Source: a bacterium (GTDB lineage: Bacteria > Bacteroidota > Ignavibacteria > UBA10030). Taken from it: 64,000 nucleotides of DNA. Shown here one piece after another: positions 1-64,000 of this stretch. Within the stretch, counting starts at the first letter, position 1; each line of letters begins with the position of its first letter. A program made the translations under genes and the position numbers. The stretch covers positions 32,001 through 96,000 of the forward strand of contig JAZDJN010000035.1 of the NCBI GenBank assembly GCA_043803945.1. Reading direction: 5' to 3'. The notes beneath the pieces were generated by a model. That model had not been told where the DNA came from. It made no database searches and worked only from the letters and a program-made list of their open reading frames with translations.

Positions 1-106
1 TCAATTAACAGGGCAAAACCTCACATGATCAGATCTTTTCTATCGTTCTGTCTCGGATTCCTCAAATCAAGATCTCAACTTAATCCCATCCATAAGAGAT
101 TCCTTA

Positions 107-595
107 CTATGCTGCTTTCAACTTTTGAGTATTCTTGCATTCTGGATAACGAACACAACCGAGAAATGTACCGTACTTACCAGTGCGTTCAACCATCCAT
201 GCTCCGCACCCACATTTGATCATACCGCTTGCAATCTGTTCCATCGTTGTGCGTAAACGATTCCTTAGATTCTCCTTCCATCCTTTTGTCCGGTAAACAC
301 GAGATTCACTTCCAACAGTCCTGCTGTGTTCTACTGAGAATATGATAACTCTGATTGCGTCAGCTCCAACCTTGCGGGCATGACCTTTCGCGCCGATAGA
401 GCTATAAACTCGAACCTGCAGCCCGGGCTTGCTCTTCACATCGTAGGCATATACTTTTTCATATACATTTTGCAATTCAATAGGAACGAATTCCCTATTC
501 TTCATGAATGAATCCATTTCTTCTTCAGATATTTCGTAATACGTTCCCATAATTGTTGCCTCAATGTTCCGTCCAGTGTGGTTTGTTATTATCAA
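107..595 (-). CDS. Phage protein with C-terminal topoisomerase-type C4 zinc finger
   Basis: CGCGAWMVERTGKYGTFLGCVRYPECK matches the zf-C4_Topoisom pattern; true start may be downstream. Confidence 0.75.
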   Translation of the reverse strand: MIITNHTGRNIEATIMGTYYEISEEEMDSFMKNREFVPIELQNVYEKVYAYDVKSKPGLQVRVYSSIGAKGHARKVGADAIRVIIFSVEHSRTVGSESRVYRTKGWKENLRNRLRTTMEQIASGMIKCGCGAWMVERTGKYGTFLGCVRYPECKNTQKLKAA

Positions 596-659
596 GATGC
601 TGGTGACTCCGTATGATGCGTGTTAGGCTCCTTGAAAATCAATTTAATAATGAGATGAT

Positions 660-950
660 TTAGCTGGCCCTCAGTTTTAGTGATTGCCCTATTGACGACA
701 TTACAATGCCGTATTCTTCAGCTTTTGAAATGCCCATCGCTGCATTCTTCTCGTCGCAGATCCTTCGAGCCTCTTCATAGTCCTCACCCCAGTACCACGG
801 TTCCGTGTCTCCACCACCATTAGGATAGTGACCCTCCTCTGACTCAAATACTATCGACGGACGAAATCCCTTGCCAGCCACATAGCTCGTTACAGGAACG
901 TAGTAACAATATTTGCGTCCCTCAGCGATCAGCCTATCTTTCCGCGACAT
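660..950 (-). CDS. Hypothetical phage protein
   Basis: ATG with AGGAG RBS, co-oriented in operon. Confidence 0.75.
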   Translation of the reverse strand: MSRKDRLIAEGRKYCYYVPVTSYVAGKGFRPSIVFESEEGHYPNGGGDTEPWYWGEDYEEARRICDEKNAAMGISKAEEYGIVMSSIGQSLKLRAS

Positions 951-959
951 AGCATCTCC

Positions 960-2291
960 TTATTGTAGTCGTTTCCCGTTCGATTTCTTTTGTGGACCGG
1001 CGACAACATTCGCCTTGACCCGGCCATCCTCGATCTCGATGCCTTTCCCTTTACCTACCTTCGTTACAAAGTATTGCGTGTCTGTATCCGCTGCCATCAT
1101 CCTTGAGAACTCAGCAAATGTCTCTTCATCCAGTTTCTCGACTCCATCGACACAGACAATGTTGAACTTACCATTCAATGATTTGGCAATAGCAAGACTG
1201 ACTTGCACTTGTTCCGCTCCACTGAGCATATCGAACGAACGGCCATCGATCAGAACTTCGTCTTCCGTTATTCTCATTCCGTTAACCGGCAAATGAATCC
1301 TCTCCATCAGCTTCACCGGAATATCACTCGTCAAGGCAGTGACATAACCGTCTAACGTCTGTGCTTCAGTCCTGAGTGTGGAATAGTCTGACCGCAGCTC
1401 TACAAGACGTGTCGCTGCTTCAGCGTGTCCTTTGACCGTCTCATATTCACTAATCTGCTTCTCCAAGCCTTTTACATCTATCGGAGCAAGAATTGCTAAC
1501 TCTGCGTTCGTAGATTCCAGTTCAATAGTCTTTGTTTTCAACTGTCTCGTTAGATTGGCAATCTCCGTTTCAATCCGACTAGCATCAGCGTTCAACGTGG
1601 CAATTCGATTATTCGTCCCTTCTGCAGATCGAACTGAAGCATACAGTTTGTGCAGCCCACGTTCATCGTATGACGACATGTCGAAATCTGAAGGAATCAA
1701 CCTAGCTTGTTCCTGACCGGCAGCTTTCTTCTTCTCCATGTCACGGTTAATTGTCGTCCTCTTGTCATAGAAATACTTTCGTAATTTCTCGACCAGCACA
1801 AGGGCATGACCGGCCAGATATTGTTCCGACACATCATCAGGCCATTCCTGTATGCCTAACCACTTCAACATCTCTTCTTTTGTTACCTCCAGCTTGAAAG
1901 ATTCTAACAAATACCCGATCTGCTTCTTTTTGTCAAGCAAGAAGAACTCGGCAGGATTGAAACTGAACCCGCCAATGAGACTATTCAAGTACTCCTGCGG
2001 TCTTTGGATCTGCTCACCTTCAGCACTGGCAACAACTAACTTCGTCCCTCCGTTGGAACGTATCGACCGCTGAACGAATAGTTCATCCAGCTCAATCAGT
2101 ATCTCTGCCGAATCTTCTCCTTGGCGGACTTTAGCAGATTGATCACCTGCCAAAAATGCCGCCTCTATTGCTCGAAGCAATGAGGTCTTCCCCTGGCGAT
2201 TCTTACCTGTGACCACATTCACTGCGCCGGTCTTGATATCGACTTCACGTAACCCCATGAAGTTGCGTATTTGCAACCTTATCATTTTCAT
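960..2291 (-). CDS. SbcC/Rad50/SMC-like ABC-type ATPase with short coiled coil
   Basis: Walker A GKNRQGKTS, signature LSGAEQ, Walker B/D-loop VCVDGVEKLD, central heptad region. Confidence 0.85.
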   Translation of the reverse strand: MKMIRLQIRNFMGLREVDIKTGAVNVVTGKNRQGKTSLLRAIEAAFLAGDQSAKVRQGEDSAEILIELDELFVQRSIRSNGGTKLVVASAEGEQIQRPQEYLNSLIGGFSFNPAEFFLLDKKKQIGYLLESFKLEVTKEEMLKWLGIQEWPDDVSEQYLAGHALVLVEKLRKYFYDKRTTINRDMEKKKAAGQEQARLIPSDFDMSSYDERGLHKLYASVRSAEGTNNRIATLNADASRIETEIANLTRQLKTKTIELESTNAELAILAPIDVKGLEKQISEYETVKGHAEAATRLVELRSDYSTLRTEAQTLDGYVTALTSDIPVKLMERIHLPVNGMRITEDEVLIDGRSFDMLSGAEQVQVSLAIAKSLNGKFNIVCVDGVEKLDEETFAEFSRMMAADTDTQYFVTKVGKGKGIEIEDGRVKANVVAGPQKKSNGKRLQ

Positions 2292-2641
2292 AGAACCCCT
2301 TCTGCTTCATAAGTGCAAAGGATACACTGTTCCACTACACCATCCTCATGACGCCATTCATGAAGATTAGCTTCTTCCGTGCCTTCGATGTCCCAATCGA
2401 CTATCGTAACTTTAACTCCTTCAGGAACCTGTGTGACATCCTGAACATTGCCGCCTTCGACAAAGACGAATATTTCTATTGGCTCATTCTTCCGTAACCC
2501 AATTAGCTCGTCAACCATGCCGATAAATTTGTGCTCAAAGCCTTTTAACACTTCGCTCTCTACAGCGAGCGCTGTGAAAAACTCCCCGCCTTTCGGATTA
2601 TACCACAGCATCTTGTCTTGTGGATTCAATACTTCTATCAT
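2288..2641 (-). CDS. Hypothetical phage protein
   Basis: GAGGAGG RBS; ATGA overlap with the downstream ATPase. Confidence 0.75.
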   Translation of the reverse strand: MIEVLNPQDKMLWYNPKGGEFFTALAVESEVLKGFEHKFIGMVDELIGLRKNEPIEIFVFVEGGNVQDVTQVPEGVKVTIVDWDIEGTEEANLHEWRHEDGVVEQCILCTYEAEGVL

Positions 2642-2653
2642 ATCGTCCTCCTC

Positions 2654-3331
2654 TTATGATTCATACTCTAATTGACCGCCACACTCCAGGCATACTTCTT
2701 TCTCAGAAATCGAAGGCGTGTCACACTTCTTACAATAGCCTTCCCATACAATCTTCTGATACCTCGGATAATTACTGTCGTCATCCTTCAACATCGTTAT
2801 CATACGAGATGCTGTGCGAGCAAAGATCGTCGAACAGTTAATGGCGACATCACCATCGTTCCAATATTTTCGTAACCAATCGTTCAATGAACTCTCTTCG
2901 TTGAAGTCAAAGAACAAATTGTAGTTTTCATCTCTAAAGATATGGTAACGCAAAATCTTCTCGACGATCGTGTCTTCCTCTATTTTCAAATCTTCCCAGA
3001 GATACGCCGAGAGGATACCACTCCAATACCAATCGTTGCCTCTCACCACAATAATCTTACCGTCAAAGTCATCAATCAACCGTCTGATATTCACAAACGG
3101 ACGACACCGCAGGTCGTTTAGCTCCCAAACCTCTTCGCAATAGTTTTCGACGCGATCCGACAAGCTGATACTCATAACATAGTACTTATCGGGATCCATC
3201 GACTTGTCTTTTTTGAATTGCTGAACCTTCCCCTCCCTCCATCTCCTGAGGAACAGGCTCTGACGATTCTTTATTCGGATACCCTTGACATCTTTCTCAA
3301 GATTTATTGCACATTCAAATGCTTTTCCCAT
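2654..3331 (-). CDS. Hypothetical protein with C-terminal CxxC..CxxC zinc ribbon
   Basis: CKKC...CLECG at C-terminus; operonic. Confidence 0.7.
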   Translation of the reverse strand: MGKAFECAINLEKDVKGIRIKNRQSLFLRRWREGKVQQFKKDKSMDPDKYYVMSISLSDRVENYCEEVWELNDLRCRPFVNIRRLIDDFDGKIIVVRGNDWYWSGILSAYLWEDLKIEEDTIVEKILRYHIFRDENYNLFFDFNEESSLNDWLRKYWNDGDVAINCSTIFARTASRMITMLKDDDSNYPRYQKIVWEGYCKKCDTPSISEKEVCLECGGQLEYES

Positions 3332-3596
3332 TCGCTGCTTCTCCTAAAATTGAATTTGCATTCACCTCAATCTTGCTCGCTGCTCTGTCGTAATCAGTCC
3401 ATTCAGAGACTATATCGTTAATCTGTCCTTTCTCAAGACCAACGTATTTAACGCTCAAGTCATATCCTTTCCCTGCAACATTGACTCCAATCCAAACCGA
3501 CTGTCGATAGCGAAAGAATAATGCCAAAACGCTAAACAACGCCTTAACCTTCCAAAACCAACCTCGATAATATTCTTCGTTCACATCATGAATCAT
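3315..3596 (-). CDS. Hypothetical phage protein
   Basis: First ORF after the promoter at 3626-3653; overlaps next gene. Confidence 0.65.
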   Translation of the reverse strand: MIHDVNEEYYRGWFWKVKALFSVLALFFRYRQSVWIGVNVAGKGYDLSVKYVGLEKGQINDIVSEWTDYDRAASKIEVNANSILGEAANGKSI

Positions 3597-3625
3597 TCTT
3601 TCGTTCCATAGTTAATGTTGAAAAT

Positions 3626-3653
3626 AATGTAACAGTGAAGAGTGAGATGTCAA
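3626..3653 (-). promoter_or_regulatory. Phage early-type promoter TTGACA-N13-TGTTACATT
   Basis: One of six related intergenic copies. Confidence 0.7.
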
Positions 3654-3769
3654 GTCTTCAGCCTCAGTAACTCATAGAGAATTGTTCCACCGACAATCAA
3701 AGCCAGCAACAATCCAAGCGGTGGATAGATGATGAACACAAGTGCTAAGAATAAAAGTATTCGATACAT
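3650..3769 (-). CDS. 39-aa hydrophobic membrane peptide (not in ORF track)
   Basis: MYRILLFLALVFIIYPPLGLLLALIVGGTILYELLRLKT*, AAAGGA RBS. Confidence 0.55.
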   Translation of the reverse strand: MYRILLFLALVFIIYPPLGLLLALIVGGTILYELLRLKT

Positions 3770-3829
3770 AGGATTATCCTTTCATGTGCCTATGGCCATC
3801 GATCGATACAGACGCTCGAGACCGATCAC

Positions 3830-4363
3830 TCATTGGACGACCACCTCTTCCCTAACTTCCCGCCGCTCTGGCTCGTAACATTCGCTCAATCCAAGAGCAT
3901 CAAGAATGTCATTCTCGTAACCACAGTTACATACCATCCGTTCACCTTCCCACAAGCCGTATTGGTTCAGCTTCCAGCCCTTGTTTGTCGCTCTTTTGCG
4001 ACAGAGGATGTTGAATGACGGTGAACCAGTAGCGAACAATGTCAATGCTCCAAATCCATTCACTGGACCGACATAGAACTCCACCTTGAATCCCTCAAAC
4101 CATCCAGACTTGAGACTGCTGCCCTTCTTCTTCGGAATCCATACGTCGCTGAGAATCGACGACAGATAGTTCTGGACTTTCGGTGTGAACGCTTCCTTCG
4201 TGATTGCGATATCAATATCACCGCAGATCGGACGCAACCGCCTGATGCTGCCGCAGACAAGGAAATCACTGCAATTCATTAGTCGGCATTTCACAAGTTC
4301 AAGACCAAACCTCTGGGAAATTGCGAAGGCATCTTTCAATGGAATGTGTTCATTCTGCGACAT
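3830..4363 (-). CDS. Minimal X-family DNA polymerase (palm and thumb only, ~177 aa)
   Basis: GSIRR..GDIDI nucleotidyltransferase motif; ATGS..FN..R..A..KGWKLNQYGL thumb motif; AGGAGG RBS before ATG 4363 (ORF track start 4438). Confidence 0.85.
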   Translation of the reverse strand: MSQNEHIPLKDAFAISQRFGLELVKCRLMNCSDFLVCGSIRRLRPICGDIDIAITKEAFTPKVQNYLSSILSDVWIPKKKGSSLKSGWFEGFKVEFYVGPVNGFGALTLFATGSPSFNILCRKRATNKGWKLNQYGLWEGERMVCNCGYENDILDALGLSECYEPERREVREEVVVQ

Positions 4364-4447
4364 CTCTGTATCCTCCTTCTTGGTGACATCCTCGTTAAAA
4401 TGAAAAATGTCCAACTTCTCTAATTTGAAATTGAACATTTGTCCTCA

Positions 4448-4573
4448 GTACTTAATAAAATGAATTATTTTTTGACACATTGTACATGTACTTGTACATA
4501 TATGTACTTACATAAAGATAGTACTTATAGAATTATTCTTCTGGGGATTTACTACGTTGACGGTACTAAGTAC
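4448..4573. other. AT-rich intergenic tract with 8 GTAC sites; candidate origin element
   Basis: GTAC at 4448, 4482, 4488, 4494, 4504, 4521, 4563, 4570. Confidence 0.45.
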
Positions 4574-4690
4574 AAAGATATGTTACAAAAATTTGTTTGT
4601 CAAGCATATTGAACGTGTAATCTTTACAATCGCTGAATTCAACTCAATCAGCGCAAATAAATCTTTCGAACAACCGCCGCCGCCGCCCGG

Positions 4691-4733
4691 AAAATAAAAC
4701 AGGGACACCGATAATACTCTAACGGTGTCCCTG
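4691..4733 (-). terminator. Rho-independent terminator
   Basis: 11-bp stem CAGGGACACCG/CGGTGTCCCTG followed on the minus strand by TTTTATTTT. Confidence 0.7.
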
Positions 4734-4910
4734 ACGTAAGGGGCAACTATGGCGCAGTCCGCTAATTAGCATCGCTGCCGTAACCGACGCTGAGAGGTGG
4801 AAGAGGAAATCCCCGGCTGCCATTCTGCCTCTTCCAAAGATCGGGTTGCATTAGCGGTAACGATTTAGATACAATCACCGACCAAACAAATGAATGAATG
4901 ACAAAGCGTA

Positions 4911-5134
4911 GTCTCTCCGGTGAGACAAAATCATCGAAACGGGAGACAAACAAAAAGTGTCTCTCCGGTGAGACAAAATCATCGAAACGTGAGATAAACA
5001 AAAAGTGTCTCACCGGTGAGACAAAACCATCGAAGCGTGAGATAAACGAAAAGTGTCTCTCCGGTGAGACAAAATCATTGAAACGGGAGACGAACAAAAG
5101 TATCTCTCCGGTGAGACAAAACCATTGAAGCGGG
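4911..5134. repeat. About 4.6 tandem copies of a 48-bp unit, each with the palindrome GTCTCWCCGGTGAGAC plus a half-site
   Basis: Units start at 4911, 4959, 5007, 5055, 5102. Confidence 0.95.
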
Positions 5135-5290
5135 TGTTGGAACAGGTGTCAATGTATCCTTACAATTGATACAGACATAGTCCGACCACCACATTTGCGA
5201 ATTTTGAGAATAGCAACGTGTACAATAGATACATCGAACTCTTGGATCTTTCGAACCATCGAAGAATATTTTGGATTGTTCAGTTATCAT
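5075..5290 (-). CDS. Small Cys-rich (zinc-ribbon-like) protein
   Basis: CIYC..CINC; downstream of promoter; 3' end runs into the repeat array. Confidence 0.5.
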   Translation of the reverse strand: MITEQSKIFFDGSKDPRVRCIYCTRCYSQNSQMWWSDYVCINCKDTLTPVPTPASMVLSHRRDTFVRLPFQ

Positions 5291-5371
5291 TTACTTGTCC
5301 CTGATACGTTCATTATACTGAACCTTTGACAGAAATAAAAACTCTGAGTGGTCAGAGTTTGTGATAGAAAT

Positions 5372-5400
5372 AATGTAACACCGTAAAGATGAGAAGTCAA
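5372..5400 (-). promoter_or_regulatory. Phage early-type promoter TTGACT-N14-TGTTACATT
   Basis: Member of the repeated promoter family. Confidence 0.65.
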
Positions 5401-6102
5401 ATGATATTTTCTAATTCTTCAACTTTTTTTTCACCAGTTGTTGGTCAGGTGTTATGCGAAGAAAACGAAATCGTCAATGTCGCATAGCTAACAAAGTGGT
5501 TTTTAGTGTGATACCATTTTTCTACAATTCGTTCAACAGATTATCAAAATGGTGAAGTAGTGGTGAGGACTGTGAGATGGGAAGGAGCTCTGCTCCCGAC
5601 CAGTGCGAGTAGAACTCCCTCGGAACTGGAATGAGTGTGAGGTGTATGCTCTGAACCAGCTGAGCTTAAGCGTCCGGGAAAAGATGAATAGTGAATATCG
5701 AGTGTCGAACCGCAGAATGTCGAACTATACCACAGCCACTCCGGAATTCACTATTCCTTGTTTGCAGCTCGATATCGCACTCATTTCTTCTTGTCGCTGT
5801 GAGATGTCTTACTTCTTGCTGCTGGTAGGCTCATTTTCTTGCCGTTCACCCATGGGCCGCGGGGATTCGTCCTGAGCTGGTCGACAATCAACGCCTTCTC
5901 TGCCGCTTCACTAGGTGTAAGAGAAAAGCGGTTAATGGAATATGCCATGCCATTGCTCCATTCTTTGTTGAGTGAGTTGCTGATTCAAAGATACGAGCTA
6001 TTGTTCAGCAAAACAACTGGAGGATGGCGCTTCGCGAAGGAATCGAAATCGATATTGTCGCACAGCTCATCACAGGTCTATGTTTTAATAACTGATATCC
6101 TC

Positions 6103-6169
6103 AATTCATCCCTTTCATAACCGAATCCTTTAGATATTTCCTTAATTCATCCCTTCCATTACCGAATCC
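6103..6169. repeat. 26-bp direct repeat (2 mismatches, period 41) duplicating the 3' end of the 108-aa gene
   Basis: AATTCATCCCTTTCATAACCGAATCC / AATTCATCCCTTCCATTACCGAATCC. Confidence 0.8.
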
Positions 6170-6468
6170 CTCATAATATCACAGGTTCTTTTCTTCCAAA
6201 ATTTAATTGGTTTCAGATTGCACTGGTGTCTTAACGAATTCAGATTCTCTAGAGTCAAACCTGCATTTTCTCTGGATATCATCTTAAGTAGATATGTCGT
6301 GCCGCATTCTATACACATAAAATAGGAAAGCCCTTCTGCTACCTCTTCTTTCTCTAATTCGACTTCTTCTATCATTTCAGATGAATTACACTCGATGCAT
6401 TCGGCTGGATTACCGTTATTGGGTACCAGGCTTCTAAAAGGAGAATAGTATGATGGATTGGTCTGCAT
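6142..6468 (-). CDS. Zinc-ribbon hypothetical protein with a cassette-like start
   Basis: CIEC..CIEC; preceded by GTTATAC-AGAGAGG-ATG. Confidence 0.65.
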   Translation of the reverse strand: MQTNPSYYSPFRSLVPNNGNPAECIECNSSEMIEEVELEKEEVAEGLSYFMCIECGTTYLLKMISRENAGLTLENLNSLRHQCNLKPIKFWKKRTCDIMRDSVMEGMN

Positions 6469-6820
6469 ATTAACCTCTCTGTATAACGTTTGAAGACAGT
6501 GGCTTGGTCATCGTTTACAGAATATTTATTCGATTTTCAATGGTAGTAGGTCGTCTTTCTGTTAGCGAATATTTCCAGGATTGCTTTCCATAATGAACTT
6601 TGATAAGTTTGAATAAACACATATCACCAATCGAATTTGAGGGATTGTGAGGCGGGAAGAGAAGAAGGACCTCTGGATTAGCTTTGAGCGATGATTGAGT
6701 TAAGTATCTCGCGGGTGGAGTCGAAATACCCATTTCGGCTTTCAGTAAGTATTCATCTAACGGTGCGATGAAACTTATCTGCCCTCCCAGGGCAAGCCCG
6801 CGGGAGTTTATTTTCGCCAT

Positions 6821-6861
6821 CTCAGGTGTTTTTCCTACCAAACTCAGGTGTTTACCTGAGG
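6821..6861 (+). promoter_or_regulatory. Island-associated motif copy 1 (CAGGTGTTT x2, 22 bp apart; core TCAGGTGTTTACCTGA)
   Basis: Exact 16-mer at 6844-6859 shared with 34174-34189 and 62848-62863; function unknown. Confidence 0.75.
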
Positions 6862-7025
6862 CAAAATCAGTCAATTTTCGCTAATGACATACTTGAGTTA
6901 TTGATTCTCTTGGTAAACATCTCTACTATCCTGCTACCGTGCTGGGGATTCCGTAGGGAAGGATGAAGTGTACTTCCGAAGGAGTAAACTGTGCAACTCC
7001 TTAGAACGAAAAATACTTTGAATGA

Positions 7026-7139
7026 GACATTCGAACTGTCCAGGCGCTTCTGCACAGCGACGTCAAAACGACGATGATCTATGCCCATGTGTTCAATCGG
7101 GGACCGGCCGGAGTTCGCAGTCCCGTAGACGGACTCTGA
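7026..7139 (+). pseudogene. intI: Integron integrase C-terminal remnant (37 aa)
   Basis: Translates [37 protein letters not shown], the IntI box II/C-terminus; Gly of LLGH missing and in-frame TGA immediately upstream. Confidence 0.9.
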
Positions 7140-7165
7140 ACCCATGAAGGAAGATGTAATATACC

Positions 7166-7322
7166 GATCCGCATAAGCTGCCGTGATAAACCGCTGGACA
7201 GACAAAAAGTGATCGAAAACAAAGTGGTTAATATACCTTCAGCAAAAAATCCTAATGCATGTTTTATACACACAAACCAGAAACTCCGCATCTTATGCGG
7301 ATCAATCTAATTATTGTTATAC
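7166..7322 (+). other. attI-like region
   Basis: 12-bp inverted repeat GATCCGCATAAG (7166) / CTTATGCGGATC (7292) and core G/TTATAC at 7316-7322 where cassette 1 begins. Confidence 0.65.
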
Positions 7323-7442
7323 CGCTTGCGCATTTACAGAAGCTAGCTTTTCATTGCAGGACAGCTTTTATTGAATATTTAAATGTATCGACATGTAAAG
7401 AAATAACTGAATAAATCACTTTTACTACAGTCTCGTTAGCAT

Positions 7443-9095
7443 ATGAATATAAGAAAAGCTATCATCTCCAACTTTAAATGCTTTGAGGGAGACTTTTCAA
7501 TAGAGTTCAATAAGAACTTAAACATAATTGTTGGGATTAATGAGACTGGTAAATCAACCATTCTCGAGGCAATAAACCTTGCGCTTTCTGGTTGGATCTA
7601 TGGAAAGTACTTGGCAACTGAATTATCTCAATCCCTTTTCAATAGCAATACAGTTTCCAATTACTTGGACTCCGTTAATAAGGGTAATTCTGTTGAACCA
7701 CCAACAATTCTCATAGAACTATATTTCGACATCGAAGATGAATCTCTTAAGGCTGAATTCGAAGGAAATGGCAATAGCCGCAGAGAGGAAGCTTCAGGAA
7801 TTCAATTTAAGATATGCTTCAACGAACGATACAGAGACCAGTATCGCCTTTTAATTGAATCTAAGGAACCTATAAGCTCATTACCGATCGAATACTACGA
7901 TTTTGGTTGGTCAACATTCGCAAGAGATGAGACAATAACACCACGGGGGATCCCCTTCAAAGCTGCATTCATCGATTCCTCCAACACTCGACTTCAAAGT
8001 GGTTCCGATGTTTACATTTCACGAATCATTCGAGACTTTCTTTCCGAAGATTACAAGATTAAAATATCTCAAGCCCATAGAAAACTAAAAGATGTGTTCA
8101 TGGATTCTTCCTCTATCAAAGAAGTGAATAAGGAGCTCGAACAAAAACAACTTTCTGAGAAAAAGGTTGAATTGTCAATAGAAATGTCAACAAAGAACGC
8201 TTGGGAATCGAGCATAACGACGTCTTTGGACGATATTCCTTTTAGCAATATCGGAAAGGGCGAGCAATGCATGATCAAGACTAAGCTCGCGCTAAGCCAC
8301 AAGAAGGCCGTTGAAGCAAATATAATTCTACTAGAGGAGCCGGAAAATCATTTGGCACATGGCAAACTCAACGAACTCTTGAGCTTCATTAAAGAAAAGA
8401 GCCCGGAAAAGCAAGTCATAGTATCTACTCACAACAGCTTTGTCGCTAATAAACTTGGCCTTGATAACCTTATTCTCTTAAATATGGATTTAGCCACAAA
8501 GTTACGATTGCAGATTCGAATGAACGACTTGAGTGCGGAAACAAAGAGATACTTTGAAAAGCTGGCAGGCTATGATACCTTGCGGTTGATTCTGACTAGC
8601 TGTGCTATTTTGGTTGAAGGCCCATCAGACGAACTGATTGTTCAAAAGGCCTTTGCGAAACACAACAATGGGAAGCTTCCCATTGATAAAGGAATTGACG
8701 TCATCTCTGTGGGTACATCGTTTCTTAGGTTTCTAGAAATAGCCGACAAATTACGCAAACCTGTGCGGGTAGTTACTGACAACGACAGATCCTATGAGAT
8801 AAAGGTTAAGAAAAAATATAAACAATATGAGAATAGTAAAATTATCACTATTTATGCGGATAGCAATGACGATCTGAATACTTTGGAGCCACAGATCGTG
8901 CATGCAAACAAAGATCGATTGTCCGATCTGAGAACCGTACTCGGTATAGGCGAGGAAGAGTATCCTGATGAAAAGTCGATATCGGACTACATGCATGGCA
9001 ACAAGACCGAGTGCGCACTCAAGCTTTTCGAGTCTGAAAAGGATTTCATATTTCCGAATTACATACTTAGGGCAATAGGCGTGGACAATGCATAA
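7443..9095 (+). CDS. gajA: OLD-family ATP-dependent nuclease (ABC ATPase + TOPRIM), Gabija GajA-like
   Basis: GINETGKST, LLEEPENHL, STH, ILVEGPSDE, VTDND; paired with a UvrD-like gene. Confidence 0.85.
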   Translation: MNIRKAIISNFKCFEGDFSIEFNKNLNIIVGINETGKSTILEAINLALSGWIYGKYLATELSQSLFNSNTVSNYLDSVNKGNSVEPPTILIELYFDIEDESLKAEFEGNGNSRREEASGIQFKICFNERYRDQYRLLIESKEPISSLPIEYYDFGWSTFARDETITPRGIPFKAAFIDSSNTRLQSGSDVYISRIIRDFLSEDYKIKISQAHRKLKDVFMDSSSIKEVNKELEQKQLSEKKVELSIEMSTKNAWESSITTSLDDIPFSNIGKGEQCMIKTKLALSHKKAVEANIILLEEPENHLAHGKLNELLSFIKEKSPEKQVIVSTHNSFVANKLGLDNLILLNMDLATKLRLQIRMNDLSAETKRYFEKLAGYDTLRLILTSCAILVEGPSDELIVQKAFAKHNNGKLPIDKGIDVISVGTSFLRFLEIADKLRKPVRVVTDNDRSYEIKVKKKYKQYENSKIITIYADSNDDLNTLEPQIVHANKDRLSDLRTVLGIGEEEYPDEKSISDYMHGNKTECALKLFESEKDFIFPNYILRAIGVDNA

Positions 9096-10221
9096 AAACA
9101 CGTTAGTAATTGCCGCCGCTGGCTCTGGCAAGACGAGCTTTCTTGTAAATGAAGCTCGGAATATTAAGCACAAGAAAGTTCTAATTACAACCTATACTGA
9201 AGCAAACGAGGGAGAAATTATAAAAAAGTTCGCCGGCAGAATACCTGCAAACGTAACTATACAAACCTGGTTTTCTTTTCTACTCAAGCACGGTGTCAGA
9301 CCCTTTCAAAGTATTATGGATGACTCCCTACATCATGAAAAAATTGGTTTCTATTTGACAGAAAAGCAATCTGGGTTCAGATATAATACAACAAATGGAA
9401 AACCTGTGTATTGGGGGGAAAAAGATTTTATGAAGTTTTACTTCACCCGTGATTTCAGAATCTATTCAGATAAAATATCCAAGTTCATCATTGACTGCAA
9501 CAAGAAGTCAAATGGAGCCGTCATTAATAGAGTAAGTCGAGTATTTTCACATATTTTTGTTGACGAAGTACAAGATCTGGCTGGCTGGGAATTGGAATTG
9601 CTAAAATTGTTATTTACTTCAAGGTCCACTGTCCTCCTGGTTGGGGATCCAAGGCAAGTCACCTATTTGACTCACCATTCTCCTAAGTATGACAAGTATA
9701 GAGAAGGAATGATTAAAGACTTTGTAAGGACTGAATGCAACAAGCGAGAACAGATTTGCGAAATAGACGAACAAAGCCTTCTCTATTCACATAGGAACAA
9801 TGAATTCATCTGCGATTTCTCTTCAGCGTTGTTTCCTGAGCATGCCCCAAGTAAACCTTGCGATTGCAGGGAATGTCGTTCGTATAACTTCGATCATCAA
9901 GGCATCTTTGCCGTCAAGCCTGCTGATGCTGGTTCCTACTTCGAAAAGTATCACCCGCAGATACTGCGATATAACAAATCACAATTTCCTGATCTTAATT
10001 TTGGAATGTCAAAAGGTTTAGGCTTCGATAGCGTTCTTATTTATCCAACAGAAAAGATAGGGAAGTATTTAACCACCGGTGATCTTAAAAGTATTGAAAC
10101 AGTACGGGCTAAATTCTATGTCGCAATAACTCGAGCGAGACAAAGTGTCGGAATAGTCTGTGATTTCAATGATAACACTAAATTTATAAGGAGAATATCG
10201 AAATACATACGGAGCAATTAA
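9088..10221 (+). CDS. gajB: Short UvrD-like helicase, Gabija GajB-like
   Basis: AAAGSGKT, DEVQD, VGDPRQ, SKGLGFD, YVAITRAR; overlaps gajA stop. Confidence 0.85.
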   Translation: MHKNTLVIAAAGSGKTSFLVNEARNIKHKKVLITTYTEANEGEIIKKFAGRIPANVTIQTWFSFLLKHGVRPFQSIMDDSLHHEKIGFYLTEKQSGFRYNTTNGKPVYWGEKDFMKFYFTRDFRIYSDKISKFIIDCNKKSNGAVINRVSRVFSHIFVDEVQDLAGWELELLKLLFTSRSTVLLVGDPRQVTYLTHHSPKYDKYREGMIKDFVRTECNKREQICEIDEQSLLYSHRNNEFICDFSSALFPEHAPSKPCDCRECRSYNFDHQGIFAVKPADAGSYFEKYHPQILRYNKSQFPDLNFGMSKGLGFDSVLIYPTEKIGKYLTTGDLKSIETVRAKFYVAITRARQSVGIVCDFNDNTKFIRRISKYIRSN

Positions 10222-10385
10222 ATAAATCAGAATCCGGCTTTCAAAACGTTATACCATAACATTTGATGAATTCGATTTGGAGTTTTATAAGAGGCGTTAC
10301 TAATTGGAGAGATTAATTATATCAATCAATGTCAGTGGATGTATACTGTCTTCTCATTGAGCGATTCATAAAAAATATGCAAGCG

Positions 10386-10542
10386 GTATAATCCAGCGGC
10401 TCAAGCTGACCGAATGAGCGTGGGAGCATTTTGCATTGCGCTTAGAGGCTCAGTACAGAATTGAAAGTGAAGTGAATGAACTTGTTTCGTTTAGTACATT
10501 TTGGAAATTACCAGTGCGGCAGCTTAGCCGGCATCGTTAGGT
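10386..10542 (+). other. attC site 1 (Gabija cassette)
   Basis: R'' GTATAAT (one deviation), L boxes CGGCT-C-AAGCTG/CAGCTTAGCCG with extrahelical base, R' GTTAGGT. Confidence 0.85.
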
Positions 10543-10615
10543 TTTGCAGCTTTGCAGGATGTATTGTCGTAAACTATTCTGAAAACCAAGTCAAAGCAAC
10601 CTTGTAGGAATACTT

Positions 10616-11593
10616 ATGAAAGCGATTGTGTACACAAAATACGGATCACCGGATGTTCTTCAGCTCAAGGATGTAGAAAAACCAACGCCTGAAGACGATG
10701 AAGTTTTGATAAAAATTCGTGCGGCATCCGTAAATGCATATGACTGGCATTTCCTGACCGCTGACATATTCTTGATTCGCCTGATGGGCGGGGGGTTGCT
10801 CAAACCCAAAGACTCGAGACTCGGTGCGGATGTGGCGGGGCGGATTGAAACGGTTGGCAGAAACGTCAAGCAGTTTCAGCCGGGAGATGAGGTGTTTGGG
10901 ATGGTAAAGGGCGGTTTTGCCGAGTATGCATGTGCGCCTGAAAGCGCATTGGGGTTGAAGCCGGTCAATACTTCGTTCGATGAAGCAGCAGCGATACCTA
11001 TGGCGGCGATCACTGCCCTGCAGGGCCTGCGCGATGAGGGGCATATTCAGGCGGGGCAAAAGGTTTTGATCAATGGGGCATCAGGTGGGGTGGGGACTTT
11101 TGCGGTGCAGATTGCCAAATCGTTTGGCACCGAAGTCACAGCCGTGTGCAGCACGAGGAATTTGGAGCAGGCACGCTCGATTGGGGCAGACCATGTTATT
11201 GATTACACTAAAGAGGATTTCACCAAAAATGGTCAGCAGTATGATCTCGTTTTTGCGGCAAACGGCTATCATTCGCTTTCAGATTATAAGCGCGCCTTGA
11301 CTCCCAAGGGCATTTATGTGATGGCCGGAGGTACCATGGCTCAAATCTTCCAATCCATGCTCATGGGTTCAATGATGTCAGAAACCGGCGGCAGGAAAAT
11401 GGGAGGCGTAAGCGCAAAACGAAGCCAAAACGACCTGGTTTTTATAAAAGAACTTTTTGAAGCAGGCAAAGTAAAATCCGTTATTGATAGACGGTATCCG
11501 TTAAGTGAGGCTGCTGAAGCGCTTCGGTATCTTGGAGAAGGACATGCCCGAGGAAAAATAGTTATCACTATGAAGTATAATAGTAAAACCTAA
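10616..11593 (+). CDS. NAD(P)-dependent MDR-family alcohol dehydrogenase / quinone oxidoreductase-like (cassette 2)
   Basis: MKAIVYTKYGSPDVL, GADVAG, LINGASGGVG, GHARGKIVI; stop codon lies inside R'' of attC2. Confidence 0.9.
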   Translation: MKAIVYTKYGSPDVLQLKDVEKPTPEDDEVLIKIRAASVNAYDWHFLTADIFLIRLMGGGLLKPKDSRLGADVAGRIETVGRNVKQFQPGDEVFGMVKGGFAEYACAPESALGLKPVNTSFDEAAAIPMAAITALQGLRDEGHIQAGQKVLINGASGGVGTFAVQIAKSFGTEVTAVCSTRNLEQARSIGADHVIDYTKEDFTKNGQQYDLVFAANGYHSLSDYKRALTPKGIYVMAGGTMAQIFQSMLMGSMMSETGGRKMGGVSAKRSQNDLVFIKELFEAGKVKSVIDRRYPLSEAAEALRYLGEGHARGKIVITMKYNSKT

Positions 11594-11718
11594 CAACCGC
11601 GTGCAGCCGACTTGCGCTACGCGCTTGTGGTACAGGCGTGGTTGTGGTCACAACTTGTTAGGTTAGCTTGCTTGTTTTTGTTGGAAGCCGCGTAAGCGGC
11701 TCATGCGGGCCGTTAGGT
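11588..11718 (+). other. attC site 2
   Basis: ACCTAAC...CCGCGTG-C-AGCCG / CGGCTCATGCGG...GTTAGGT; AAAACCTAA complements cassette start TTAGGTTTT. Confidence 0.9.
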
Positions 11719-11763
11719 GGTTTAAAATTATTACACAATCATCACATCTATAAGGAGAAATAA

Positions 11764-11958
11764 ATGGCAAAATGTCCGTATTGTAAACAAGCGCTCACTT
11801 TGGAAAAAACCAAAAGAGAATCATCAGAATTCACCGAAGAAGTACATAAAGATGTTTCTGGCGTAGTTAAAAAAGAAATTATGTATTCGTGCCCACACTG
11901 TGAATCCGTTCTAGGTTTCGGTTTTTTCATAGGCGGTCTCCTAACTGGTAGACCTTAA
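11764..11958 (+). CDS. Small zinc-ribbon protein (cassette 3)
   Basis: CPYC..CPHC; AAGGAG RBS; lies between attC2 and attC3. Confidence 0.8.
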   Translation: MAKCPYCKQALTLEKTKRESSEFTEEVHKDVSGVVKKEIMYSCPHCESVLGFGFFIGGLLTGRP

Positions 11959-11996
11959 GTCGTTCGTCGTCATACTTACAAGCTTATCGGCAAACC

Positions 11997-12134
11997 GCCT
12001 AACCAAGCTACTGACGGAATGAGCTCGCTGCAAAATTCATGGCGAGCATAGTTGCGGTACACATATTAAAGTTATCAGTGCGGCAGTCCCGAATAAAAAC
12101 ATTTCGGGATAAACTTTAACCGCCATCCTTAAGA
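11997..12134 (+). other. attC site 3 (degenerate)
   Basis: R'' GCCTAAC; AAACCGCCTAA complements cassette start TTAGGTGGTTT; R' eroded to CTTAAGA. Confidence 0.6.
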
Positions 12135-12197
12135 ACCGTTCATTGGAGCAGCGGTATTAAACGAAAAACCCGCTTTTCAGCGGCCTTCCATTGGGAA

Positions 12198-12425
12198 TCA
12201 AGCGTGTATGCGTGCTTTTGCCCATTGCAATGCAGGCTTCTTTCGCTGATCTGCACAATCGCGCAGAAATAGGTTGATGAGTTTCTGGTATGGCAAATCG
12301 GTTTCTGCTGCAATTTTTTTGAAATAGTCTAATGTATCGTTTTCTATCCGAATAGTGATTTGGGTTTTTAGTCTCTTAGCGTATGGATTTCGGACGGCGT
12401 TGGTAAAATCGTAGTTTTTTCTCAT
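12198..12425 (-). CDS. brnA: BrnA-family antitoxin
   Basis: YDF..A.RNPYAKRLK.QITIR...LDYFK......PYQ.LIN..LR pattern; overlaps toxin stop. Confidence 0.85.
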   Translation of the reverse strand: MRKNYDFTNAVRNPYAKRLKTQITIRIENDTLDYFKKIAAETDLPYQKLINLFLRDCADQRKKPALQWAKARIHA

Positions 12426-12733
12426 AGTTCTCTCCTATACTTGTACTGCATCGCTTCCTGACGGTTGGCTTTGCGAGCAGAGTAAATTCGTATAATTTCA
12501 AAGCCGTCTTTATCTTCACGGTAGCAATGGCAAACAATGAGAAGCTTTGCTTGATTGCTCAATCCAAGAAGAATAAATTTGTCTTCATCTTCAGAGTGAT
12601 CGGGATCATAAATGAGTAGAGCAGAATCATCGAAAAAGCACGTTTTTGCTTCCTCGAAAGAGACCTTATGTTTTCGCCGGTTTAGCGAATTCTTTGCTTC
12701 ATCCCAAGCAAACTGAATATTATTCATTGACAA
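12422..12733 (-). CDS. brnT: BrnT-family ribonuclease toxin
   Basis: FAWDEAKN..N.RKH.VSFEEA...F.D...DPDHS..E...IIRIYSARKA. Confidence 0.9.
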   Translation of the reverse strand: MSMNNIQFAWDEAKNSLNRRKHKVSFEEAKTCFFDDSALLIYDPDHSEDEDKFILLGLSNQAKLLIVCHCYREDKDGFEIIRIYSARKANRQEAMQYKYRREL

Positions 12734-12754
12734 AATATAATTATATTATAATTA
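12734..12754 (-). promoter_or_regulatory. TA promoter/operator
   Basis: Palindrome AATATAATTATATT overlapping TATAAT boxes directly upstream of brnT. Confidence 0.55.
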
Positions 12755-12767
12755 CAAATCAAACGGT

Positions 12768-12928
12768 TTCTAACAATTCACTCAACCTGCCGGCGCGGCA
12801 TGCACGCACTCGCTTGTCTAGGCAATCAGCAGTTTAGAAATGCATTTTGCAAATTGACAGCAGTTCAGTATCATGGGCGAATCGCGCGCGCATTGACACC
12901 GCGCCGCAGGTTAGCTCCGCCGTTATGT
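12768..12928 (+). other. attC site 4 (TA cassette)
   Basis: TTCTAAC...CT-C-AACCTGC / GCAGGTTAG...GTTATGT. Confidence 0.85.
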
Positions 12929-13070
12929 AACGCCGATGACTTTTCTGAGATCATACAGCAGGCAGGATTTCTTTTCGCTACTTTCAAGAGAAAGTTCTGA
13001 AACACTTTTATCATTTCCATGACATTCGTACCTTTTCTATTTGTCCGAAGTCATCGTGTCGAAATCTATA

Positions 13071-13888
13071 CTATTCCCCAGAGTGCTTTTCAAGCTCACC
13101 TTCAACCTCATCTATCGCTGCCTCCCAGGCTTCCCAACCAGTTGCTACCATCTGATCGACAACCTTTTCTGAGTGCTGAATAACTAACTCTACATTCTCT
13201 TTCAATGGTCGATACCCTCGCTGTTCCAACAGCGATTCGATATCAACATCCGTCCAACTTGTTTCAGCGAATATTCTCTCTGGTTCTTTTCGAGAGATGA
13301 ACTTGTCACGGACAACACCAACATATCGTTGGCTACCGTGTGTGGCAAGGTCATCTCCAGGCGCACAGTGCCTTCACACTCAACCCTGCATCGAATATTT
13401 AGGGATCGTTCGCTATCGTAGAACTCGAACTTATCTTCTTTGAGAGTTTCTCCGACGATATTGGCAAGTTCACTCCCAATCCGTTCCTGTTCTTCTTTAC
13501 GGGCCAGCATGTCCTGACGATTTTTCATTGACTCATCATAGACAGCCTCATACAAAGGCATAAACCTTGAAACGATTTGTGTACACAATCTCTGCGGGTC
13601 CTGTTCGAACGATGGCTCAAACATCGGAATTTTATCAGAACCTATCTCGTAACCACCCATGTCTTTGGGAAACTCGCCACGAATAGACAAGTGCTTCTTC
13701 CCTGCCCATCGCTTACAGTTCACGATCATCCCATTTGTTTTGTGGACGAGTTTGAATCCATACACTACGTCATTATCAGTCATGCCCTCACAGATCCACA
13801 TCTTCCCGTCTTTTCGCATCGATTGGAACAGTGTGAACAACGCGCTGACTCGTCGCCTTGCTTCCTCAGGTGTAATGTCTTTGCTCAT
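13071..13888 (-). pseudogene. Hypothetical phage gene with apparent 1-bp frameshift near 13310
   Basis: ORF track 13202..13888; an alternative frame continues RDKFISRKEPERIFAETSW...ELEKHSGE*. Confidence 0.55.
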
Positions 13889-14364
13889 ACAGCCTCGGCT
13901 ACATTTGTTCGTTCGCGCATCTTTTGAACCACAGTGTCATAAACTCGTTGACGAATTCTTTGCACCACAGCATGATAAGTCTCAACTTCCGGATACAACG
14001 GGATCTCGTTCCCGCAATCTGGTCCGGGAATCAACAATACGATGTCTTTCCTCGAGAATCGGGGATTCAGATTTCGATTGTCGATAAAATCTCGAATCAC
14101 TTCCGGATCACCAACGAGATTAAGACAAGCGTTACCCCGAAATGTGCTGAACGACTTCATGTCAGTGCTGACGGGCAAATCCCAACCTTCAAACACTAAG
14201 CGATCGTTCTCTGCAAAGAGATTCATTCTTAACGGTGTGCGCTTGTTGCGATACACTGCAACTACCAAACCTTCCGATAAAACCTCCTTGACCTTTATTT
14301 CAGATAACGATGTCATTGCCATCCCATTTAGCGATATAACTGTGAGCATTTGACCTGCGTGCAT
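13885..14364 (-). CDS. Hypothetical phage protein
   Basis: ATG 14364 with AGAGG RBS downstream of promoter 14403-14430 (ORF track start 14430 lies in the promoter). Confidence 0.75.
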   Translation of the reverse strand: MHAGQMLTVISLNGMAMTSLSEIKVKEVLSEGLVVAVYRNKRTPLRMNLFAENDRLVFEGWDLPVSTDMKSFSTFRGNACLNLVGDPEVIRDFIDNRNLNPRFSRKDIVLLIPGPDCGNEIPLYPEVETYHAVVQRIRQRVYDTVVQKMRERTNVAEAV

Positions 14365-14402
14365 AGATTCCTCTCTATTGGTTGTTTGTGGATACTGGGA
14401 AA

Positions 14403-14430
14403 AACATAACAGGGGTAAATGTGTTGTCAA
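14403..14430 (-). promoter_or_regulatory. Phage early-type promoter TTGACA-N13-TGTTATGTT
   Basis: Repeated promoter family. Confidence 0.75.
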
Positions 14431-14554
14431 GATGTAACGCTACGACACTCCCCGTGGGATAGTGGAGTTGAAGTAGTGTATTAGAAGCAAGTTTATACTT
14501 CCAAGGATCGCCTATGTGTCACGATAGACCGCTAAGGTGAGAAGATGTATGGTG

Positions 14555-14731
14555 TCAGATCGTTGGCCTCTTAGGTTCAATGATTTTCGACTTCTTTACC
14601 ACCAGCACTTTGTACTTGTTTTTCTTCAATTCAATTGGGATCAATGATTCATTAAACGACTCCATCTCGATTCGGACTACTCTATTCCTATGTGTGCGAT
14701 CTTCAATAAAATCTACCTCTACAGTAACCAT
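14555..14731 (-). CDS. 58-aa hypothetical protein (not in ORF track)
   Basis: MVTVEVDFIEDRTHRNRVVRIEMESF...; AAAGGA RBS; fills gap. Confidence 0.55.
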   Translation of the reverse strand: MVTVEVDFIEDRTHRNRVVRIEMESFNESLIPIELKKNKYKVLVVKKSKIIEPKRPTI

Positions 14732-14743
14732 CGATATTCCTTT

Positions 14744-15034
14744 CTATAATGTGAATGCCGTGTAACTATGTTCAGGCAGTCCAATGTATTTTTCCACCCA
14801 TTCGATCATCTGATCTGCATGGTATGACGTTGACACTTCTGACAGATAGAACTCCAACTCGTTACGAACATTGTCCGTGATGTCAAATGTGCGAGATTCC
14901 TGAACCTTGTTCGTGTCCCAATCCAGACCTTCGCATTTGATCTGTTCTTCTGTTACAGAGATTCTCCACTTCCCATAATACGCCCTCTCACCTATCTTGA
15001 ATAGTGTTGTGTGCATATACTCTCCTATCCCCAC
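14744..15034 (-). CDS. Hypothetical phage protein
   Basis: Operonic minus-strand ORF. Confidence 0.7.
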   Translation of the reverse strand: MGIGEYMHTTLFKIGERAYYGKWRISVTEEQIKCEGLDWDTNKVQESRTFDITDNVRNELEFYLSEVSTSYHADQMIEWVEKYIGLPEHSYTAFTL

Positions 15035-15312
15035 AACTTATACTTTTGCTCTGGAAGCTCGGTCAACGGATCCAAGGGTGGATTCTTTTCAGACCGCAAT
15101 TCATTCAGAACATCCAGCGACATATACAGATGTGTCGGCCTGACTACCAGTCCGCAATGCACGCATTCTAGCCCACTGTAGTCAATAGACCTTGTTTCCG
15201 AAAACGCCTTAGCTTCCCCACCGCAATTCGGACATTTAATTTCTTCTGTGCATCCACTCATATATTTACTCCTTCTATAGTCTATAATTGATACCAACAA
15301 AGATTGCGTCAA
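15025..15312 (-). CDS. Zinc-ribbon protein
   Basis: CPNC..CVHC; probable start at MSGCTEE after AAGGAG. Confidence 0.7.
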   Translation of the reverse strand: MTQSLLVSIIDYRRSKYMSGCTEEIKCPNCGGEAKAFSETRSIDYSGLECVHCGLVVRPTHLYMSLDVLNELRSEKNPPLDPLTELPEQKYKLWG

Positions 15313-15787
15313 CCATGCGACCTTTGAGCAACGGACCCTTGAGAGACGGGAAGTGTGGATTCGGATTCATTTCGTTATAGTTGAGAAGATGCCAATACGC
15401 AGCCGCCTCTTCATCCTCGGTTAGATACAATTCAACTTGCCCTTGGAATCCGAGCAACCTTCTTGCTGTATGTGCATGAACCGGGCCAACTGATTCGATT
15501 TCTTCAATCTCTCCATTCTCCTTGAGCAACTGATATATCAAATCCGTTGTCACAATATTGGGAATCAACGGAGTACCTTCACCAACCACGTGAGTCAAAT
15601 CTTCTCCACAAGTCGGGCATTCAATCCAATCTGATTCATCAACATCTGTTGACGAATACTCATTGACATACGGCCCTTGACCGGTATCAACGATCGTTCC
15701 TGTCTGGTGGCAACGGCTATGCACAATTACGTGGTCAATGTTCGTTCCGCAATGCGGACAATCGAAACTTTGCTTGTCAGTCTTCAT
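15275..15787 (-). CDS. Zinc-ribbon-containing hypothetical protein
   Basis: CPHC..CPTC; GAGGGAG RBS. Confidence 0.7.
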   Translation of the reverse strand: MKTDKQSFDCPHCGTNIDHVIVHSRCHQTGTIVDTGQGPYVNEYSSTDVDESDWIECPTCGEDLTHVVGEGTPLIPNIVTTDLIYQLLKENGEIEEIESVGPVHAHTARRLLGFQGQVELYLTEDEEAAAYWHLLNYNEMNPNPHFPSLKGPLLKGRMVDAIFVGINYRL

Positions 15788-15796
15788 GTCTCCCTC

Positions 15797-16180
15797 TCAA
15801 TCTTCAGTTGGTAAAGAAATTGTGATCACAGGCTCGCCAGCGTCACCACCATGTATCTGTGACTTCAACCCTATTGTTCTCTTTTGCTTCGCCTTCATTA
15901 TAAAGCCAACTTGGAATGTAATCAGCGACGCCTCCTTGTTTGACCTGATCGCCATTCTGAGTAAATACAGGACGTCCCATAAACGACCAGCATAAGACTG
16001 GCCATCAGCTCTTTCGTCTGGAACCAGATATTCAGCATGCAGTCGTTGCGTCACAGCTACCGGAATAGTAAATCCAGCTTGCTTCGCCTCTTCGGTAACA
16101 TCAATCAATACACCGTCCTCAATGGCTTGCGCTCTTGAGTACGTTGAGATTACCGACATATCACTAAAAGGATTTTCCAT
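15797..16180 (-). CDS. DUF6573-like protein
   Basis: ISTYSRAQAIEDGVLIDV...GRLWDVL...GD.GEPVITI.LP.ED pattern; start taken at MENPF (ORF track start 16255). Confidence 0.75.
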   Translation of the reverse strand: MENPFSDMSVISTYSRAQAIEDGVLIDVTEEAKQAGFTIPVAVTQRLHAEYLVPDERADGQSYAGRLWDVLYLLRMAIRSNKEASLITFQVGFIMKAKQKRTIGLKSQIHGGDAGEPVITISLPTED

Positions 16181-16202
16181 AATTCCCTCACAGTTTGAAT
16201 TG

Positions 16203-16661
16203 TTATTTAACAAAGCCGTTCTCTGCCGCCGACCAATACGATTCCTCAGTAACAATGAGACTATCCACCATCTTAATACCTACAAGCTCACCGACCTCAG
16301 AAAGCTTTTTCGTCATCTCAAGATCCTCTTTAGACGGTTGAATCGAACCACTTGGATGATTGTGTCCCAAAACAATAGAGCATGCACTACCTAATATCGC
16401 TGTCTTGAATACCTCCCTGGCATGAAACATCGTCCCTGTCAACACCCCGATCGAGACGGTGTGGATTCCATCTACCTTGTTCATGGCGTTGAGCAACAAC
16501 ATGACAAAGTGTTCACGATCGACAAGGCCGATATACTCCCTCATAAGTTTTGCAGCATCTTCAGGGTTTTGAATCGTATCAGTCGTTAGAAGAATATTCG
16601 TTTTCTCCTTCACAACCTTGACTCGATAATTCGCTAGCCTCGGATACGGTATCTTTTTCAT
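16203..16661 (-). CDS. JAB domain (RadC-like) protein
   Basis: REHF..LLL...REVFK.AI....S...HNHPSG...PS.ED...D. Confidence 0.9.
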   Translation of the reverse strand: MKKIPYPRLANYRVKVVKEKTNILLTTDTIQNPEDAAKLMREYIGLVDREHFVMLLLNAMNKVDGIHTVSIGVLTGTMFHAREVFKTAILGSACSIVLGHNHPSGSIQPSKEDLEMTKKLSEVGELVGIKMVDSLIVTEESYWSAAENGFVK

Positions 16662-16987
16662 GACTCTCTCCTTAGCTCTACATGGTCAATATCGATTTCC
16701 ACGACATTGATCAGCTTGACCAAATCGTCAAATTCCAACGAGCAAAACCAAAGCGTGATAATGCGTCTAGAATCTTTATCACCAAAACTTCCGGATATTT
16801 CATTTTTCCGCATTTCCTTGACATAAATCTCATCACCACGCAACAACATAAGCGTAGAGATGGGAACAACGACATGCCTCTTCGCATAGCGATTTAGAAT
16901 TGCTATCGCTCTATAGCAAGCGAAATCAACCAGCTTCTGGAGTAAAAACAGCCGCGCTTCCCTATACCGTTCTTTCAACATTTGCAT
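16658..16987 (-). CDS. Hypothetical phage protein
   Basis: ATGA overlap with JAB gene. Confidence 0.65.
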   Translation of the reverse strand: MQMLKERYREARLFLLQKLVDFACYRAIAILNRYAKRHVVVPISTLMLLRGDEIYVKEMRKNEISGSFGDKDSRRIITLWFCSLEFDDLVKLINVVEIDIDHVELRRES

Positions 16988-17063
16988 TGGACTTCCTCTA
17001 TCTTTATGAGTGCTGTAATCAATACCTCAGTTTTGATGTCCTGCATTGACGAAATCCTTCCTG

Positions 17064-17405
17064 CTATGCGAAATAGACAATCCATTCAGCTTTCTCGTTG
17101 TTATCATCAACCTCAATAGGCGATTGTCGATATTTCTCAGGAACTACGAATGGGAACAACTCAATAAGTTTCCTCACCCTTCGGATGTCCCATTGACGAA
17201 CAACTTCGCAAGCCTTGTCATACCATTCGTCACGCAGTTCTAAAGGATGCCTTCGAGCCTCTATCGCCGGCAGCATGCACAAGAAATCTGCATCCTGAAT
17301 AAACCCGTACGACTTGCGACCATTGATATTATCAATCACCTTCTGCTTTAATCTCTCATACTTGATTTCGTAGGGCATTATTCCTCCCCAAAGTTGAATA
17401 CACAT
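17064..17405 (-). CDS. Hypothetical phage protein
   Basis: Probable start MPYEIK overlapping ligase stop. Confidence 0.65.
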   Translation of the reverse strand: MCIQLWGGIMPYEIKYERLKQKVIDNINGRKSYGFIQDADFLCMLPAIEARRHPLELRDEWYDKACEVVRQWDIRRVRKLIELFPFVVPEKYRQSPIEVDDNNEKAEWIVYFA

Positions 17406-18298
17406 TCTTCCGGGTCTTTATCATCACGCCAATCTAAAAATACCGGATGCTGCAATGCCCCAGAATCATATTGGGGGCCAAACGTCTTAAATGACGCCAC
17501 TCTTCCAATGTGCTTTTCCATTTCGGCTTTCGGACCTGTGATGCCGGTCGAACCTACCACTCTCAGCTTTCCATTCTGGTCGTAGAGTCCGTACGACAAT
17601 CCTACGTATCCCAATTTCCACGACTCTGTGTGATCGCCATCAGGAAGAACCAAACCCGTCTGACTATCCACTCCACCAGGACGAACCCGCCATTCGCTTG
17701 GCTTGGAATCACAATCCGTGATTACAATATCAACTGGATCCCACGCTTTCACCTTTACCCATGCTGAACGACTTCCCGGCTCATACGGTCTCTCTAACCG
17801 CTTCAGCATAGCTCCCTCGCCACCTTTCTCAACAATATCGTCGTAGAAAGCTTTCTTGTTGACATACCGACGAACAGATGGGTAGATTCGACAATCCAAC
17901 AATCCCAAATCTTCCATGAACATTTCATCGAGTGATAACAGTCTTGACTTCAACGGAAATCGAGTGAAGTCGCTACTATCGTTGTATGCAAGCATGTCGA
18001 ATATCACGGCTTCGAGCTTTTCTGGGTCATTTGCCAACCAGTGATTCACTTCGCTATGTCCCTGCAGTAAATCCAAATCCCGGCGGACAATGATTTCCCC
18101 ATCGAGCTTCATGCCTGCAGGGAATCGTCCTTTTAAGAAAGAGACATCCTTCTCCTTCCCATTCCTGCTGAACTGACGATCTCCAACGATGAGAATACGG
18201 TGACCATTGAGCTTTTCATCGGCAACGATTTCCGGGGAATCCCACATCCAATCGTCTTTTCCTTCTTTGAACGAGCGTGCGAGCTGGGCTTCAATCAT
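17378..18298 (-). CDS. ATP-dependent DNA ligase
   Basis: Motif I EKLNG, III LDGEII, IIIa IFDML, IV EGAMLK, V WVKVK, VI HPVF...RDDK. Confidence 0.9.
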   Translation of the reverse strand: MIEAQLARSFKEGKDDWMWDSPEIVADEKLNGHRILIVGDRQFSRNGKEKDVSFLKGRFPAGMKLDGEIIVRRDLDLLQGHSEVNHWLANDPEKLEAVIFDMLAYNDSSDFTRFPLKSRLLSLDEMFMEDLGLLDCRIYPSVRRYVNKKAFYDDIVEKGGEGAMLKRLERPYEPGSRSAWVKVKAWDPVDIVITDCDSKPSEWRVRPGGVDSQTGLVLPDGDHTESWKLGYVGLSYGLYDQNGKLRVVGSTGITGPKAEMEKHIGRVASFKTFGPQYDSGALQHPVFLDWRDDKDPEECVFNFGEE

Positions 18299-18486
18299 AC
18301 TTCAATCTCCACCCAAACTTCTTCGCTCGTTACGGCATCAAATAACTGTGCCTCTGGAACATAGCATTCATAAACTTGCCTCCCGCAAATTCTGCACACG
18401 CCATACCATTGAATATTTTCTTCGTCAACCTTTGGAGCTTTGTCCCAATTCACATCTGCCTTCGTGCATACATGTTCATTTGCCAT
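18295..18486 (-). CDS. Small Cys-containing protein
   Basis: First ORF after promoter 18529-18556; ATGA overlap with ligase. Confidence 0.65.
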   Translation of the reverse strand: MANEHVCTKADVNWDKAPKVDEENIQWYGVCRICGRQVYECYVPEAQLFDAVTSEEVWVEIEV

Positions 18487-18528
18487 TAAATCTACCCTTT
18501 CAATGATGGTGTTTGAATGATTGAGATA

Positions 18529-18556
18529 AACATAACAAGGGAAAAAGAGTTGTCAA
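18529..18556 (-). promoter_or_regulatory. Phage early-type promoter TTGACA-N13-TGTTATGTT
   Basis: Repeated promoter family. Confidence 0.75.
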
Positions 18557-18557
18557 G

Positions 18558-18707
18558 TCAGAGCTCAATGACAATCCCATCTTGGCAATCTGCAGCTTCT
18601 TTCTCTGCTTCACCTTTGTCGATGAATACTTTATTGTTCCCTTCAACGTCCACTACAATCGCAGCGTACTCAGGGCCACCAAAAGTTTCTACAATGATAT
18701 AAGACAT
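18558..18707 (-). CDS. 49-aa hypothetical protein (not in ORF track)
   Basis: MSYIIVETFGGPEYAAIVVDVEGNNKVF...; AAAGGGA RBS. Confidence 0.6.
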   Translation of the reverse strand: MSYIIVETFGGPEYAAIVVDVEGNNKVFIDKGEAEKEAADCQDGIVIEL

Positions 18708-18722
18708 GACTGTCCCTTTCTG

Positions 18723-19091
18723 TTATGCACAATGACCACACCAACCAGACTTTTCACCATGAAACAACAGCAGACGTTCCCGTCTCCGGAATGGCGCCTT
18801 GCTAATGTCTTTCTTGTATTCAAAACACTCTTCGAATATCTTCTTAAATTTTCCCGGCTTGCACCAACTCACTGTGATGCTCTCTACTTGTGTTCCATTC
18901 TTTCGATCTTCGTCAGGAATAATGACACCAAACTCCTGAGCACCATCTTCACTGAAGGAATCATTCAACAATAATAGGCCGTTGCACTCAAACCCTGTGC
19001 AGAGCGTCCACGACGTGCATCGGTAGAGATCAGCTACTAGCTCATCAAGTTCATCATACTTCTTGACTCTGTATACTCGCAGATTCGTCAT
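18723..19091 (-). CDS. Hypothetical phage/ICE protein
   Basis: WTLCTGF..LLLNDS..EDGAQE....Q.ESITVSW; ATGA overlap. Confidence 0.75.
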   Translation of the reverse strand: MTNLRVYRVKKYDELDELVADLYRCTSWTLCTGFECNGLLLLNDSFSEDGAQEFGVIIPDEDRKNGTQVESITVSWCKPGKFKKIFEECFEYKKDISKAPFRRRERLLLFHGEKSGWCGHCA

Positions 19092-20022
19092 GCGACCTCC
19101 AACATTAACTGATTCGATACAACCACCTTTGGCTTATATAACTCAACTGCCTCTATAAACTTTTGAACGATTTCAATCACCACAGCATGGCGTCCTTCTG
19201 CCAATGCAGCTCTGGCGACATTCAACGAACCGGCAAACAAATCCATCACGATATCACCAGGCATTGTACCGAAACGGACAAGCTCTCGATATAAGTCAAC
19301 AGGCTTCTCCGATTCGTGACGCCTCTTTGTCGGAAAAATCATCTGGTGTTCCAGAACATCCTTCACAGACTTGTCAAACGGCATAGCTCTCTTGCCCTTC
19401 GACATAAACAATATCGACTCATATCGTGGACGACCATTGTATCCCATCCCCATCTGTTTCTTATCCCACACGAACAGCTTGTTGAACTGGAAACCGACAG
19501 TCTCTGCCTCAGTTATCAATGCATCAATGTGAGGTTTTGTCTCACCGGTGAGACTCGGACAGAAAATGAAACAATGCGCCCCACCCCATACCGGCTGACC
19601 GTTCGTTCCTCTTGACTCCTTCTGAGACTTCAACACCCTGAACATTTCACGGAGTAAATCTTTGTCGATGTCCCTTGTCGGATACGACCAAGATCCAGAC
19701 TGTTTCCGTGTTGTGCCACGCTCAAGGTGATGATTCAACCACGTGTAGCCAGGGTTTGTGATAATCATATCAATGACCTCTGACTCAATTTCCTTTATCC
19801 TCTCCCATACATCACCGTGAAGGGCTATTGCGACCGCCTCTCCATGCTTGGCGACATAGACACCCCTGCAAACCCGAACAAAGAGCCTACCGTTGGCTTC
19901 GTTCAATCTGCCACGAATGGTGGAATCCTTGTCTCAGGACGAACGGCTATCACTTCTGCATAGATATCTGGCAGCTTCGTCGGTTGCTTGAGGATCCTCT
20001 GCAGCAACGATGTGAGTGTCAT
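19088..20022 (-). pseudogene. Beta-class N4-C/N6-A DNA methyltransferase with N-terminal winged-helix-like domain, frameshifted at ~19929
   Basis: ITNPGY (motif IV), H..EKP, DLFAGS (motif I); ATG 20022 overlaps the upstream stop and joins the 19088..19906 frame if one A is restored. Confidence 0.75.
19539..19554. promoter_or_regulatory. Dispersed perfect palindrome GTCTCACCGGTGAGAC (parS-like)
   Basis: Identical to array copy 5007-5022. Confidence 0.7.
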
Positions 20023-20213
20023 TGTCGATCACCATTCGCTTGAACGTAGAAAGCATTCATCGCTTCGCATTCTGCTCTGACGACTGGATGCCACAACGTA
20101 TTGATGGGTGTTCCAACGTCATAATTGGAGTGGGCCCATTCCTTGAAAGACTGTAATTCTTCCTCACGTATGGATTTGAAGGTGAGTAACGGTAAGGGCT
20201 TGCAGTCACACAT
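20019..20213 (-). CDS. Hypothetical phage protein
   Basis: AGAGG RBS; F..WA..NY..G.PI...WHPVV..EC pattern. Confidence 0.7.
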   Translation of the reverse strand: MCDCKPLPLLTFKSIREEELQSFKEWAHSNYDVGTPINTLWHPVVRAECEAMNAFYVQANGDRQ

Positions 20214-20296
20214 TTACAATTTCCTCTGGGTAAAGTGGATGGTTAGATTAGTGGATTAAAGCCTCTTGGGACTTCCAGGGATTCGATATGAGCCTG

Positions 20297-20767
20297 CTAA
20301 TTCATCTGTGGTAGTGAATGGATAAGGGCTGAAAGCTGTTCTACAGAGTGACGCTTTTTATCAAGAACGATCTTGTCTAACTTTCTCGAAAAGGCATATT
20401 CTGACCAACACAATTCCGGCATATCCTCGATTAACTTCTGAGCACGTCGATACTGGAAAATGAAGTCTTCAATCGTTTCAGGGACACACTCTTCCATTAT
20501 GTTCTTTCCATGTCCATACTGGATTGTTCCATCAATCACATAGATGGAAATAAACACGCGCAATATGTTTCGTTTCCACTTAAACGACTGAAATTCACCG
20601 CACTGTTCGTAATCCCATCCAGCAAAAAGGTAGAGCATCTCGACCTTGAACTTCATTCCAAGCAACTCGCCATACGCATCAAGGTCTATTGCAGGAAGGT
20701 TCCCATACGCTTCTCTGAACGTCTCAGCTTTTGTCATTGTTTTCCTCAATTCATTATCATTGAGCAT
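20297..20767 (-). CDS. Hypothetical phage protein
   Basis: Operonic minus-strand ORF. Confidence 0.65.
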   Translation of the reverse strand: MLNDNELRKTMTKAETFREAYGNLPAIDLDAYGELLGMKFKVEMLYLFAGWDYEQCGEFQSFKWKRNILRVFISIYVIDGTIQYGHGKNIMEECVPETIEDFIFQYRRAQKLIEDMPELCWSEYAFSRKLDKIVLDKKRHSVEQLSALIHSLPQMN

Positions 20768-21054
20768 CGATACTCGAATAGGTCAGTGCTCTCAACTGCC
20801 CCAAGCTGTTCCAGGATGGAAATCGGAACTAACAGGCAACATTGCTTCTCGTCCGGTTCTGGGCATTCCGAATCTAGCACAGCCCTATCAACGACAATAC
20901 CGACCAAATCAGACGGATATTGTTCTTTCGCTTTCGATACAACTATCTGTGCCTGTAATAAATCGAACAACACAATCTTATCGCCAGACTCGAGCAATTC
21001 AACATGGTTTTTACCGACTTTTCCGACCTGAACATATCCATTTATCATTCTCAT
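20746..21054 (-). CDS. Hypothetical phage protein
   Basis: ATGA overlap with upstream gene. Confidence 0.65.
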   Translation of the reverse strand: MRMINGYVQVGKVGKNHVELLESGDKIVLFDLLQAQIVVSKAKEQYPSDLVGIVVDRAVLDSECPEPDEKQCCLLVPISILEQLGAVESTDLFEYRCSMIMN

Positions 21055-21320
21055 ACAAGTTCTCCTGTCTCTTCTCTCTGAGCGACGAACTCATCTCGTT
21101 TTTCTAAGAACATACTCATCGCATCTGCATCATTGCCTGTGGCCAACATGCAATCGGTCACTAGACCCTGCAGCTCAATGGGTTGCACATCCAGAAATTG
21201 ACCCGCTTCATGTAACTTCCTCCATCCGGCCATATCGTTTATTCCGTTACAGTGGTTGAATTGATTGAAATAACTGGCTGTATTCTTCTGAGGATTCGAT
21301 ATGAGTTTCTCAAAATCCAT
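21051..21320 (-). CDS. Hypothetical phage protein
   Basis: Operonic minus-strand ORF. Confidence 0.65.
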   Translation of the reverse strand: MDFEKLISNPQKNTASYFNQFNHCNGINDMAGWRKLHEAGQFLDVQPIELQGLVTDCMLATGNDADAMSMFLEKRDEFVAQREETGELV

Positions 21321-21338
21321 CAGGTGATAAAAGATATT

Positions 21339-21373
21339 GGAGGTAGAGAAGAGAGCAACCCTTCTCTACCCCA
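21339..21373 (-). terminator. Terminator-like hairpin
   Basis: GGTAGAGAAG/CTTCTCTACC stem just after the 21382 stop. Confidence 0.55.
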
Positions 21374-21381
21374 GCCCCAAA

Positions 21382-21960
21382 CTACTTCTTCACTGTAGCT
21401 GGCGTCGTCACTGGCGACGGCGTTACACCCTCTTTCTTTTGGGACTTCTTTGCATCCGGCTTCTCAACGTTTTCAGTTTTCTTGGCGTCGACTTGTTCGG
21501 TTTTCTTTGCTGTCATCTTCTGACCTGGCTTTGACCAATACGTCGATCGCAGGCACAGGACGATCTTCGGTGTCCCCTTCGTCAGACCGTGTTCCTGTTC
21601 GATCTTCGTCAGACCACCATCATAGATGGCTGAGTTCTCAGGCGTTTCGACGATGCGCTTCACAGGTTCTTTTCCCTCTAAATCAATCAGCTTGATATAG
21701 ATGTGGCTGGATTTCTTGTGTTCCTTCACTTCCGCGATGCCGGCAACTTTGAATGAACCGAGCGTCTTCGGCAGGATCTTTTCGAGCAATGCCATCTTTG
21801 CTGTCCGTCTGTCGCTAATTGATTCGACTGACTCGAATTTCCTTCCAGACCGTTTTCCGACCTGTCCAAGCTGTTCTTGTTCGGGTGTGCTTTTATGCAT
21901 GATTGCTAATGCGACGTGTTCTGTGGTCATACTGATACCCTTCCCATAAAGGTTCAACAT
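21382..21960 (-). CDS. Basic Lys-rich protein
   Basis: Bracketed by promoter and hairpin; K-rich low-complexity tail; probable start MTTEHV. Confidence 0.7.
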   Translation of the reverse strand: MLNLYGKGISMTTEHVALAIMHKSTPEQEQLGQVGKRSGRKFESVESISDRRTAKMALLEKILPKTLGSFKVAGIAEVKEHKKSSHIYIKLIDLEGKEPVKRIVETPENSAIYDGGLTKIEQEHGLTKGTPKIVLCLRSTYWSKPGQKMTAKKTEQVDAKKTENVEKPDAKKSQKKEGVTPSPVTTPATVKK

Positions 21961-21993
21961 AATGAATGATGATGTTATTAGATTGACATATTA

Positions 21994-22022
21994 AACATAA
22001 CAAGGAAAAAAAGAGATGTCAA
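21994..22022 (-). promoter_or_regulatory. Phage early-type promoter TTGACA-N14-TGTTATGTT
   Basis: Repeated promoter family. Confidence 0.72.
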
Positions 22023-22041
22023 ATCCAGTTGCAATAAATAT

Positions 22042-22344
22042 TTAACCGGCTGCCACCATGCGTAACGCCTTCTTGCTCAGTAAGCTGGGTGACACTCGCC
22101 ACTGCTTGCGGAACCGGAGAGTGCTTGGTTCCGGTTTCTCAACGTGTTCAGTAACAGTGACCGATTTCGAATTGAGAGAATCAATGACAACATCAATCGC
22201 CATCCCTTTGATATTCAATTCTACGATTTCGTTGACACGGAAAGCACGCATCTCTTCTTGCGCTTTCTGGTGAATCCTGTCAATGATCAGATCTCTGGTA
22301 GTGGAATTCAAATCACGAAGCTGCTCCTCTGTCATGTGTCTCAA
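22042..22344 (-). CDS. SH3/KOW-like hypothetical protein
   Basis: V.I..LN.KSV.V......WRVSPSLL pattern; may start upstream near 22383. Confidence 0.65.
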   Translation of the reverse strand: MRHMTEEQLRDLNSTTRDLIIDRIHQKAQEEMRAFRVNEIVELNIKGMAIDVVIDSLNSKSVTVTEHVEKPEPSTLRFRKQWRVSPSLLSKKALRMVAAG

Positions 22345-22406
22345 GTTAGCTTCATATCGGCTAACAAATGGTCCATTGTCATAACTATCAATCCTTTCTT
22401 CAGTGA

Positions 22407-22652
22407 TTACGATACAACTAGAACTTTTTCAGATTCATACTTCCCGGCAATGTTTCGATGAAAGAACCGGCCAGGACTTTTAGCTCTCATTAATCTGGTA
22501 GCCGTCGCTTTCTTAACCCCATAGAAATAGTAATCTCCGGACTTGAATCGAATCAACAACCGTCTGAATACATTGTCATGCTGGACAGCATTGATGCATG
22601 TCGACCGAACTTCTACCTGCCCTCGAACACGGATGGAAGCGATACGTCTCAT
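22407..22652 (-). CDS. KTSC domain protein
   Basis: V.ST.I..V.......L.IRFKSG.Y..Y.V......L..A.SPG.FFH.NI.GKY. Confidence 0.85.
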   Translation of the reverse strand: MRRIASIRVRGQVEVRSTCINAVQHDNVFRRLLIRFKSGDYYFYGVKKATATRLMRAKSPGRFFHRNIAGKYESEKVLVVS

Positions 22653-22903
22653 CGTCGCCTCCCTGACTGTGCTAATTCCGCTTCATAATCAGCATCGCGA
22701 TCCTCTTTCAACAGGGCTCCTTTGATCACCGCAGCTTTCTCTTCATCAAGCCTCTTTGCCTGTTGACGGTCAATTCGTCGTGCTTGTGTCGTGCTGATTA
22801 AATTCGCCTTCTGCAAGGCTGTCGCAATACTATCGTTGAACAACATACCGCACCTCTTAATAATTATGATTGATATTGGATTATCGACCAAGATGGTCTT
22901 CAA
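22649..22903 (-). CDS. Hypothetical phage protein
   Basis: Probable start MLFNDS after GAGG; ATGA overlap with KTSC gene. Confidence 0.55.
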   Translation of the reverse strand: MKTILVDNPISIIIIKRCGMLFNDSIATALQKANLISTTQARRIDRQQAKRLDEEKAAVIKGALLKEDRDADYEAELAQSGRRR

Positions 22904-23261
22904 GCTCTTTTACTTCTACTGCTTGCTGCTTCTGTCGAACGTTTATTTCAGTCAATCCGTTGTAAAACTTCTGAAGCCTCGCAAACTCCCCGCAGTTAAT
23001 GTCGAATTCTACTGACAGGCTCTGCAACTCACCCAAACTGTTGAGACAAGCATCGTTCCACTTCTCATGCTCTAACTTCTGAATTGTTATGTCGATCCTT
23101 CTTTTCAACGCCAGGCCGTTTTCAATCATTTTGCGTCTTACATACTCAAAGTCTGATGCTGTTTGATACAGCAAACCATTCATTGGGCTGCTTGACTCAC
23201 GAAACTCTTTGCTTTCCATCATCGCTCTCGTAAGCGACCCTGGCAACTTTTGCGTATCCAT
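22881..23261 (-). CDS. Hypothetical phage protein
   Basis: Start at MDTQKL after GAGGT (ORF track start 23372). Confidence 0.65.
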   Translation of the reverse strand: MDTQKLPGSLTRAMMESKEFRESSSPMNGLLYQTASDFEYVRRKMIENGLALKRRIDITIQKLEHEKWNDACLNSLGELQSLSVEFDINCGEFARLQKFYNGLTEINVRQKQQAVEVKELEDHLGR

Positions 23262-23295
23262 GCTGACCTCTAAAATGAAGTGAATGAATTGGGAA

Positions 23296-23823
23296 TTAGT
23301 AATATCCAATGGCCATCTCTGGCTCAACTTGCGTAGCGAACCAACTGAACGGCTTCTTGCTTGCCTGTACAAATGGATCTCGAAGAATCCACTCCATCAC
23401 CTCAAATATCCTGCTATCGATATTCACGACTTCTTTCATATGGAATCGGACGTTGTAATTATCGAACCTGTTGGCTTCTTGCATCCTCACTTCTTCCATA
23501 TTCATTACCTGCATTGGCCACCCGTCATCTGGACTTTCTACGATTTCTGGAATCTGTGGCTCATCTATCAATTGTGGTCGATACAGCGTTAAGCTGTAAA
23601 TCCCGAAACCCTCACCGATTATCACCTGATAGTGAAGCGGGCCTAAGATTGGATGGTCAAACAGCAGGAATCCATCAACCGACGAGCTGTCAGTCGGGTC
23701 CTGCGGAGCATTGATTGTCTTGTGCCTTTCTCCAAACTCCCTAACCATTCGGGCAAGAAACATGTCCCAAATCAACTGCTTTACTCTGGCTTCTTCCTGC
23801 ATTACTACAAGCTTCGCGCTCAT
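23296..23823 (-). CDS. Hypothetical phage protein
   Basis: GAGGA RBS; operonic. Confidence 0.7.
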   Translation of the reverse strand: MSAKLVVMQEEARVKQLIWDMFLARMVREFGERHKTINAPQDPTDSSSVDGFLLFDHPILGPLHYQVIIGEGFGIYSLTLYRPQLIDEPQIPEIVESPDDGWPMQVMNMEEVRMQEANRFDNYNVRFHMKEVVNIDSRIFEVMEWILRDPFVQASKKPFSWFATQVEPEMAIGYY

Positions 23824-23858
23824 ACTGTCCTCAGAATTTGGTGGTGAATAAAGAGTAA

Positions 23859-24446
23859 TTAGTTGACTACTTCTACCATCTGTTCTACCGTTACGATCTG
23901 CGCTGCTACCATCGTCGGGATTTCAACAGAATCGAGTTTTAACCAACCCCAAAGGAAGTTGTCTGGTGTCGTCTTGCTTTCCCGAAAGTCCATTTCCCCC
24001 ATCTCGAATTCTTTGGTGAAAGGAAGAGGTTGGAGTGGGTCCCACCGAAGCGTTATTCCTTTTATCTGAAACTCCCTGTTCCGAACCGCGATAAATTCGT
24101 ATCCCCATCCTTCAGGAACGTCCATAAAGTAAACTTCCACGTCGTTCTTTCTTGCAATTGCGATAGCCTCCTCGATCCCGTCCTTTCTGTGTCCCATATA
24201 CACTGTGAACTTTGGCTGGTTCTGGAGGTTCTTAATCAGATTGGCTACGCCCTTCTGCCATTCCCGATTATCGTCCTCCAAATAGATGTAAGTGTTTTCT
24301 CCGGTCTTCACCGCCAACCGCCCGTCAACCTTCATCCCACCCGCTATTTTACAGCAAAGCCCAGAACTTTGTCTGGGCTTTTTGTGGAGGGATTCCTGAA
24401 TCGAATCCATCAGGGACTTGCTTTCATCGATCTTCTTGCGTTTCAT
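23859..24446 (-). CDS. Hypothetical phage protein, first gene of early region
   Basis: GAGGAG RBS; follows promoter 24509-24536. Confidence 0.75.
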   Translation of the reverse strand: MKRKKIDESKSLMDSIQESLHKKPRQSSGLCCKIAGGMKVDGRLAVKTGENTYIYLEDDNREWQKGVANLIKNLQNQPKFTVYMGHRKDGIEEAIAIARKNDVEVYFMDVPEGWGYEFIAVRNREFQIKGITLRWDPLQPLPFTKEFEMGEMDFRESKTTPDNFLWGWLKLDSVEIPTMVAAQIVTVEQMVEVVN

Positions 24447-24508
24447 CTATTCTTCTCCTCTTTGGTTTGTTCATTGTTATGTAGTTGCTTATTGATATAT
24501 TGATATAA

Positions 24509-24536
24509 AACTATACAGATGTTTAATGAATGTCAA
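24509..24536 (-). promoter_or_regulatory. Promoter TTGACA-N13-TGTATAGTT
   Basis: Variant of the repeated promoter family. Confidence 0.6.
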
Positions 24537-25078
24537 GTATATTAAACACGACAATCTCAGTAATAACATAATATTATTATGATACTAAGATTCGATTAGG
24601 AACAATGATGAAGACGTGTCTGGTATGTTGGATGGTAAAAAGGGAGATAATCTTTTATAGACGATTGTGAAACGAATATTGTCTCTGGTATTGACGTGAA
24701 TAACCCGATAATTTCTCCAGTTGCTCAAAATAAACTGAAATAACGATATAGAGTTACACGGTGATACACTTTGATTACACATATTGAGCAATTGAAAAGA
24801 TGGGGAGAATGATCAAAGCCCGGTAAAGTGTTTGGAACCAGCCCGAACCGTGTAGTCCTTCGATCCCATAATAAATGATGTTCGATCGGTGGTCAGTGCT
24901 GTTTTCGGTTAATGATGTCAAAGAACCTTATAGTCATCGCTGCTCTGCAAGGATGAGAGGAATATACTATTCTCTTGACTATGACCTTTTATAAAGTGTT
25001 AAGCGCAGCGCAGTTGCTTTGCGGTGATTTCAACCTGGCCAGCATCAACCTTGGGGGCGGCGCTGGCGAAAACCCCCA

Positions 25079-25486
25079 TCACTTGTTGTAATGGAAGACA
25101 ATGCTTCGCCTGCCCATCTCTATGAAATACAAGTGCATCTCTTCAGTGAGATCATCGTCAATATCTATGACTGCCCGATTTCTCGACGGATCGCCCGTCC
25201 AAGACTTGGCAAGCCTATAAGGTTCAGAGATGCCGATGGGAACTGCCATTCGAAGTTTGCCCGCTCTCCAGTCAAAGCCGAAAACAAATCGTCCAGCCCC
25301 ACGGCGAATGATCTTCGTTGAGTAGGCACCGAAGTAACCTTGGTCGCTATGCCCTTGGAAATACAAGTCACTATGGTTCTTCGAACGAGCGTACTCAGTC
25401 GTTTCTCGAACCAAGCGTTCAAGGAACTTCCTCTCAACCTCTGTTGGAGAAACAGCATCTAGTGGGATTTCGTCCTTTTCAATCAT
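25079..25486 (-). CDS. Hypothetical protein, possibly a DUF5655/YjbR-like fold
   Basis: Y.GAY....RFVFGF resembles YIAYY....RVVFGF in the C-terminal half of the neighbour. Confidence 0.6.
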   Translation of the reverse strand: MIEKDEIPLDAVSPTEVERKFLERLVRETTEYARSKNHSDLYFQGHSDQGYFGAYSTKIIRRGAGRFVFGFDWRAGKLRMAVPIGISEPYRLAKSWTGDPSRNRAVIDIDDDLTEEMHLYFIEMGRRSIVFHYNK

Positions 25487-25508
25487 CTGAGGCTCCGTCC
25501 AATGCAGA

Positions 25509-26492
25509 TCAGTTCAGGCCAAAGTTCCTGAGTGCCAAAGCATCCTTTGACAAGGCGTCAATGTGCAACGTTTGGAGTTCTGGAACCTTGGCGTAATTAT
25601 AGCAAAGCTGCGCCATTTCCTTGAAAAGCGCCAAAGCTTGAGAGACGTTACTATCATCGCCAGCGCACTTCTCGTCAATTCTTACTGGAAAAATCTGATT
25701 TTTCCTTGGGGGATCCATATGTAAACCGAGAGAGCTTAGCTTTCTTGTTGCAGGATGAGATCTAAATGTTGCGTGGTCTATTTCGTACACGCTGAACTCA
25801 ACGTCAAAGGTTGAGCGAGTGGGTCCCGTATTGAAACCGAAGACAACACGAGTGGTATCAGTGCCATAATATGCAATGTAGCTGTGCTCATGCTTCGATC
25901 GAGGATTGATAGTTGGAGATACCGAAAGATAGGTCTCGTTCAGACGTTCAGCGAACTTGCGAAGACTGGGTAGAGAAGAAGCGACAAACTGTGCTGGCAG
26001 AACTTCTTTGAAGGCCGGGCGATTATCGAATAGACTTGCAAGGCTTACGGAGCTTGACAGTATTCTCCTGTCAATAATTTTGAAGACCTCATCGTTGTGA
26101 AGTGCGAATTGTGCCCACACAATTGTCGATCCTCGATCTGCGGCAGAATTTGGCGGTGGCTCAGGACTCAGAACCATGCCTACGATTCCTTGTCTATAGT
26201 TGAACCGAAATCCGTCGAGATGCCGGAAAGCGTTGAGTTCCTCAAAGAGATTCGGGTACTTCTTGGATATGAGCGCTATGTACTCTTGAAGTTGGTCTAC
26301 GACTTGGGGATCCTTTTTAACCTTGAGTTCAAGAACTATCGGGATGGAAGTGGCAAGATCAAATCCAAGTATGTCGGTTCGCTTTCCGACGTGTTGAGCG
26401 ACCACCTTGGGAACCTCTGAATTTACATGATGCAGCCCAAGCGTCTGCATATTTGATGAGACGAAACTATTGAGAATCTTCTCCTTGATCAT
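25509..26492 (-). CDS. PD-(D/E)XK endonuclease (NucS/EndoMS-like N-domain) with C-terminal sensor-like domain
   Basis: E...RTDILGFD....IVLELK.......DQLQEY. Confidence 0.75.
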   Translation of the reverse strand: MIKEKILNSFVSSNMQTLGLHHVNSEVPKVVAQHVGKRTDILGFDLATSIPIVLELKVKKDPQVVDQLQEYIALISKKYPNLFEELNAFRHLDGFRFNYRQGIVGMVLSPEPPPNSAADRGSTIVWAQFALHNDEVFKIIDRRILSSSVSLASLFDNRPAFKEVLPAQFVASSLPSLRKFAERLNETYLSVSPTINPRSKHEHSYIAYYGTDTTRVVFGFNTGPTRSTFDVEFSVYEIDHATFRSHPATRKLSSLGLHMDPPRKNQIFPVRIDEKCAGDDSNVSQALALFKEMAQLCYNYAKVPELQTLHIDALSKDALALRNFGLN

Positions 26493-26535
26493 TGATGACC
26501 TCTATTTTTTAAAATAGATAATGAAAAACAATTCA

Positions 26536-27678
26536 CTACTTATCCAATATTCTGTCGTACTCCAATATTTCTTTTGACAATAAATCGGAGGTCTTAACAT
26601 TCTCCAGATGGGCAAGATCATTTCTCATTTCTCTTAAAACAAAAACCAGCTTTTTCAACTCACGATCAACGTATGTTTTAGACCTTTGAAGAGCGTAGGT
26701 TATTTGCCCAATTTCCATATCTCTGATATCAGATGTGAGTTTTCCCTCCTCTGTCTGGAAGGGCATCATAATACCAAGCTTGTTACCAATTATCATCCTT
26801 CTTCGGCATTCTTCAATAAAAGGAAATAAAACGCCTACCTGAGCACTCCAAATCCTGCGTTCGAGTTCTTCAATCGGACCCTGCAATGCAAAAACTGCAG
26901 AGTGGCAGACATCCTTCCCCTGCCACAAATAAGTCTTTCCCTTAGACCAGTTGTTGTCTGAATAAACAGCGTTTCCGGGTAGCCAGTTACGCTCTTTTGC
27001 ATATTGCTCCAGAAGGGACCTCGGATTTAGAATTTCCCCGATAGCTCTTGAAGCAAGATAGTCTGCCAGATTTGGATCCCACATTGCAATGCTGTCAATG
27101 ATGTTGGTTGCGATACTTCGGTGCACGTCTGACGGAAATGTGCTTTCAACTTTCATGTGAACATATATCAGCATATCAAGCGAATTGACGCAATCATTCC
27201 ATTTAAAAACATCAAGGCATGCATCTTTCTCAGGAATTACATTTGCTGATTCTCCGATTACACAAGCACAGATCATAGACCGCCGCATTAGACTTGTTGC
27301 TTTGCATGCTTGTTGAAATAAAGAAAGGAATCCAGCCCATTTCTCCCAGGTATGAAAATCATTGAATTCAATCCAAATAATTTTTCCCTGGAAAGATTCC
27401 TGGCTCAGGATGTCTGATGCGCTTACGATCTTATAATGAAGATCTTTTTCCAAGTAGGATTCACACAGAAATTTTAATGGGTCACTTTCATCAAATGGCG
27501 GTCGTATCTGTTGAAAAGTCCAATCCGAATCCCTGAACCTGGCGCTCAATGCGAATCCAAGGTTAGGAGGATGGAGTTCAGGAAACAGAATTACCACATT
27601 ACGACCCTGTCGAATGCTTTGTTCGATGTCAGCCGTAAATTTTGCAGGTCCGGGGAGCAACCACCACATCAAATTCAT
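26536..27678 (-). CDS. Hypothetical protein, possible inactive P-loop/STAND-like partner
   Basis: 17 bp downstream of the giant NTPase; QSIRQGRNVVILFP resembles a degenerate P-loop; ends in RNDLAH. Confidence 0.75.
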   Translation of the reverse strand: MNLMWWLLPGPAKFTADIEQSIRQGRNVVILFPELHPPNLGFALSARFRDSDWTFQQIRPPFDESDPLKFLCESYLEKDLHYKIVSASDILSQESFQGKIIWIEFNDFHTWEKWAGFLSLFQQACKATSLMRRSMICACVIGESANVIPEKDACLDVFKWNDCVNSLDMLIYVHMKVESTFPSDVHRSIATNIIDSIAMWDPNLADYLASRAIGEILNPRSLLEQYAKERNWLPGNAVYSDNNWSKGKTYLWQGKDVCHSAVFALQGPIEELERRIWSAQVGVLFPFIEECRRRMIIGNKLGIMMPFQTEEGKLTSDIRDMEIGQITYALQRSKTYVDRELKKLVFVLREMRNDLAHLENVKTSDLLSKEILEYDRILDK

Positions 27679-27695
27679 CTTGTTCTGTTCCTGCG

Positions 27696-30600
27696 CTACT
27701 TTCCAAACACATTATGTGTGAGAATACTATTCAATGAATATGTGTTCGGACCAACAAGTGAAATCATGTCTAGTGCTTCCGCCCATTCAATACTCTTTGG
27801 AAGAAATTCTTTTGCTTCTCCCAGATCCAAAAGTTGCTCCAACTCAGTTATGGCGATGTTTTCCCCACCATATTCTGCCATAGTGCTTATGATTCCCCTT
27901 GGAGTTTCAGTGATCTCTGAAAAGCCAAACATTTTATCAAGTTCCATTCTGTTAGCAGAAATCCATTCCTTCAATTTCCCACAGCACTCTTTCGAAACGA
28001 AAGTCTCCCCTTTTGTTAACTCTTGGAACTTCTTAAGTAGAGCATAAAGTTGACCTGTAATCGATTTTATCTCATTTCGTTCTTCTATTTGAAGAGCGTA
28101 GACTTCGTCATCAAGCCAATGTTTAATCGCCGATTCATTCCACCTTCTCAATGATATAACATCAAGGCTTGCTCCCCTCAGTTCGATCCACTGACTCCAC
28201 TCCTGATTAAGAATTCCCCAGAGGTGATCCGGCTCTGCTATAAACACAAAACGCAGAAAGGAGCCCCAGTTCCCAATTATGCGGATCTTCTCCTGGGCAA
28301 TTTTTATCCACTCCAGGCTCCATGGAATTTCATAGCCGATAACATAGATAGCGACACTATCTCTCGCAATTGACTTTATTTCATCAATGAATTTTCTGAA
28401 TTGAGCAACTGATTGAACTTGATCAATCATATTCACATTTGAAAAAACCCGTCCTTTAAGAAATTCGGGGAGATCATCCAGTCCATTAGCTCTGTTACCG
28501 GCAATAAGGGTTACTCCATCTTTGTTCGAAGTGATCGTGCTCAATTGGCCAACAGTCAATGGACTTCTGAACTCTCTCGCACCGGCAGGCTTGAACGCAA
28601 TACGAAAATGCGCTGGTTCATATCCTAGTTCTACTTCGCGTCGCTCTAGCAGCTTTGACGTAATTTTCTCTTCACTTCCCATCAGTCTGTAAACGTTTTG
28701 GTTTCTCAGTAGATACCCTTCAGCAGGTGTGGCTTGCAATACACCCAGACCGATCATTTCCTCTACCAGAATTTTGATTGACTCGAGCGAAGAATGTTCC
28801 TTGAATCCTTCAGGATAGAAACAAGTTGCCTGTTGCCTGATCCAATCCAGGGTGAATCCCGAGCTCATACCTAGCTCAGGATTATCCGCATACCCCTGGG
28901 CTATACTATATGCAATAACTTCATACTTGTTGTCAAGTTGAAGGGTCCAAATGAACCTGTCACTGATTTGATTTCGCAGACTGGTATTCTGAAAGGCGTC
29001 TGTGACATGTCTGCTTTCTATGATATATGGTGGACACTTTTTAGTATCGAATGGAATCTTCCTGATGTGCTGCAGCAACTGTGTGCAATATAGTTGAATA
29101 AGGCTGGGATAATAATTTGTCTGAGATAATATCCTCATTATGAGATCACTGCTACTGAACTTGTAACCAATCGCTCTCAGAGGGATTTCTACTAACTTTC
29201 TCGCTTCTATCCATTCATCATTTGAGAATAGGGGTCCGATGCAGTGAGGTTCCCCAAAGTGTGCCAGTGGATGGTTAGCCAGCGTTGTTGTTCTCAAGAC
29301 ATTGTGAAGCCCGGCGAAAACCACCTTGAATCTTCTGCTGGTATTATCCATTAGGCCCTTTAATCGCGAGGTGTAGATGAATTCTCCGGATGATTTTCCG
29401 GACTCCCGGCTTCCTTTGCCATCGATTTCCAGAAAAATGTCTGCTTCATCAAGCAGAAGTAAAATCCTCCTGTCGGTACGATCATTTAGCCATTCTTGTA
29501 TATTTTCTAGCAGGTTTTTTAATCCTGTGTTTCTTTGTACTTTTGTTGAAATGACCTGGTATTTCTTAAATTCTTCCACCAGTACTTCCCACAAATGGTC
29601 TATCGGCTGAGCCGTACCAATACCGAGGACTTTGAGATCAACATAGAGGGCAATCATACCACTTGAAGGATTGTGGAAAGTTCTCTCGATCGAGCGCAAT
29701 AGAGCTGTTTTTCCGAGCTGACGACCCCCATAGATAAAACACGATCCATGAGGATTTACGATCGCTTCGAGTTCCCTTTTTCGCCCATAGAAGATCTCAG
29801 GCGGAACAAGGCCTGCAGTTGTGGTATATGGCTCAAGATCGGTTAAAGGCAGAGTACAATCGAAGAACACTGGAAGCCTGTCACCTTTCACTGTACACAA
29901 ATAAAGAATTACTATATCATCGATGACAATATACGTTCTTCTCCCTGACCGGCTCTCCTCCGCAAGTTCCCTTCTGCGTAGTTCAGACATTCTTCCAAAC
30001 CAAAATATTATAACAGGGCCCCCGCTTCCTGCAGTTGCGACATCATTAGAGAGAATATCTGCTGTTTGGTAATTCCAGAAACAAAGAACACGGTATCTTC
30101 CATTTGCTGCAGACCCATACTGATAAGCGGGGCAACGGTTTCGGTCATTAACTGCTTCGGCCTCAGCAGCGAAGATATCCTTATTGACAACCCTCCGTTT
30201 TTCGACATTTGCAATATTTAGTCCAATCCCTTTCAGCACGTCAGACACATGGTCAACAGTTGCGAAACGGGAATTCTTCATTTCGAGCCACGCTTCAAGG
30301 AGGTTGCGTGCATCTTTTCTTTGACTCGAGGACACTCCTTCAAAGGATAATGGCCCAATATTTTCACCCCGCTCAACCAACCTAAGAAGCTTATTTCCAT
30401 TCAGTGCATCCTTTTCCAGGAATCCGTGCAGTTCGGCAATCATGGATAACATGGTTTCAAAATGAGTTTGACTGGCTTTTTCATCCGGGATAGCCTCTCC
30501 GTTTGCTGCCCTGTTTACAAAATCTTCTGCAGTAATAAGGTCACCATCTTGTAGTAATTTACTGATACGAGAAAAGCCATCACTATCAGACTTAATACCG

Positions 30601-33600
30601 ATGTCACTCATCCTTTTAATGAGACGTTCTCTTGCCTTATTTTTTTGTGTGTCGATCGTGCTTTCAATTCCATCGAGCTGTTGTATGGCTTCGGACAAAT
30701 CTTCTTTATGCTTTGAAGCTTCCGCAATAGAGTGAATATCGCGTTTGAACGAATCGTATTGATCTCCGCGGATAATATTTAATGCCATCGCATCTTCAAT
30801 TTTTGCGACGGTTCTTGTCCTTACAATTTCTTGTATAAGCATCCGGGACTTGGTGATTTCTTCATCTCGTTTTCTTCGAAGCCCTTCAGAATCAACACCC
30901 TGAATATGGAGGAATTCGACGGCATCTATCACATTACCGGAAATTGTGTGTGCATGGTCTCTTGTAGCTTGCTCGAAGGCTCTCACCCAGTCTTCTGTTC
31001 CTTCTTTTATAAGTTGCAAGAGTTTTATCAGAATCCCTTTATCATATCCCTGAACAGGTTCCCAATCAGCATTGAGAGGTAACCCTGCCAGAAGTAATTC
31101 CCCATTAAGAATCCATCGGATATAGGGCTCTTCTGGGATAAAAGGCTTGGAAGGATCGAATATTGACTTAATGTCCTCGATTGCGGAGATGGTAAGGTCA
31201 ACAGCAGATCTGGTAATTCTGGAATCAGATCCATGCTTAAACTTGGATAGTTCATCAATGCAGGGAGTACACAGATCACCCAATTCACGCTTTAATTTGT
31301 CAATTTTTTCATCAATAAATCCCCGTTGTTTCCCTGGTCTGAAATCGATAAGCCCCACCCATATTCTCGCCATTGTCGATAGATCTCTGAGATGTCTTTG
31401 GATTTGATTTGAAGCTCTCTGCACTATTGATCCACTGGAATGCACCATCGTGATGGCAGCAAAATGAGTATCGATTTCCCGCCCCAGCCATCGCTCATTT
31501 ACTAAGTCAATCGAAAAATCTTTCACAATATCAAGATGATCAAAAGCATTGTTTTCAATCGCTTCAACTATTTGATAAACTCTGTTACCTCTCTGCAACA
31601 TTCGTTTCCATGTCTTTACTCCGGGAGAGGTCACTATACCGAAACTTTGAGCTTGCTTATACCATTGCTTGACTTTGTTCCTGATATCTTCAAGTTCTTC
31701 ACGCCACTTTGTTTGATCTTTTGCGATTTTTATTACTTGTGGTTCAAGCGCAATTCCCAGGTAACCCCATTCAGCTATCCTCTGTGAAATGGTATGCAAT
31801 ATGCTTAATTGGCTGTACGATAGTTGGCTTAGAATCGCCTGAGCTCCTGTAACTGGTGCCAGCAGAGATGGGCGCAGACATGAACTTCCCCACATCAGGT
31901 TCAACGCTATTCGTGTCTTGTCGTCTTCAGCTTCAGGAAGATCTGGATTGAAATTTTCATATTCTTGCTTAAGTAATGAGGCGATATTTCCCTGGTTTGA
32001 TCCTGTATAAGGGGCAAGCAGAATCGCTTTGAAGAGAGAGGCTGATAAGGCACTGGAATTAGTTGGGAGAATCATCGCACATTGATATGCAATCCTGAAT
32101 TTTCCCTCTCCCACAAGTGCCCAGAGTAATTCGTCCAACAAACTATCTTCCGCTGCTGTGTGGTTCGGAGAGAGCATTTGTTCAGCGATTAAGGCAGAGC
32201 TTCGGTTATCGGCTCTTTTAACTTTTAATGCCTCAACGGGTTCCGGAGATTCCTGTGCCCTTATTTCCGACTTCTTTGAAGGCTTCGATTTAATTTCAGG
32301 TACGGGTGTCTTATCAGGAGCCCGATCCTCAATCGCCTGGACCTGATCTTCAATAACATTATTGGTGATCTCTCTCGGAATCTGTACAACTGTTACCGCG
32401 TCTTCTGTTTTTCTTTGATGAGAAAAGTCTCGGATCGCCGGGAGTTCAGGAAATACTATTTGATCTGGTCCTTGTTCAGCAATGACCATTCTATCCATCA
32501 TAGCAACTTCAGCGCATTCTTCTCCAAACTCTTTAGCAATCACTATTTTGAGTGCTTTACACTCATGGAATCCCAGGATTTTCTTCTCTTTGACAAGACG
32601 TATGAGACTTAAGTATGGATGCGATCCATCTACAATGCTGTTCACAATCACTTGTAAGTTGCTTGTATTTCCACTTTTAATTTCTGCCTCAAGTGTCACG
32701 ATTTTTTTCACGACCTCTTTCAGAGGTGCAAATTCAATATCAACAGTGTTTCGCAGCAAATGAAATGTTGAGAGCAATTTAAGCGCGTCAAGTCTGGTTT
32801 TCTCAAACTCAACTTCCGCCATCCTGTTTTTCCCACGTTCAAACAATAGGGCCAGATCGGCTGGAGTTTTTGCTGACAGGATCCTTTCTTTTATTTCATC
32901 ATCTACTGATGCTGAGATATCTTGCTTAATTTCCTCAAACAGTTTCAAATAACCGGATGCTAATTCCTGTAAAGCTTTAATTTCATCAGCGCTTGCTTCA
33001 CCAGCAGGCAGGGCATTTGAAATATTTATTAAATTCTTCTTTGCCAGATCTATCTTTTCCTCTACCGACTGAGCTTGTTGTGACTCCTTTTTATCATCGC
33101 CATCTTTGCCTGCTTTGTCATTAGTCAACCTGATCGGGCCCTCTTCAGCAATACTCTCCCGATCATCACCTGCTATTTCGGTAATCCCCTCTTGTTCATA
33201 ATTTACACCTTCTCCCCCGCCTTTATCATTAAACCAGCCTAAAAGAAGTGACATTAACGTGACTTCTGATTCGTCTTCCCCTTCGATAGGTTTTCCGCCT
33301 GGCCTGAAGTGCCACAATTCAGTCTCTCCCTCCTGGCATAGATCAGTATCGTTAAGAGACTTCCAAACAATCGGAGAAATTACCTTCCGAACTGAATACC
33401 CCCTTTCTTTCAGGGCTGCCTCAACTTTCAATCTTAGATTTTTCTTCACCTCCATCCACAAAGCGAGAATCCAGTTACCAAGCTGAGCATCCTCAACTAC
33501 CCTTTGTTCCATAAATTGAATTACTCTCAGCTTTGGCACCTTTCGGGCATGTGAGAATCCCGGGAAGTACCGGGAGATCCTGTCCTTATGGAGAGCCAAT

Positions 33601-33713
33601 GTCTGTGCTTGATCATATTCTACAACTGCTTTGATAATTTGGCGCAGTTTTGTCCGCGGATAAGATTCGAGAGGATTAAAGAGGTTGTCGGGGTACTGGT
33701 TATGACTTGCCAT
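27696..33713 (-). CDS. 2005-aa STAND-like P-loop NTPase with long helical N-terminal region
   Basis: PY...FYGRKREL, Walker A YGGRQLGKT, Walker B LLLLDEAD, YYPSLIQ; second degenerate P-loop LIAGNRANG. Confidence 0.85.
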   Translation of the reverse strand: MASHNQYPDNLFNPLESYPRTKLRQIIKAVVEYDQAQTLALHKDRISRYFPGFSHARKVPKLRVIQFMEQRVVEDAQLGNWILALWMEVKKNLRLKVEAALKERGYSVRKVISPIVWKSLNDTDLCQEGETELWHFRPGGKPIEGEDESEVTLMSLLLGWFNDKGGGEGVNYEQEGITEIAGDDRESIAEEGPIRLTNDKAGKDGDDKKESQQAQSVEEKIDLAKKNLINISNALPAGEASADEIKALQELASGYLKLFEEIKQDISASVDDEIKERILSAKTPADLALLFERGKNRMAEVEFEKTRLDALKLLSTFHLLRNTVDIEFAPLKEVVKKIVTLEAEIKSGNTSNLQVIVNSIVDGSHPYLSLIRLVKEKKILGFHECKALKIVIAKEFGEECAEVAMMDRMVIAEQGPDQIVFPELPAIRDFSHQRKTEDAVTVVQIPREITNNVIEDQVQAIEDRAPDKTPVPEIKSKPSKKSEIRAQESPEPVEALKVKRADNRSSALIAEQMLSPNHTAAEDSLLDELLWALVGEGKFRIAYQCAMILPTNSSALSASLFKAILLAPYTGSNQGNIASLLKQEYENFNPDLPEAEDDKTRIALNLMWGSSCLRPSLLAPVTGAQAILSQLSYSQLSILHTISQRIAEWGYLGIALEPQVIKIAKDQTKWREELEDIRNKVKQWYKQAQSFGIVTSPGVKTWKRMLQRGNRVYQIVEAIENNAFDHLDIVKDFSIDLVNERWLGREIDTHFAAITMVHSSGSIVQRASNQIQRHLRDLSTMARIWVGLIDFRPGKQRGFIDEKIDKLKRELGDLCTPCIDELSKFKHGSDSRITRSAVDLTISAIEDIKSIFDPSKPFIPEEPYIRWILNGELLLAGLPLNADWEPVQGYDKGILIKLLQLIKEGTEDWVRAFEQATRDHAHTISGNVIDAVEFLHIQGVDSEGLRRKRDEEITKSRMLIQEIVRTRTVAKIEDAMALNIIRGDQYDSFKRDIHSIAEASKHKEDLSEAIQQLDGIESTIDTQKNKARERLIKRMSDIGIKSDSDGFSRISKLLQDGDLITAEDFVNRAANGEAIPDEKASQTHFETMLSMIAELHGFLEKDALNGNKLLRLVERGENIGPLSFEGVSSSQRKDARNLLEAWLEMKNSRFATVDHVSDVLKGIGLNIANVEKRRVVNKDIFAAEAEAVNDRNRCPAYQYGSAANGRYRVLCFWNYQTADILSNDVATAGSGGPVIIFWFGRMSELRRRELAEESRSGRRTYIVIDDIVILYLCTVKGDRLPVFFDCTLPLTDLEPYTTTAGLVPPEIFYGRKRELEAIVNPHGSCFIYGGRQLGKTALLRSIERTFHNPSSGMIALYVDLKVLGIGTAQPIDHLWEVLVEEFKKYQVISTKVQRNTGLKNLLENIQEWLNDRTDRRILLLLDEADIFLEIDGKGSRESGKSSGEFIYTSRLKGLMDNTSRRFKVVFAGLHNVLRTTTLANHPLAHFGEPHCIGPLFSNDEWIEARKLVEIPLRAIGYKFSSSDLIMRILSQTNYYPSLIQLYCTQLLQHIRKIPFDTKKCPPYIIESRHVTDAFQNTSLRNQISDRFIWTLQLDNKYEVIAYSIAQGYADNPELGMSSGFTLDWIRQQATCFYPEGFKEHSSLESIKILVEEMIGLGVLQATPAEGYLLRNQNVYRLMGSEEKITSKLLERREVELGYEPAHFRIAFKPAGAREFRSPLTVGQLSTITSNKDGVTLIAGNRANGLDDLPEFLKGRVFSNVNMIDQVQSVAQFRKFIDEIKSIARDSVAIYVIGYEIPWSLEWIKIAQEKIRIIGNWGSFLRFVFIAEPDHLWGILNQEWSQWIELRGASLDVISLRRWNESAIKHWLDDEVYALQIEERNEIKSITGQLYALLKKFQELTKGETFVSKECCGKLKEWISANRMELDKMFGFSEITETPRGIISTMAEYGGENIAITELEQLLDLGEAKEFLPKSIEWAEALDMISLVGPNTYSLNSILTHNVFGK

Positions 33714-34171
33714 ATAGCTTGAACTCCCATAAATGAAAGAAAGACGTGATATCTTTCTTTCGCTAATGTGACCTTATCTTAATCGCGTTATAATGATCTT
33801 GCAAAAAAAAAAAGAACTGATGAAAGGTTTTACCTTTATCTGTCGAATACCGGTTACTCTAACAAGCTTATCCCTGACAACTGCAATAATGAAATATGGA
33901 TATTGCCTATTTGTAAAGAAAAATACTTCGCTTATTGGCTCAAAAACAAAAAAACCTCCTTCATCGCATTCGCGAATCCAAAGGTTTCAATTTCTCTTTC
34001 TTGGAAGATATAAGGAGCGCCACGGTTTACTCCTTCGGAAGCACACTTAATCCTCCTCCACGGAATGCCCCAGCACGGTAATTAAGATTTGACTGTTGGC
34101 AAGAAGGTATAGATGTTTGCTAATGAAAACAATAGCAAGAATGTGCAATTGGCGATAATGAGCTAAATTTA

Positions 34172-34213
34172 CCTCAGGTAAACACCTGAAAATGGCATGG
34201 AAAACACCTTAGG
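34172..34213 (-). promoter_or_regulatory. Island-associated motif copy 2
   Basis: TCAGGTAAACACCTGA at 34174-34189, second AAACACCT 22 bp away. Confidence 0.75.
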
Positions 34214-34256
34214 TGTGATTTTTCATTGTCCACGAGATACAGAATAAATTTGACAG

Positions 34257-34312
34257 CCACAACGATCCGTGCTTTGAGCTAGAGAGGCAAAGAGGGTTGT
34301 GGGAAAGGATAG
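34257..34312. repeat. Island-end block shared with 63106-63178
   Basis: 32-bp block 27/32 identical plus exact GGGAAAGGATAG. Confidence 0.8.
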
Positions 34313-34538
34313 CTTCCAAGCATCTCCAATGTCATTTTAACAGGATCCCTTTTTAAACTACAACCGTTTCCATGCTCACTTGTTGGATGTCAATACGCTG
34401 GAACGTCCGACTCCTCACCTTGGCCACCGCATTGAAATCATCAGGCAAATCGTCTTGCTGGTATATTCGCCTCAACAATCCAAACAACGATCGGATGGTG
34501 TCTATTTGTTCGGCAGGTGTTAAATTAGATCTCCTTCG

Positions 34539-34859
34539 TTAGCTAACCTTGAGCTTCATTTCCAATGTTTTACGCCGGCCTTCATTGCTCTCTATGGACA
34601 CTGACACCGTGTAGGTAGTGTTCGCAGTTCCACCGGAACAAAACACCTTTACCACTGTCTCGGTGAATACCATATCTGCAGTTGTCAATGATGCAGCTGG
34701 AGCAACAGTCACCTGTACACTCTTAATCTCGTCTTCTCCATTGTTACCAGGACGCAACACCGTAAAGAAGTCGAAATCGTAATCAAGTCTGTCTGCTACC
34801 TTTTGTTCAAATAATTTTACTGTCTGAGGCATATGCTTCTCCCTAGTTTTCTTGTTCAA
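34539..34859 (-). CDS. Phage fibre adaptor-like Ig-fold protein
   Basis: QK.ADRLDYDFDF...VKVFCSGG....Y.V...I....GR pattern; follows the giant fibre gene. Confidence 0.7.
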   Translation of the reverse strand: MNKKTREKHMPQTVKLFEQKVADRLDYDFDFFTVLRPGNNGEDEIKSVQVTVAPAASLTTADMVFTETVVKVFCSGGTANTTYTVSVSIESNEGRRKTLEMKLKVS

Positions 34860-37800
34860 TTATGCACGGATCTTCTTTTACTTTTCTTCTCTCTACTGGA
34901 ACATCTGGTCTGCGACGCTCCAGATCATTAACCTTGTTTCTATCCCACTTGGCAACCACCCTCCTCACCGGTCCGCAATAGTCGGTCAGCCTGTCTTTGA
35001 AAGGATATTCAATACTCCTGACAACCACTTCTGGAGATGGCGCTATCTCTGGAATCGCAAACACATCCCTAGTGCCACACGACTTGATGGTCCTTCCTCT
35101 CGACAGCTTTATAGCACGAACTTTCTTGAATAACTGCAGCTCAGATATCGACTCACAATCTGAACGCAAACCAAGAACTCTAATGCATCCAACACCGAGA
35201 ATGCTTTCGGATTCCGATACCGCCGAAGCACTTATGCCCTTGTTGACATACACAGACGTTGTGGATTCAGATTCGGAATCGCTACTCATCATCATTCCGG
35301 CAAGTTTGCCTAAGCTCAAAGTAGCATTGGCAATGATGGATGATGATACAACCATCTCCTTCAACCTGTCAAACAACGAATGTGCTTCTGCAACGGCAGA
35401 TGCAGAACAAGTCATGCTGATAGCGACCTGCGGACTGAGAACTGCCGAACATACTGCTTGAGACGTAATTCCAAGATCGGATCTCTTCACTAATCGTGCA
35501 GTTGCTTCACACAATATGCTAACTCGAGTACTTATCGGGACAATGATGCTTGCCAATCCACGTGCGAACATCTTGCCAGACCCAAGCTCAACCTTTCGGA
35601 TTGAGCACGCTGCAGAACCAGACGAAATAACAGTTCCGCGAACGCTGGTTGCTAATCGGAATTTCAGATATGCAGCACCACCACTGAGAACATCACCAAC
35701 GGTATCCAGGACTGTCTTAAACGCAACAAGCCCTGACCCACCAGAGACAATTCCACCCTGAGCGATCAATGTTCGAATGAACGTGAATAGTGCAGAACCG
35801 GATACTACACATCCGCCGAGAGCTGCCACAGTCAGCCAGTTGCTAATCGACGATGCACCAGACAACAATGCACCACCGCCGACCTCGATTACTCTGCGAT
35901 TCTTCATCGTCACTGAACCGACCGCGATCATCGAGCCGGAAGTCTCGGGCTCAACTGAAACAGATTTCGTTGCATTACCACTGGCCGCAATTCCACCAGA
36001 GCAAATCAATGCCGAGCTAATGACTCGCTCTGCAGTACCGCTGGCGACGATTCCTCCGATACTCTGACCACTCAGCCGCACCAAGACCAATGCACTTCCA
36101 GCAGTGATAACACCGCCAGTAACATGTGGAGCTATCCGCTTGCCTATCGCTGCAGAGCCACCAGATACAATATCTCCAGAGACATCGACGATACGCTTGA
36201 ACTGAACTCCAGCACTACCACTGATTACTATACCACCATAACTCTCGAGTGATCGAGTTGCCACTAAACTCGAACCACCACCTGTCTTTGATTTACCACT
36301 TCCCTCTAGAGCGATGGCCACAACGATACTACCCTGACCGCTGGGTACTACTCCGCCAATACCTTTAACCACCCTGCGGATTATCGGTTCATAGATACAC
36401 GCACCACCAGTTAAGATATCTCCAGACCCAACGACTTCTATAATATTCTTCACTACAGCTTTGCCAGATGCTACAGCTCCACCTGTAGCGATTACCGCCT
36501 TTACGAATGCGACAACGGCTTCGGACAACAACACAATAATTCCATCAATAAACTGAATTTTCGAAATTGATACCGAAGCAGATCCAGACGATTGCACACC
36601 ACCGATCGGTTGATATTCCAAACCTAAGCATAGCGTACTCGAGCCGCCAGTGAGCAAGCCACCTGATGATACGATCGCTTTTCTGAAACAAACAACTGCA
36701 CCACCGCGAATCGTGCAACCGCCTAATCCATAGATCCTGCCAGCCATCTGACATTTGCCGCCAGTGACCACCCCACCCTTTGTGGCAAACGCACGACCAT
36801 TTACCGATCGACCCGAAGTGATTACTCCATCACTGACAGCGAACGTCCGGGCAAGAATTACTAATCCACCAGCGACGATCGTGCCTTGACCTTCAATGAT
36901 TCTGCCAACTGCAAATTCTGCAATACCACCGACAATCAATCCGCCAGCCGATTCAAACACATATCCGCGACAGAGTAACGCACTGCCACCGAGTATCATA
37001 CCGCCACTTGGTTCAAATTCTAACCGGATATGATGAACAACACCTGCAGCTCTACCCGTCGTAACACCACCGCTGGAAACGATCGACAACACCTTAGCCA
37101 CCGAACACGAACCGGATGCAACTACTCCACCGTTGCCACTTACTACCAGCACGATAGCCCGTAGACACTGACCGCCAGTAGCCAATCCACCAGACACCAC
37201 AAATGTCCGACCGAACTCAGTGTGACCACCAATCGATATTCCACCACTAACGGTGATCTCTAGCCGATATGCGACATCTGCAGTTCCACCACAAATTAGG
37301 ATCCTACCCAGTTTCCCATAGCCAGACGTTCCCCAGGAAGAGCTACCGTAGCCACCGACATTGTTACTGACATCAAGCGCAACGTAGGTAAAGCGGATCG
37401 ATTTATCGGCTACTCCACCTGCCGATTCTCCACCACTACCATCAACAACAACTCGGACTGTGACACTGCCAGAGGCGCTTGCAGTTACTCCACCCGCACA
37501 CAAGCCAACGAAGATGCGAACAATCGCACCACCACCGGTTGAAACGCCACCGCCAAGGCATATATGCGTAAAGCCACGCACTACGCTTCCACCGGTGATA
37601 ACTGAGCCGTTTGCAGTCACTACGATAACGATAGAACTCAGTGAGGACCCAGACGCTAACAAACCGCCAGTAGCAACAAAAACGTATCCACGACACAATA
37701 TCGACGTCTCACCGGTGAGACACCCGCCTATGCCAGCAATCGATAATACCTTCGCGATACTTGCTACACCACCTGTAACTGTACCATCTGAAGCAAACCT

Positions 37801-40800
37801 CGATACACCAAGAGAACAAACTCCAGAAGTTACCAGTCCTCCGGTTGCTGATACTGCAATAATATTTGCTATCTTGGCATTAGCGGAACAATTTGCTCCA
37901 CCGATCGCTGCAACATTCAAGGTCACGCAGTACGGAGAAATACCACTTGTGAAAATTTCCCCACTCGAAGGAACAGCTTTCACATTAGAGACTAATGCAC
38001 TGCCAGGCGATGTTACTCCTCCGGACCCGCTTACTGCTTTCACGAAGCTGTTTATCGAAGACCCCGCTGACGATGCACCGCCTATTCCTATATAACCACG
38101 AACCATTGACCCACTACCACCGGTAACCATTCCACCCGAAGCGTATTTCAATACACCGAGAGCGCATGCTCCACCAGCAGAACACCCACAGACACCATCA
38201 ACAGACATTACAATAGAAACGGTCGCGACTCCAGACGTAATCGCACCGCCCAATGCATATTTCAATACACCAAGCGCACACGAACCACTCGCGATGCTTC
38301 CACCGGACACTACGGGTACGAACACCTTTGAAATTACTGCGCCACCACCGGTAATACATCCACCTGAAGTAACTGGAAGTATAACAATCGCATAGGAATT
38401 AAATCCACCTGTTACTGCCCCGCCGCTAACGAATACTGTCCTTCCAAGTGCAACTACACCGCTTGAAATACATCCAACAGAAGAAACTGGAACAATGACA
38501 TTTGAGCAAGAACCATTTCCACCTGTTGTCACTCCACCACTGACAAATACCGTTCTTCCAAGCGAGACATTACTACTGGCGACACATCCACCTGAGGTAA
38601 CAGGAAAAATGACAATAGCAAGAGAACCGCCTCCACCAATTGTCAATCCACCCAAACCACTTATCGCTTTCACAAAGCAGTATATCGGTAAACCACCTGC
38701 CGATACACCACCGGTTCCTACATAGCCAAATCCAGCCTGAGCTTGACCGCCAGTGACTACACCACCTGAGATAACGAACACCCGGCCATTTACGGATACT
38801 CCACCTGTTACAGCACCGCCAGAGCTTTGAGGCGCAAACCGTAAGATGAAATCAGCGGATCCTCCAAGAACAATAACACCGGTCGCACGCCCATGCCCAA
38901 ACGAACCAAATCCAAAGCTACCCCACTCTCCAGCAATGTCCGATCGAATATATGGCTCCCACACCAACCCTCTTGATAGCAGATGAACGCCACCGAATAC
39001 AATCCCACCGGATGCAACAACGTCTAATCTGACCCGCAATACAACGTCGGCAGTGCCACCGCTTATTGCACCACTAGTTCCAACATAACCGCGAACCATT
39101 AAAGCACTGCCATCAGAGACGATTCCACCTGATGCAAATTTCAGAACACCAAGCGAACAAACTCCAGAGGTAACAACTATACCTGAAACGCTCGGAACAA
39201 ATATCCTCGCTATTATTGCAGTGCCACCTGTGCTGCATCCGCCAGCACACAAACCTACATATATCCTTACGATCGAAGCGCCACTCGCAGTTACACCGCC
39301 GCCAGTGACGGCAAACTCCCGACCGAAAGGTGATACACCACCAGCCAGGCATCCAGATGAACTTGGCATTAATACGACAAATGAAACTTGACTGCTTCCC
39401 GAATAAACAATTCCACCAGATCCACTATAGCCACGCACAAATGCCGCTGTACCGGAAGTAACGCAACCACCAGAACCAACGATCGACAACACTTTACTTA
39501 CCGTCGCACTTCCAAACGTGTCGCATTGACCCGATGGGATAATGACGAGAACTATTGCGCAGGGCCCACTACCTGAAGCAACGCATCCACCCGTTGCTGT
39601 GATAGCAACCACATTGGAGCTTACTGCTGACCCTGATGTTACGAGTCCACCAGTAATTTCAAACTGTCTTCCTAGTTGCGCCAATCCGCTTGTGACACAC
39701 CCACCTGTGGCGAACTTCAAGATGCCAAGCGCACTCGAACCACCAGTAGAACAGCCTCCTGCACCGTCAACGGTCTCTATTATAGACACCGCCGCTACAC
39801 CAGATGTAGTAACTCCACCTAATGCATATTTCAAAACTCCAAGAGAGCATGCTCCACCAGTTAGACATCCACCAGATACTACAGGTGCAAACACCTTTGA
39901 TGTTATTGCACTACCACCTGAGACATAGCCACCTGAAGGAACTGGAACGATGACATTTACGGGAGAACCAATTCCACCCGAAATAATTCCACCGCTAATG
40001 AATACCGTTCTACCAAGCGCAACACTACCACCAGAAATATTTCCACCGGAAGCAGCTGGCACAAATATTTTTGCCACCAATACCGAGCCTGCAGTAACAA
40101 CACCGCCAGACGCGAACTTGAGAACACCGAGCGCACAAACACCGCTGGAGACAACTCCACCATCTGCAGATGGAACAATTACGATCGAGCAAACCGAAGA
40201 TCCACTACTGGACATTCCATCGGAGCCAACTTCACATCTTATTTTACTAATGTCTGTTGCGCCACCGGTAATACCGCCACCACTGCAAACAAATGTACGA
40301 GCAATATCTGCCCGGCCGCTAGAGACTATTCCACCTGATACTGCCAGCTCAAATCCACGTATTGCGGAACCAGAAAGCGTGACTCCACCAGTAGGTAATA
40401 CATTGATACCTACAGTCACAACTGCACTACTACCGAGAACAGGAACTTTGTGAACCCGTCCTTGTCCACCTGAACCAAATCCGAACGAACCCCACATTCC
40501 ATACAGATCAGACGTGGAATACGACTCATAGACCAAGCCTCTTACAAGTCCAACACTACCACCAGTAATACATCCCCCACCGGCTACGTGCGACATGGTT
40601 ATCGTCGCTGCAACTGGAGCAGAACCGCCAGTCGTAATACCGCCGGAACACAGCCCGACGAATACTCTGATCAACGCTCCACCACTGGCAGTGATACTAC
40701 CGCCAGCGCAAATGAACGTCCGTCCAAAGTCTGCATGCCCAACAGTTACACATCCACCCTGGGAGACAATTACTATCACCGATGCACAAGTCGCTGAACC

Positions 40801-43800
40801 ACCAGAAACTAATCCACCACTACCTGAGAATACATATCCTCTGCAAAGTGTGGCAATACCGCCTGATGTGCATCCACCAACACCGGAGACTGCAAGACTG
40901 TTTGAAACGACACCTGCCCCAGAGGTCACTACTCCAGCAGATGCAAATTGCAATCTGCCTAAACTACATACTCCACCACTTAGGATTCCACCGATAGCAA
41001 TTTTCACAAAGACGTTCGATACCAACGCAATACCAGAACAGACAGATCCACCTGAAGCCACTGGAACTGTGACCTTTACAAATGGCGCCGAACCGTAAGT
41101 GACCACTCCACCAGAAACCACCGGCAGAATCACGAATGCATAAACGCTCGAGCCGCCACCCAAACATCCACCAGAAGCAACTACGGTCCTGACAATCGTA
41201 ATGGCTGGATCTGCAGATCCAGATGTAACAGCGCTTCCGGTCGCAACAAATGTTCTAGCACAATCAGAACGGCCTCCGGTTACGATTCCACCTGATACGG
41301 CGAACTCTGCTCCTCTTGGTCCAATCCCGCCAGAGGTTAACCCGCCACTGCCAATAACCATGACTCCGACAATCTTGTCCGCAGAATCACTTACTCTGAC
41401 GGAACAGATCGCTCGACCTGAACTTCCACCCCACACCGAGCAACCAAACGCAGAACTCGAATTTTCAAAACCATAAGGTTCATACACGAACCCTCTAGCT
41501 AAATCGGAACTTCCTGCAGTTACGATTCCACCAATAGCCATAACCTCTTTTATGAAAGAAACAGTTGCGCTACCACTAGCAGGAATTCCACCAGAACACA
41601 GTCCAACGTGTATACGTATTACAGCCCCACCACCAGCCGTGGTGCCGCAGCCAGATGCGCACTGCAATCTACCTAAGCTACACACACCGGCTGTTACTGC
41701 TCCACCAGAACCTACTACGGTCTGGATAATCGTTGCAATTACAACTACGTCTCCACCTGAAACCAAACCACCAGACGTACCAAATGTCCTTGCGACATCT
41801 GCTCTTCCGCTCGTTAGAACGCTACATGAGACAGTGAACGCAAAGCCTCTGAGAACACTCCCGCCTGTTACTATCCCGCCACTAATAAACACTGTCCTGC
41901 CTAATGCAACGATACCACCTGAAATACATCCACCCGATGTTAGAGGAACGATAACAATCGCGATAGACACACCTCCAGAAGAGGCTAAGCCACCGCTAAC
42001 AAATACAGTCCTGCCCAACGCGACAATACCACCCGAAATGCAACCACCGGATATTTCCGGGACAACAACAATCGCTAGAGAACTATCGCCACCAGAGACA
42101 CAACCGCCACTCGCTGTGACTATGATTCCAATAGACTTGTCCGCTGAACCGTTTGCTGTGAGAGGATTGGCCTCACTGTTCGGAACATATTGATATCCCC
42201 TGGCAAAGAGAACGCTTCCACCAGTTATTACATTTCCTGTAGCAACAACGGCATTTACAAATGAGACAGTCGCACTCCCAATACTTGTCATTCCTCCGGT
42301 ACATAGATCAACATAAACCCGAACTGTTGCCCCGCCGCCTGCGGTAATACCTCCACCGCCACCAATGAAACAAATCACATTCGCGACACCGGAACTTCCA
42401 CCGCTGGTAGCACCGCCTGAAACCAGTTTCACAATTACAAATACATCATCTGCGGTCCCAGATGCTACACCTCCTCCTGACCCGGCATATCCTCTTACCC
42501 ACACACCAACACCGCCAGTAACGCATCCTCCTGACGTTAACTGCGTGACACCTCTGGCGCATATTCCACCTGCGATCACACTGCCGGAAGTCGGAGAAGA
42601 CAGAACGTTAGAAACAAGACCTACTCCGGATGTCGTTACTCCACCTGAAACCAACTTCACAATTACAAATACATCATCTGCAGAACCGATCAACGTGCAT
42701 CCACCGGTTCCAACGATCGTCTTAGCGAATGAAACAACAGCTACACCGCTGGTGGTAACTTCACCGCAAGGAACAATATTCAACACTTTGGCAATCAGCA
42801 CTATGCCGGCAGTTGCGCATCCACCACTGATAAAGAGTGTCCGTCCTAATGAACAGCTTCCACCAGCTACGCATCCACCTGTGATTCCAAAGGCGCGACC
42901 AATAATATGCTGACCACCTGTCGCACACTCACCAGAACAGGGAGCTGCAAGAACATTGCTGACTAATGCACTTCCACCTGACGTTGCTCCACCAGAAGCG
43001 ATTACTTGAAGGCCTATCGTTCTATCTGCACTTCCAGTAGTGCGAACATCGATCGAGATATCCGATACCGTTCCACCAACATAAATGGATCCGAATAAGA
43101 ACGAACCGTAGGCCGTTGCCTTCAGCTCTATCGAGTGTTCATAGACATTACCACGAGCCAGTACTCCAACTCCACCAATGATACAACCACCGCCTGTATC
43201 AACTGTTCGACCAAACACACAACTACCGCCTGCATCGGCCCCACCGGTTCCGACGTAGGCACGAACCATTTCTCCCCTACCACTTGACGTGCAACCGCCT
43301 GAGGTAAGCTGTAATCGACCAACCGAACAAGTCCCGTCAGTTGTGCAACTGCCTGAACAAACAGAGACATTTACGAATGCTATACCCGCTGACCCGGTAG
43401 CAGAACATCCCCCAGCGCATAGTCCTACAAAAATCCGAATCCAAGCACCACCTCCGGATGAAACACCCCCACCAAGAATGGCATACTCTCTACCATTAAG
43501 AGACGCACCATTACTTGTGACTCCATTAGAACAAACAGGAACGATCACTACTAAAAGAGCAGCATCTCCACCGCTTGTTGCCCCTCCACCGCCGGCATAA
43601 GCTCTCTGCCATATCGCAGCTCCATCGGTGACATACCCTCCTGATGTGAGTTGCAATCGACCAAGAGAACAGATACCGTTAGTGACGCATCCACCTGAAA
43701 CCTCCGGAACAAATACTTTGGCGAGATCAGCTACACCGCTTGTTACGCATCCTCCAGACGCGGTAAATGTGAACGTCTGACAGTAGGAGGCTACACCCTC

Positions 43801-46800
43801 AGTGATACAACCACCGGAAGTCAGTTGCAATCTTCCAAGAGAACACATACCACTTGTCGTTATACCACCAGAAAAAACAGGCGAGAATACATTAGCAATT
43901 AATCCTACGCCGCCAGTGACTGAACCTCCTGACGCAGTGAATGGGAATGCTTTCGATATCAATGCAATGCCAGAACAACTTCCACCACCTGAACCAACTA
44001 CCGCTTTGACGAATAGTCGATCAGCAGTTCCAGATGCCGAGCATCCACCGGACCCAACATATCCACGAACCCATACTCCGATACCTGCAGCTATAACACC
44101 ACCTGACGTTAATTGCGTAATACCTCTGGGACATGCACCTACAGTAATCACACCACCGGAAGACTGCGCAGATAAAATCTTTGCGATAAGTGCATCACCA
44201 GAAGCAGTAGCTCCTCCAGAACAAGCAAGCACACGCGTGAATACCAAATCTGCTGAACCGGACGTCGTGCTTTCACCGATTCCAGATATCACGTTAACAA
44301 ATGATACTACAGCAACGCTGCCAATAGTAACGCGACCTATAGGAACAATGCTCAATACTTTGGCAATGATCCCAACACCACCAGTCACAACCCCACCGCT
44401 TGCCCATACGATTCGTCCAAGAGAACAATCACCACTTGTAACACATCCACCCATTGATACAAATGCACGACCGATGATATGCTGACCTCCGCTTGTGCAT
44501 CCACCAGAAGTATTGACCGTCCGTCCAAGTGCACAATCACCACTTGTCGTAACACCACCAGAGTCAATCACACTGAACACTTTTGTCGAATCAGCCACAC
44601 CACCCGTCTTCACGTCGATCGTTATGTCGGATATCGCACCACCAACATAAACGGATCCGAACAAGAACGAACCGTAAGATGCCGCCTTGATCTCTATCGA
44701 ATGACTGTGAACATATCCACGAGCCAGCAACGTAGAGCCGCCAGTCACACAGCCGCCGCTAATATCTACTGTCCTGCCAAATGCACAATCTCCACTAGCG
44801 ACTACTCCACCAGTTCCAACGTACGCTCGAACCATCAGACCTGTGCCGCTAGTAGTGCAATTGCCTGAGGTAAGTTGCAACCTGCCGAGAGGAGCTAGCC
44901 CTCCTGTTCCACAGCCGCCAGAACAAACCTCCACATTAACAAACGATCTATCTGCTGAACCGGAGGCAGTGCAACCACCTGAGCATAATCCTACATACAC
45001 TCGAACCAGTCCTGCGCCACTTGCTGTAATACCACCGCCAAGGATGGCAAACTCTCTACCGATCAGAGCCACTCCATTCAAGGCGATTCCACCATTACAG
45101 ACTGAAACGATCACCGTTGAAAGTGTGGCACTTCCGCTACAGGTAGCACTGCCAGCTCCGACATACGTTCTCTGCCATGTGGCAACACCACCTGTAACAC
45201 AACCTCCAGAAACAATCGGCACAAATACTTTAACAAGAACAGCGTCTCCTCCGGAAACGCATCCACCAGAGGTAAATTGCAACCTTCCTAAAGAATAGAT
45301 TCCTCCGGTGATACAACCACCAGAGACGATCGGAACGAATACCTTAGCAAGTGCAGCATCTCCTCCAGTAATACATCCACCAGAAGTGAACTGCAGTCTT
45401 CCTAAGGAACAATTACCGCTTGTAACACTCCCTCCACTTACTACAGGAACAATGACAATGGCAAGACTGGCTACACCTCCAAAGACACAACCGCCTGAGA
45501 CAAATGGTGCAAATACTTTAGCAAGAGTGACGTCTCCTCCTGAGACCAATCCCCCTGAGACGAATGGAGCAAATACCTTGGCGGTAGTAGCGTCTCCGAA
45601 AGCAACGTATCCTCCCGACGTAAGCTGCAATCTTCCAAGTGAACAAATCCCATCGGTAAGACATCCACCCGAAACAACAGGAACAAAAACTTTTACAAGC
45701 GCAGCATCCCCTCCAATGACACATCCGCCGGAAGCGATCTGCAATCTTCCTAAAGAGCAAATCCCTCCAGTAACACACCCACCTGAAACGACAGGAATAT
45801 GAACTTTAGCAAATGTGGCGTCTCCACTACTAATACAGCCACCAGAAGCGAATTGTAGTCTACCGAGAGAACAATCTCCATTGGTAATGCAACCGACTGA
45901 ACAGATCGGAACAAAAACTTTTATAAGAGCAGCTACACCGCTTGTAACACATCCACCAGATGATATGAAGGTGAATGCCTGATAGTATGGCGCTATACCG
46001 CCAGCAACATAACCTCCGGAACAGAAAGGCACTTTTACAAATGCTATAATCGCCGAGCCGGAAGAAGAACAACCGCCAGAACAGAATCCAACATATACCC
46101 GAACTATTGCTACACCGCTGGCTGTAACACCTCCACCGAGAACAGCAAACTCTCTACCATTGAGGGCCACGCCATTGGTTGTAACCCCACATGCACAAAC
46201 TGGCATTGTAACTATCGCAACAGTTGCAGATCCACTACAGATAAATCCACCGCTACCAACATAGGCTCTACACCATACCGCATCGCCACCAGTGACACAA
46301 CCGCCGGACGTAAGAAGCAATCTACCAAGAGAGACAATCCCTCCAGTGACACAGCCACCCGATGTCTGAGTCGCAAAAACCTTTGCTGTGTCGGCAGATC
46401 CTCCGGTTACACAACCACCAGAAGCAACTGCTGTTCTAACAACGGTCATGGATGCAATAGCTGCACCTGCAGTCACTACTCCGCCAGTAGCTATTATCGC
46501 TTTTACATTTGCTACTGCACCAATGCCAGAGGTAACTACTCCCCCTGAACAGAATATCGCAAACACCTTTTGCCAATCAGCACTACCGGATATTTTTACA
46601 TCAATTTGCTCACCGGCGGCACTGCTAGAAAATGGCGCCGAACCAAAAACGAAAGAGCTATAACCTGAATGGACAAAATCGTCTTTCTTGCTGTGATCAT
46701 ATCCGCGAGCTTGAATCCCTGTACCACCAATGACACAACCGCCACTCACATCCTCGATGATTACAAAGGCATCGTCTGCACTTCCTGAAAATACAGCACC

Positions 46801-48114
46801 ACCAGAACCGACATATCCTCTGACAAATAATCCAAGACCTCCAGTGACACATCCTCCGCTAGCAGCGTGATCTCTTCCCAGTAGTCCTATGCCACCGGTG
46901 ACACACCCACCAGTGATTACTGGAGCAAGAACTTTCGCAATGAAAGCAGAGCCAGATGCAGTGCAACCGCCAGCACAAAGTCCGACATACACTCTGACCA
47001 TAGCCGCACCATTCGATGCAAGTCCACCGCCTGTGACTCCGAACTCTCTTCCAAGAACACCAATACCGCTACTGACACAGCCACCACTCGTAGGCAATGT
47101 TCGACCATACGATGCAGAACCGGATGACACTGCACTGCCAGAACAAACTGGAGAGAATACTTTGGCGAGAACTACAATACCTGACGTTGTGCATCCACCT
47201 GACGTGAGTTGCAATCTACCTAACGCAGATACACCGTCAGTGACACCACCGCCAGAACAGACAGGAACAAGAACTTTCGCTATGACGGCAATACCAGAAG
47301 TTGTGCAGCTTCCATTCACGACAGGAGAAAACACTTTGGCAAGAGCTGCAATCCCAGAACACGTTGCTCCACCACTGCCAGCGTAAGCTCGACACCAAAT
47401 CGCTACGCCAGCCGTGACGCATCCACCACTTGTAAGCTGAAGGCGTCCTAATGGGCAGATACCTCCAGAAACAGAGCCTCCGGAGACAGCAGGAACAAAT
47501 ACTTTCGAAAGAAGAGCAACACCAGAAGTTACAGAACCACCGGTAGGGACATTTGTATACGATTGACTATAGAGGGCAACACCCGAACTCGAAACTCCAC
47601 TGGAAACAAGAAATGTCCGACCTACAACAATGCTTCCAGCACAACTTGCGCCACCTGTCGGTATCAGCACTCGGGTGAATACTGTCAGACCAACTCCAGC
47701 ACAAGTTACGCCACCAACACCGGAACCAGCTTTGACGTTGGCAACAAGACCAACACCACCAGCAACCATTCCTCCGACTACCGGGGCATTGCAAACTTTT
47801 ACCACAAGACCTATTCCGCCACAACTTGCTCCTCCACTCGCTGTGGCAGTAAAAATAATTGTCGCTGACTGTGTGACTAAGCCAGATGTAACAGCACTGC
47901 CAGAACCTGCCACCGTCCTCAAAACAGTTCGAGTCACTGTAGCCGCACCACCTGTTGTAACACCGCCAGACGCAGGCGCAGACTTCACCATAGACAGAAC
48001 AGCGGAGCCACTTGTAGCAGCCCAGCCTGTTCCTTCTACATTGAATGCGACGAGCACAGCGGCAAAGATACCACCAAGACTCGACGAGCTATATGGAGCT
48101 TTGCCGTAGGTCAT
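34843..48114 (-). CDS. Giant 4423-aa Gly/Ser/Val/Cys repeat protein, putative virion fibre
   Basis: 13.3-kb open frame; recurring SGGC[VI]T[GS]G units with ~17-20 aa period; lies in the structural module. Confidence 0.85.
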   Translation of the reverse strand: MTYGKAPYSSSSLGGIFAAVLVAFNVEGTGWAATSGSAVLSMVKSAPASGGVTTGGAATVTRTVLRTVAGSGSAVTSGLVTQSATIIFTATASGGASCGGIGLVVKVCNAPVVGGMVAGGVGLVANVKAGSGVGGVTCAGVGLTVFTRVLIPTGGASCAGSIVVGRTFLVSSGVSSSGVALYSQSYTNVPTGGSVTSGVALLSKVFVPAVSGGSVSGGICPLGRLQLTSGGCVTAGVAIWCRAYAGSGGATCSGIAALAKVFSPVVNGSCTTSGIAVIAKVLVPVCSGGGVTDGVSALGRLQLTSGGCTTSGIVVLAKVFSPVCSGSAVSSGSASYGRTLPTSGGCVSSGIGVLGREFGVTGGGLASNGAAMVRVYVGLCAGGCTASGSAFIAKVLAPVITGGCVTGGIGLLGRDHAASGGCVTGGLGLFVRGYVGSGGAVFSGSADDAFVIIEDVSGGCVIGGTGIQARGYDHSKKDDFVHSGYSSFVFGSAPFSSSAAGEQIDVKISGSADWQKVFAIFCSGGVVTSGIGAVANVKAIIATGGVVTAGAAIASMTVVRTAVASGGCVTGGSADTAKVFATQTSGGCVTGGIVSLGRLLLTSGGCVTGGDAVWCRAYVGSGGFICSGSATVAIVTMPVCACGVTTNGVALNGREFAVLGGGVTASGVAIVRVYVGFCSGGCSSSGSAIIAFVKVPFCSGGYVAGGIAPYYQAFTFISSGGCVTSGVAALIKVFVPICSVGCITNGDCSLGRLQFASGGCISSGDATFAKVHIPVVSGGCVTGGICSLGRLQIASGGCVIGGDAALVKVFVPVVSGGCLTDGICSLGRLQLTSGGYVAFGDATTAKVFAPFVSGGLVSGGDVTLAKVFAPFVSGGCVFGGVASLAIVIVPVVSGGSVTSGNCSLGRLQFTSGGCITGGDAALAKVFVPIVSGGCITGGIYSLGRLQFTSGGCVSGGDAVLVKVFVPIVSGGCVTGGVATWQRTYVGAGSATCSGSATLSTVIVSVCNGGIALNGVALIGREFAILGGGITASGAGLVRVYVGLCSGGCTASGSADRSFVNVEVCSGGCGTGGLAPLGRLQLTSGNCTTSGTGLMVRAYVGTGGVVASGDCAFGRTVDISGGCVTGGSTLLARGYVHSHSIEIKAASYGSFLFGSVYVGGAISDITIDVKTGGVADSTKVFSVIDSGGVTTSGDCALGRTVNTSGGCTSGGQHIIGRAFVSMGGCVTSGDCSLGRIVWASGGVVTGGVGIIAKVLSIVPIGRVTIGSVAVVSFVNVISGIGESTTSGSADLVFTRVLACSGGATASGDALIAKILSAQSSGGVITVGACPRGITQLTSGGVIAAGIGVWVRGYVGSGGCSASGTADRLFVKAVVGSGGGSCSGIALISKAFPFTASGGSVTGGVGLIANVFSPVFSGGITTSGMCSLGRLQLTSGGCITEGVASYCQTFTFTASGGCVTSGVADLAKVFVPEVSGGCVTNGICSLGRLQLTSGGYVTDGAAIWQRAYAGGGGATSGGDAALLVVIVPVCSNGVTSNGASLNGREYAILGGGVSSGGGAWIRIFVGLCAGGCSATGSAGIAFVNVSVCSGSCTTDGTCSVGRLQLTSGGCTSSGRGEMVRAYVGTGGADAGGSCVFGRTVDTGGGCIIGGVGVLARGNVYEHSIELKATAYGSFLFGSIYVGGTVSDISIDVRTTGSADRTIGLQVIASGGATSGGSALVSNVLAAPCSGECATGGQHIIGRAFGITGGCVAGGSCSLGRTLFISGGCATAGIVLIAKVLNIVPCGEVTTSGVAVVSFAKTIVGTGGCTLIGSADDVFVIVKLVSGGVTTSGVGLVSNVLSSPTSGSVIAGGICARGVTQLTSGGCVTGGVGVWVRGYAGSGGGVASGTADDVFVIVKLVSGGATSGGSSGVANVICFIGGGGGITAGGGATVRVYVDLCTGGMTSIGSATVSFVNAVVATGNVITGGSVLFARGYQYVPNSEANPLTANGSADKSIGIIVTASGGCVSGGDSSLAIVVVPEISGGCISGGIVALGRTVFVSGGLASSGGVSIAIVIVPLTSGGCISGGIVALGRTVFISGGIVTGGSVLRGFAFTVSCSVLTSGRADVARTFGTSGGLVSGGDVVVIATIIQTVVGSGGAVTAGVCSLGRLQCASGCGTTAGGGAVIRIHVGLCSGGIPASGSATVSFIKEVMAIGGIVTAGSSDLARGFVYEPYGFENSSSAFGCSVWGGSSGRAICSVRVSDSADKIVGVMVIGSGGLTSGGIGPRGAEFAVSGGIVTGGRSDCARTFVATGSAVTSGSADPAITIVRTVVASGGCLGGGSSVYAFVILPVVSGGVVTYGSAPFVKVTVPVASGGSVCSGIALVSNVFVKIAIGGILSGGVCSLGRLQFASAGVVTSGAGVVSNSLAVSGVGGCTSGGIATLCRGYVFSGSGGLVSGGSATCASVIVIVSQGGCVTVGHADFGRTFICAGGSITASGGALIRVFVGLCSGGITTGGSAPVAATITMSHVAGGGCITGGSVGLVRGLVYESYSTSDLYGMWGSFGFGSGGQGRVHKVPVLGSSAVVTVGINVLPTGGVTLSGSAIRGFELAVSGGIVSSGRADIARTFVCSGGGITGGATDISKIRCEVGSDGMSSSGSSVCSIVIVPSADGGVVSSGVCALGVLKFASGGVVTAGSVLVAKIFVPAASGGNISGGSVALGRTVFISGGIISGGIGSPVNVIVPVPSGGYVSGGSAITSKVFAPVVSGGCLTGGACSLGVLKYALGGVTTSGVAAVSIIETVDGAGGCSTGGSSALGILKFATGGCVTSGLAQLGRQFEITGGLVTSGSAVSSNVVAITATGGCVASGSGPCAIVLVIIPSGQCDTFGSATVSKVLSIVGSGGCVTSGTAAFVRGYSGSGGIVYSGSSQVSFVVLMPSSSGCLAGGVSPFGREFAVTGGGVTASGASIVRIYVGLCAGGCSTGGTAIIARIFVPSVSGIVVTSGVCSLGVLKFASGGIVSDGSALMVRGYVGTSGAISGGTADVVLRVRLDVVASGGIVFGGVHLLSRGLVWEPYIRSDIAGEWGSFGFGSFGHGRATGVIVLGGSADFILRFAPQSSGGAVTGGVSVNGRVFVISGGVVTGGQAQAGFGYVGTGGVSAGGLPIYCFVKAISGLGGLTIGGGGSLAIVIFPVTSGGCVASSNVSLGRTVFVSGGVTTGGNGSCSNVIVPVSSVGCISSGVVALGRTVFVSGGAVTGGFNSYAIVILPVTSGGCITGGGAVISKVFVPVVSGGSIASGSCALGVLKYALGGAITSGVATVSIVMSVDGVCGCSAGGACALGVLKYASGGMVTGGSGSMVRGYIGIGGASSAGSSINSFVKAVSGSGGVTSPGSALVSNVKAVPSSGEIFTSGISPYCVTLNVAAIGGANCSANAKIANIIAVSATGGLVTSGVCSLGVSRFASDGTVTGGVASIAKVLSIAGIGGCLTGETSILCRGYVFVATGGLLASGSSLSSIVIVVTANGSVITGGSVVRGFTHICLGGGVSTGGGAIVRIFVGLCAGGVTASASGSVTVRVVVDGSGGESAGGVADKSIRFTYVALDVSNNVGGYGSSSWGTSGYGKLGRILICGGTADVAYRLEITVSGGISIGGHTEFGRTFVVSGGLATGGQCLRAIVLVVSGNGGVVASGSCSVAKVLSIVSSGGVTTGRAAGVVHHIRLEFEPSGGMILGGSALLCRGYVFESAGGLIVGGIAEFAVGRIIEGQGTIVAGGLVILARTFAVSDGVITSGRSVNGRAFATKGGVVTGGKCQMAGRIYGLGGCTIRGGAVVCFRKAIVSSGGLLTGGSSTLCLGLEYQPIGGVQSSGSASVSISKIQFIDGIIVLLSEAVVAFVKAVIATGGAVASGKAVVKNIIEVVGSGDILTGGACIYEPIIRRVVKGIGGVVPSGQGSIVVAIALEGSGKSKTGGGSSLVATRSLESYGGIVISGSAGVQFKRIVDVSGDIVSGGSAAIGKRIAPHVTGGVITAGSALVLVRLSGQSIGGIVASGTAERVISSALICSGGIAASGNATKSVSVEPETSGSMIAVGSVTMKNRRVIEVGGGALLSGASSISNWLTVAALGGCVVSGSALFTFIRTLIAQGGIVSGGSGLVAFKTVLDTVGDVLSGGAAYLKFRLATSVRGTVISSGSAACSIRKVELGSGKMFARGLASIIVPISTRVSILCEATARLVKRSDLGITSQAVCSAVLSPQVAISMTCSASAVAEAHSLFDRLKEMVVSSSIIANATLSLGKLAGMMMSSDSESESTTSVYVNKGISASAVSESESILGVGCIRVLGLRSDCESISELQLFKKVRAIKLSRGRTIKSCGTRDVFAIPEIAPSPEVVVRSIEYPFKDRLTDYCGPVRRVVAKWDRNKVNDLERRRPDVPVERRKVKEDPCIIEQEN
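37706..37721. promoter_or_regulatory. Dispersed perfect palindrome GTCTCACCGGTGAGAC (parS-like)
   Basis: Exact copy inside the giant gene. Confidence 0.7.
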
Positions 48115-48120
48115 CAGCTA

Positions 48121-48384
48121 CTACCGAATAGCGACCTCACCATTCTCGAAGACGTAATCTTCCGTCAAATAGAAGACTTCATCAAAATAGAGATACCGGC
48201 CACCTACAAAGTCCTGGGGAATCGACTCGACGGTTTCTATCGTGCAATTCTCTGGCGTGAGATCACTTGCGACAAATAGAGTCTCTCCGTTCTGATTGAA
48301 CTCAAGTCCAGCTTCACTGAAGCTCGTGGCGTAATTTCCACCATACAGAACTACTTTCGTGCTATCTTTAACTACGATTATCAT
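48121..48384 (-). CDS. Small acidic fibre-associated/chaperone-like protein
   Basis: Follows the receptor-binding-like gene; P.DFVGGRYLY motif. Confidence 0.65.
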   Translation of the reverse strand: MIIVVKDSTKVVLYGGNYATSFSEAGLEFNQNGETLFVASDLTPENCTIETVESIPQDFVGGRYLYFDEVFYLTEDYVFENGEVAIR

Positions 48385-48394
48385 GATTTCACCA

Positions 48395-50341
48395 TCAAAT
48401 AATAAGTATAGTCGTTGCCGATAATGCTATGCCTACATACTTATCGGTCGGATTAAGTGTGAGTGCTCCAGCGGCATCAAGATAGTATTGTCTGCCGATC
48501 GACAAACCCGAATGGATAGTAGACTGATGCCCTACAATCGCCATTCTCGCTACTGCATTTGTACTTCCTCCTTCCTGCATGATGCCAGCCATCAAAAACC
48601 GTTCCTCTTGCAGGGTGTAGTGTTTGTACGTGTTCGCAGCAAGCTGAATAGCAATGACCGTCCGATATGGTGAAAGCTCAATCATCGAGACGGGCATCGA
48701 ACTGCTAACCTGAAAACTGGTGCTTCGTTCTAATAACCACTCGCGATCTTTGATAACAGCCATACCATCAATGACAAATTCTCGGTAAATGACCGTGTAG
48801 TACGCACCTTCTTCGCCTGCTGCCGAATAGACCAAACCGATCTTGTTGTCTGTGAGACAACTTGCGTAGAAATATCCAACCGCTTCAACATCTGATACCG
48901 TGAACGGATACTCTTTCAAGATTGCATCTCCATTACTCGTAACAGTCAGCAGGAAGAGCGTTCGATTATATACATATGTCGTGTTCGTCCCGTTATAGTA
49001 CGATTTCCTTACAAGGCCGAACCAGCCAACTGTTGTCGAGTTGAGCTTCATCAAGTGCTCACGAGTGTAACTCCAATATGCGACACAAGAGTAATCTGCT
49101 TCATTGTAACTCCGATATTGCAGGAGTGTACAAGTTGTTCCACTCACACTTACTGACGAATACCACATGCCTTGACTACCGAACTTGCCTACCACAACAA
49201 ACAGCGATGAAGATAGGGCTACCATCTCAGTCTCGAGGAACTGGGCAGCTTCGTCGTTGACATCAATATTCATGGCGCTGCCGTAAGTGATGGTTGTACC
49301 AGAAACACTTGCGACCTTTGTGTAGTAGTCTTTATATGTGTTCTGCGTTCCATAGATTACTGCAAAGTGAGTTGAATCCAGCGCAATGAGATTAAGGCAT
49401 GTCTCACTATTCTCTGAATAGACGACAACCGTTGTCCCCATCGTAATTGTCGTACCTGAAACAGTGCAGACTCTCGAAGCAGGGTAGCCAGAAGTGTTTC
49501 TCCAGATTGCCACAAAAGAAGATGCATTCAATACTCCAAGCTTTATCTTGTTGGTGCTTGCATAGGCAGTGGCTTCAATAGTCACTGTAGTCCCAAGCGT
49601 AATCGTAGTTCCAGAAATCGAAACTGCGGTAGCGTATACAGCCGTAGTATCGGATTCCAGAATGATCACGAGCGTTGAAGTCAAGAATACTAAACCGAGT
49701 CCGTTCAGAGTTCGGGTCGATAGCTGTGCGGCCGTTCCGTATGTCAACGATGTTCCATTCAAGGTCCCAATCACTGTCTGCACACCTGACGTATTTTTGT
49801 AGACTGTGAAAAATGTCGTATCGGTCAATCGAACGATCTTCGTGTACGCTCCTGACGCATTGGCAAATGAGTTCGATACAGCAAATGTGGAGTTGACAGT
49901 CTTCATTGCTTTCGCAACACTGCTCACATTAGCAATCTTCACAATGTCACCCGCTACGAGTGTTTCACCGCATGTAACCTTAGCTCCACTGAGAAGGTAA
50001 GCGTCGATATCATCTATCATCTTCTTCGTCGGAGCGAGAATCATTCGATAGGTTTTTGCTGACGTGTTCTTCGTTGAAGCGCTCGTTCCTTCTTGAGCGC
50101 GCGTGATTGTCAACGTGTCTGTAGACCTTGCGGTGCACCTGACAATCTCTTTGTTCGGGTCGTCACTCGGATCAGCGTAATCGCTTGAGTTCCACCACAC
50201 AAGGTTAAAAGCACCCTCAGTGGCAGGCGCCGGTAACGAAGCGCCATGCCCTGATGATAATACAATCGACGTCGCTGCGGCGTCGTATCCCGTGGATACC
50301 GTTACCTTTGCGAAATTTTTAACCGGATCTAACAGCCCCAT
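48395..50341 (-). CDS. Fibre / receptor-binding-like protein with beta-propeller-type repeats
   Basis: N-terminal EIVRCTARSTDTLTITRAQEGT domain, repeated VSGTTIT.G blades, C-terminal GL..G..YY...G.L......VGIALS. Confidence 0.7.
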   Translation of the reverse strand: MGLLDPVKNFAKVTVSTGYDAAATSIVLSSGHGASLPAPATEGAFNLVWWNSSDYADPSDDPNKEIVRCTARSTDTLTITRAQEGTSASTKNTSAKTYRMILAPTKKMIDDIDAYLLSGAKVTCGETLVAGDIVKIANVSSVAKAMKTVNSTFAVSNSFANASGAYTKIVRLTDTTFFTVYKNTSGVQTVIGTLNGTSLTYGTAAQLSTRTLNGLGLVFLTSTLVIILESDTTAVYATAVSISGTTITLGTTVTIEATAYASTNKIKLGVLNASSFVAIWRNTSGYPASRVCTVSGTTITMGTTVVVYSENSETCLNLIALDSTHFAVIYGTQNTYKDYYTKVASVSGTTITYGSAMNIDVNDEAAQFLETEMVALSSSLFVVVGKFGSQGMWYSSVSVSGTTCTLLQYRSYNEADYSCVAYWSYTREHLMKLNSTTVGWFGLVRKSYYNGTNTTYVYNRTLFLLTVTSNGDAILKEYPFTVSDVEAVGYFYASCLTDNKIGLVYSAAGEEGAYYTVIYREFVIDGMAVIKDREWLLERSTSFQVSSSMPVSMIELSPYRTVIAIQLAANTYKHYTLQEERFLMAGIMQEGGSTNAVARMAIVGHQSTIHSGLSIGRQYYLDAAGALTLNPTDKYVGIALSATTILII

Positions 50342-50353
50342 TGACGTGCCTCC

Positions 50354-50848
50354 TTATTCAAGTGTGATTTTCGGTGTTAACAGAATCTGATCGCCCGTAT
50401 TCTGAATCACCTGACCGTTCGCAAACAACTCTGCCCACAGTAAGATCGTTGACGTTGTCTCAATGACGAGGTATCCATACACCGTCACTGCAGCCGCTGC
50501 AGTGAATGTCCACGTCTGCTGTGCGTAACTTGCCGTGGTAACACCTGCGGCACTCGCTATCGACCACGTTGCCCTTACCAGTGTTTTCGCGGCGTATCCA
50601 TGTGTCGACATCTCAGTAAAGTTTGCTGCAGTCGATGCCTCGACGGGCGTGTAGTTATTGACGTAAAGTTTCAATGTCTGGGTTTCAACTGTCGCCTTAC
50701 TCAGTGCCATCGTGAGCAACTGAACCTCACCAACGTCCGGGACCAGCAACGTCATGCCTCCAGGCATAAAGTTGAATGTCTTTACCAGATAGAACATTAC
50801 CGCCAAAAGCAGTAAAACTAGAAACGGATTAATTGCGACTGTAAACAT
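50354..50848 (-). CDS. Phage fibre-associated structural protein
   Basis: LKLY.N...P.......F.E....GYA...L....W......A.Y..Q..TF.....VYGY pattern. Confidence 0.7.
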   Translation of the reverse strand: MFTVAINPFLVLLLLAVMFYLVKTFNFMPGGMTLLVPDVGEVQLLTMALSKATVETQTLKLYVNNYTPVEASTAANFTEMSTHGYAAKTLVRATWSIASAAGVTTASYAQQTWTFTAAAAVTVYGYLVIETTSTILLWAELFANGQVIQNTGDQILLTPKITLE

Positions 50849-50937
50849 GTTTCATCTCCTTAAATTGGAATAATGGTTTTGTTTATTACTACACAAATCG
50901 ACGCGTTCATTTAATTGAACACCTCGGTTAAAAAAAA

Positions 50938-51156
50938 TCATACTATCCTATTACCTTCATACTCCAATCTCCTTTCAGCCTTCTTGGCGATAACTCGTCT
51001 CTTCGATCTGCTAATCATTTTCTTATAAAACTGGATCTCTGTATGACCACCGATTACTATTGTCTCACCGGTGAGACAAATTACCTTTGCGATAGCTAAC
51101 ATTGCACGGTTGCTTGTGACCACCCCACCAGTAGGAATCATTTCGAATGTCGCCAT
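50938..51156 (-). CDS. 72-aa protein resembling a miniature of the giant fibre
   Basis: PTGGVVTS / IVIGGHTE repeat units and basic RRVIAK tail; GAGG RBS. Confidence 0.6.
   Translation of the reverse strand: MATFEMIPTGGVVTSNRAMLAIAKVICLTGETIVIGGHTEIQFYKKMISRSKRRVIAKKAERRLEYEGNRIV
51060..51079. promoter_or_regulatory. Dispersed perfect 20-bp palindrome TTGTCTCACCGGTGAGACAA (parS-like)
   Basis: Contains the exact 16-mer at 51062-51077. Confidence 0.7.
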
Positions 51157-51170
51157 CCTCTTCCTGCGAA

Positions 51171-51590
51171 TTAGTTTAATCCGATCGTCATTCCATTGAT
51201 TGGAATGCTTGGCGTATCCCCTGCTGAGATCGGCTTCACAATTTCAAGCTCACCAAAAGTGACAATCGTGCCACCGACAGGAGCATCAGTGATAGCCCAA
51301 TGCGTTATTACCGCTGAGCCAGCAGTGCATTGACCGAATGTAAACACAACGGCGTTCTTCTTGAAGTCTATAGCTGCAGGGAAGTTTTGGATAGTGTTTG
51401 CAACCTTCAGTCTAATGTATCCGGTGTAATCTGGTTCTTTCGCCAGGATCGTCGTTCCTGTGTCTAATTTGTTGATCGCTGCGATCAACAAACAGATATA
51501 CAAATACTCTGGGCGCACATAATTCGGACCACCGAAGATGTGGTCGAGAATCAATTTCTCGGTAATTTTACTGAACCCCTGATTATTCAT
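51171..51590 (-). CDS. Phage fibre-associated structural protein
   Basis: FS...E..ILDHIF.....LY..L.....GY.R......N...FTF......ITH.AI.DA..GG....G.L...K.I..GD pattern. Confidence 0.75.
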   Translation of the reverse strand: MNNQGFSKITEKLILDHIFGGPNYVRPEYLYICLLIAAINKLDTGTTILAKEPDYTGYIRLKVANTIQNFPAAIDFKKNAVVFTFGQCTAGSAVITHWAITDAPVGGTIVTFGELEIVKPISAGDTPSIPINGMTIGLN

Positions 51591-51592
51591 GT

Positions 51593-52990
51593 TTACTTCT
51601 CTCTACGCTGATTCTTTGTCATAACTCTTTGCCCTGGAGCCATCTGGTCAGGTGGTTCCGCATACTTCAACTCTTCCTTAAAACTGATGCCGTAGTCTTT
51701 CAGGTCGTATGTTAATACTCCAATGATCTGTTCCAACACGACTTGCTTGTTTTCTACTACACTCATCAGCTTGTTCAACTGCTCAATCACTTTAATTGTC
51801 GTGTCGATCTTTGTCTGAGTAGTATCAGATTGGAATGAGCCACCGACGAGTTCATACTCAACATTCTCCGGCAGCACTCCATATTTCTTCACCTGGAGCA
51901 ACACCTGGATATCACAGGCCCGTCTCAGAACTGAATGAGCTTTCGCCTGGAGCCTGTTCATCAATCTGTAGTATGAATCAACAGACAGACTCGCCATATC
52001 CTTAATGACAAGGTTGCCCTTGAATCCCATTACCTCTTTCGATACTCCGGTAGACAAAAAGATCAACTCAAGAATAAATTCAATCACCGTAGTACTGTCT
52101 GCAGCCTGGTCCCCATGTAAACGATCAATCGTAAGATCACCCTTCGAATATATCTGACGCACTAGGGATTTGCTGTTCGGTGTCAAGTCGGCAGCGTTGT
52201 TATCTTTGAACATGGCTACGTCTTTCCAATCCTTTGCCTCTTTCAACGCGAACACTTCTATCTCACCGCCAGAGCGCATCCATTTTTGAACTGCACCACT
52301 GAGCATGTCACCAACACCTGATAACATCTTTCGGCTAGCCAGCAGGTAAGGAACACCACGTGAATGAAATGCTGACTCTTTCCAATTCACTTCTGCTATT
52401 TGCCACTTGGCGAACGTTGCAATCTCTTCTTTGGTGAGAACATCAAATTGATAATACGCTTCCTCTGGATTCAGAAATCTCCCATTCATTGTCAACGGCT
52501 CAATCGAATAGTGAGGTCGATACTCAAGACCGCGAACAATGCCGGTTTTATCGGCAATCAATTCCATTGTCAGCCCACCTTCGTTGAGCAGGTTGCGAAG
52601 ATTCTCGTCCTTATAACTGTTCCACTCAACACTCGAAATCATCTTGTTTAAATCTTTCTCGAGTTTGTCACGCATCGGATGATCTTCCGAACCGTCAACC
52701 TTATCGACCTTCACATATGTCTCTGCATCTGATACCGGACCAACAACCTTATCCATGATCCCAGAGAAAATTGGATTGGCCTCTGACAGTTTCTTGCAAT
52801 CCATTACCCCTGTGAGGTAGTCTGGCGCTAATCCGAAAATATCGAACGCTCTCATTAGCTGATTCGTCGAACTGTCAAAACGCCGACCAACCGTCGTAAG
52901 GTTTTCTTCGATCTCCGGTGTCCCAGATTTCCCGAACATTGTGCTGATGGCTTTAACTGCATTGTTAACTCGTTCCTTAATTGTCGCCAT
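51593..52990 (-). CDS. Probable phage portal protein
   Basis: 465 aa, helical, G.PYL motif, GVSKEVMG; adjacent to terminase once island 3 is removed. Confidence 0.7.
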   Translation of the reverse strand: MATIKERVNNAVKAISTMFGKSGTPEIEENLTTVGRRFDSSTNQLMRAFDIFGLAPDYLTGVMDCKKLSEANPIFSGIMDKVVGPVSDAETYVKVDKVDGSEDHPMRDKLEKDLNKMISSVEWNSYKDENLRNLLNEGGLTMELIADKTGIVRGLEYRPHYSIEPLTMNGRFLNPEEAYYQFDVLTKEEIATFAKWQIAEVNWKESAFHSRGVPYLLASRKMLSGVGDMLSGAVQKWMRSGGEIEVFALKEAKDWKDVAMFKDNNAADLTPNSKSLVRQIYSKGDLTIDRLHGDQAADSTTVIEFILELIFLSTGVSKEVMGFKGNLVIKDMASLSVDSYYRLMNRLQAKAHSVLRRACDIQVLLQVKKYGVLPENVEYELVGGSFQSDTTQTKIDTTIKVIEQLNKLMSVVENKQVVLEQIIGVLTYDLKDYGISFKEELKYAEPPDQMAPGQRVMTKNQRREK

Positions 52991-53520
52991 CGAGAGGTCT
53001 CCATTAATTATGCTAAACCGTACTCTATATCGTTCAATAAGCTATACTTCTAAAACAAAAAAATGATGCACGATACCGCCTCCTCAACTTACGTCGAGTA
53101 TACTATATTTATCTGCTACACGTTCATTATACTAAACATCTCAATTAAAAAAAATGACTCAACTAAAACAAGCCAATTCTTTCTACTCTTGCATCACCAT
53201 TTCTGAAGTCTTTTAATGAGATATTGTTCCATCGCAGACTGATCTACAACAACTTCAATCCCAACCAACCTTCCTACTTACGTCATGCAATGACAATAGG
53301 TAACTTCTGCTTGTCGAAAGTAGCTTAATTTCTAACAAATTCCAAACAGTAGTATTGTGATGTTATACATTAAATTCTTCTCATGATTTTCACCTGGTGT
53401 TGCTATACTGACAGATGCGAAACGGAAATCTTAATTGTTGCTGAAGTTAAATAGTAATTGACGTTAATCAGTGGGGAATCATCTGACCCTGAAGGCCATT
53501 AACATAGGGAATTGTGGTGG

Positions 53521-53850
53521 TGCCGAGGCTACGATATTCCCCCAGGTGGGCCAAAAGTATTCCCCCACCTGATGCAGTAGTAGCGCAAGTATAACGAGAC
53601 CTTAAGCGTTTGTCAAGGGGGACGAACGCAGGTCGGAACAAGGTCTTTAAGATGTAGATGAGTCAGCTTAGTCGCTGTGGTAAGTTTTAACATGCAGCTT
53701 CTTTCTATATGATTGTCCTTTGATAATGATTTGGTGACTCGTGTGAGCAAGCCGATCAAGAATGGCATTGGCAATCAGGGGATCCGGAAACAGGCCGGGC
53801 CAATCGGTCATAGCACGATTCGAAGTGAGAATAATACTTTTTGAACGGAA
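53521..53850 (-). mobile_element. istB: IS21-family remnant: right end and istB C-terminal fragment
   Basis: SIILTSNR...W...F.DP..A.AILDRL.H....I.I.G.SYR; TG end with two ATTCCCCCA repeats. Confidence 0.85.
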
Positions 53851-54056
53851 GCGCCCATCGACTGTCGCATTACATTGTCGAGAGTAACTTCCTGCTGACA
53901 TTGTTTCGTTAGCTACAAGAGCTGCGATTTCTATTGAAATCTCAAAATTGGATTGGAGATCACTTCCTCAATAGAATAAGAATAAAGAAAGAGGATTTTC
54001 ATCTAAATCGATCAAGGAATAAATTTATATCCATTTAATTGATCTCTATGCTAAAT

Positions 54057-55229
54057 TGCAATAGTTAGGATTTAATCTGACAGATAATTATCTTCAACGT
54101 TATTTTCACGAAAGGTTCTGTCAGATGACAACGGATCAGAAAATCATTAAGAATAAACTCGGACTCCTGAAGCTTGCACAAACCTTGGGCAATGTTTCAG
54201 AAGCATGCAAGATCATCGGGTATTCCCGCGATAGTTTCTATCGATTCAAAGAGCTTTATGAGACCGGAGGAGAACTTGCCCTCCAGGAGATCTCTCGAAG
54301 GAAACCGAACCTCAAGAATCGAGTCGATGAAGCTATCGAACAGGCTGTTATTGCTTTTGCCTTTGATAAACCAGCCTATGGCCAGCTTCGTGTTTCCAAT
54401 GAGTTGAAGAAGCAAGCCTTGAGCGTCTCAGCAGGAACCGTGAGGACGATCTGGGTTCGACATAATCTCGAAACGTTCAAGAAGCGGCTCAATGCTCTCC
54501 AGGCCAAGATGGCCCAAGAGAACTGTATTCTCACCGAGGACCAACTCAAAGCCCTTGAGAAGGCCAAAGATGAGAAAGAAGCCCACGGCGAAATAGAAAC
54601 AGAGCATCCTGGATACCTTGGTGCACAAGATACATACTATGTTGGTACCATCAAGGGCATTGGTCGTATTTATCAGCAAACCTTTATCGACACATATGCC
54701 AAAGTCGCTCAGGTGAAACTCTATGACCGAAAGAATGCCCTTGTAGCGGCTGATCTCTTGAATGACAAAGTGTTACCGTTCTTCGAAGAATACGGTGTGC
54801 GTCTGTTACGTATGCTCACTGACCGAGGAACGGAATATTGTGGATCTCGTGAACATCACGAATATCAGCTCTACCTTGCCGTAGAGGATATTGATCATAG
54901 CAAAATCAAGGCTCGGCATCCACAATCTAATGGAATCTGTGAACGCTTCCATAAAACGATCCAGGACGAGTTTTACCAAACAGCATTCAGGAAAAAGGTA
55001 TATACGTCGTTGGATGAGCTGCAACAGGATGTTGATGCTTGGATCAACGAATATAACACTGAACGAACTCATTCAGGAAAATATTGCTTTGGTAAAACTC
55101 CCATGCAAACGTTTCTTGATTCTATTCACTTGGCAAAGAACAAAATGCTTGATACTTTAATCGACACGCAATCAGAACTGACACGTGTCGCATAAATCAC
55201 AACTGTCAGATATTATTCTAACATGTACA
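54057..55229 (+). mobile_element. Complete IS481-family insertion sequence
   Basis: 27-bp imperfect IRs ending in ATCTGACAG; flanking direct repeat GCTAAAT at 54050-54056 and 55230-55236. Confidence 0.92.
54125..55195 (+). CDS. IS481-family DDE transposase
   Basis: LGNVSEAC...G.SRD.FYR HTH; QDT, LTDRGTEY, NGICERFHKT. Confidence 0.95.
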   Translation: MTTDQKIIKNKLGLLKLAQTLGNVSEACKIIGYSRDSFYRFKELYETGGELALQEISRRKPNLKNRVDEAIEQAVIAFAFDKPAYGQLRVSNELKKQALSVSAGTVRTIWVRHNLETFKKRLNALQAKMAQENCILTEDQLKALEKAKDEKEAHGEIETEHPGYLGAQDTYYVGTIKGIGRIYQQTFIDTYAKVAQVKLYDRKNALVAADLLNDKVLPFFEEYGVRLLRMLTDRGTEYCGSREHHEYQLYLAVEDIDHSKIKARHPQSNGICERFHKTIQDEFYQTAFRKKVYTSLDELQQDVDAWINEYNTERTHSGKYCFGKTPMQTFLDSIHLAKNKMLDTLIDTQSELTRVA

Positions 55230-55278
55230 GCTAAATACACACACTCTCTCTGTATATATATAGAAACCATCTTATTGA

Positions 55279-56451
55279 CTATACCCCTTTAAGGATACTT
55301 TCAACAGCCCCCTTGAAATTGCTCTTAGGATATTTACTCAACAGCATTCTGAACTTTTCTGCGGCGAGATCTTTTTTACCATCTCCTAAATAGGACTGAC
55401 CTACAAAGAAGAGTATGCCATCTTTATTGGGATAGTCTGGGTAGATCCTTTCCAATTTGGCGAACTGATCGATTGCATCACCATATTTCTTCAGCTCAAA
55501 AAGGCATACCCCCAGTCGGTATCCGGCAATAGATGAATAGGATTCAGAAGGATACAACGATAATAATGTCTTTAGCTCTTCAATAGCTTTTTCCCTTTCT
55601 CCTAATTGAAGATAAGTAGATGCTAGTTCATACTGGGCTTTTACTCTCTGATCGCTCGTAGCTGTTTTTGATAAGGCTAATTGGTAATTCTGAATTGCTT
55701 TCGTTAACCTTTCCTTGATTAGCACAAACACCTTATTGTGTTCTTTCTTATCCATTTTGAAATCAGTTGCCTTGAAATGAGTATAATAACGTCCCAATTC
55801 AACATATGTATCTGCAAGTAACTCGCTTGAAGGATTGTTACGGACAAATTGTTCAAGATGAGAAATTCCCTCATCGTACCTACTCAATTGTCCATATGCT
55901 TTTCCAGTGAGAAAATAGGATTTCTCTCTCAAATCAGATTTCGACGATTTTTGAGAAATGATGGCATATTGATTTATTGCTTCCTGATACTTCCCTAATT
56001 GGTAGTATGAATGACAGATGATTTCTTTTGTATCGTCGACATATTTGCTTCCAGGATTATTTACGATGAATTTTTGAGCCTCATCCAAAGCATTTTGATC
56101 CTGGCGCAGAGCCGAGTACGATCGCATCAGGTATACTTGAGCCTCGTCCCCTTTCTGATGCTTGTTGTACGTCGAGAGAAATACTTTATATTCGTTGACT
56201 GCTTGACTATAGACACGCTCATCGTAAAAGAGCATGGCAATCGAGATCTGTGTTTCAGCCGCTGCAGGAGTACCTAATTGCTTTTTCAACTGCTGCCTTA
56301 AGGGTTCAATCTTTGCTTCATCAATTTTCGGTTCGATGAATACAAGAACCTTATTTCCAACTTTGGCAGTCGGAAAGGTTGGCACATCCTGCGATACCGA
56401 TAACGACACAAAGACGATGGATAGGCTGAGTATAAGTATTATGTTCTTCAT
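55279..56451 (-). CDS. Secreted TPR protein (BamD/YfiO/CpoB-like repeats)
   Basis: Signal peptide; repeated A...Y....YP.S TPR units. Confidence 0.85.
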   Translation of the reverse strand: MKNIILILSLSIVFVSLSVSQDVPTFPTAKVGNKVLVFIEPKIDEAKIEPLRQQLKKQLGTPAAAETQISIAMLFYDERVYSQAVNEYKVFLSTYNKHQKGDEAQVYLMRSYSALRQDQNALDEAQKFIVNNPGSKYVDDTKEIICHSYYQLGKYQEAINQYAIISQKSSKSDLREKSYFLTGKAYGQLSRYDEGISHLEQFVRNNPSSELLADTYVELGRYYTHFKATDFKMDKKEHNKVFVLIKERLTKAIQNYQLALSKTATSDQRVKAQYELASTYLQLGEREKAIEELKTLLSLYPSESYSSIAGYRLGVCLFELKKYGDAIDQFAKLERIYPDYPNKDGILFFVGQSYLGDGKKDLAAEKFRMLLSKYPKSNFKGAVESILKGV

Positions 56452-56467
56452 TTCATTTTCCTCCGCG

Positions 56468-57214
56468 TTACTTCGTCAATAACATTTTTTTTGAACTCTT
56501 GTACTTACTTGTGATAAGATGGCAGATGTATATCCCCGTCGGCATTTGTTGCCCGAGTAGATTTCTTCCATTCCATGCTACTCGATGAAAGCCGGCCCGG
56601 TACTCACTATTCACAAGTGTCTTTGCTTCCCTTCCCAGCAGATCGAAGACTCTTAAAGTTACCAGACCAGGCTCAGGCAGATCGAATTGGATAATAGTTG
56701 AAGGATTGAACGGATTGGGGTAGTTTTGTGCTAGAGCATATTTTGTTGGTATCGCTACCGATTGATCAGCTTCTTCAATCTGATCTTCAATCACTGATTC
56801 ACCATCTTTTGAGAGTGATGTCTGTAATCCACTACCGGGTGATGCAAGATATATATTGAACTTTCCAATGATTGAATTAGACGAAATGAGCTCCAATGTT
56901 GCGTTGGTACTATGGACATCATTGAGAACATTAAATGGAAGTACCAATGAGGAGTTAGAGGCTCTTCCATAAGAATAGTTACCACGATACTCTGATACTA
57001 TGGAGGTTGCATCGCCTCCAGGCACTAGCCAGGATGGATTACTCTTACCAAAACGCAACTTGAGATCTGAATAAGATGCCCTAGAAAGGTTCAGAATCTG
57101 AATTGTAATCTTGTTTTCACCTTTTGAAGTATTCACCGAAGCCTGAGAAAATGAGACAAAAGGAACTGAGATTAATACGAGTAAGACTATAAATATTAGC
57201 TCTTTCATTGTCAT
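56468..57214 (-). CDS. Secreted protein with T9SS type A / FlgD-Ig C-terminal domain
   Basis: Signal peptide; LAQNYPNPFNPST.I.F...FDLLGRE...WNG...GIY...KKMLL.K. Confidence 0.85.
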   Translation of the reverse strand: MTMKELIFIVLLVLISVPFVSFSQASVNTSKGENKITIQILNLSRASYSDLKLRFGKSNPSWLVPGGDATSIVSEYRGNYSYGRASNSSLVLPFNVLNDVHSTNATLELISSNSIIGKFNIYLASPGSGLQTSLSKDGESVIEDQIEEADQSVAIPTKYALAQNYPNPFNPSTIIQFDLPEPGLVTLRVFDLLGREAKTLVNSEYRAGFHRVAWNGRNLLGQQMPTGIYICHLITSKYKSSKKMLLTK

Positions 57215-57247
57215 CTCCAGATAGTAGTTTCTTTGAATGAATTACCA

Positions 57248-60200
57248 TTACATTTCCATTGTCATCATACCGGGAATGATCGGTGAAAAGGAACTCTCAC
57301 ATGATTCATCAACCAGTGTTACACGATACTCCCAAATATCGATTGAATTCTCTAGAGGTGGATAATCCAAATAAGAACTGCTCAAAGCACTTACTGCACC
57401 GATGAATTCAAAAGCATTGTTTGGATAATTCCATGCAACAGGACGACGATAGATCCTGTAATACCATGGCGAACCGGGGCAACCAACATTTTCCCAATAC
57501 ACTTCGATACTATTGACCAGATTTCCACTTGCGCTTCCCCAGGTCGGTGCAGGTGGTGGATTTGTAGCAATGAAGGAAGCATAAATCGTATTATTGGATT
57601 GAACATTATAGAAAGTATAGCCTTCAACATTTCCCTGTGGGGATCCATTAACGAATACATTTTTGACCCGCGAAGTCCAGTTTTCAGAATAAATTGAGAA
57701 TGTTTTATTTTGTCCTTCTACCACTTGCACAGAACCACTTGGATCTATATAACCACCTGATCCTTGAACACTTGCATTGATTGTATAGATACGATTAAAG
57801 TTCGCTGTTATGTCTTTGGAACCATCCATTGTAACAATAATAGATGACTGTGATCCACTTGCACTTCCACTCCAATTGCTGAATGTATAACCGGTGGCCA
57901 CTGTCGCAGTCAATGTAACCTGCTCACCATGGGTGTATTGCGTCTTATTCGGTGATTTCGAAACCGTGCCTCCTCCCGAGGGATTTATAGAAATACTCAA
58001 TGCATACGAGTTCTGGGTAAAGTTTGCTGTAATATTTTTCTCACTGTCCATGGTAACCACTATTTGTGACTGTGATCCACTTGCACTTCCACTCCAATTG
58101 CTGAATGTATAACCGGTGGCCGCTGTCGCAGTCAATGTAACCTGCTCACCATGGGTGTATTGCGTCTTATCCGGTGATTTCGAAACCGTGCCTCCTCCCG
58201 AAAGATTTATCTCGATATTTAATGAATAATTAGGATACTGAGTTGTAAAGTTCCTCACTTCCGACCATGCACTACTATCTGTACTCTTGATCGCTTGAAT
58301 CCTCCAAAAGTACTGTGTGCTATAATCAAGCCCATTGAGATAATAACTATTTGAGCCACACGGTTGATCTCTTAACACACTCTCGTTTGTAAATGTTGAA
58401 CTCGTCGCGACCTGAACGCGATAAGACGTTGCTTCAGTTACTGCACTCCATTGAAGTGTGATATCTGTCGGTAAATCGGATCCTCCATTATCTGGATTCG
58501 AAAGATCAGGAGGTGGCAAAGTAATCTTAAAGAGCTTGCCTTCACCCGGAGGAAAAGCGCTTGTAAAAGTTCCGTTTGGATTCAGAACCGCTTTTGAACA
58601 ATCTTCTACATTGACTATTGATTTCTTTGATGTATAGTCAAAATATAGTGTAATATTTCTATTGTCTGATGGATGCGTCCGCCGATTAACCACATAGAAG
58701 TACTGTGTGTTGTCTCTTAGAAAATTCGCTGTTTCAACATACCTATCTTCACCAGTAACTCCAGTCGAACAGTTTGTAATTGTATTGGTATTATCCCAAA
58801 CACCAGCCGTTGATTGATCATGCCAGCCTTTTGCGCCACGCCAAGTCAACGATACTAAGGTCGGTCCAAGGATTGATATTCTTTGATTTAATGCTCTGAT
58901 AGCCTCCCATTTATTTCCGCCATAAGAAAGATTCTCTGGATAGACAATTCTTTCAGATCCATTACGATCGAGAATCCCAATTCCCCACGGTTTACCCACC
59001 TCTACTGGAGTCGATTGATAGAGGAAATAATTGATTCCTTTGACTCCATATGCCAATGCTAGGTTTGTCATCATGCGGAGTTCTTGGAGTGTCGGTTCAC
59101 GATTTGAACCCCCATCATTTGGATTTGGCTCATACCATTCATGTGCTTGAAGTGTAATCCAAAATGGAACCCCTTGCTCATTTGAAACAAGAATATTTGG
59201 CTTAAGACAACGATCAATAAATTCACCTTGTACACCATCGGCATTCCATCCAGCATTCATCCCGTTTTGTAGCCGATTGAAGTAATCTGCTTCACCTGGG
59301 AGCGGATAATCTGATTTGATAGGATAATTGTCAGTTAGATTTTGCTTATTTCGGGTCCATAAAATGTTTCTTCTCACATAAGTAGCGATAGTATCAGGAT
59401 AATCACTCTTATGCCAAGCCATATTATAATGCAATCCTGTTTTGCCCGATGAGCCTACATTATTCTGTATTATTTGTTCTGTATGTCCAACAGCATGCCA
59501 TTCAGCCATATTAGGTTCGTCGCGAATTTTAAACCTAGCTAATGCAGAGTATGGTTTAAACAAATTCACCTCATTATTTATTAAGGAATCATATTGACCA
59601 TTAAAGATCGAGTTACCGTCCTCATCATCAATAAATATCGCGTCGAGATAACAACTGACCAACCCATGCCAGTATACTTGATAGTCATAGGGAGTGGTTG
59701 ATGTAAAACGATTTTTTTTATCAAACTCCCCTGTCGTATACGTTACATTATCGACTTCAATTAATGGTGAAGCCATTCCTTCGGGAGGCGGTGGTGCCTG
59801 GGGAGCTACAGCGGTTTTAAAAAATTTTAGAGCAGTTATTGTTTGATATGAACCATCGTTTGTAAAACGATTGGCATAAACAATCGAATCCTTAACGTTT
59901 GTTCCACACACAACTTTCACCGTAACAACAGGTGTTTGGTCTATAGTAGTGCCCGATGGTAGGCGCATTCTGACTTTTACAAAATATGGTACTGAATCAG
60001 TTTGTTCCTTGTTTGTTATTAGTCCTTTGGCTAAGAATCCTGAGTCTGGATGAACGTTAATGAGAGCGCTTCTTGCATTATTTTGATTCTGTAGATTATC
60101 TGGAAATTTCGATGCAATCTGTCCGTCATTCATCAGATCACCAATCAAATTACTCTGTGAATATTGTTGAGCATTCTCTGGGTGATATTCCCACCGCTGG

Positions 60201-60535
60201 CCGCTTGTTGCATCGCGTGAAATAATGCGCCGATCAATTACCAGTTTTATACCTTGAGAGGCAGCATAATCCAATGCATTTTTCGTGTCGCGTTCACTAT
60301 ATTGGCCTTGAAAGGTGATCATTCCCCAATTCAATCCCAGGTTTTTTATTTTTTGAAAGTCTGCCGAGGTCAGCGGATTTGTATCACCATTCGGTTTATT
60401 AAGCCATTCTGCCCCAATAATAAACTCTGTTTGTTGCGCTTGCCCCCTAGTTATACTTAGGCCTAAAAAAGTTACTAGTAAAAGTAGCAGACGCCCAATG
60501 TATCCTTTTTGTATAGGCATATTATTTTCCTCCAC
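57248..60535 (-). CDS. Secreted multidomain protein: glycoside-hydrolase-like barrel, FN3, two InlB-B/Flg_new-type repeats, FN3
   Basis: Signal peptide; DEP...YPI...EPT..E.R....ALAYG.KGI.YF; L.W..V..A..Y.VQV; VTLTAT...GYTFSNWSG x2. Confidence 0.75.
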   Translation of the reverse strand: MEENNMPIQKGYIGRLLLLLVTFLGLSITRGQAQQTEFIIGAEWLNKPNGDTNPLTSADFQKIKNLGLNWGMITFQGQYSERDTKNALDYAASQGIKLVIDRRIISRDATSGQRWEYHPENAQQYSQSNLIGDLMNDGQIASKFPDNLQNQNNARSALINVHPDSGFLAKGLITNKEQTDSVPYFVKVRMRLPSGTTIDQTPVVTVKVVCGTNVKDSIVYANRFTNDGSYQTITALKFFKTAVAPQAPPPPEGMASPLIEVDNVTYTTGEFDKKNRFTSTTPYDYQVYWHGLVSCYLDAIFIDDEDGNSIFNGQYDSLINNEVNLFKPYSALARFKIRDEPNMAEWHAVGHTEQIIQNNVGSSGKTGLHYNMAWHKSDYPDTIATYVRRNILWTRNKQNLTDNYPIKSDYPLPGEADYFNRLQNGMNAGWNADGVQGEFIDRCLKPNILVSNEQGVPFWITLQAHEWYEPNPNDGGSNREPTLQELRMMTNLALAYGVKGINYFLYQSTPVEVGKPWGIGILDRNGSERIVYPENLSYGGNKWEAIRALNQRISILGPTLVSLTWRGAKGWHDQSTAGVWDNTNTITNCSTGVTGEDRYVETANFLRDNTQYFYVVNRRTHPSDNRNITLYFDYTSKKSIVNVEDCSKAVLNPNGTFTSAFPPGEGKLFKITLPPPDLSNPDNGGSDLPTDITLQWSAVTEATSYRVQVATSSTFTNESVLRDQPCGSNSYYLNGLDYSTQYFWRIQAIKSTDSSAWSEVRNFTTQYPNYSLNIEINLSGGGTVSKSPDKTQYTHGEQVTLTATAATGYTFSNWSGSASGSQSQIVVTMDSEKNITANFTQNSYALSISINPSGGGTVSKSPNKTQYTHGEQVTLTATVATGYTFSNWSGSASGSQSSIIVTMDGSKDITANFNRIYTINASVQGSGGYIDPSGSVQVVEGQNKTFSIYSENWTSRVKNVFVNGSPQGNVEGYTFYNVQSNNTIYASFIATNPPPAPTWGSASGNLVNSIEVYWENVGCPGSPWYYRIYRRPVAWNYPNNAFEFIGAVSALSSSYLDYPPLENSIDIWEYRVTLVDESCESSFSPIIPGMMTMEM
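57846..58200. repeat. Near-identical intragenic duplication, period 222 bp
   Basis: GACTGTGATCCACTTGCACTTCC... at 57846 and 58068. Confidence 0.9.
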
Positions 60536-60575
60536 TTGAAAATAGATCCCACTTAAGGTATCTTGTAAATAAAAA

Positions 60576-60667
60576 GCCCTCAGTGCCCTTGATCAGGGCT
60601 GAACTATCACTCTCTTGGCGGGGAGTATTTTTCATCCTGTCATGAAATTGTTGACAGGACTGGGGGC
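60576..60667 (-). promoter_or_regulatory. Structured leader / attenuator-like element
   Basis: Closing stem GCCCTCAGT/ACTGGGGGC enclosing three hairpins, followed by TTTTT on the minus strand. Confidence 0.45.
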
Positions 60668-60831
60668 ATTTAATTATTAGAACATCCGAATATTCAATAC
60701 ACTAGAATTTTAGCATACCTTCTTGCGTGAAAAGCAATCCGGTAATTTGCATGCTTTTCGTGTCAACGTTTCTATTCAGATGCTCTATTGTTTTATTTGA
60801 TCAAAATCAAAACACTTTTATTTTTCCTTTT

Positions 60832-62472
60832 CTATCTAACAAGTATCGCCTTCTTCGTTTCTTGTATTTGTTGATCAACAGTTAAGGTGTAATAGTAAAC
60901 ACCGGATGAAACCTTATTTCCTACGGCATCACTTCCGTTCCATGGTACTCGATAATCCCCAGATTCTTGCACTTTTTCAACAAGCCTTATTATTTCTCTT
61001 CCCAAAGAATCGAATATTACCAATTTTACAAGACCTCTCTTTATAATCGCGTATTCAATTGTGGTAGATGGATTAAAAGGATTGGGGTAGTTTTGACGGA
61101 GCTTAAAGTCTGTTGGAAAATCACCTAACTCCTCAACAAGGGTAAACCAAGGATCTCCACTAAGAACCACGACATACCCATCCATTGAGTATGCACCATA
61201 ATCTGCTGGGACGGTTGTGCCAAAATCATTCACACCATCACCGTTGATATCTCCAAGAGATGATGTTCTATCAAAAGCAGTACTTCCCACTAATCCTCTT
61301 GTTCGAATTCCTACTCGCTGCTGGGATAGTACTTTCCCACCTAGATAGACAAATATTGCTACACCGGGTGCCCCGACTACATAACATGGAACAGCAAAAT
61401 CATTTATGCCATCCTTATTGACATCTCCGATATCCGTTGCATAATGGCTGAAACGAAATGCTGTTGTGTCCGGACTCTTGAGAATAAAGCTAGGCTTCCA
61501 ATCGACTGTATCCTGTCTGCCAAAAAACAATAATAAACTGATTAATCTATTACCCAAACATGAAATATCCATTACCCCATCATTATTTACATCTAAAAGA
61601 TTAAAATATGGCAAGTTTTCAATATTTAATTCTTTCAATCCAAGTCTTTGATACGCGTGGCTCTTTGAGAATGTCCAATCTTTCCTCCCTAAAAATATTT
61701 CTAATGACCCCTTGAGTGTGTCTCCAGTAAGAGATCTTGAATCTGATCCTATACACAAATCTTTCAATCCATCCCCGTTTATGTCGCCTATTTTCACTTG
61801 TGTGCCAAACATTGATTTTATCTTTTCCCCTATTGCCGTAACATCGGGTGCAGTACTAAATATTGGTTTTCCGAAATACACATATACCTTTCCTTCTAAC
61901 CTACCGTAATTGGGTGCACCAATTACCAAGTCATTATACCCATCAGCATTGATATCTCCTATATCCATCGCCGAACCAAAACGGGTTTCACTTAATACTC
62001 CACCGGGCAACTCAGCTGGAATAGCCAATCCTGGTATCGTGTCCAATACCAACGGATTCGAAATTGTTGGTATTCGTCCAAAATATATAAAGACTGTATC
62101 GGGAGCATAGGAAGTATATATACCTTGATGGACAATAAGATCCTTCTTACCATCTCCATTCAAGTCTCCCATCACCATGTTATCGCCACCTGAGAGAATG
62201 ATGTCGGGCTTGTCATCGAGTATTCTAGGACCACCAAAATAGATAAAGGTTTTACCAATCCCCTGAGCACTCACTGCGAAATCCGGCCAACCATCTCCAT
62301 TGATATCTCCCAGTCCGAGAATACCAGTACCAAGCATCATCTTCGATCCAGGCGTACCTTCTACTTCTAGAATGGTCTTTAGATATTGTGCGTTGACATG
62401 ACCAGTTGATAAAATAATCAGAACTATTATTGTTAATATATATCCAACTCGATCGAATAATTGTTTCATCAT
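60832..62472 (-). CDS. FG-GAP repeat beta-propeller protein with T9SS type A C-terminal domain
   Basis: Repeated GDINGDG..D units; LRQNYPNPFNPST C-terminus; signal peptide. Confidence 0.9.
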   Translation of the reverse strand: MMKQLFDRVGYILTIIVLIILSTGHVNAQYLKTILEVEGTPGSKMMLGTGILGLGDINGDGWPDFAVSAQGIGKTFIYFGGPRILDDKPDIILSGGDNMVMGDLNGDGKKDLIVHQGIYTSYAPDTVFIYFGRIPTISNPLVLDTIPGLAIPAELPGGVLSETRFGSAMDIGDINADGYNDLVIGAPNYGRLEGKVYVYFGKPIFSTAPDVTAIGEKIKSMFGTQVKIGDINGDGLKDLCIGSDSRSLTGDTLKGSLEIFLGRKDWTFSKSHAYQRLGLKELNIENLPYFNLLDVNNDGVMDISCLGNRLISLLLFFGRQDTVDWKPSFILKSPDTTAFRFSHYATDIGDVNKDGINDFAVPCYVVGAPGVAIFVYLGGKVLSQQRVGIRTRGLVGSTAFDRTSSLGDINGDGVNDFGTTVPADYGAYSMDGYVVVLSGDPWFTLVEELGDFPTDFKLRQNYPNPFNPSTTIEYAIIKRGLVKLVIFDSLGREIIRLVEKVQESGDYRVPWNGSDAVGNKVSSGVYYYTLTVDQQIQETKKAILVR

Positions 62473-62847
62473 TAAACACCTACCAGGTCAACAAATCACT
62501 TGAGAAACGATACATAGCTTGACATTTGTAAGTCCATATTTCAATCATTATTGTCCGAGCGCTCTTTTCAGAAGAAAATAATTTATTCATTCTTCTAGAT
62601 TGTGAGCTTATGTCTTTATCCTTGTTGGATTCTATTATGTGTTTGCAGTTGGATGAAAGAAGGAGAACGGAAAGGATCAGTAGAATATAAGATTCATAGA
62701 CCTGTCCGCAATAAAGATGGCAGTTCAGGTTCGTACCTTCAACAAAGTTGCTCCTCTTTACAGTCTCTTCTTTCTTCACGCGAATCAAACGGAGTACAAC
62801 TCGCTATGGTGCTGGAAGAGGGTAGAAATAAAACTATTTATTGTCAA

Positions 62848-62887
62848 TCAGGTAAACACCTGAAAAATGGAAGAAAAACACCTGAGG
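62848..62887 (-). promoter_or_regulatory. Island-associated motif copy 3
   Basis: TCAGGTAAACACCTGA at 62848-62863, second AAACACCTGAGG 22 bp away. Confidence 0.75.
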
Positions 62888-63105
62888 CGAATTTTAAGTG
62901 AATTAAGGGCTATTTTTAATTAATCTGGCCTATTCCTCGCTTTTAATACAATTATGCTTGATTGGCTTAAATTGTTCCGAAAATCATCCTTGTCGATTGG
63001 TGGTCATTATGTTGGACCGTATAGATTACTCAATAACAATAGAATGCCCATGTTCATTGCTGCATTGACCGGCTGATGCGGCTAGCGATATAAATAAAGC
63101 GGTAA

Positions 63106-63178
63106 CCACGACAATCCGTACTTTGAACTAGGGAGGCGGATCAGGGAGCACTGTTTCACTTATCGGGGGAAAGGATAG
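63106..63178. repeat. Island-end block shared with 34257-34312
   Basis: CCACGACAATCCGTACTTTGAACTAGGGAGGC and GGGAAAGGATAG. Confidence 0.8.
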
Positions 63179-63228
63179 ATAAGGTTTGTAAGAACATCTC
63201 TCGCTGAAACCAGCAAAAGGCCGAGGAT

Positions 63229-64000
63229 TTAAAAATATCCAATACGCTCTTCTCGTGCTCGCAAATCTCTAAATTGATTAACGGTGATTTGCGCTGACAT
63301 CTTCTTCTCCCTCAAATCTTTGACAGCCCGAACTCTTTCAACCGCTAACTGTATCGCTGTCTCAAGTGCATCAAAGATGTCGTCATGTGCTCCATCGGGA
63401 AAATCATTCAACTCTCCCTTTACTAGAGCCATGCGTCCTTTAAGAAAGAATACTTTTCGATTTTGAAAGTATGGCTGAACTGCAAATCCTCTTGTAATCT
63501 TGTCACTCCCCCTGCTAACCTGCACCGCTGGAACTTCAGTGGTTTCGATTAAATGTTGCTCCATCGCTGCCTGATATGCAACAGCTTCAATCCCAACCAA
63601 CTGACTCCCCCACTTACGGTGTGTGGCAACGATAGCTCTCGTCTGCTCGCCAAACGTGTATTTATTTCTAACAAAATCCAAGCAGTAAATATTGAAATTG
63701 TAATCTACCCCAATAGTGAAGTCTACAAAGTAATCCGCTTTGTTGCTTTTACTCGACGCTAAATCTGTACCATCTACAATCACAAGATCATCAAAGTCCA
63801 CGATCGCGCCATCCGAAAACCTCTTGATGTTTCCATCTGGCGTAAACTCAAAATCATTATCCATCCATGCCATCTGGAACACCTTGTTCTTTTCTTCTGT
63901 GATCTCCTGCTGCTGTTCCCTATCAAACACCCATGGAGTTGTCGCATTCTCTAACTTCTTTTCTAACATCTTCTCGATTGGCCACATATCCGAAGCTAGA
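63229..64000 (-). CDS. terL: Terminase large subunit, C-terminal nuclease domain (5' part outside window)
   Basis: EQQQ, G.DLA....ADY, IEAVAYQ, DKITR, EL..FPDGAHDDIFDA. Confidence 0.9.
   Translation of the reverse strand, partial: LASDMWPIEKMLEKKLENATTPWVFDREQQQEITEEKNKVFQMAWMDNDFEFTPDGNIKRFSDGAIVDFDDLVIVDGTDLASSKSNKADYFVDFTIGVDYNFNIYCLDFVRNKYTFGEQTRAIVATHRKWGSQLVGIEAVAYQAAMEQHLIETTEVPAVQVSRGSDKITRGFAVQPYFQNRKVFFLKGRMALVKGELNDFPDGAHDDIFDALETAIQLAVERVRAVKDLREKKMSAQITVNQFRDLRAREERIGYF

Follow-up and report, generated by a model that had tools for sequence, protein, structure and literature searches.

The window analysed here, a stretch of 64,000 nucleotides, carries on its minus strand, at positions 25079-33713, four co-oriented and genuine open reading frames: a giant STAND NTPase, a smaller partner protein, a predicted nuclease (P0003) and a short companion (P0004). 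The coordinates of the frames bear out the tight arrangement described in the earlier note, with gaps of 17, 43 and 22 bp. The gaps among the four genes contain no terminator-like site, so that the genes may be co-transcribed here, leaving room for some local functional coupling. The earlier note had favoured a single four-gene system and had kept two adjacent two-gene modules as a fallback. Comparative genomics does not support the first proposal and upholds the second: the locus is made of two unrelated two-gene cassettes standing side by side, hereafter A (giant and partner) and B (P0003 and P0004). Their features are listed in Table 1.

Table 1. Features of the two cassettes, in coordinates of the window.
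Feature	Position	Strand	Basis
Cassette A, gene 1: giant STAND NTPase P0001, 2005 aa	27696..33713	(-)	ORF
P0001 residues 1-450: variable N-terminal region, E/K/L-rich	32364..33713	(-)	alignment, composition
P0001 residues 450-1150: conserved, predicted candidate sensor	30264..32366	(-)	homologue alignment
P0001 residues 1150-1300: conserved alpha/beta domain, N-terminal of the NTPase	29814..30266	(-)	AF2 model, alignment
P0001 residues 1300-1700: active NTPase of STAND/ORC type, together with its helical and winged-helix domains	28614..29816	(-)	structure matches
P0001 residues 1329-1336: Walker A, GGRQLGKT	29706-29729	(-)	
P0001 residues 1418-1425: Walker B, LLLLDEAD	29439-29462	(-)	
P0001 residues 1700-2005: motif-dead second AAA/STAND-like module and C-terminal winged helix	27699..28616	(-)	model, alignment
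Cassette A, gene 2: partner P0002, 380 aa	26536..27678	(-)	ORF; AF2 pLDDT 92.2
P0002 residues 1-262: inactive STAND module, no P-loop	26893..27678	(-)	fold matches
P0002 residues 263-380: putative HEPN domain	26539..26892	(-)	motif, sub-threshold Pfam, Atlas
P0002 motif R352-N-D-L-A-H357	26608-26625	(-)	
Cassette B, discrete shared DNA unit	25008..26505	(-)	blastn
Cassette B, gene 1: P0003, 327 aa	25509..26492	(-)	ORF
P0003 residues ~1-130: predicted NucS-like PD-(D/E)XK nuclease domain; rest, C-terminal domain		(-)	motif, profile matches
Cassette B, gene 2: P0004, 135 aa	25079..25486	(-)	ORF

The common orientation, the short gaps without terminator-like sites and the fact that pairs of RNase and DNase effectors are known in defence systems would all suit one integrated system made of a STAND sensor, two nucleases (an RNase of HEPN type and a DNase of PD-(D/E)XK type) and a small regulator. 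The conservation of the neighbourhood argues against it. In 15 of the 16 loci selected through the partner, a giant homologue of 1720-2074 aa lies directly upstream, the stop and start codons commonly overlapping, and the pair is likewise complete in all five loci selected through a full-length giant. P0003 and P0004 are present in none of the 16 giant/partner loci, and are absent from the plasmid loci checked. Conversely, they occur as a pair, with neither giant nor partner, at three other loci (L024, L025 and L021), and their nearest copies (89% and 91% identity) lie in unrelated surroundings. With L024 and L025, cassette B shares 1498 bp at 90% identity (blastn) between flanks that are unrelated, and this likeness ends within the 43-bp gap separating the two pairs, 13 bp upstream of the start codon of P0003. 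Cassette B is mobile as its own 1.5-kb unit. The histories of the two pairs differ as well, since the closest homologue of the partner that was found is only 50% identical, against 72-89% for the relatives of P0003. As a conserved system the four-gene arrangement is largely refuted, and we regard it as very improbable.

The giant belongs to a large family of 2555 representatives (E<=1e-30), and no entry of Pfam, NCBIfam, PHROGs or PADLOC matches cassette A above threshold. The first 450 residues of the giant are not conserved (the corresponding stretch is 145-440 aa long in homologues) and have no Pfam match. The region that follows, up to residue 1150, holds four invariant tryptophans (W670, W684, W702 and W1142) in the homologue alignment, and a profile search found no relative for it among PDB sequences. 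Next comes the alpha/beta domain, modelled by AF2 (model residues 1-145) as alpha-beta-beta-beta-alpha-beta-alpha-beta. The Walker A and B motifs of the NTPase, which the earlier note had called intact, are invariant in all 13 aligned homologues, and 149 of the 150 best representatives retain Walker A. The NTPase, helical and winged-helix unit (residues 1294-1680) finds its best structural matches in the archaeal Walker ATPases of the ATPase_2 family (PF01637), PABY2304 (2qen; VIA Z 20.4, 323 residues aligned; Foldseek E 1.6e-7) and SSO1545 (2fna; Z 18.8), with 317-323 residues aligned at 13% sequence identity, followed by plant NLRs (Z ~16). The Pfam matches (AAA_22, ATPase_2, AAA_16) are all sub-threshold, ATPase_2 scoring 20.7 against a cut-off of 33.2, and, unlike the giant, the archaeal proteins are stand-alone polypeptides of ~350 aa. 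The apparently dead second P-loop noticed earlier is also real: residues ~1700-2005 are modelled as a second beta-alpha-beta module in which Q1723, G1739, W1798 and F1824 are the sole invariants, neither GK[ST] nor a Walker B acid being conserved in the alignment. Double-ring AAA proteins align over both modules, albeit with high rmsd. On a Bradyrhizobium plasmid, the dead module is encoded alone, as a separate 386-aa frame adjoining the homologue of the partner.

The partner was correctly suspected of being a degenerate P-loop protein. Its residues 1-267 match STAND, NB-ARC and ORC chains with VIA Z-scores of 10-11.4 (WRR4A 11.4, 2qen 11.2, the STAND protein 6mfv 11.1, CED-4 10.9, Avs5 10.2-10.4), and Foldseek returns NB-ARC, RFC and ORC chains; the position of Walker A is occupied in homologues by LPxxxPxGL. 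The C-terminus is probably a Swt1/Abi2-like HEPN domain, judging from its motif, from sub-threshold Pfam matches (HEPN_Swt1 in 3 of 23 members, best E 0.019) and from look-alikes in language-model and structure space (an Atlas 'Swt1-like HEPN' cluster at 0.93; structure rows for Abi_2, DUF4145 and RiboL-PSP-HEPN). The RNDLAH sequence that had been read as an RxxxxH motif takes the form RNxLAH in the family, with R352 and H357 invariant in 23 of 23 homologues; R352 is followed by N, D or H, and E289, R292 and an EExRR stretch lie upstream. This pattern agrees with the HEPN features given in the consulted part of PMC3710099, from which an invariant R, a polar residue, three further positions, an H and an upstream acid argue for catalysis. 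The partners of Azospirillum and Bradyrhizobium bear an extra C-terminal P-loop kinase-like domain.

The HEPN domain might instead act as an RNA-binding sensor or adaptor, the effector being located in the giant, either in its N-terminal region or in the alpha/beta domain, which could itself be an effector. This domain is indeed strongly conserved, with G1200, A1203, G1205, Y1207, R1208, R1247 and D1265 invariant, and Avs proteins have their nucleases at the matching position. The Azospirillum homologue of the giant is annotated by NCBI as 'RNaseH domain-containing', and inactive STAND modules have been proposed as nucleic-acid receptors (Kaur et al., PMC8195603, in the part consulted). Yet no motif of the PD-(D/E)XK type is seen in the aligned alpha/beta domains, and the full catalytic HEPN signature is invariant in all 23 partners. 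We consider this alternative quite unlikely, and retain the HEPN domain of the partner as the putative effector.

How new is cassette A? The earlier note could assign the layout to none of Avs, Druantia, BREX, DISARM and Dpd, and the PADLOC 2.0 search that it had suggested agrees: the giant and the partner have no match of any kind (E<=1), and P0004 gave 0 hits. The description as undescribed stands insofar as no match of cassette A to a validated defence family was found, and falls short in that a similar two-gene operon, nSTAND2, was predicted computationally in 2021 and is the closest described concept (Kaur, Iyer, Burroughs and Aravind, 2021, eLife, PMC8195603). As presented in the consulted sections of that paper, nSTAND2 is a mobile operon in which a large '??+STAND+wHTH' protein is encoded upstream of a second protein, in which a STAND module whose NTP-binding motifs are eroded is joined to an effector, mostly HEPN or GT4, and its authors predict a hetero-multimeric counter-invader system. 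Cassette A has the same gene order, its large STAND protein being encoded ahead of an inactive STAND module that is probably fused to HEPN. The differences lie in the details: in those sections nSTAND2 partners are 486-640 aa long where TPRs precede the HEPN domain, or ~750 aa long where the effector is GT4, whereas ours has 380 aa and no TPRs; the second dead module in cis sets our giant apart; and the published alignment, compared by eye, is unlike our partner in its conserved motifs. The nSTAND2 entries seen there are nearly all from Proteobacteria, with one STAND+wHTH protein from Calditrichaeota, while cassette A is found in at least six other phyla, and tblastn searches of PLSDB plasmids with the partner of the window and its Azospirillum homologue reached none of the genera in the portion of the published table consulted.

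Other systems share parts of this architecture. Avs and NLR-like STAND defence proteins also couple a STAND NTPase switch to a nuclease effector, and Avs chains are among the fold matches (Avs5 for the partner, as given above; Avs3, Z 10.6, for the giant). An Avs protein combines on one chain an effector at the N-terminus and a TPR sensor at the C-terminus. In cassette A the effector would instead be supplied by a second protein, fused to a dead STAND module, and it is at the N-terminus that the giant has its long stretch without an assigned domain. BREX pairs an active ORC/Cdc6-type ATPase, BrxC, with BrxB, an inactive STAND protein that has a gene of its own, as described in the consulted part of PMC12839542, a division of labour reminiscent of cassette A, and BrxC chains match the partner and the giant with Z 9.2-11.2. 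Here, however, there are no PglZ, PglX or BrxA/L genes and no PADLOC Brx match, and a putative HEPN effector is present.

The spread of cassette A is patchy and involves mobile elements. We found it in Cyanobacteria, Acidobacteriota, Desulfobacterota, Bacteroidota, Gammaproteobacteria and Planctomycetota, as well as on plasmids such as pSR118 of Salinibacter ruber (1927 aa and 377 aa). Among 401 genomes from the phylum of the window the giant occurs in one, and among 301 from another class it occurs in 7. In the window, both cassettes lie among the accessory genes of a phage-like contig, read as a large phage or prophage of myovirus type, which encodes Gabija as well (GajA 2e-201, GajB 5e-131). 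Cassette A is in no phage record examined, so that carriage by a phage is unusual for it. Defence genes are frequent neighbours: the pair is directly followed by Druantia DruF/L/E at L004 and by Azaca ZacABC at L010, and we found HEC-01 and a PIN gene at L007, GmrSD at L016, a RAMP gene at L013 and a DruK-like nuclease at L006. At about 9 of the 16 loci the neighbours are solely housekeeping genes or genes of unknown kind. Of the neighbouring proteins, 135 were scanned with Pfam and 13, picked by hand, with PADLOC, so that the tally of defence neighbours is a lower bound and biased by selection.

These same data could describe a selfish module for addiction or stabilisation, akin to a toxin-antitoxin pair, in which the giant would control the HEPN RNase as a toxin, or else an NTPase complex with a regulatory role in mobile elements. 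The plasmid sites, the transposases nearby, the phage-like contig, the very patchy distribution, the many loci without a recognised defence neighbour and the N-terminal sigma-70 fusion of one representative are all compatible with it. However, known antitoxins are far smaller than this controller, whose 2000 aa include a conserved and active NTPase, the fold is nearest to immune STAND/NLR and ORC-type switches, and in two loci Druantia or Azaca lies immediately next to the pair. Such a module is in our opinion unlikely, although addiction and immunity are compatible roles and do not exclude each other.

We rather favour, as the reasonably likely explanation, two independent cassettes on a phage-like element, of which A would be an NTP-gated RNase acting by abortive infection and B a separate nuclease; both are probably weapons against rival viruses. 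We infer that the two proteins of cassette A could work as follows. The N-terminal region of the giant, variable up to residue 450 and conserved up to 1150, would sense a cue from the invader, and the intact ATPase_2/ORC-type NTPase would bind or hydrolyse NTP and switch conformation. The dead AAA-like module of the giant and the dead STAND module of the partner would then co-assemble with the NTPase into a hetero-oligomer, bringing together HEPN domains whose Rx4H sites would cut RNA, stop translation and abort the infection.

Cassette B is predicted to encode a separate NucS-like PD-(D/E)XK DNA nuclease and a small companion. The nuclease motif noted earlier in P0003, of the D..ExK type common to NucS/EndoMS nucleases, is confirmed, all 10 homologues having D40 and E55-x-K57. 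The profile matches all fall under curated cut-offs and are confined to the first ~80 residues: NucS_C in 6 of 10 family members (best E 0.0069), NCBIfam NucS (E 0.024, residues 39-79), PADLOC PDC-S18 (5.5e-5, residues 3-77), and HSDR_N_2, YhcG_C and PDDEXK_4 in the family; Atlas places P0003 with NucS_C clusters (0.92-0.93). For the C-terminal 200 residues of P0003 and for its companion we found no relatives of known function, and the proposed resemblance of P0004 to that C-terminal domain was not confirmed by comparison (BLASTP E 0.024; hhalign E 0.06, probability 0.9%). P0004 may be a regulator or an antitoxin; its homologue follows that of P0003 at L024/L025 (91% identity) and at L021 (54%). 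The neighbours of cassette B include a type I R-M system and a caspase/PDC-S65 protein at L024, AbiGi at L022 and an integrase at L030.

The earlier note had described four tightly co-oriented genes separated by gaps of 17, 43 and 22 bp, and our ORF listing returned the same frames and the same gaps, so this observation was largely right. Of the two interpretations that the note offered, the single four-gene system is wrong and two adjacent two-gene modules is right. We call the giant gene (P0001) and its partner (P0002) cassette A, and the following pair (P0003 and P0004) cassette B. None of the four proteins reached a curated threshold in Pfam, NCBIfam, PHROGs or PADLOC 2.0; PHROGs gave zero matches for all four, as did PADLOC 2.0 for P0004 and, at E<=1, for the giant and the partner.

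The separation of the two cassettes is visible from both sides. A partner alignment run against 185,579 species genomes selected 16 loci, from Cyanobacteria, Acidobacteriota (several Bryobacterales), Smithella, Cytophagia, Chitinophaga, Parabeggiatoa and Zavarzinella. In tblastn searches of these loci with the four window proteins, the giant adjoins the partner in 15 of 16, the odd one (L015) holding only a partner-like piece within a 679-aa frame, and P0003 and P0004 were found in none. Complete giant ORFs are 1720-2074 aa long, and only a few bases separate their end from the partner start, the two often overlapping. In the converse test, a profile of the giant's C-terminal part was run against 301 genomes of another class and matched seven; the partner lies directly downstream in five of the five new full-length giants (L047-L051), one of which (L051) has a weaker match (E 1e-17) that is cut by the locus end. 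The shorter giant paralogues found in this test are without a partner. Cassette B is found alone elsewhere: homologues of P0003 (89%) and then P0004 (91%) occur in two metagenome contigs (L024 and L025), and the pair is present at 49% and 54% in a genome of the same family (L021), with giant and partner absent from all three. By blastn, the DNA common to the window and L024/L025 is exactly 25008-26505 (1498 bp, 90%), a stretch that starts 13 bp before the start codon of P0003, within the 43-bp gap.

In a 13-sequence alignment, the giants have a variable N-terminus of 145-450 aa, a conserved region at ~450-1150 with invariant tryptophans and a densely conserved C-terminal 850 aa, which opens with a conserved alpha/beta domain (1150-1300) preceding the NTPase. 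Walker A (GGRQLGKT, 1329-1336) and Walker B (LLLLDEAD, 1418-1425) are unchanged in all 13 homologues, as are the RFKVVFAGLHNV strand and the TNYYPSLIQ motif; among the best 150 representatives of the family, a strict pattern finds Walker A kept in 149 and Walker B in 133. In an AlphaFold2 model of residues 1150-2005 (pLDDT 84.6), region 1300-1700 is predicted to hold, in this order, a nucleotide-binding domain, a helical domain and a winged helix. Residues 145-531 of this model align best with 2qen (structural-alignment Z 20.4, 323 aligned) and 2fna (Z 18.8), both ATPase_2-family Walker ATPases, followed by plant NLRs (Z ~16) and by Orc/Cdc6, TnsC and MuB (Z 13-15). A Walker A of the form GxxxxGK[ST], a Walker B of the form hhhhD[DE] and this domain order place 1300-1700 in the STAND/ORC clade of AAA+ proteins. 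Pfam matches are confined to residues 1308-1470 and stay below the cut-offs (AAA_22, 25.5 against 27; ATPase_2, 20.7 against 33.2; AAA_16, 19 against 32.6), the AAA_22 cut-off being passed by some relatives. Sequence and profile searches of the PDB gave nothing significant for the giant or for A1, A2, A7 and A4, which are alignments or profiles of cassette proteins. The last part of the protein (~1700-2005) is a second beta-alpha-beta module in which the conserved P-loop lysine and the Walker B acid are absent, and the double-ring AAA proteins Cdc48, NSF, ClpC and Pex1/6 align over both modules with high rmsd.

The partner was modelled at a pLDDT of 92.2 with AlphaFold2. Its residues 1-267 resemble the TIR-NLR WRR4A (Z 11.4), 2qen (11.2), the STAND protein 6mfv (11.1), CED-4 (10.9) and Avs5 (10.2-10.4), and Foldseek returned NB-ARC, RFC and ORC chains. 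In place of GK[ST], the Walker A site has LPxxxPxGL, whose P33 and P37 are invariant. A modelled STAND fold with eroded Walker motifs identifies residues 1-262 as a predicted inactive STAND module. The dead modules of giant and partner are not detectably paralogous by sequence, since hhalign shows no relation between the two proteins; a complex prediction for giant 1300-2005 with partner 1-262 scored 0.21 against a mark of 0.32, which has no bearing either way. Anantharaman et al. 2013 (PMC3710099) give as features of HEPN RNases an Rx4-6H motif ending helix 3, a polar residue after the arginine and an upstream acidic Ex3[KR]. Partner residues 263-380 form helices and include R352-N-D-L-A-H357, whose R and H are invariant in 23 of 23 homologues, the residue after R352 being N, D or H; this motif closes helix 339-356 of the model, and upstream lies a consensus FPFxEExRR with a nearly invariant E289 and an invariant R292. 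To judge from the sequence, the putative HEPN domain has both the Rx4-6H motif with its polar residue and the upstream acidic residue. Pfam HEPN_Swt1 matches 3 of the 23 homologues (best E 0.019), and the Atlas returns a 'Swt1-like HEPN' cluster at 0.93, with Abi_2 (TM 0.58), DUF4145 (0.50) and RiboL-PSP-HEPN (0.48) as structure neighbours. We regard the HEPN assignment of 263-380 as probable, not proven.

Cassette A is probably a STAND-based conflict system with a HEPN effector, and it represents a big family that is nameless in the libraries searched. The earlier note had found no assignment to Avs, Druantia, BREX, DISARM or Dpd, and this stands, as the corresponding PADLOC models were unmatched by any of the four proteins. 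Avs (AVAST) is a single protein with an N-terminal effector, a STAND module and a C-terminal TPR sensor; the architecture of giant and partner differs, and the Avs models of PADLOC were unmatched at E<=1. In its order of parts, first a large STAND gene and then an inactive STAND joined to a probable HEPN domain, cassette A follows the same logic as nSTAND2, which Kaur et al. 2021 (PMC8195603) describe as a mobile two-gene operon with STAND cores in both products, the one with eroded NTP-binding motifs being fused mostly to GT4 or HEPN. However, the two differ in partner size, in the lack of TPRs, in the extra dead module of the giant and in host range, the nSTAND2 taxa in that text being nearly all Proteobacteria with one Calditrichaeota STAND+wHTH entry (PMC8195603). 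Compared by eye, the conserved motifs of cassette A also differ from the published nSTAND2 alignment, and none of the published nSTAND2 taxa was reached by a search with A5 (another cassette alignment) or by tblastn against plasmids. Operons of an active STAND with an inactive STAND-effector were predicted in 2021 in the same text (PMC8195603), and our literature search, with most subscription journals outside it, found no experimental study of nSTAND2, or of iSTAND/inactive STAND plus HEPN in anti-phage defence. A further parallel is BREX, with an active BrxC ATPase and an inactive-STAND BrxB (PMC12839542).

The neighbours of cassette A include several defence genes, although PADLOC was run on 13 hand-picked neighbours only, and counts are indicative; all neighbours given here lie within the 10-kb flanks. 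Besides the sets that directly follow the pair in L004 and L010 (see table), we found a PIN gene between giant and partner with HEC-01A/B close by (L007), GmrSD (L016), a RAMP protein (L013), a DruK-like PD-(D/E)XK protein (L006) and transposases (L009, L011). In the remaining partner loci the neighbours are housekeeping genes or genes of no known role. Druantia was considered as an identity for cassette A on account of L004 and L006, and was rejected: these are only 2 of the 16 loci, and L004 has its own complete Dru set.

The family is large. An exhaustive profile search with the giant recovered 6132 representatives (clusters at 50% identity) at E<=1e-3. With the threshold tightened to E<=1e-10 and E<=1e-30, 4228 and 2555 are left, the last figure being a lower bound. 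A word search with the partner returned 8 related proteins, word-indexed partner searches badly underestimating family size in comparison with the exhaustive profile search. The best 150 giant representatives have a median length of 1878.5 aa, 116 of them with at least 1700 aa. With one exception, Pfam detected only AAA_22, AAA_16, ATPase_2 or AAA in 23 giant representatives, two of which were blank. The exception (P0045, 2451 aa) carries sigma-70 regions 1.2, 2, 3 and 4 at residues 235-495, before the conserved body of the giant; this may be a genuine fusion, or else two genes merged in annotation. Among sampled genomes, the giant was present in 1 of 401 from the phylum of the window, next to the 7 of 301 from the other class. 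On plasmids, 13 records matched by tblastn. Salinibacter ruber pSR118 encodes the same pair, as a 1927-aa 'ATP-binding protein' and a 377-aa hypothetical protein, next to a transposase and a DUF3320 protein. On an Azospirillum ramasamyi plasmid, the giant homologue has 2403 aa and is annotated 'RNaseH domain-containing'. In the 557-aa partner the dead STAND is retained, as is an RRGMAH motif, and the HEPN-like region is followed by an extra C-terminal domain of P-loop kinase-like type. A plasmid of Bradyrhizobium sp. 186 has a ~380-aa frame that corresponds to the giant's dead module only, then a 544-aa partner homologue, an arrangement which hints that dead module and partner belong together. 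In IMG/VR contigs, the profiles of the partner and of P0003 found no match, and tblastn did not find the C-terminal part of the giant in GenBank phage records.

How could such a pair work? The long N-terminal region of the giant would sense a cue, and its active STAND module would act as an NTP-gated, NLR-like switch. The dead STAND modules, in cis in the giant and in trans in the partner, would co-assemble with the switched giant, and the HEPN domains so clustered would cut RNA and lead to abortive infection, the effector being supplied in trans. We infer every one of these steps from knowledge of STAND/NLR proteins and HEPN RNases, our own data on cassette A concerning its anatomy, linkage and context only. 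The overall reading, two cassettes with cassette A as a switch that is NTP-gated and NLR-like and has its effector in trans, seems to us fairly probable. A more ambitious proposal, which we advance tentatively and with some doubt, is that cassette A is an NLR-like system against phages, unnamed and very widespread, in which the giant, with active and dead STAND in cis, recruits a trans dead-STAND-HEPN subunit to form a hetero-oligomeric RNase 'resistosome' with swappable parts. The parts exchanged would be the HEPN of the partner alone or with a P-loop kinase-like domain, the N-terminal additions to the giant, namely an RNase H-annotated extension or a sigma-70 region, and the dead module alone. 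If cassette A protects against phages, a large family found in many phyla, on plasmids and on a phage would be added to STAND/NLR-type immunity. It would then offer a tractable case for how dead ATPase modules, in cis and in trans, help build an immune complex and for how a HEPN RNase stays restrained until needed, and would for the first time open the 'active STAND plus inactive STAND-effector' operon class to experiment. With Gabija and a mobile nuclease cassette as neighbours on the same phage-like element, it is a further example of phage-borne defence islands.

In our reading, cassette B stands apart from cassette A as a DNA-nuclease module whose small protein is a regulator. D40 and E55-x-K57 of P0003 are the same in all 10 homologues and correspond to a predicted D...(D/E)xK catalytic motif. 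The window's own P0003 has zero Pfam matches at E<=1; over 10 members of the family, Pfam gave NucS_C in 6 (best E 0.0069), HSDR_N_2 in 2, YhcG_C in 2 and PDDEXK_4 in 1. P0003 matches NCBIfam NucS at E 0.024 (13.7 bits against a cut-off of 216) and, weakly, PADLOC PDC-S18 (5.5e-5, residues 3-77), and its Atlas neighbours are NucS_C clusters (0.92-0.93). This supports a putative NucS-like PD-(D/E)XK nuclease domain at ~1-130. The likeness that the earlier note saw between P0004 and the C-terminal domain of P0003 proved not significant. For that C-terminal domain DUF5655 was considered and rejected, being found only in Atlas clusters at an 18-42% share and absent from Pfam scans. For P0003, 16 relatives were found, many of them 72-89% identical to it, and its more distant homologues (37-40%) are without a detectable P0004. 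Neighbours of cassette B elsewhere are a caspase/PDC-S65 protein and a type I R-M system (L024/L025), AbiGi (L022), and DUF2779 with an integrase (L030). Another metagenome contig with an integrase (L033) contains part of the P0003 N-terminus as a truncated piece (83% nucleotide identity) and a 54-nt stretch 83% identical to window 33938-33989, which is intergenic and upstream of the giant.

The window is part of a 122,323-bp contig (C35, positions 32001-96000) in an assembly of 5.5 Mb in 118 contigs. In an annotation scan, C35 is phage-like over its length with almost every gene on one strand, and its gene content suggests a myovirus-like phage or prophage. A terminal overlap was looked for and none was found, and the element may be either a prophage or a co-binned phage. 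The first ~7 kb hold plus-strand genes, including an esterase, and may be host flank. Promoter-like sites (26, against 20.1±4.4 expected) and terminator-like sites (5, against 8.5±3.3) are at chance level, the consensus used in both scans being probably wrong for the host.

Coordinates of features in the window, on contig C35 and in comparison loci
Sequence	Feature	Position	Strand	Remark
Window	443-aa SMC/AAA_23-type ATPase	960-2291	-	N-terminus weakly like LmuB, AriA, GajA models; best E 3.4e-12 over ~80 residues
Window	Pol-beta-like thumb/palm protein	3830-4438	-	
Window	GajA, OLD-TOPRIM ATPase (Gabija)	7443-9095	+	PADLOC E 2e-201
Window	GajB, short UvrD-type helicase (Gabija)	9088-10221	+	PADLOC E 5e-131
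Window	RadC + DUF6573	15797-16661	-	
Window	ATP-dependent DNA ligase	17378-18298	-	
Window	N6/N4 DNA methylase	19088-19906	-	
Window	P0004, 135 aa	25079-25486	-	ORF listing
Window	P0003, 327 aa	25509-26492	-	ORF listing
Window	Partner P0002, 380 aa	26536-27678	-	ORF listing
Window	Giant P0001, 2005 aa	27696-33713	-	ORF listing
Window	4423-aa ORF	34843-48114	-	20% Gly, 14% Val, 13% Ser; repeat period ~38 residues, GG-rich units
Window	Tail-fibre-like gene	48395-50341		
Window	77-aa frame, matches C-terminal part of DrmD (DISARM helicase)	53671-53901	-	E 4e-9
Window	IS-type transposase (HTH + rve_3)	54125-55195	+	adjoins DrmD-like frame
Window	Terminase large subunit	right end		
C35	Baseplate wedge, tape measure, tail sheath, neck, portal/head-morphogenesis genes	11-27 kb		
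C35	ParB-like nuclease, helicase, resolvase, endolysin, DnaC-like loader, sliding clamp	96-122 kb		
L004 (Smithella MAG)	DruF/DruL/DruE (Druantia)	11235-20043		directly after pair, same strand; complete separate set
L010 (Bryobacterales MAG)	Azaca ZacA/B/C (methylase also after pair)	5561-11678		directly after pair, same strand
L059 (Azospirillum ramasamyi plasmid)	Giant homologue, partner homologue	1778-10659		
L060 (Bradyrhizobium sp. 186 plasmid)	Dead-module frame, partner homologue	7857-10635		
L033 (metagenome contig)	P0003 fragment; 54-nt stretch	7716-7940; 5947-6000		

The complete Gabija pair (7443-10221) lies ~15 kb from the four-gene cluster, on the same phage-like contig. At the left end of the window, the SMC/AAA_23-type ATPase may be part of another defence-type module, and the DrmD-like frame may be what is left of a helicase gene that the IS interrupted. 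The 4423-aa ORF has no PHROGs match and, from its composition, is possibly a giant beta-solenoid fibre protein; its GC content is 0.50, against ~0.43 in the flanks, and it directly precedes the tail-fibre-like gene.
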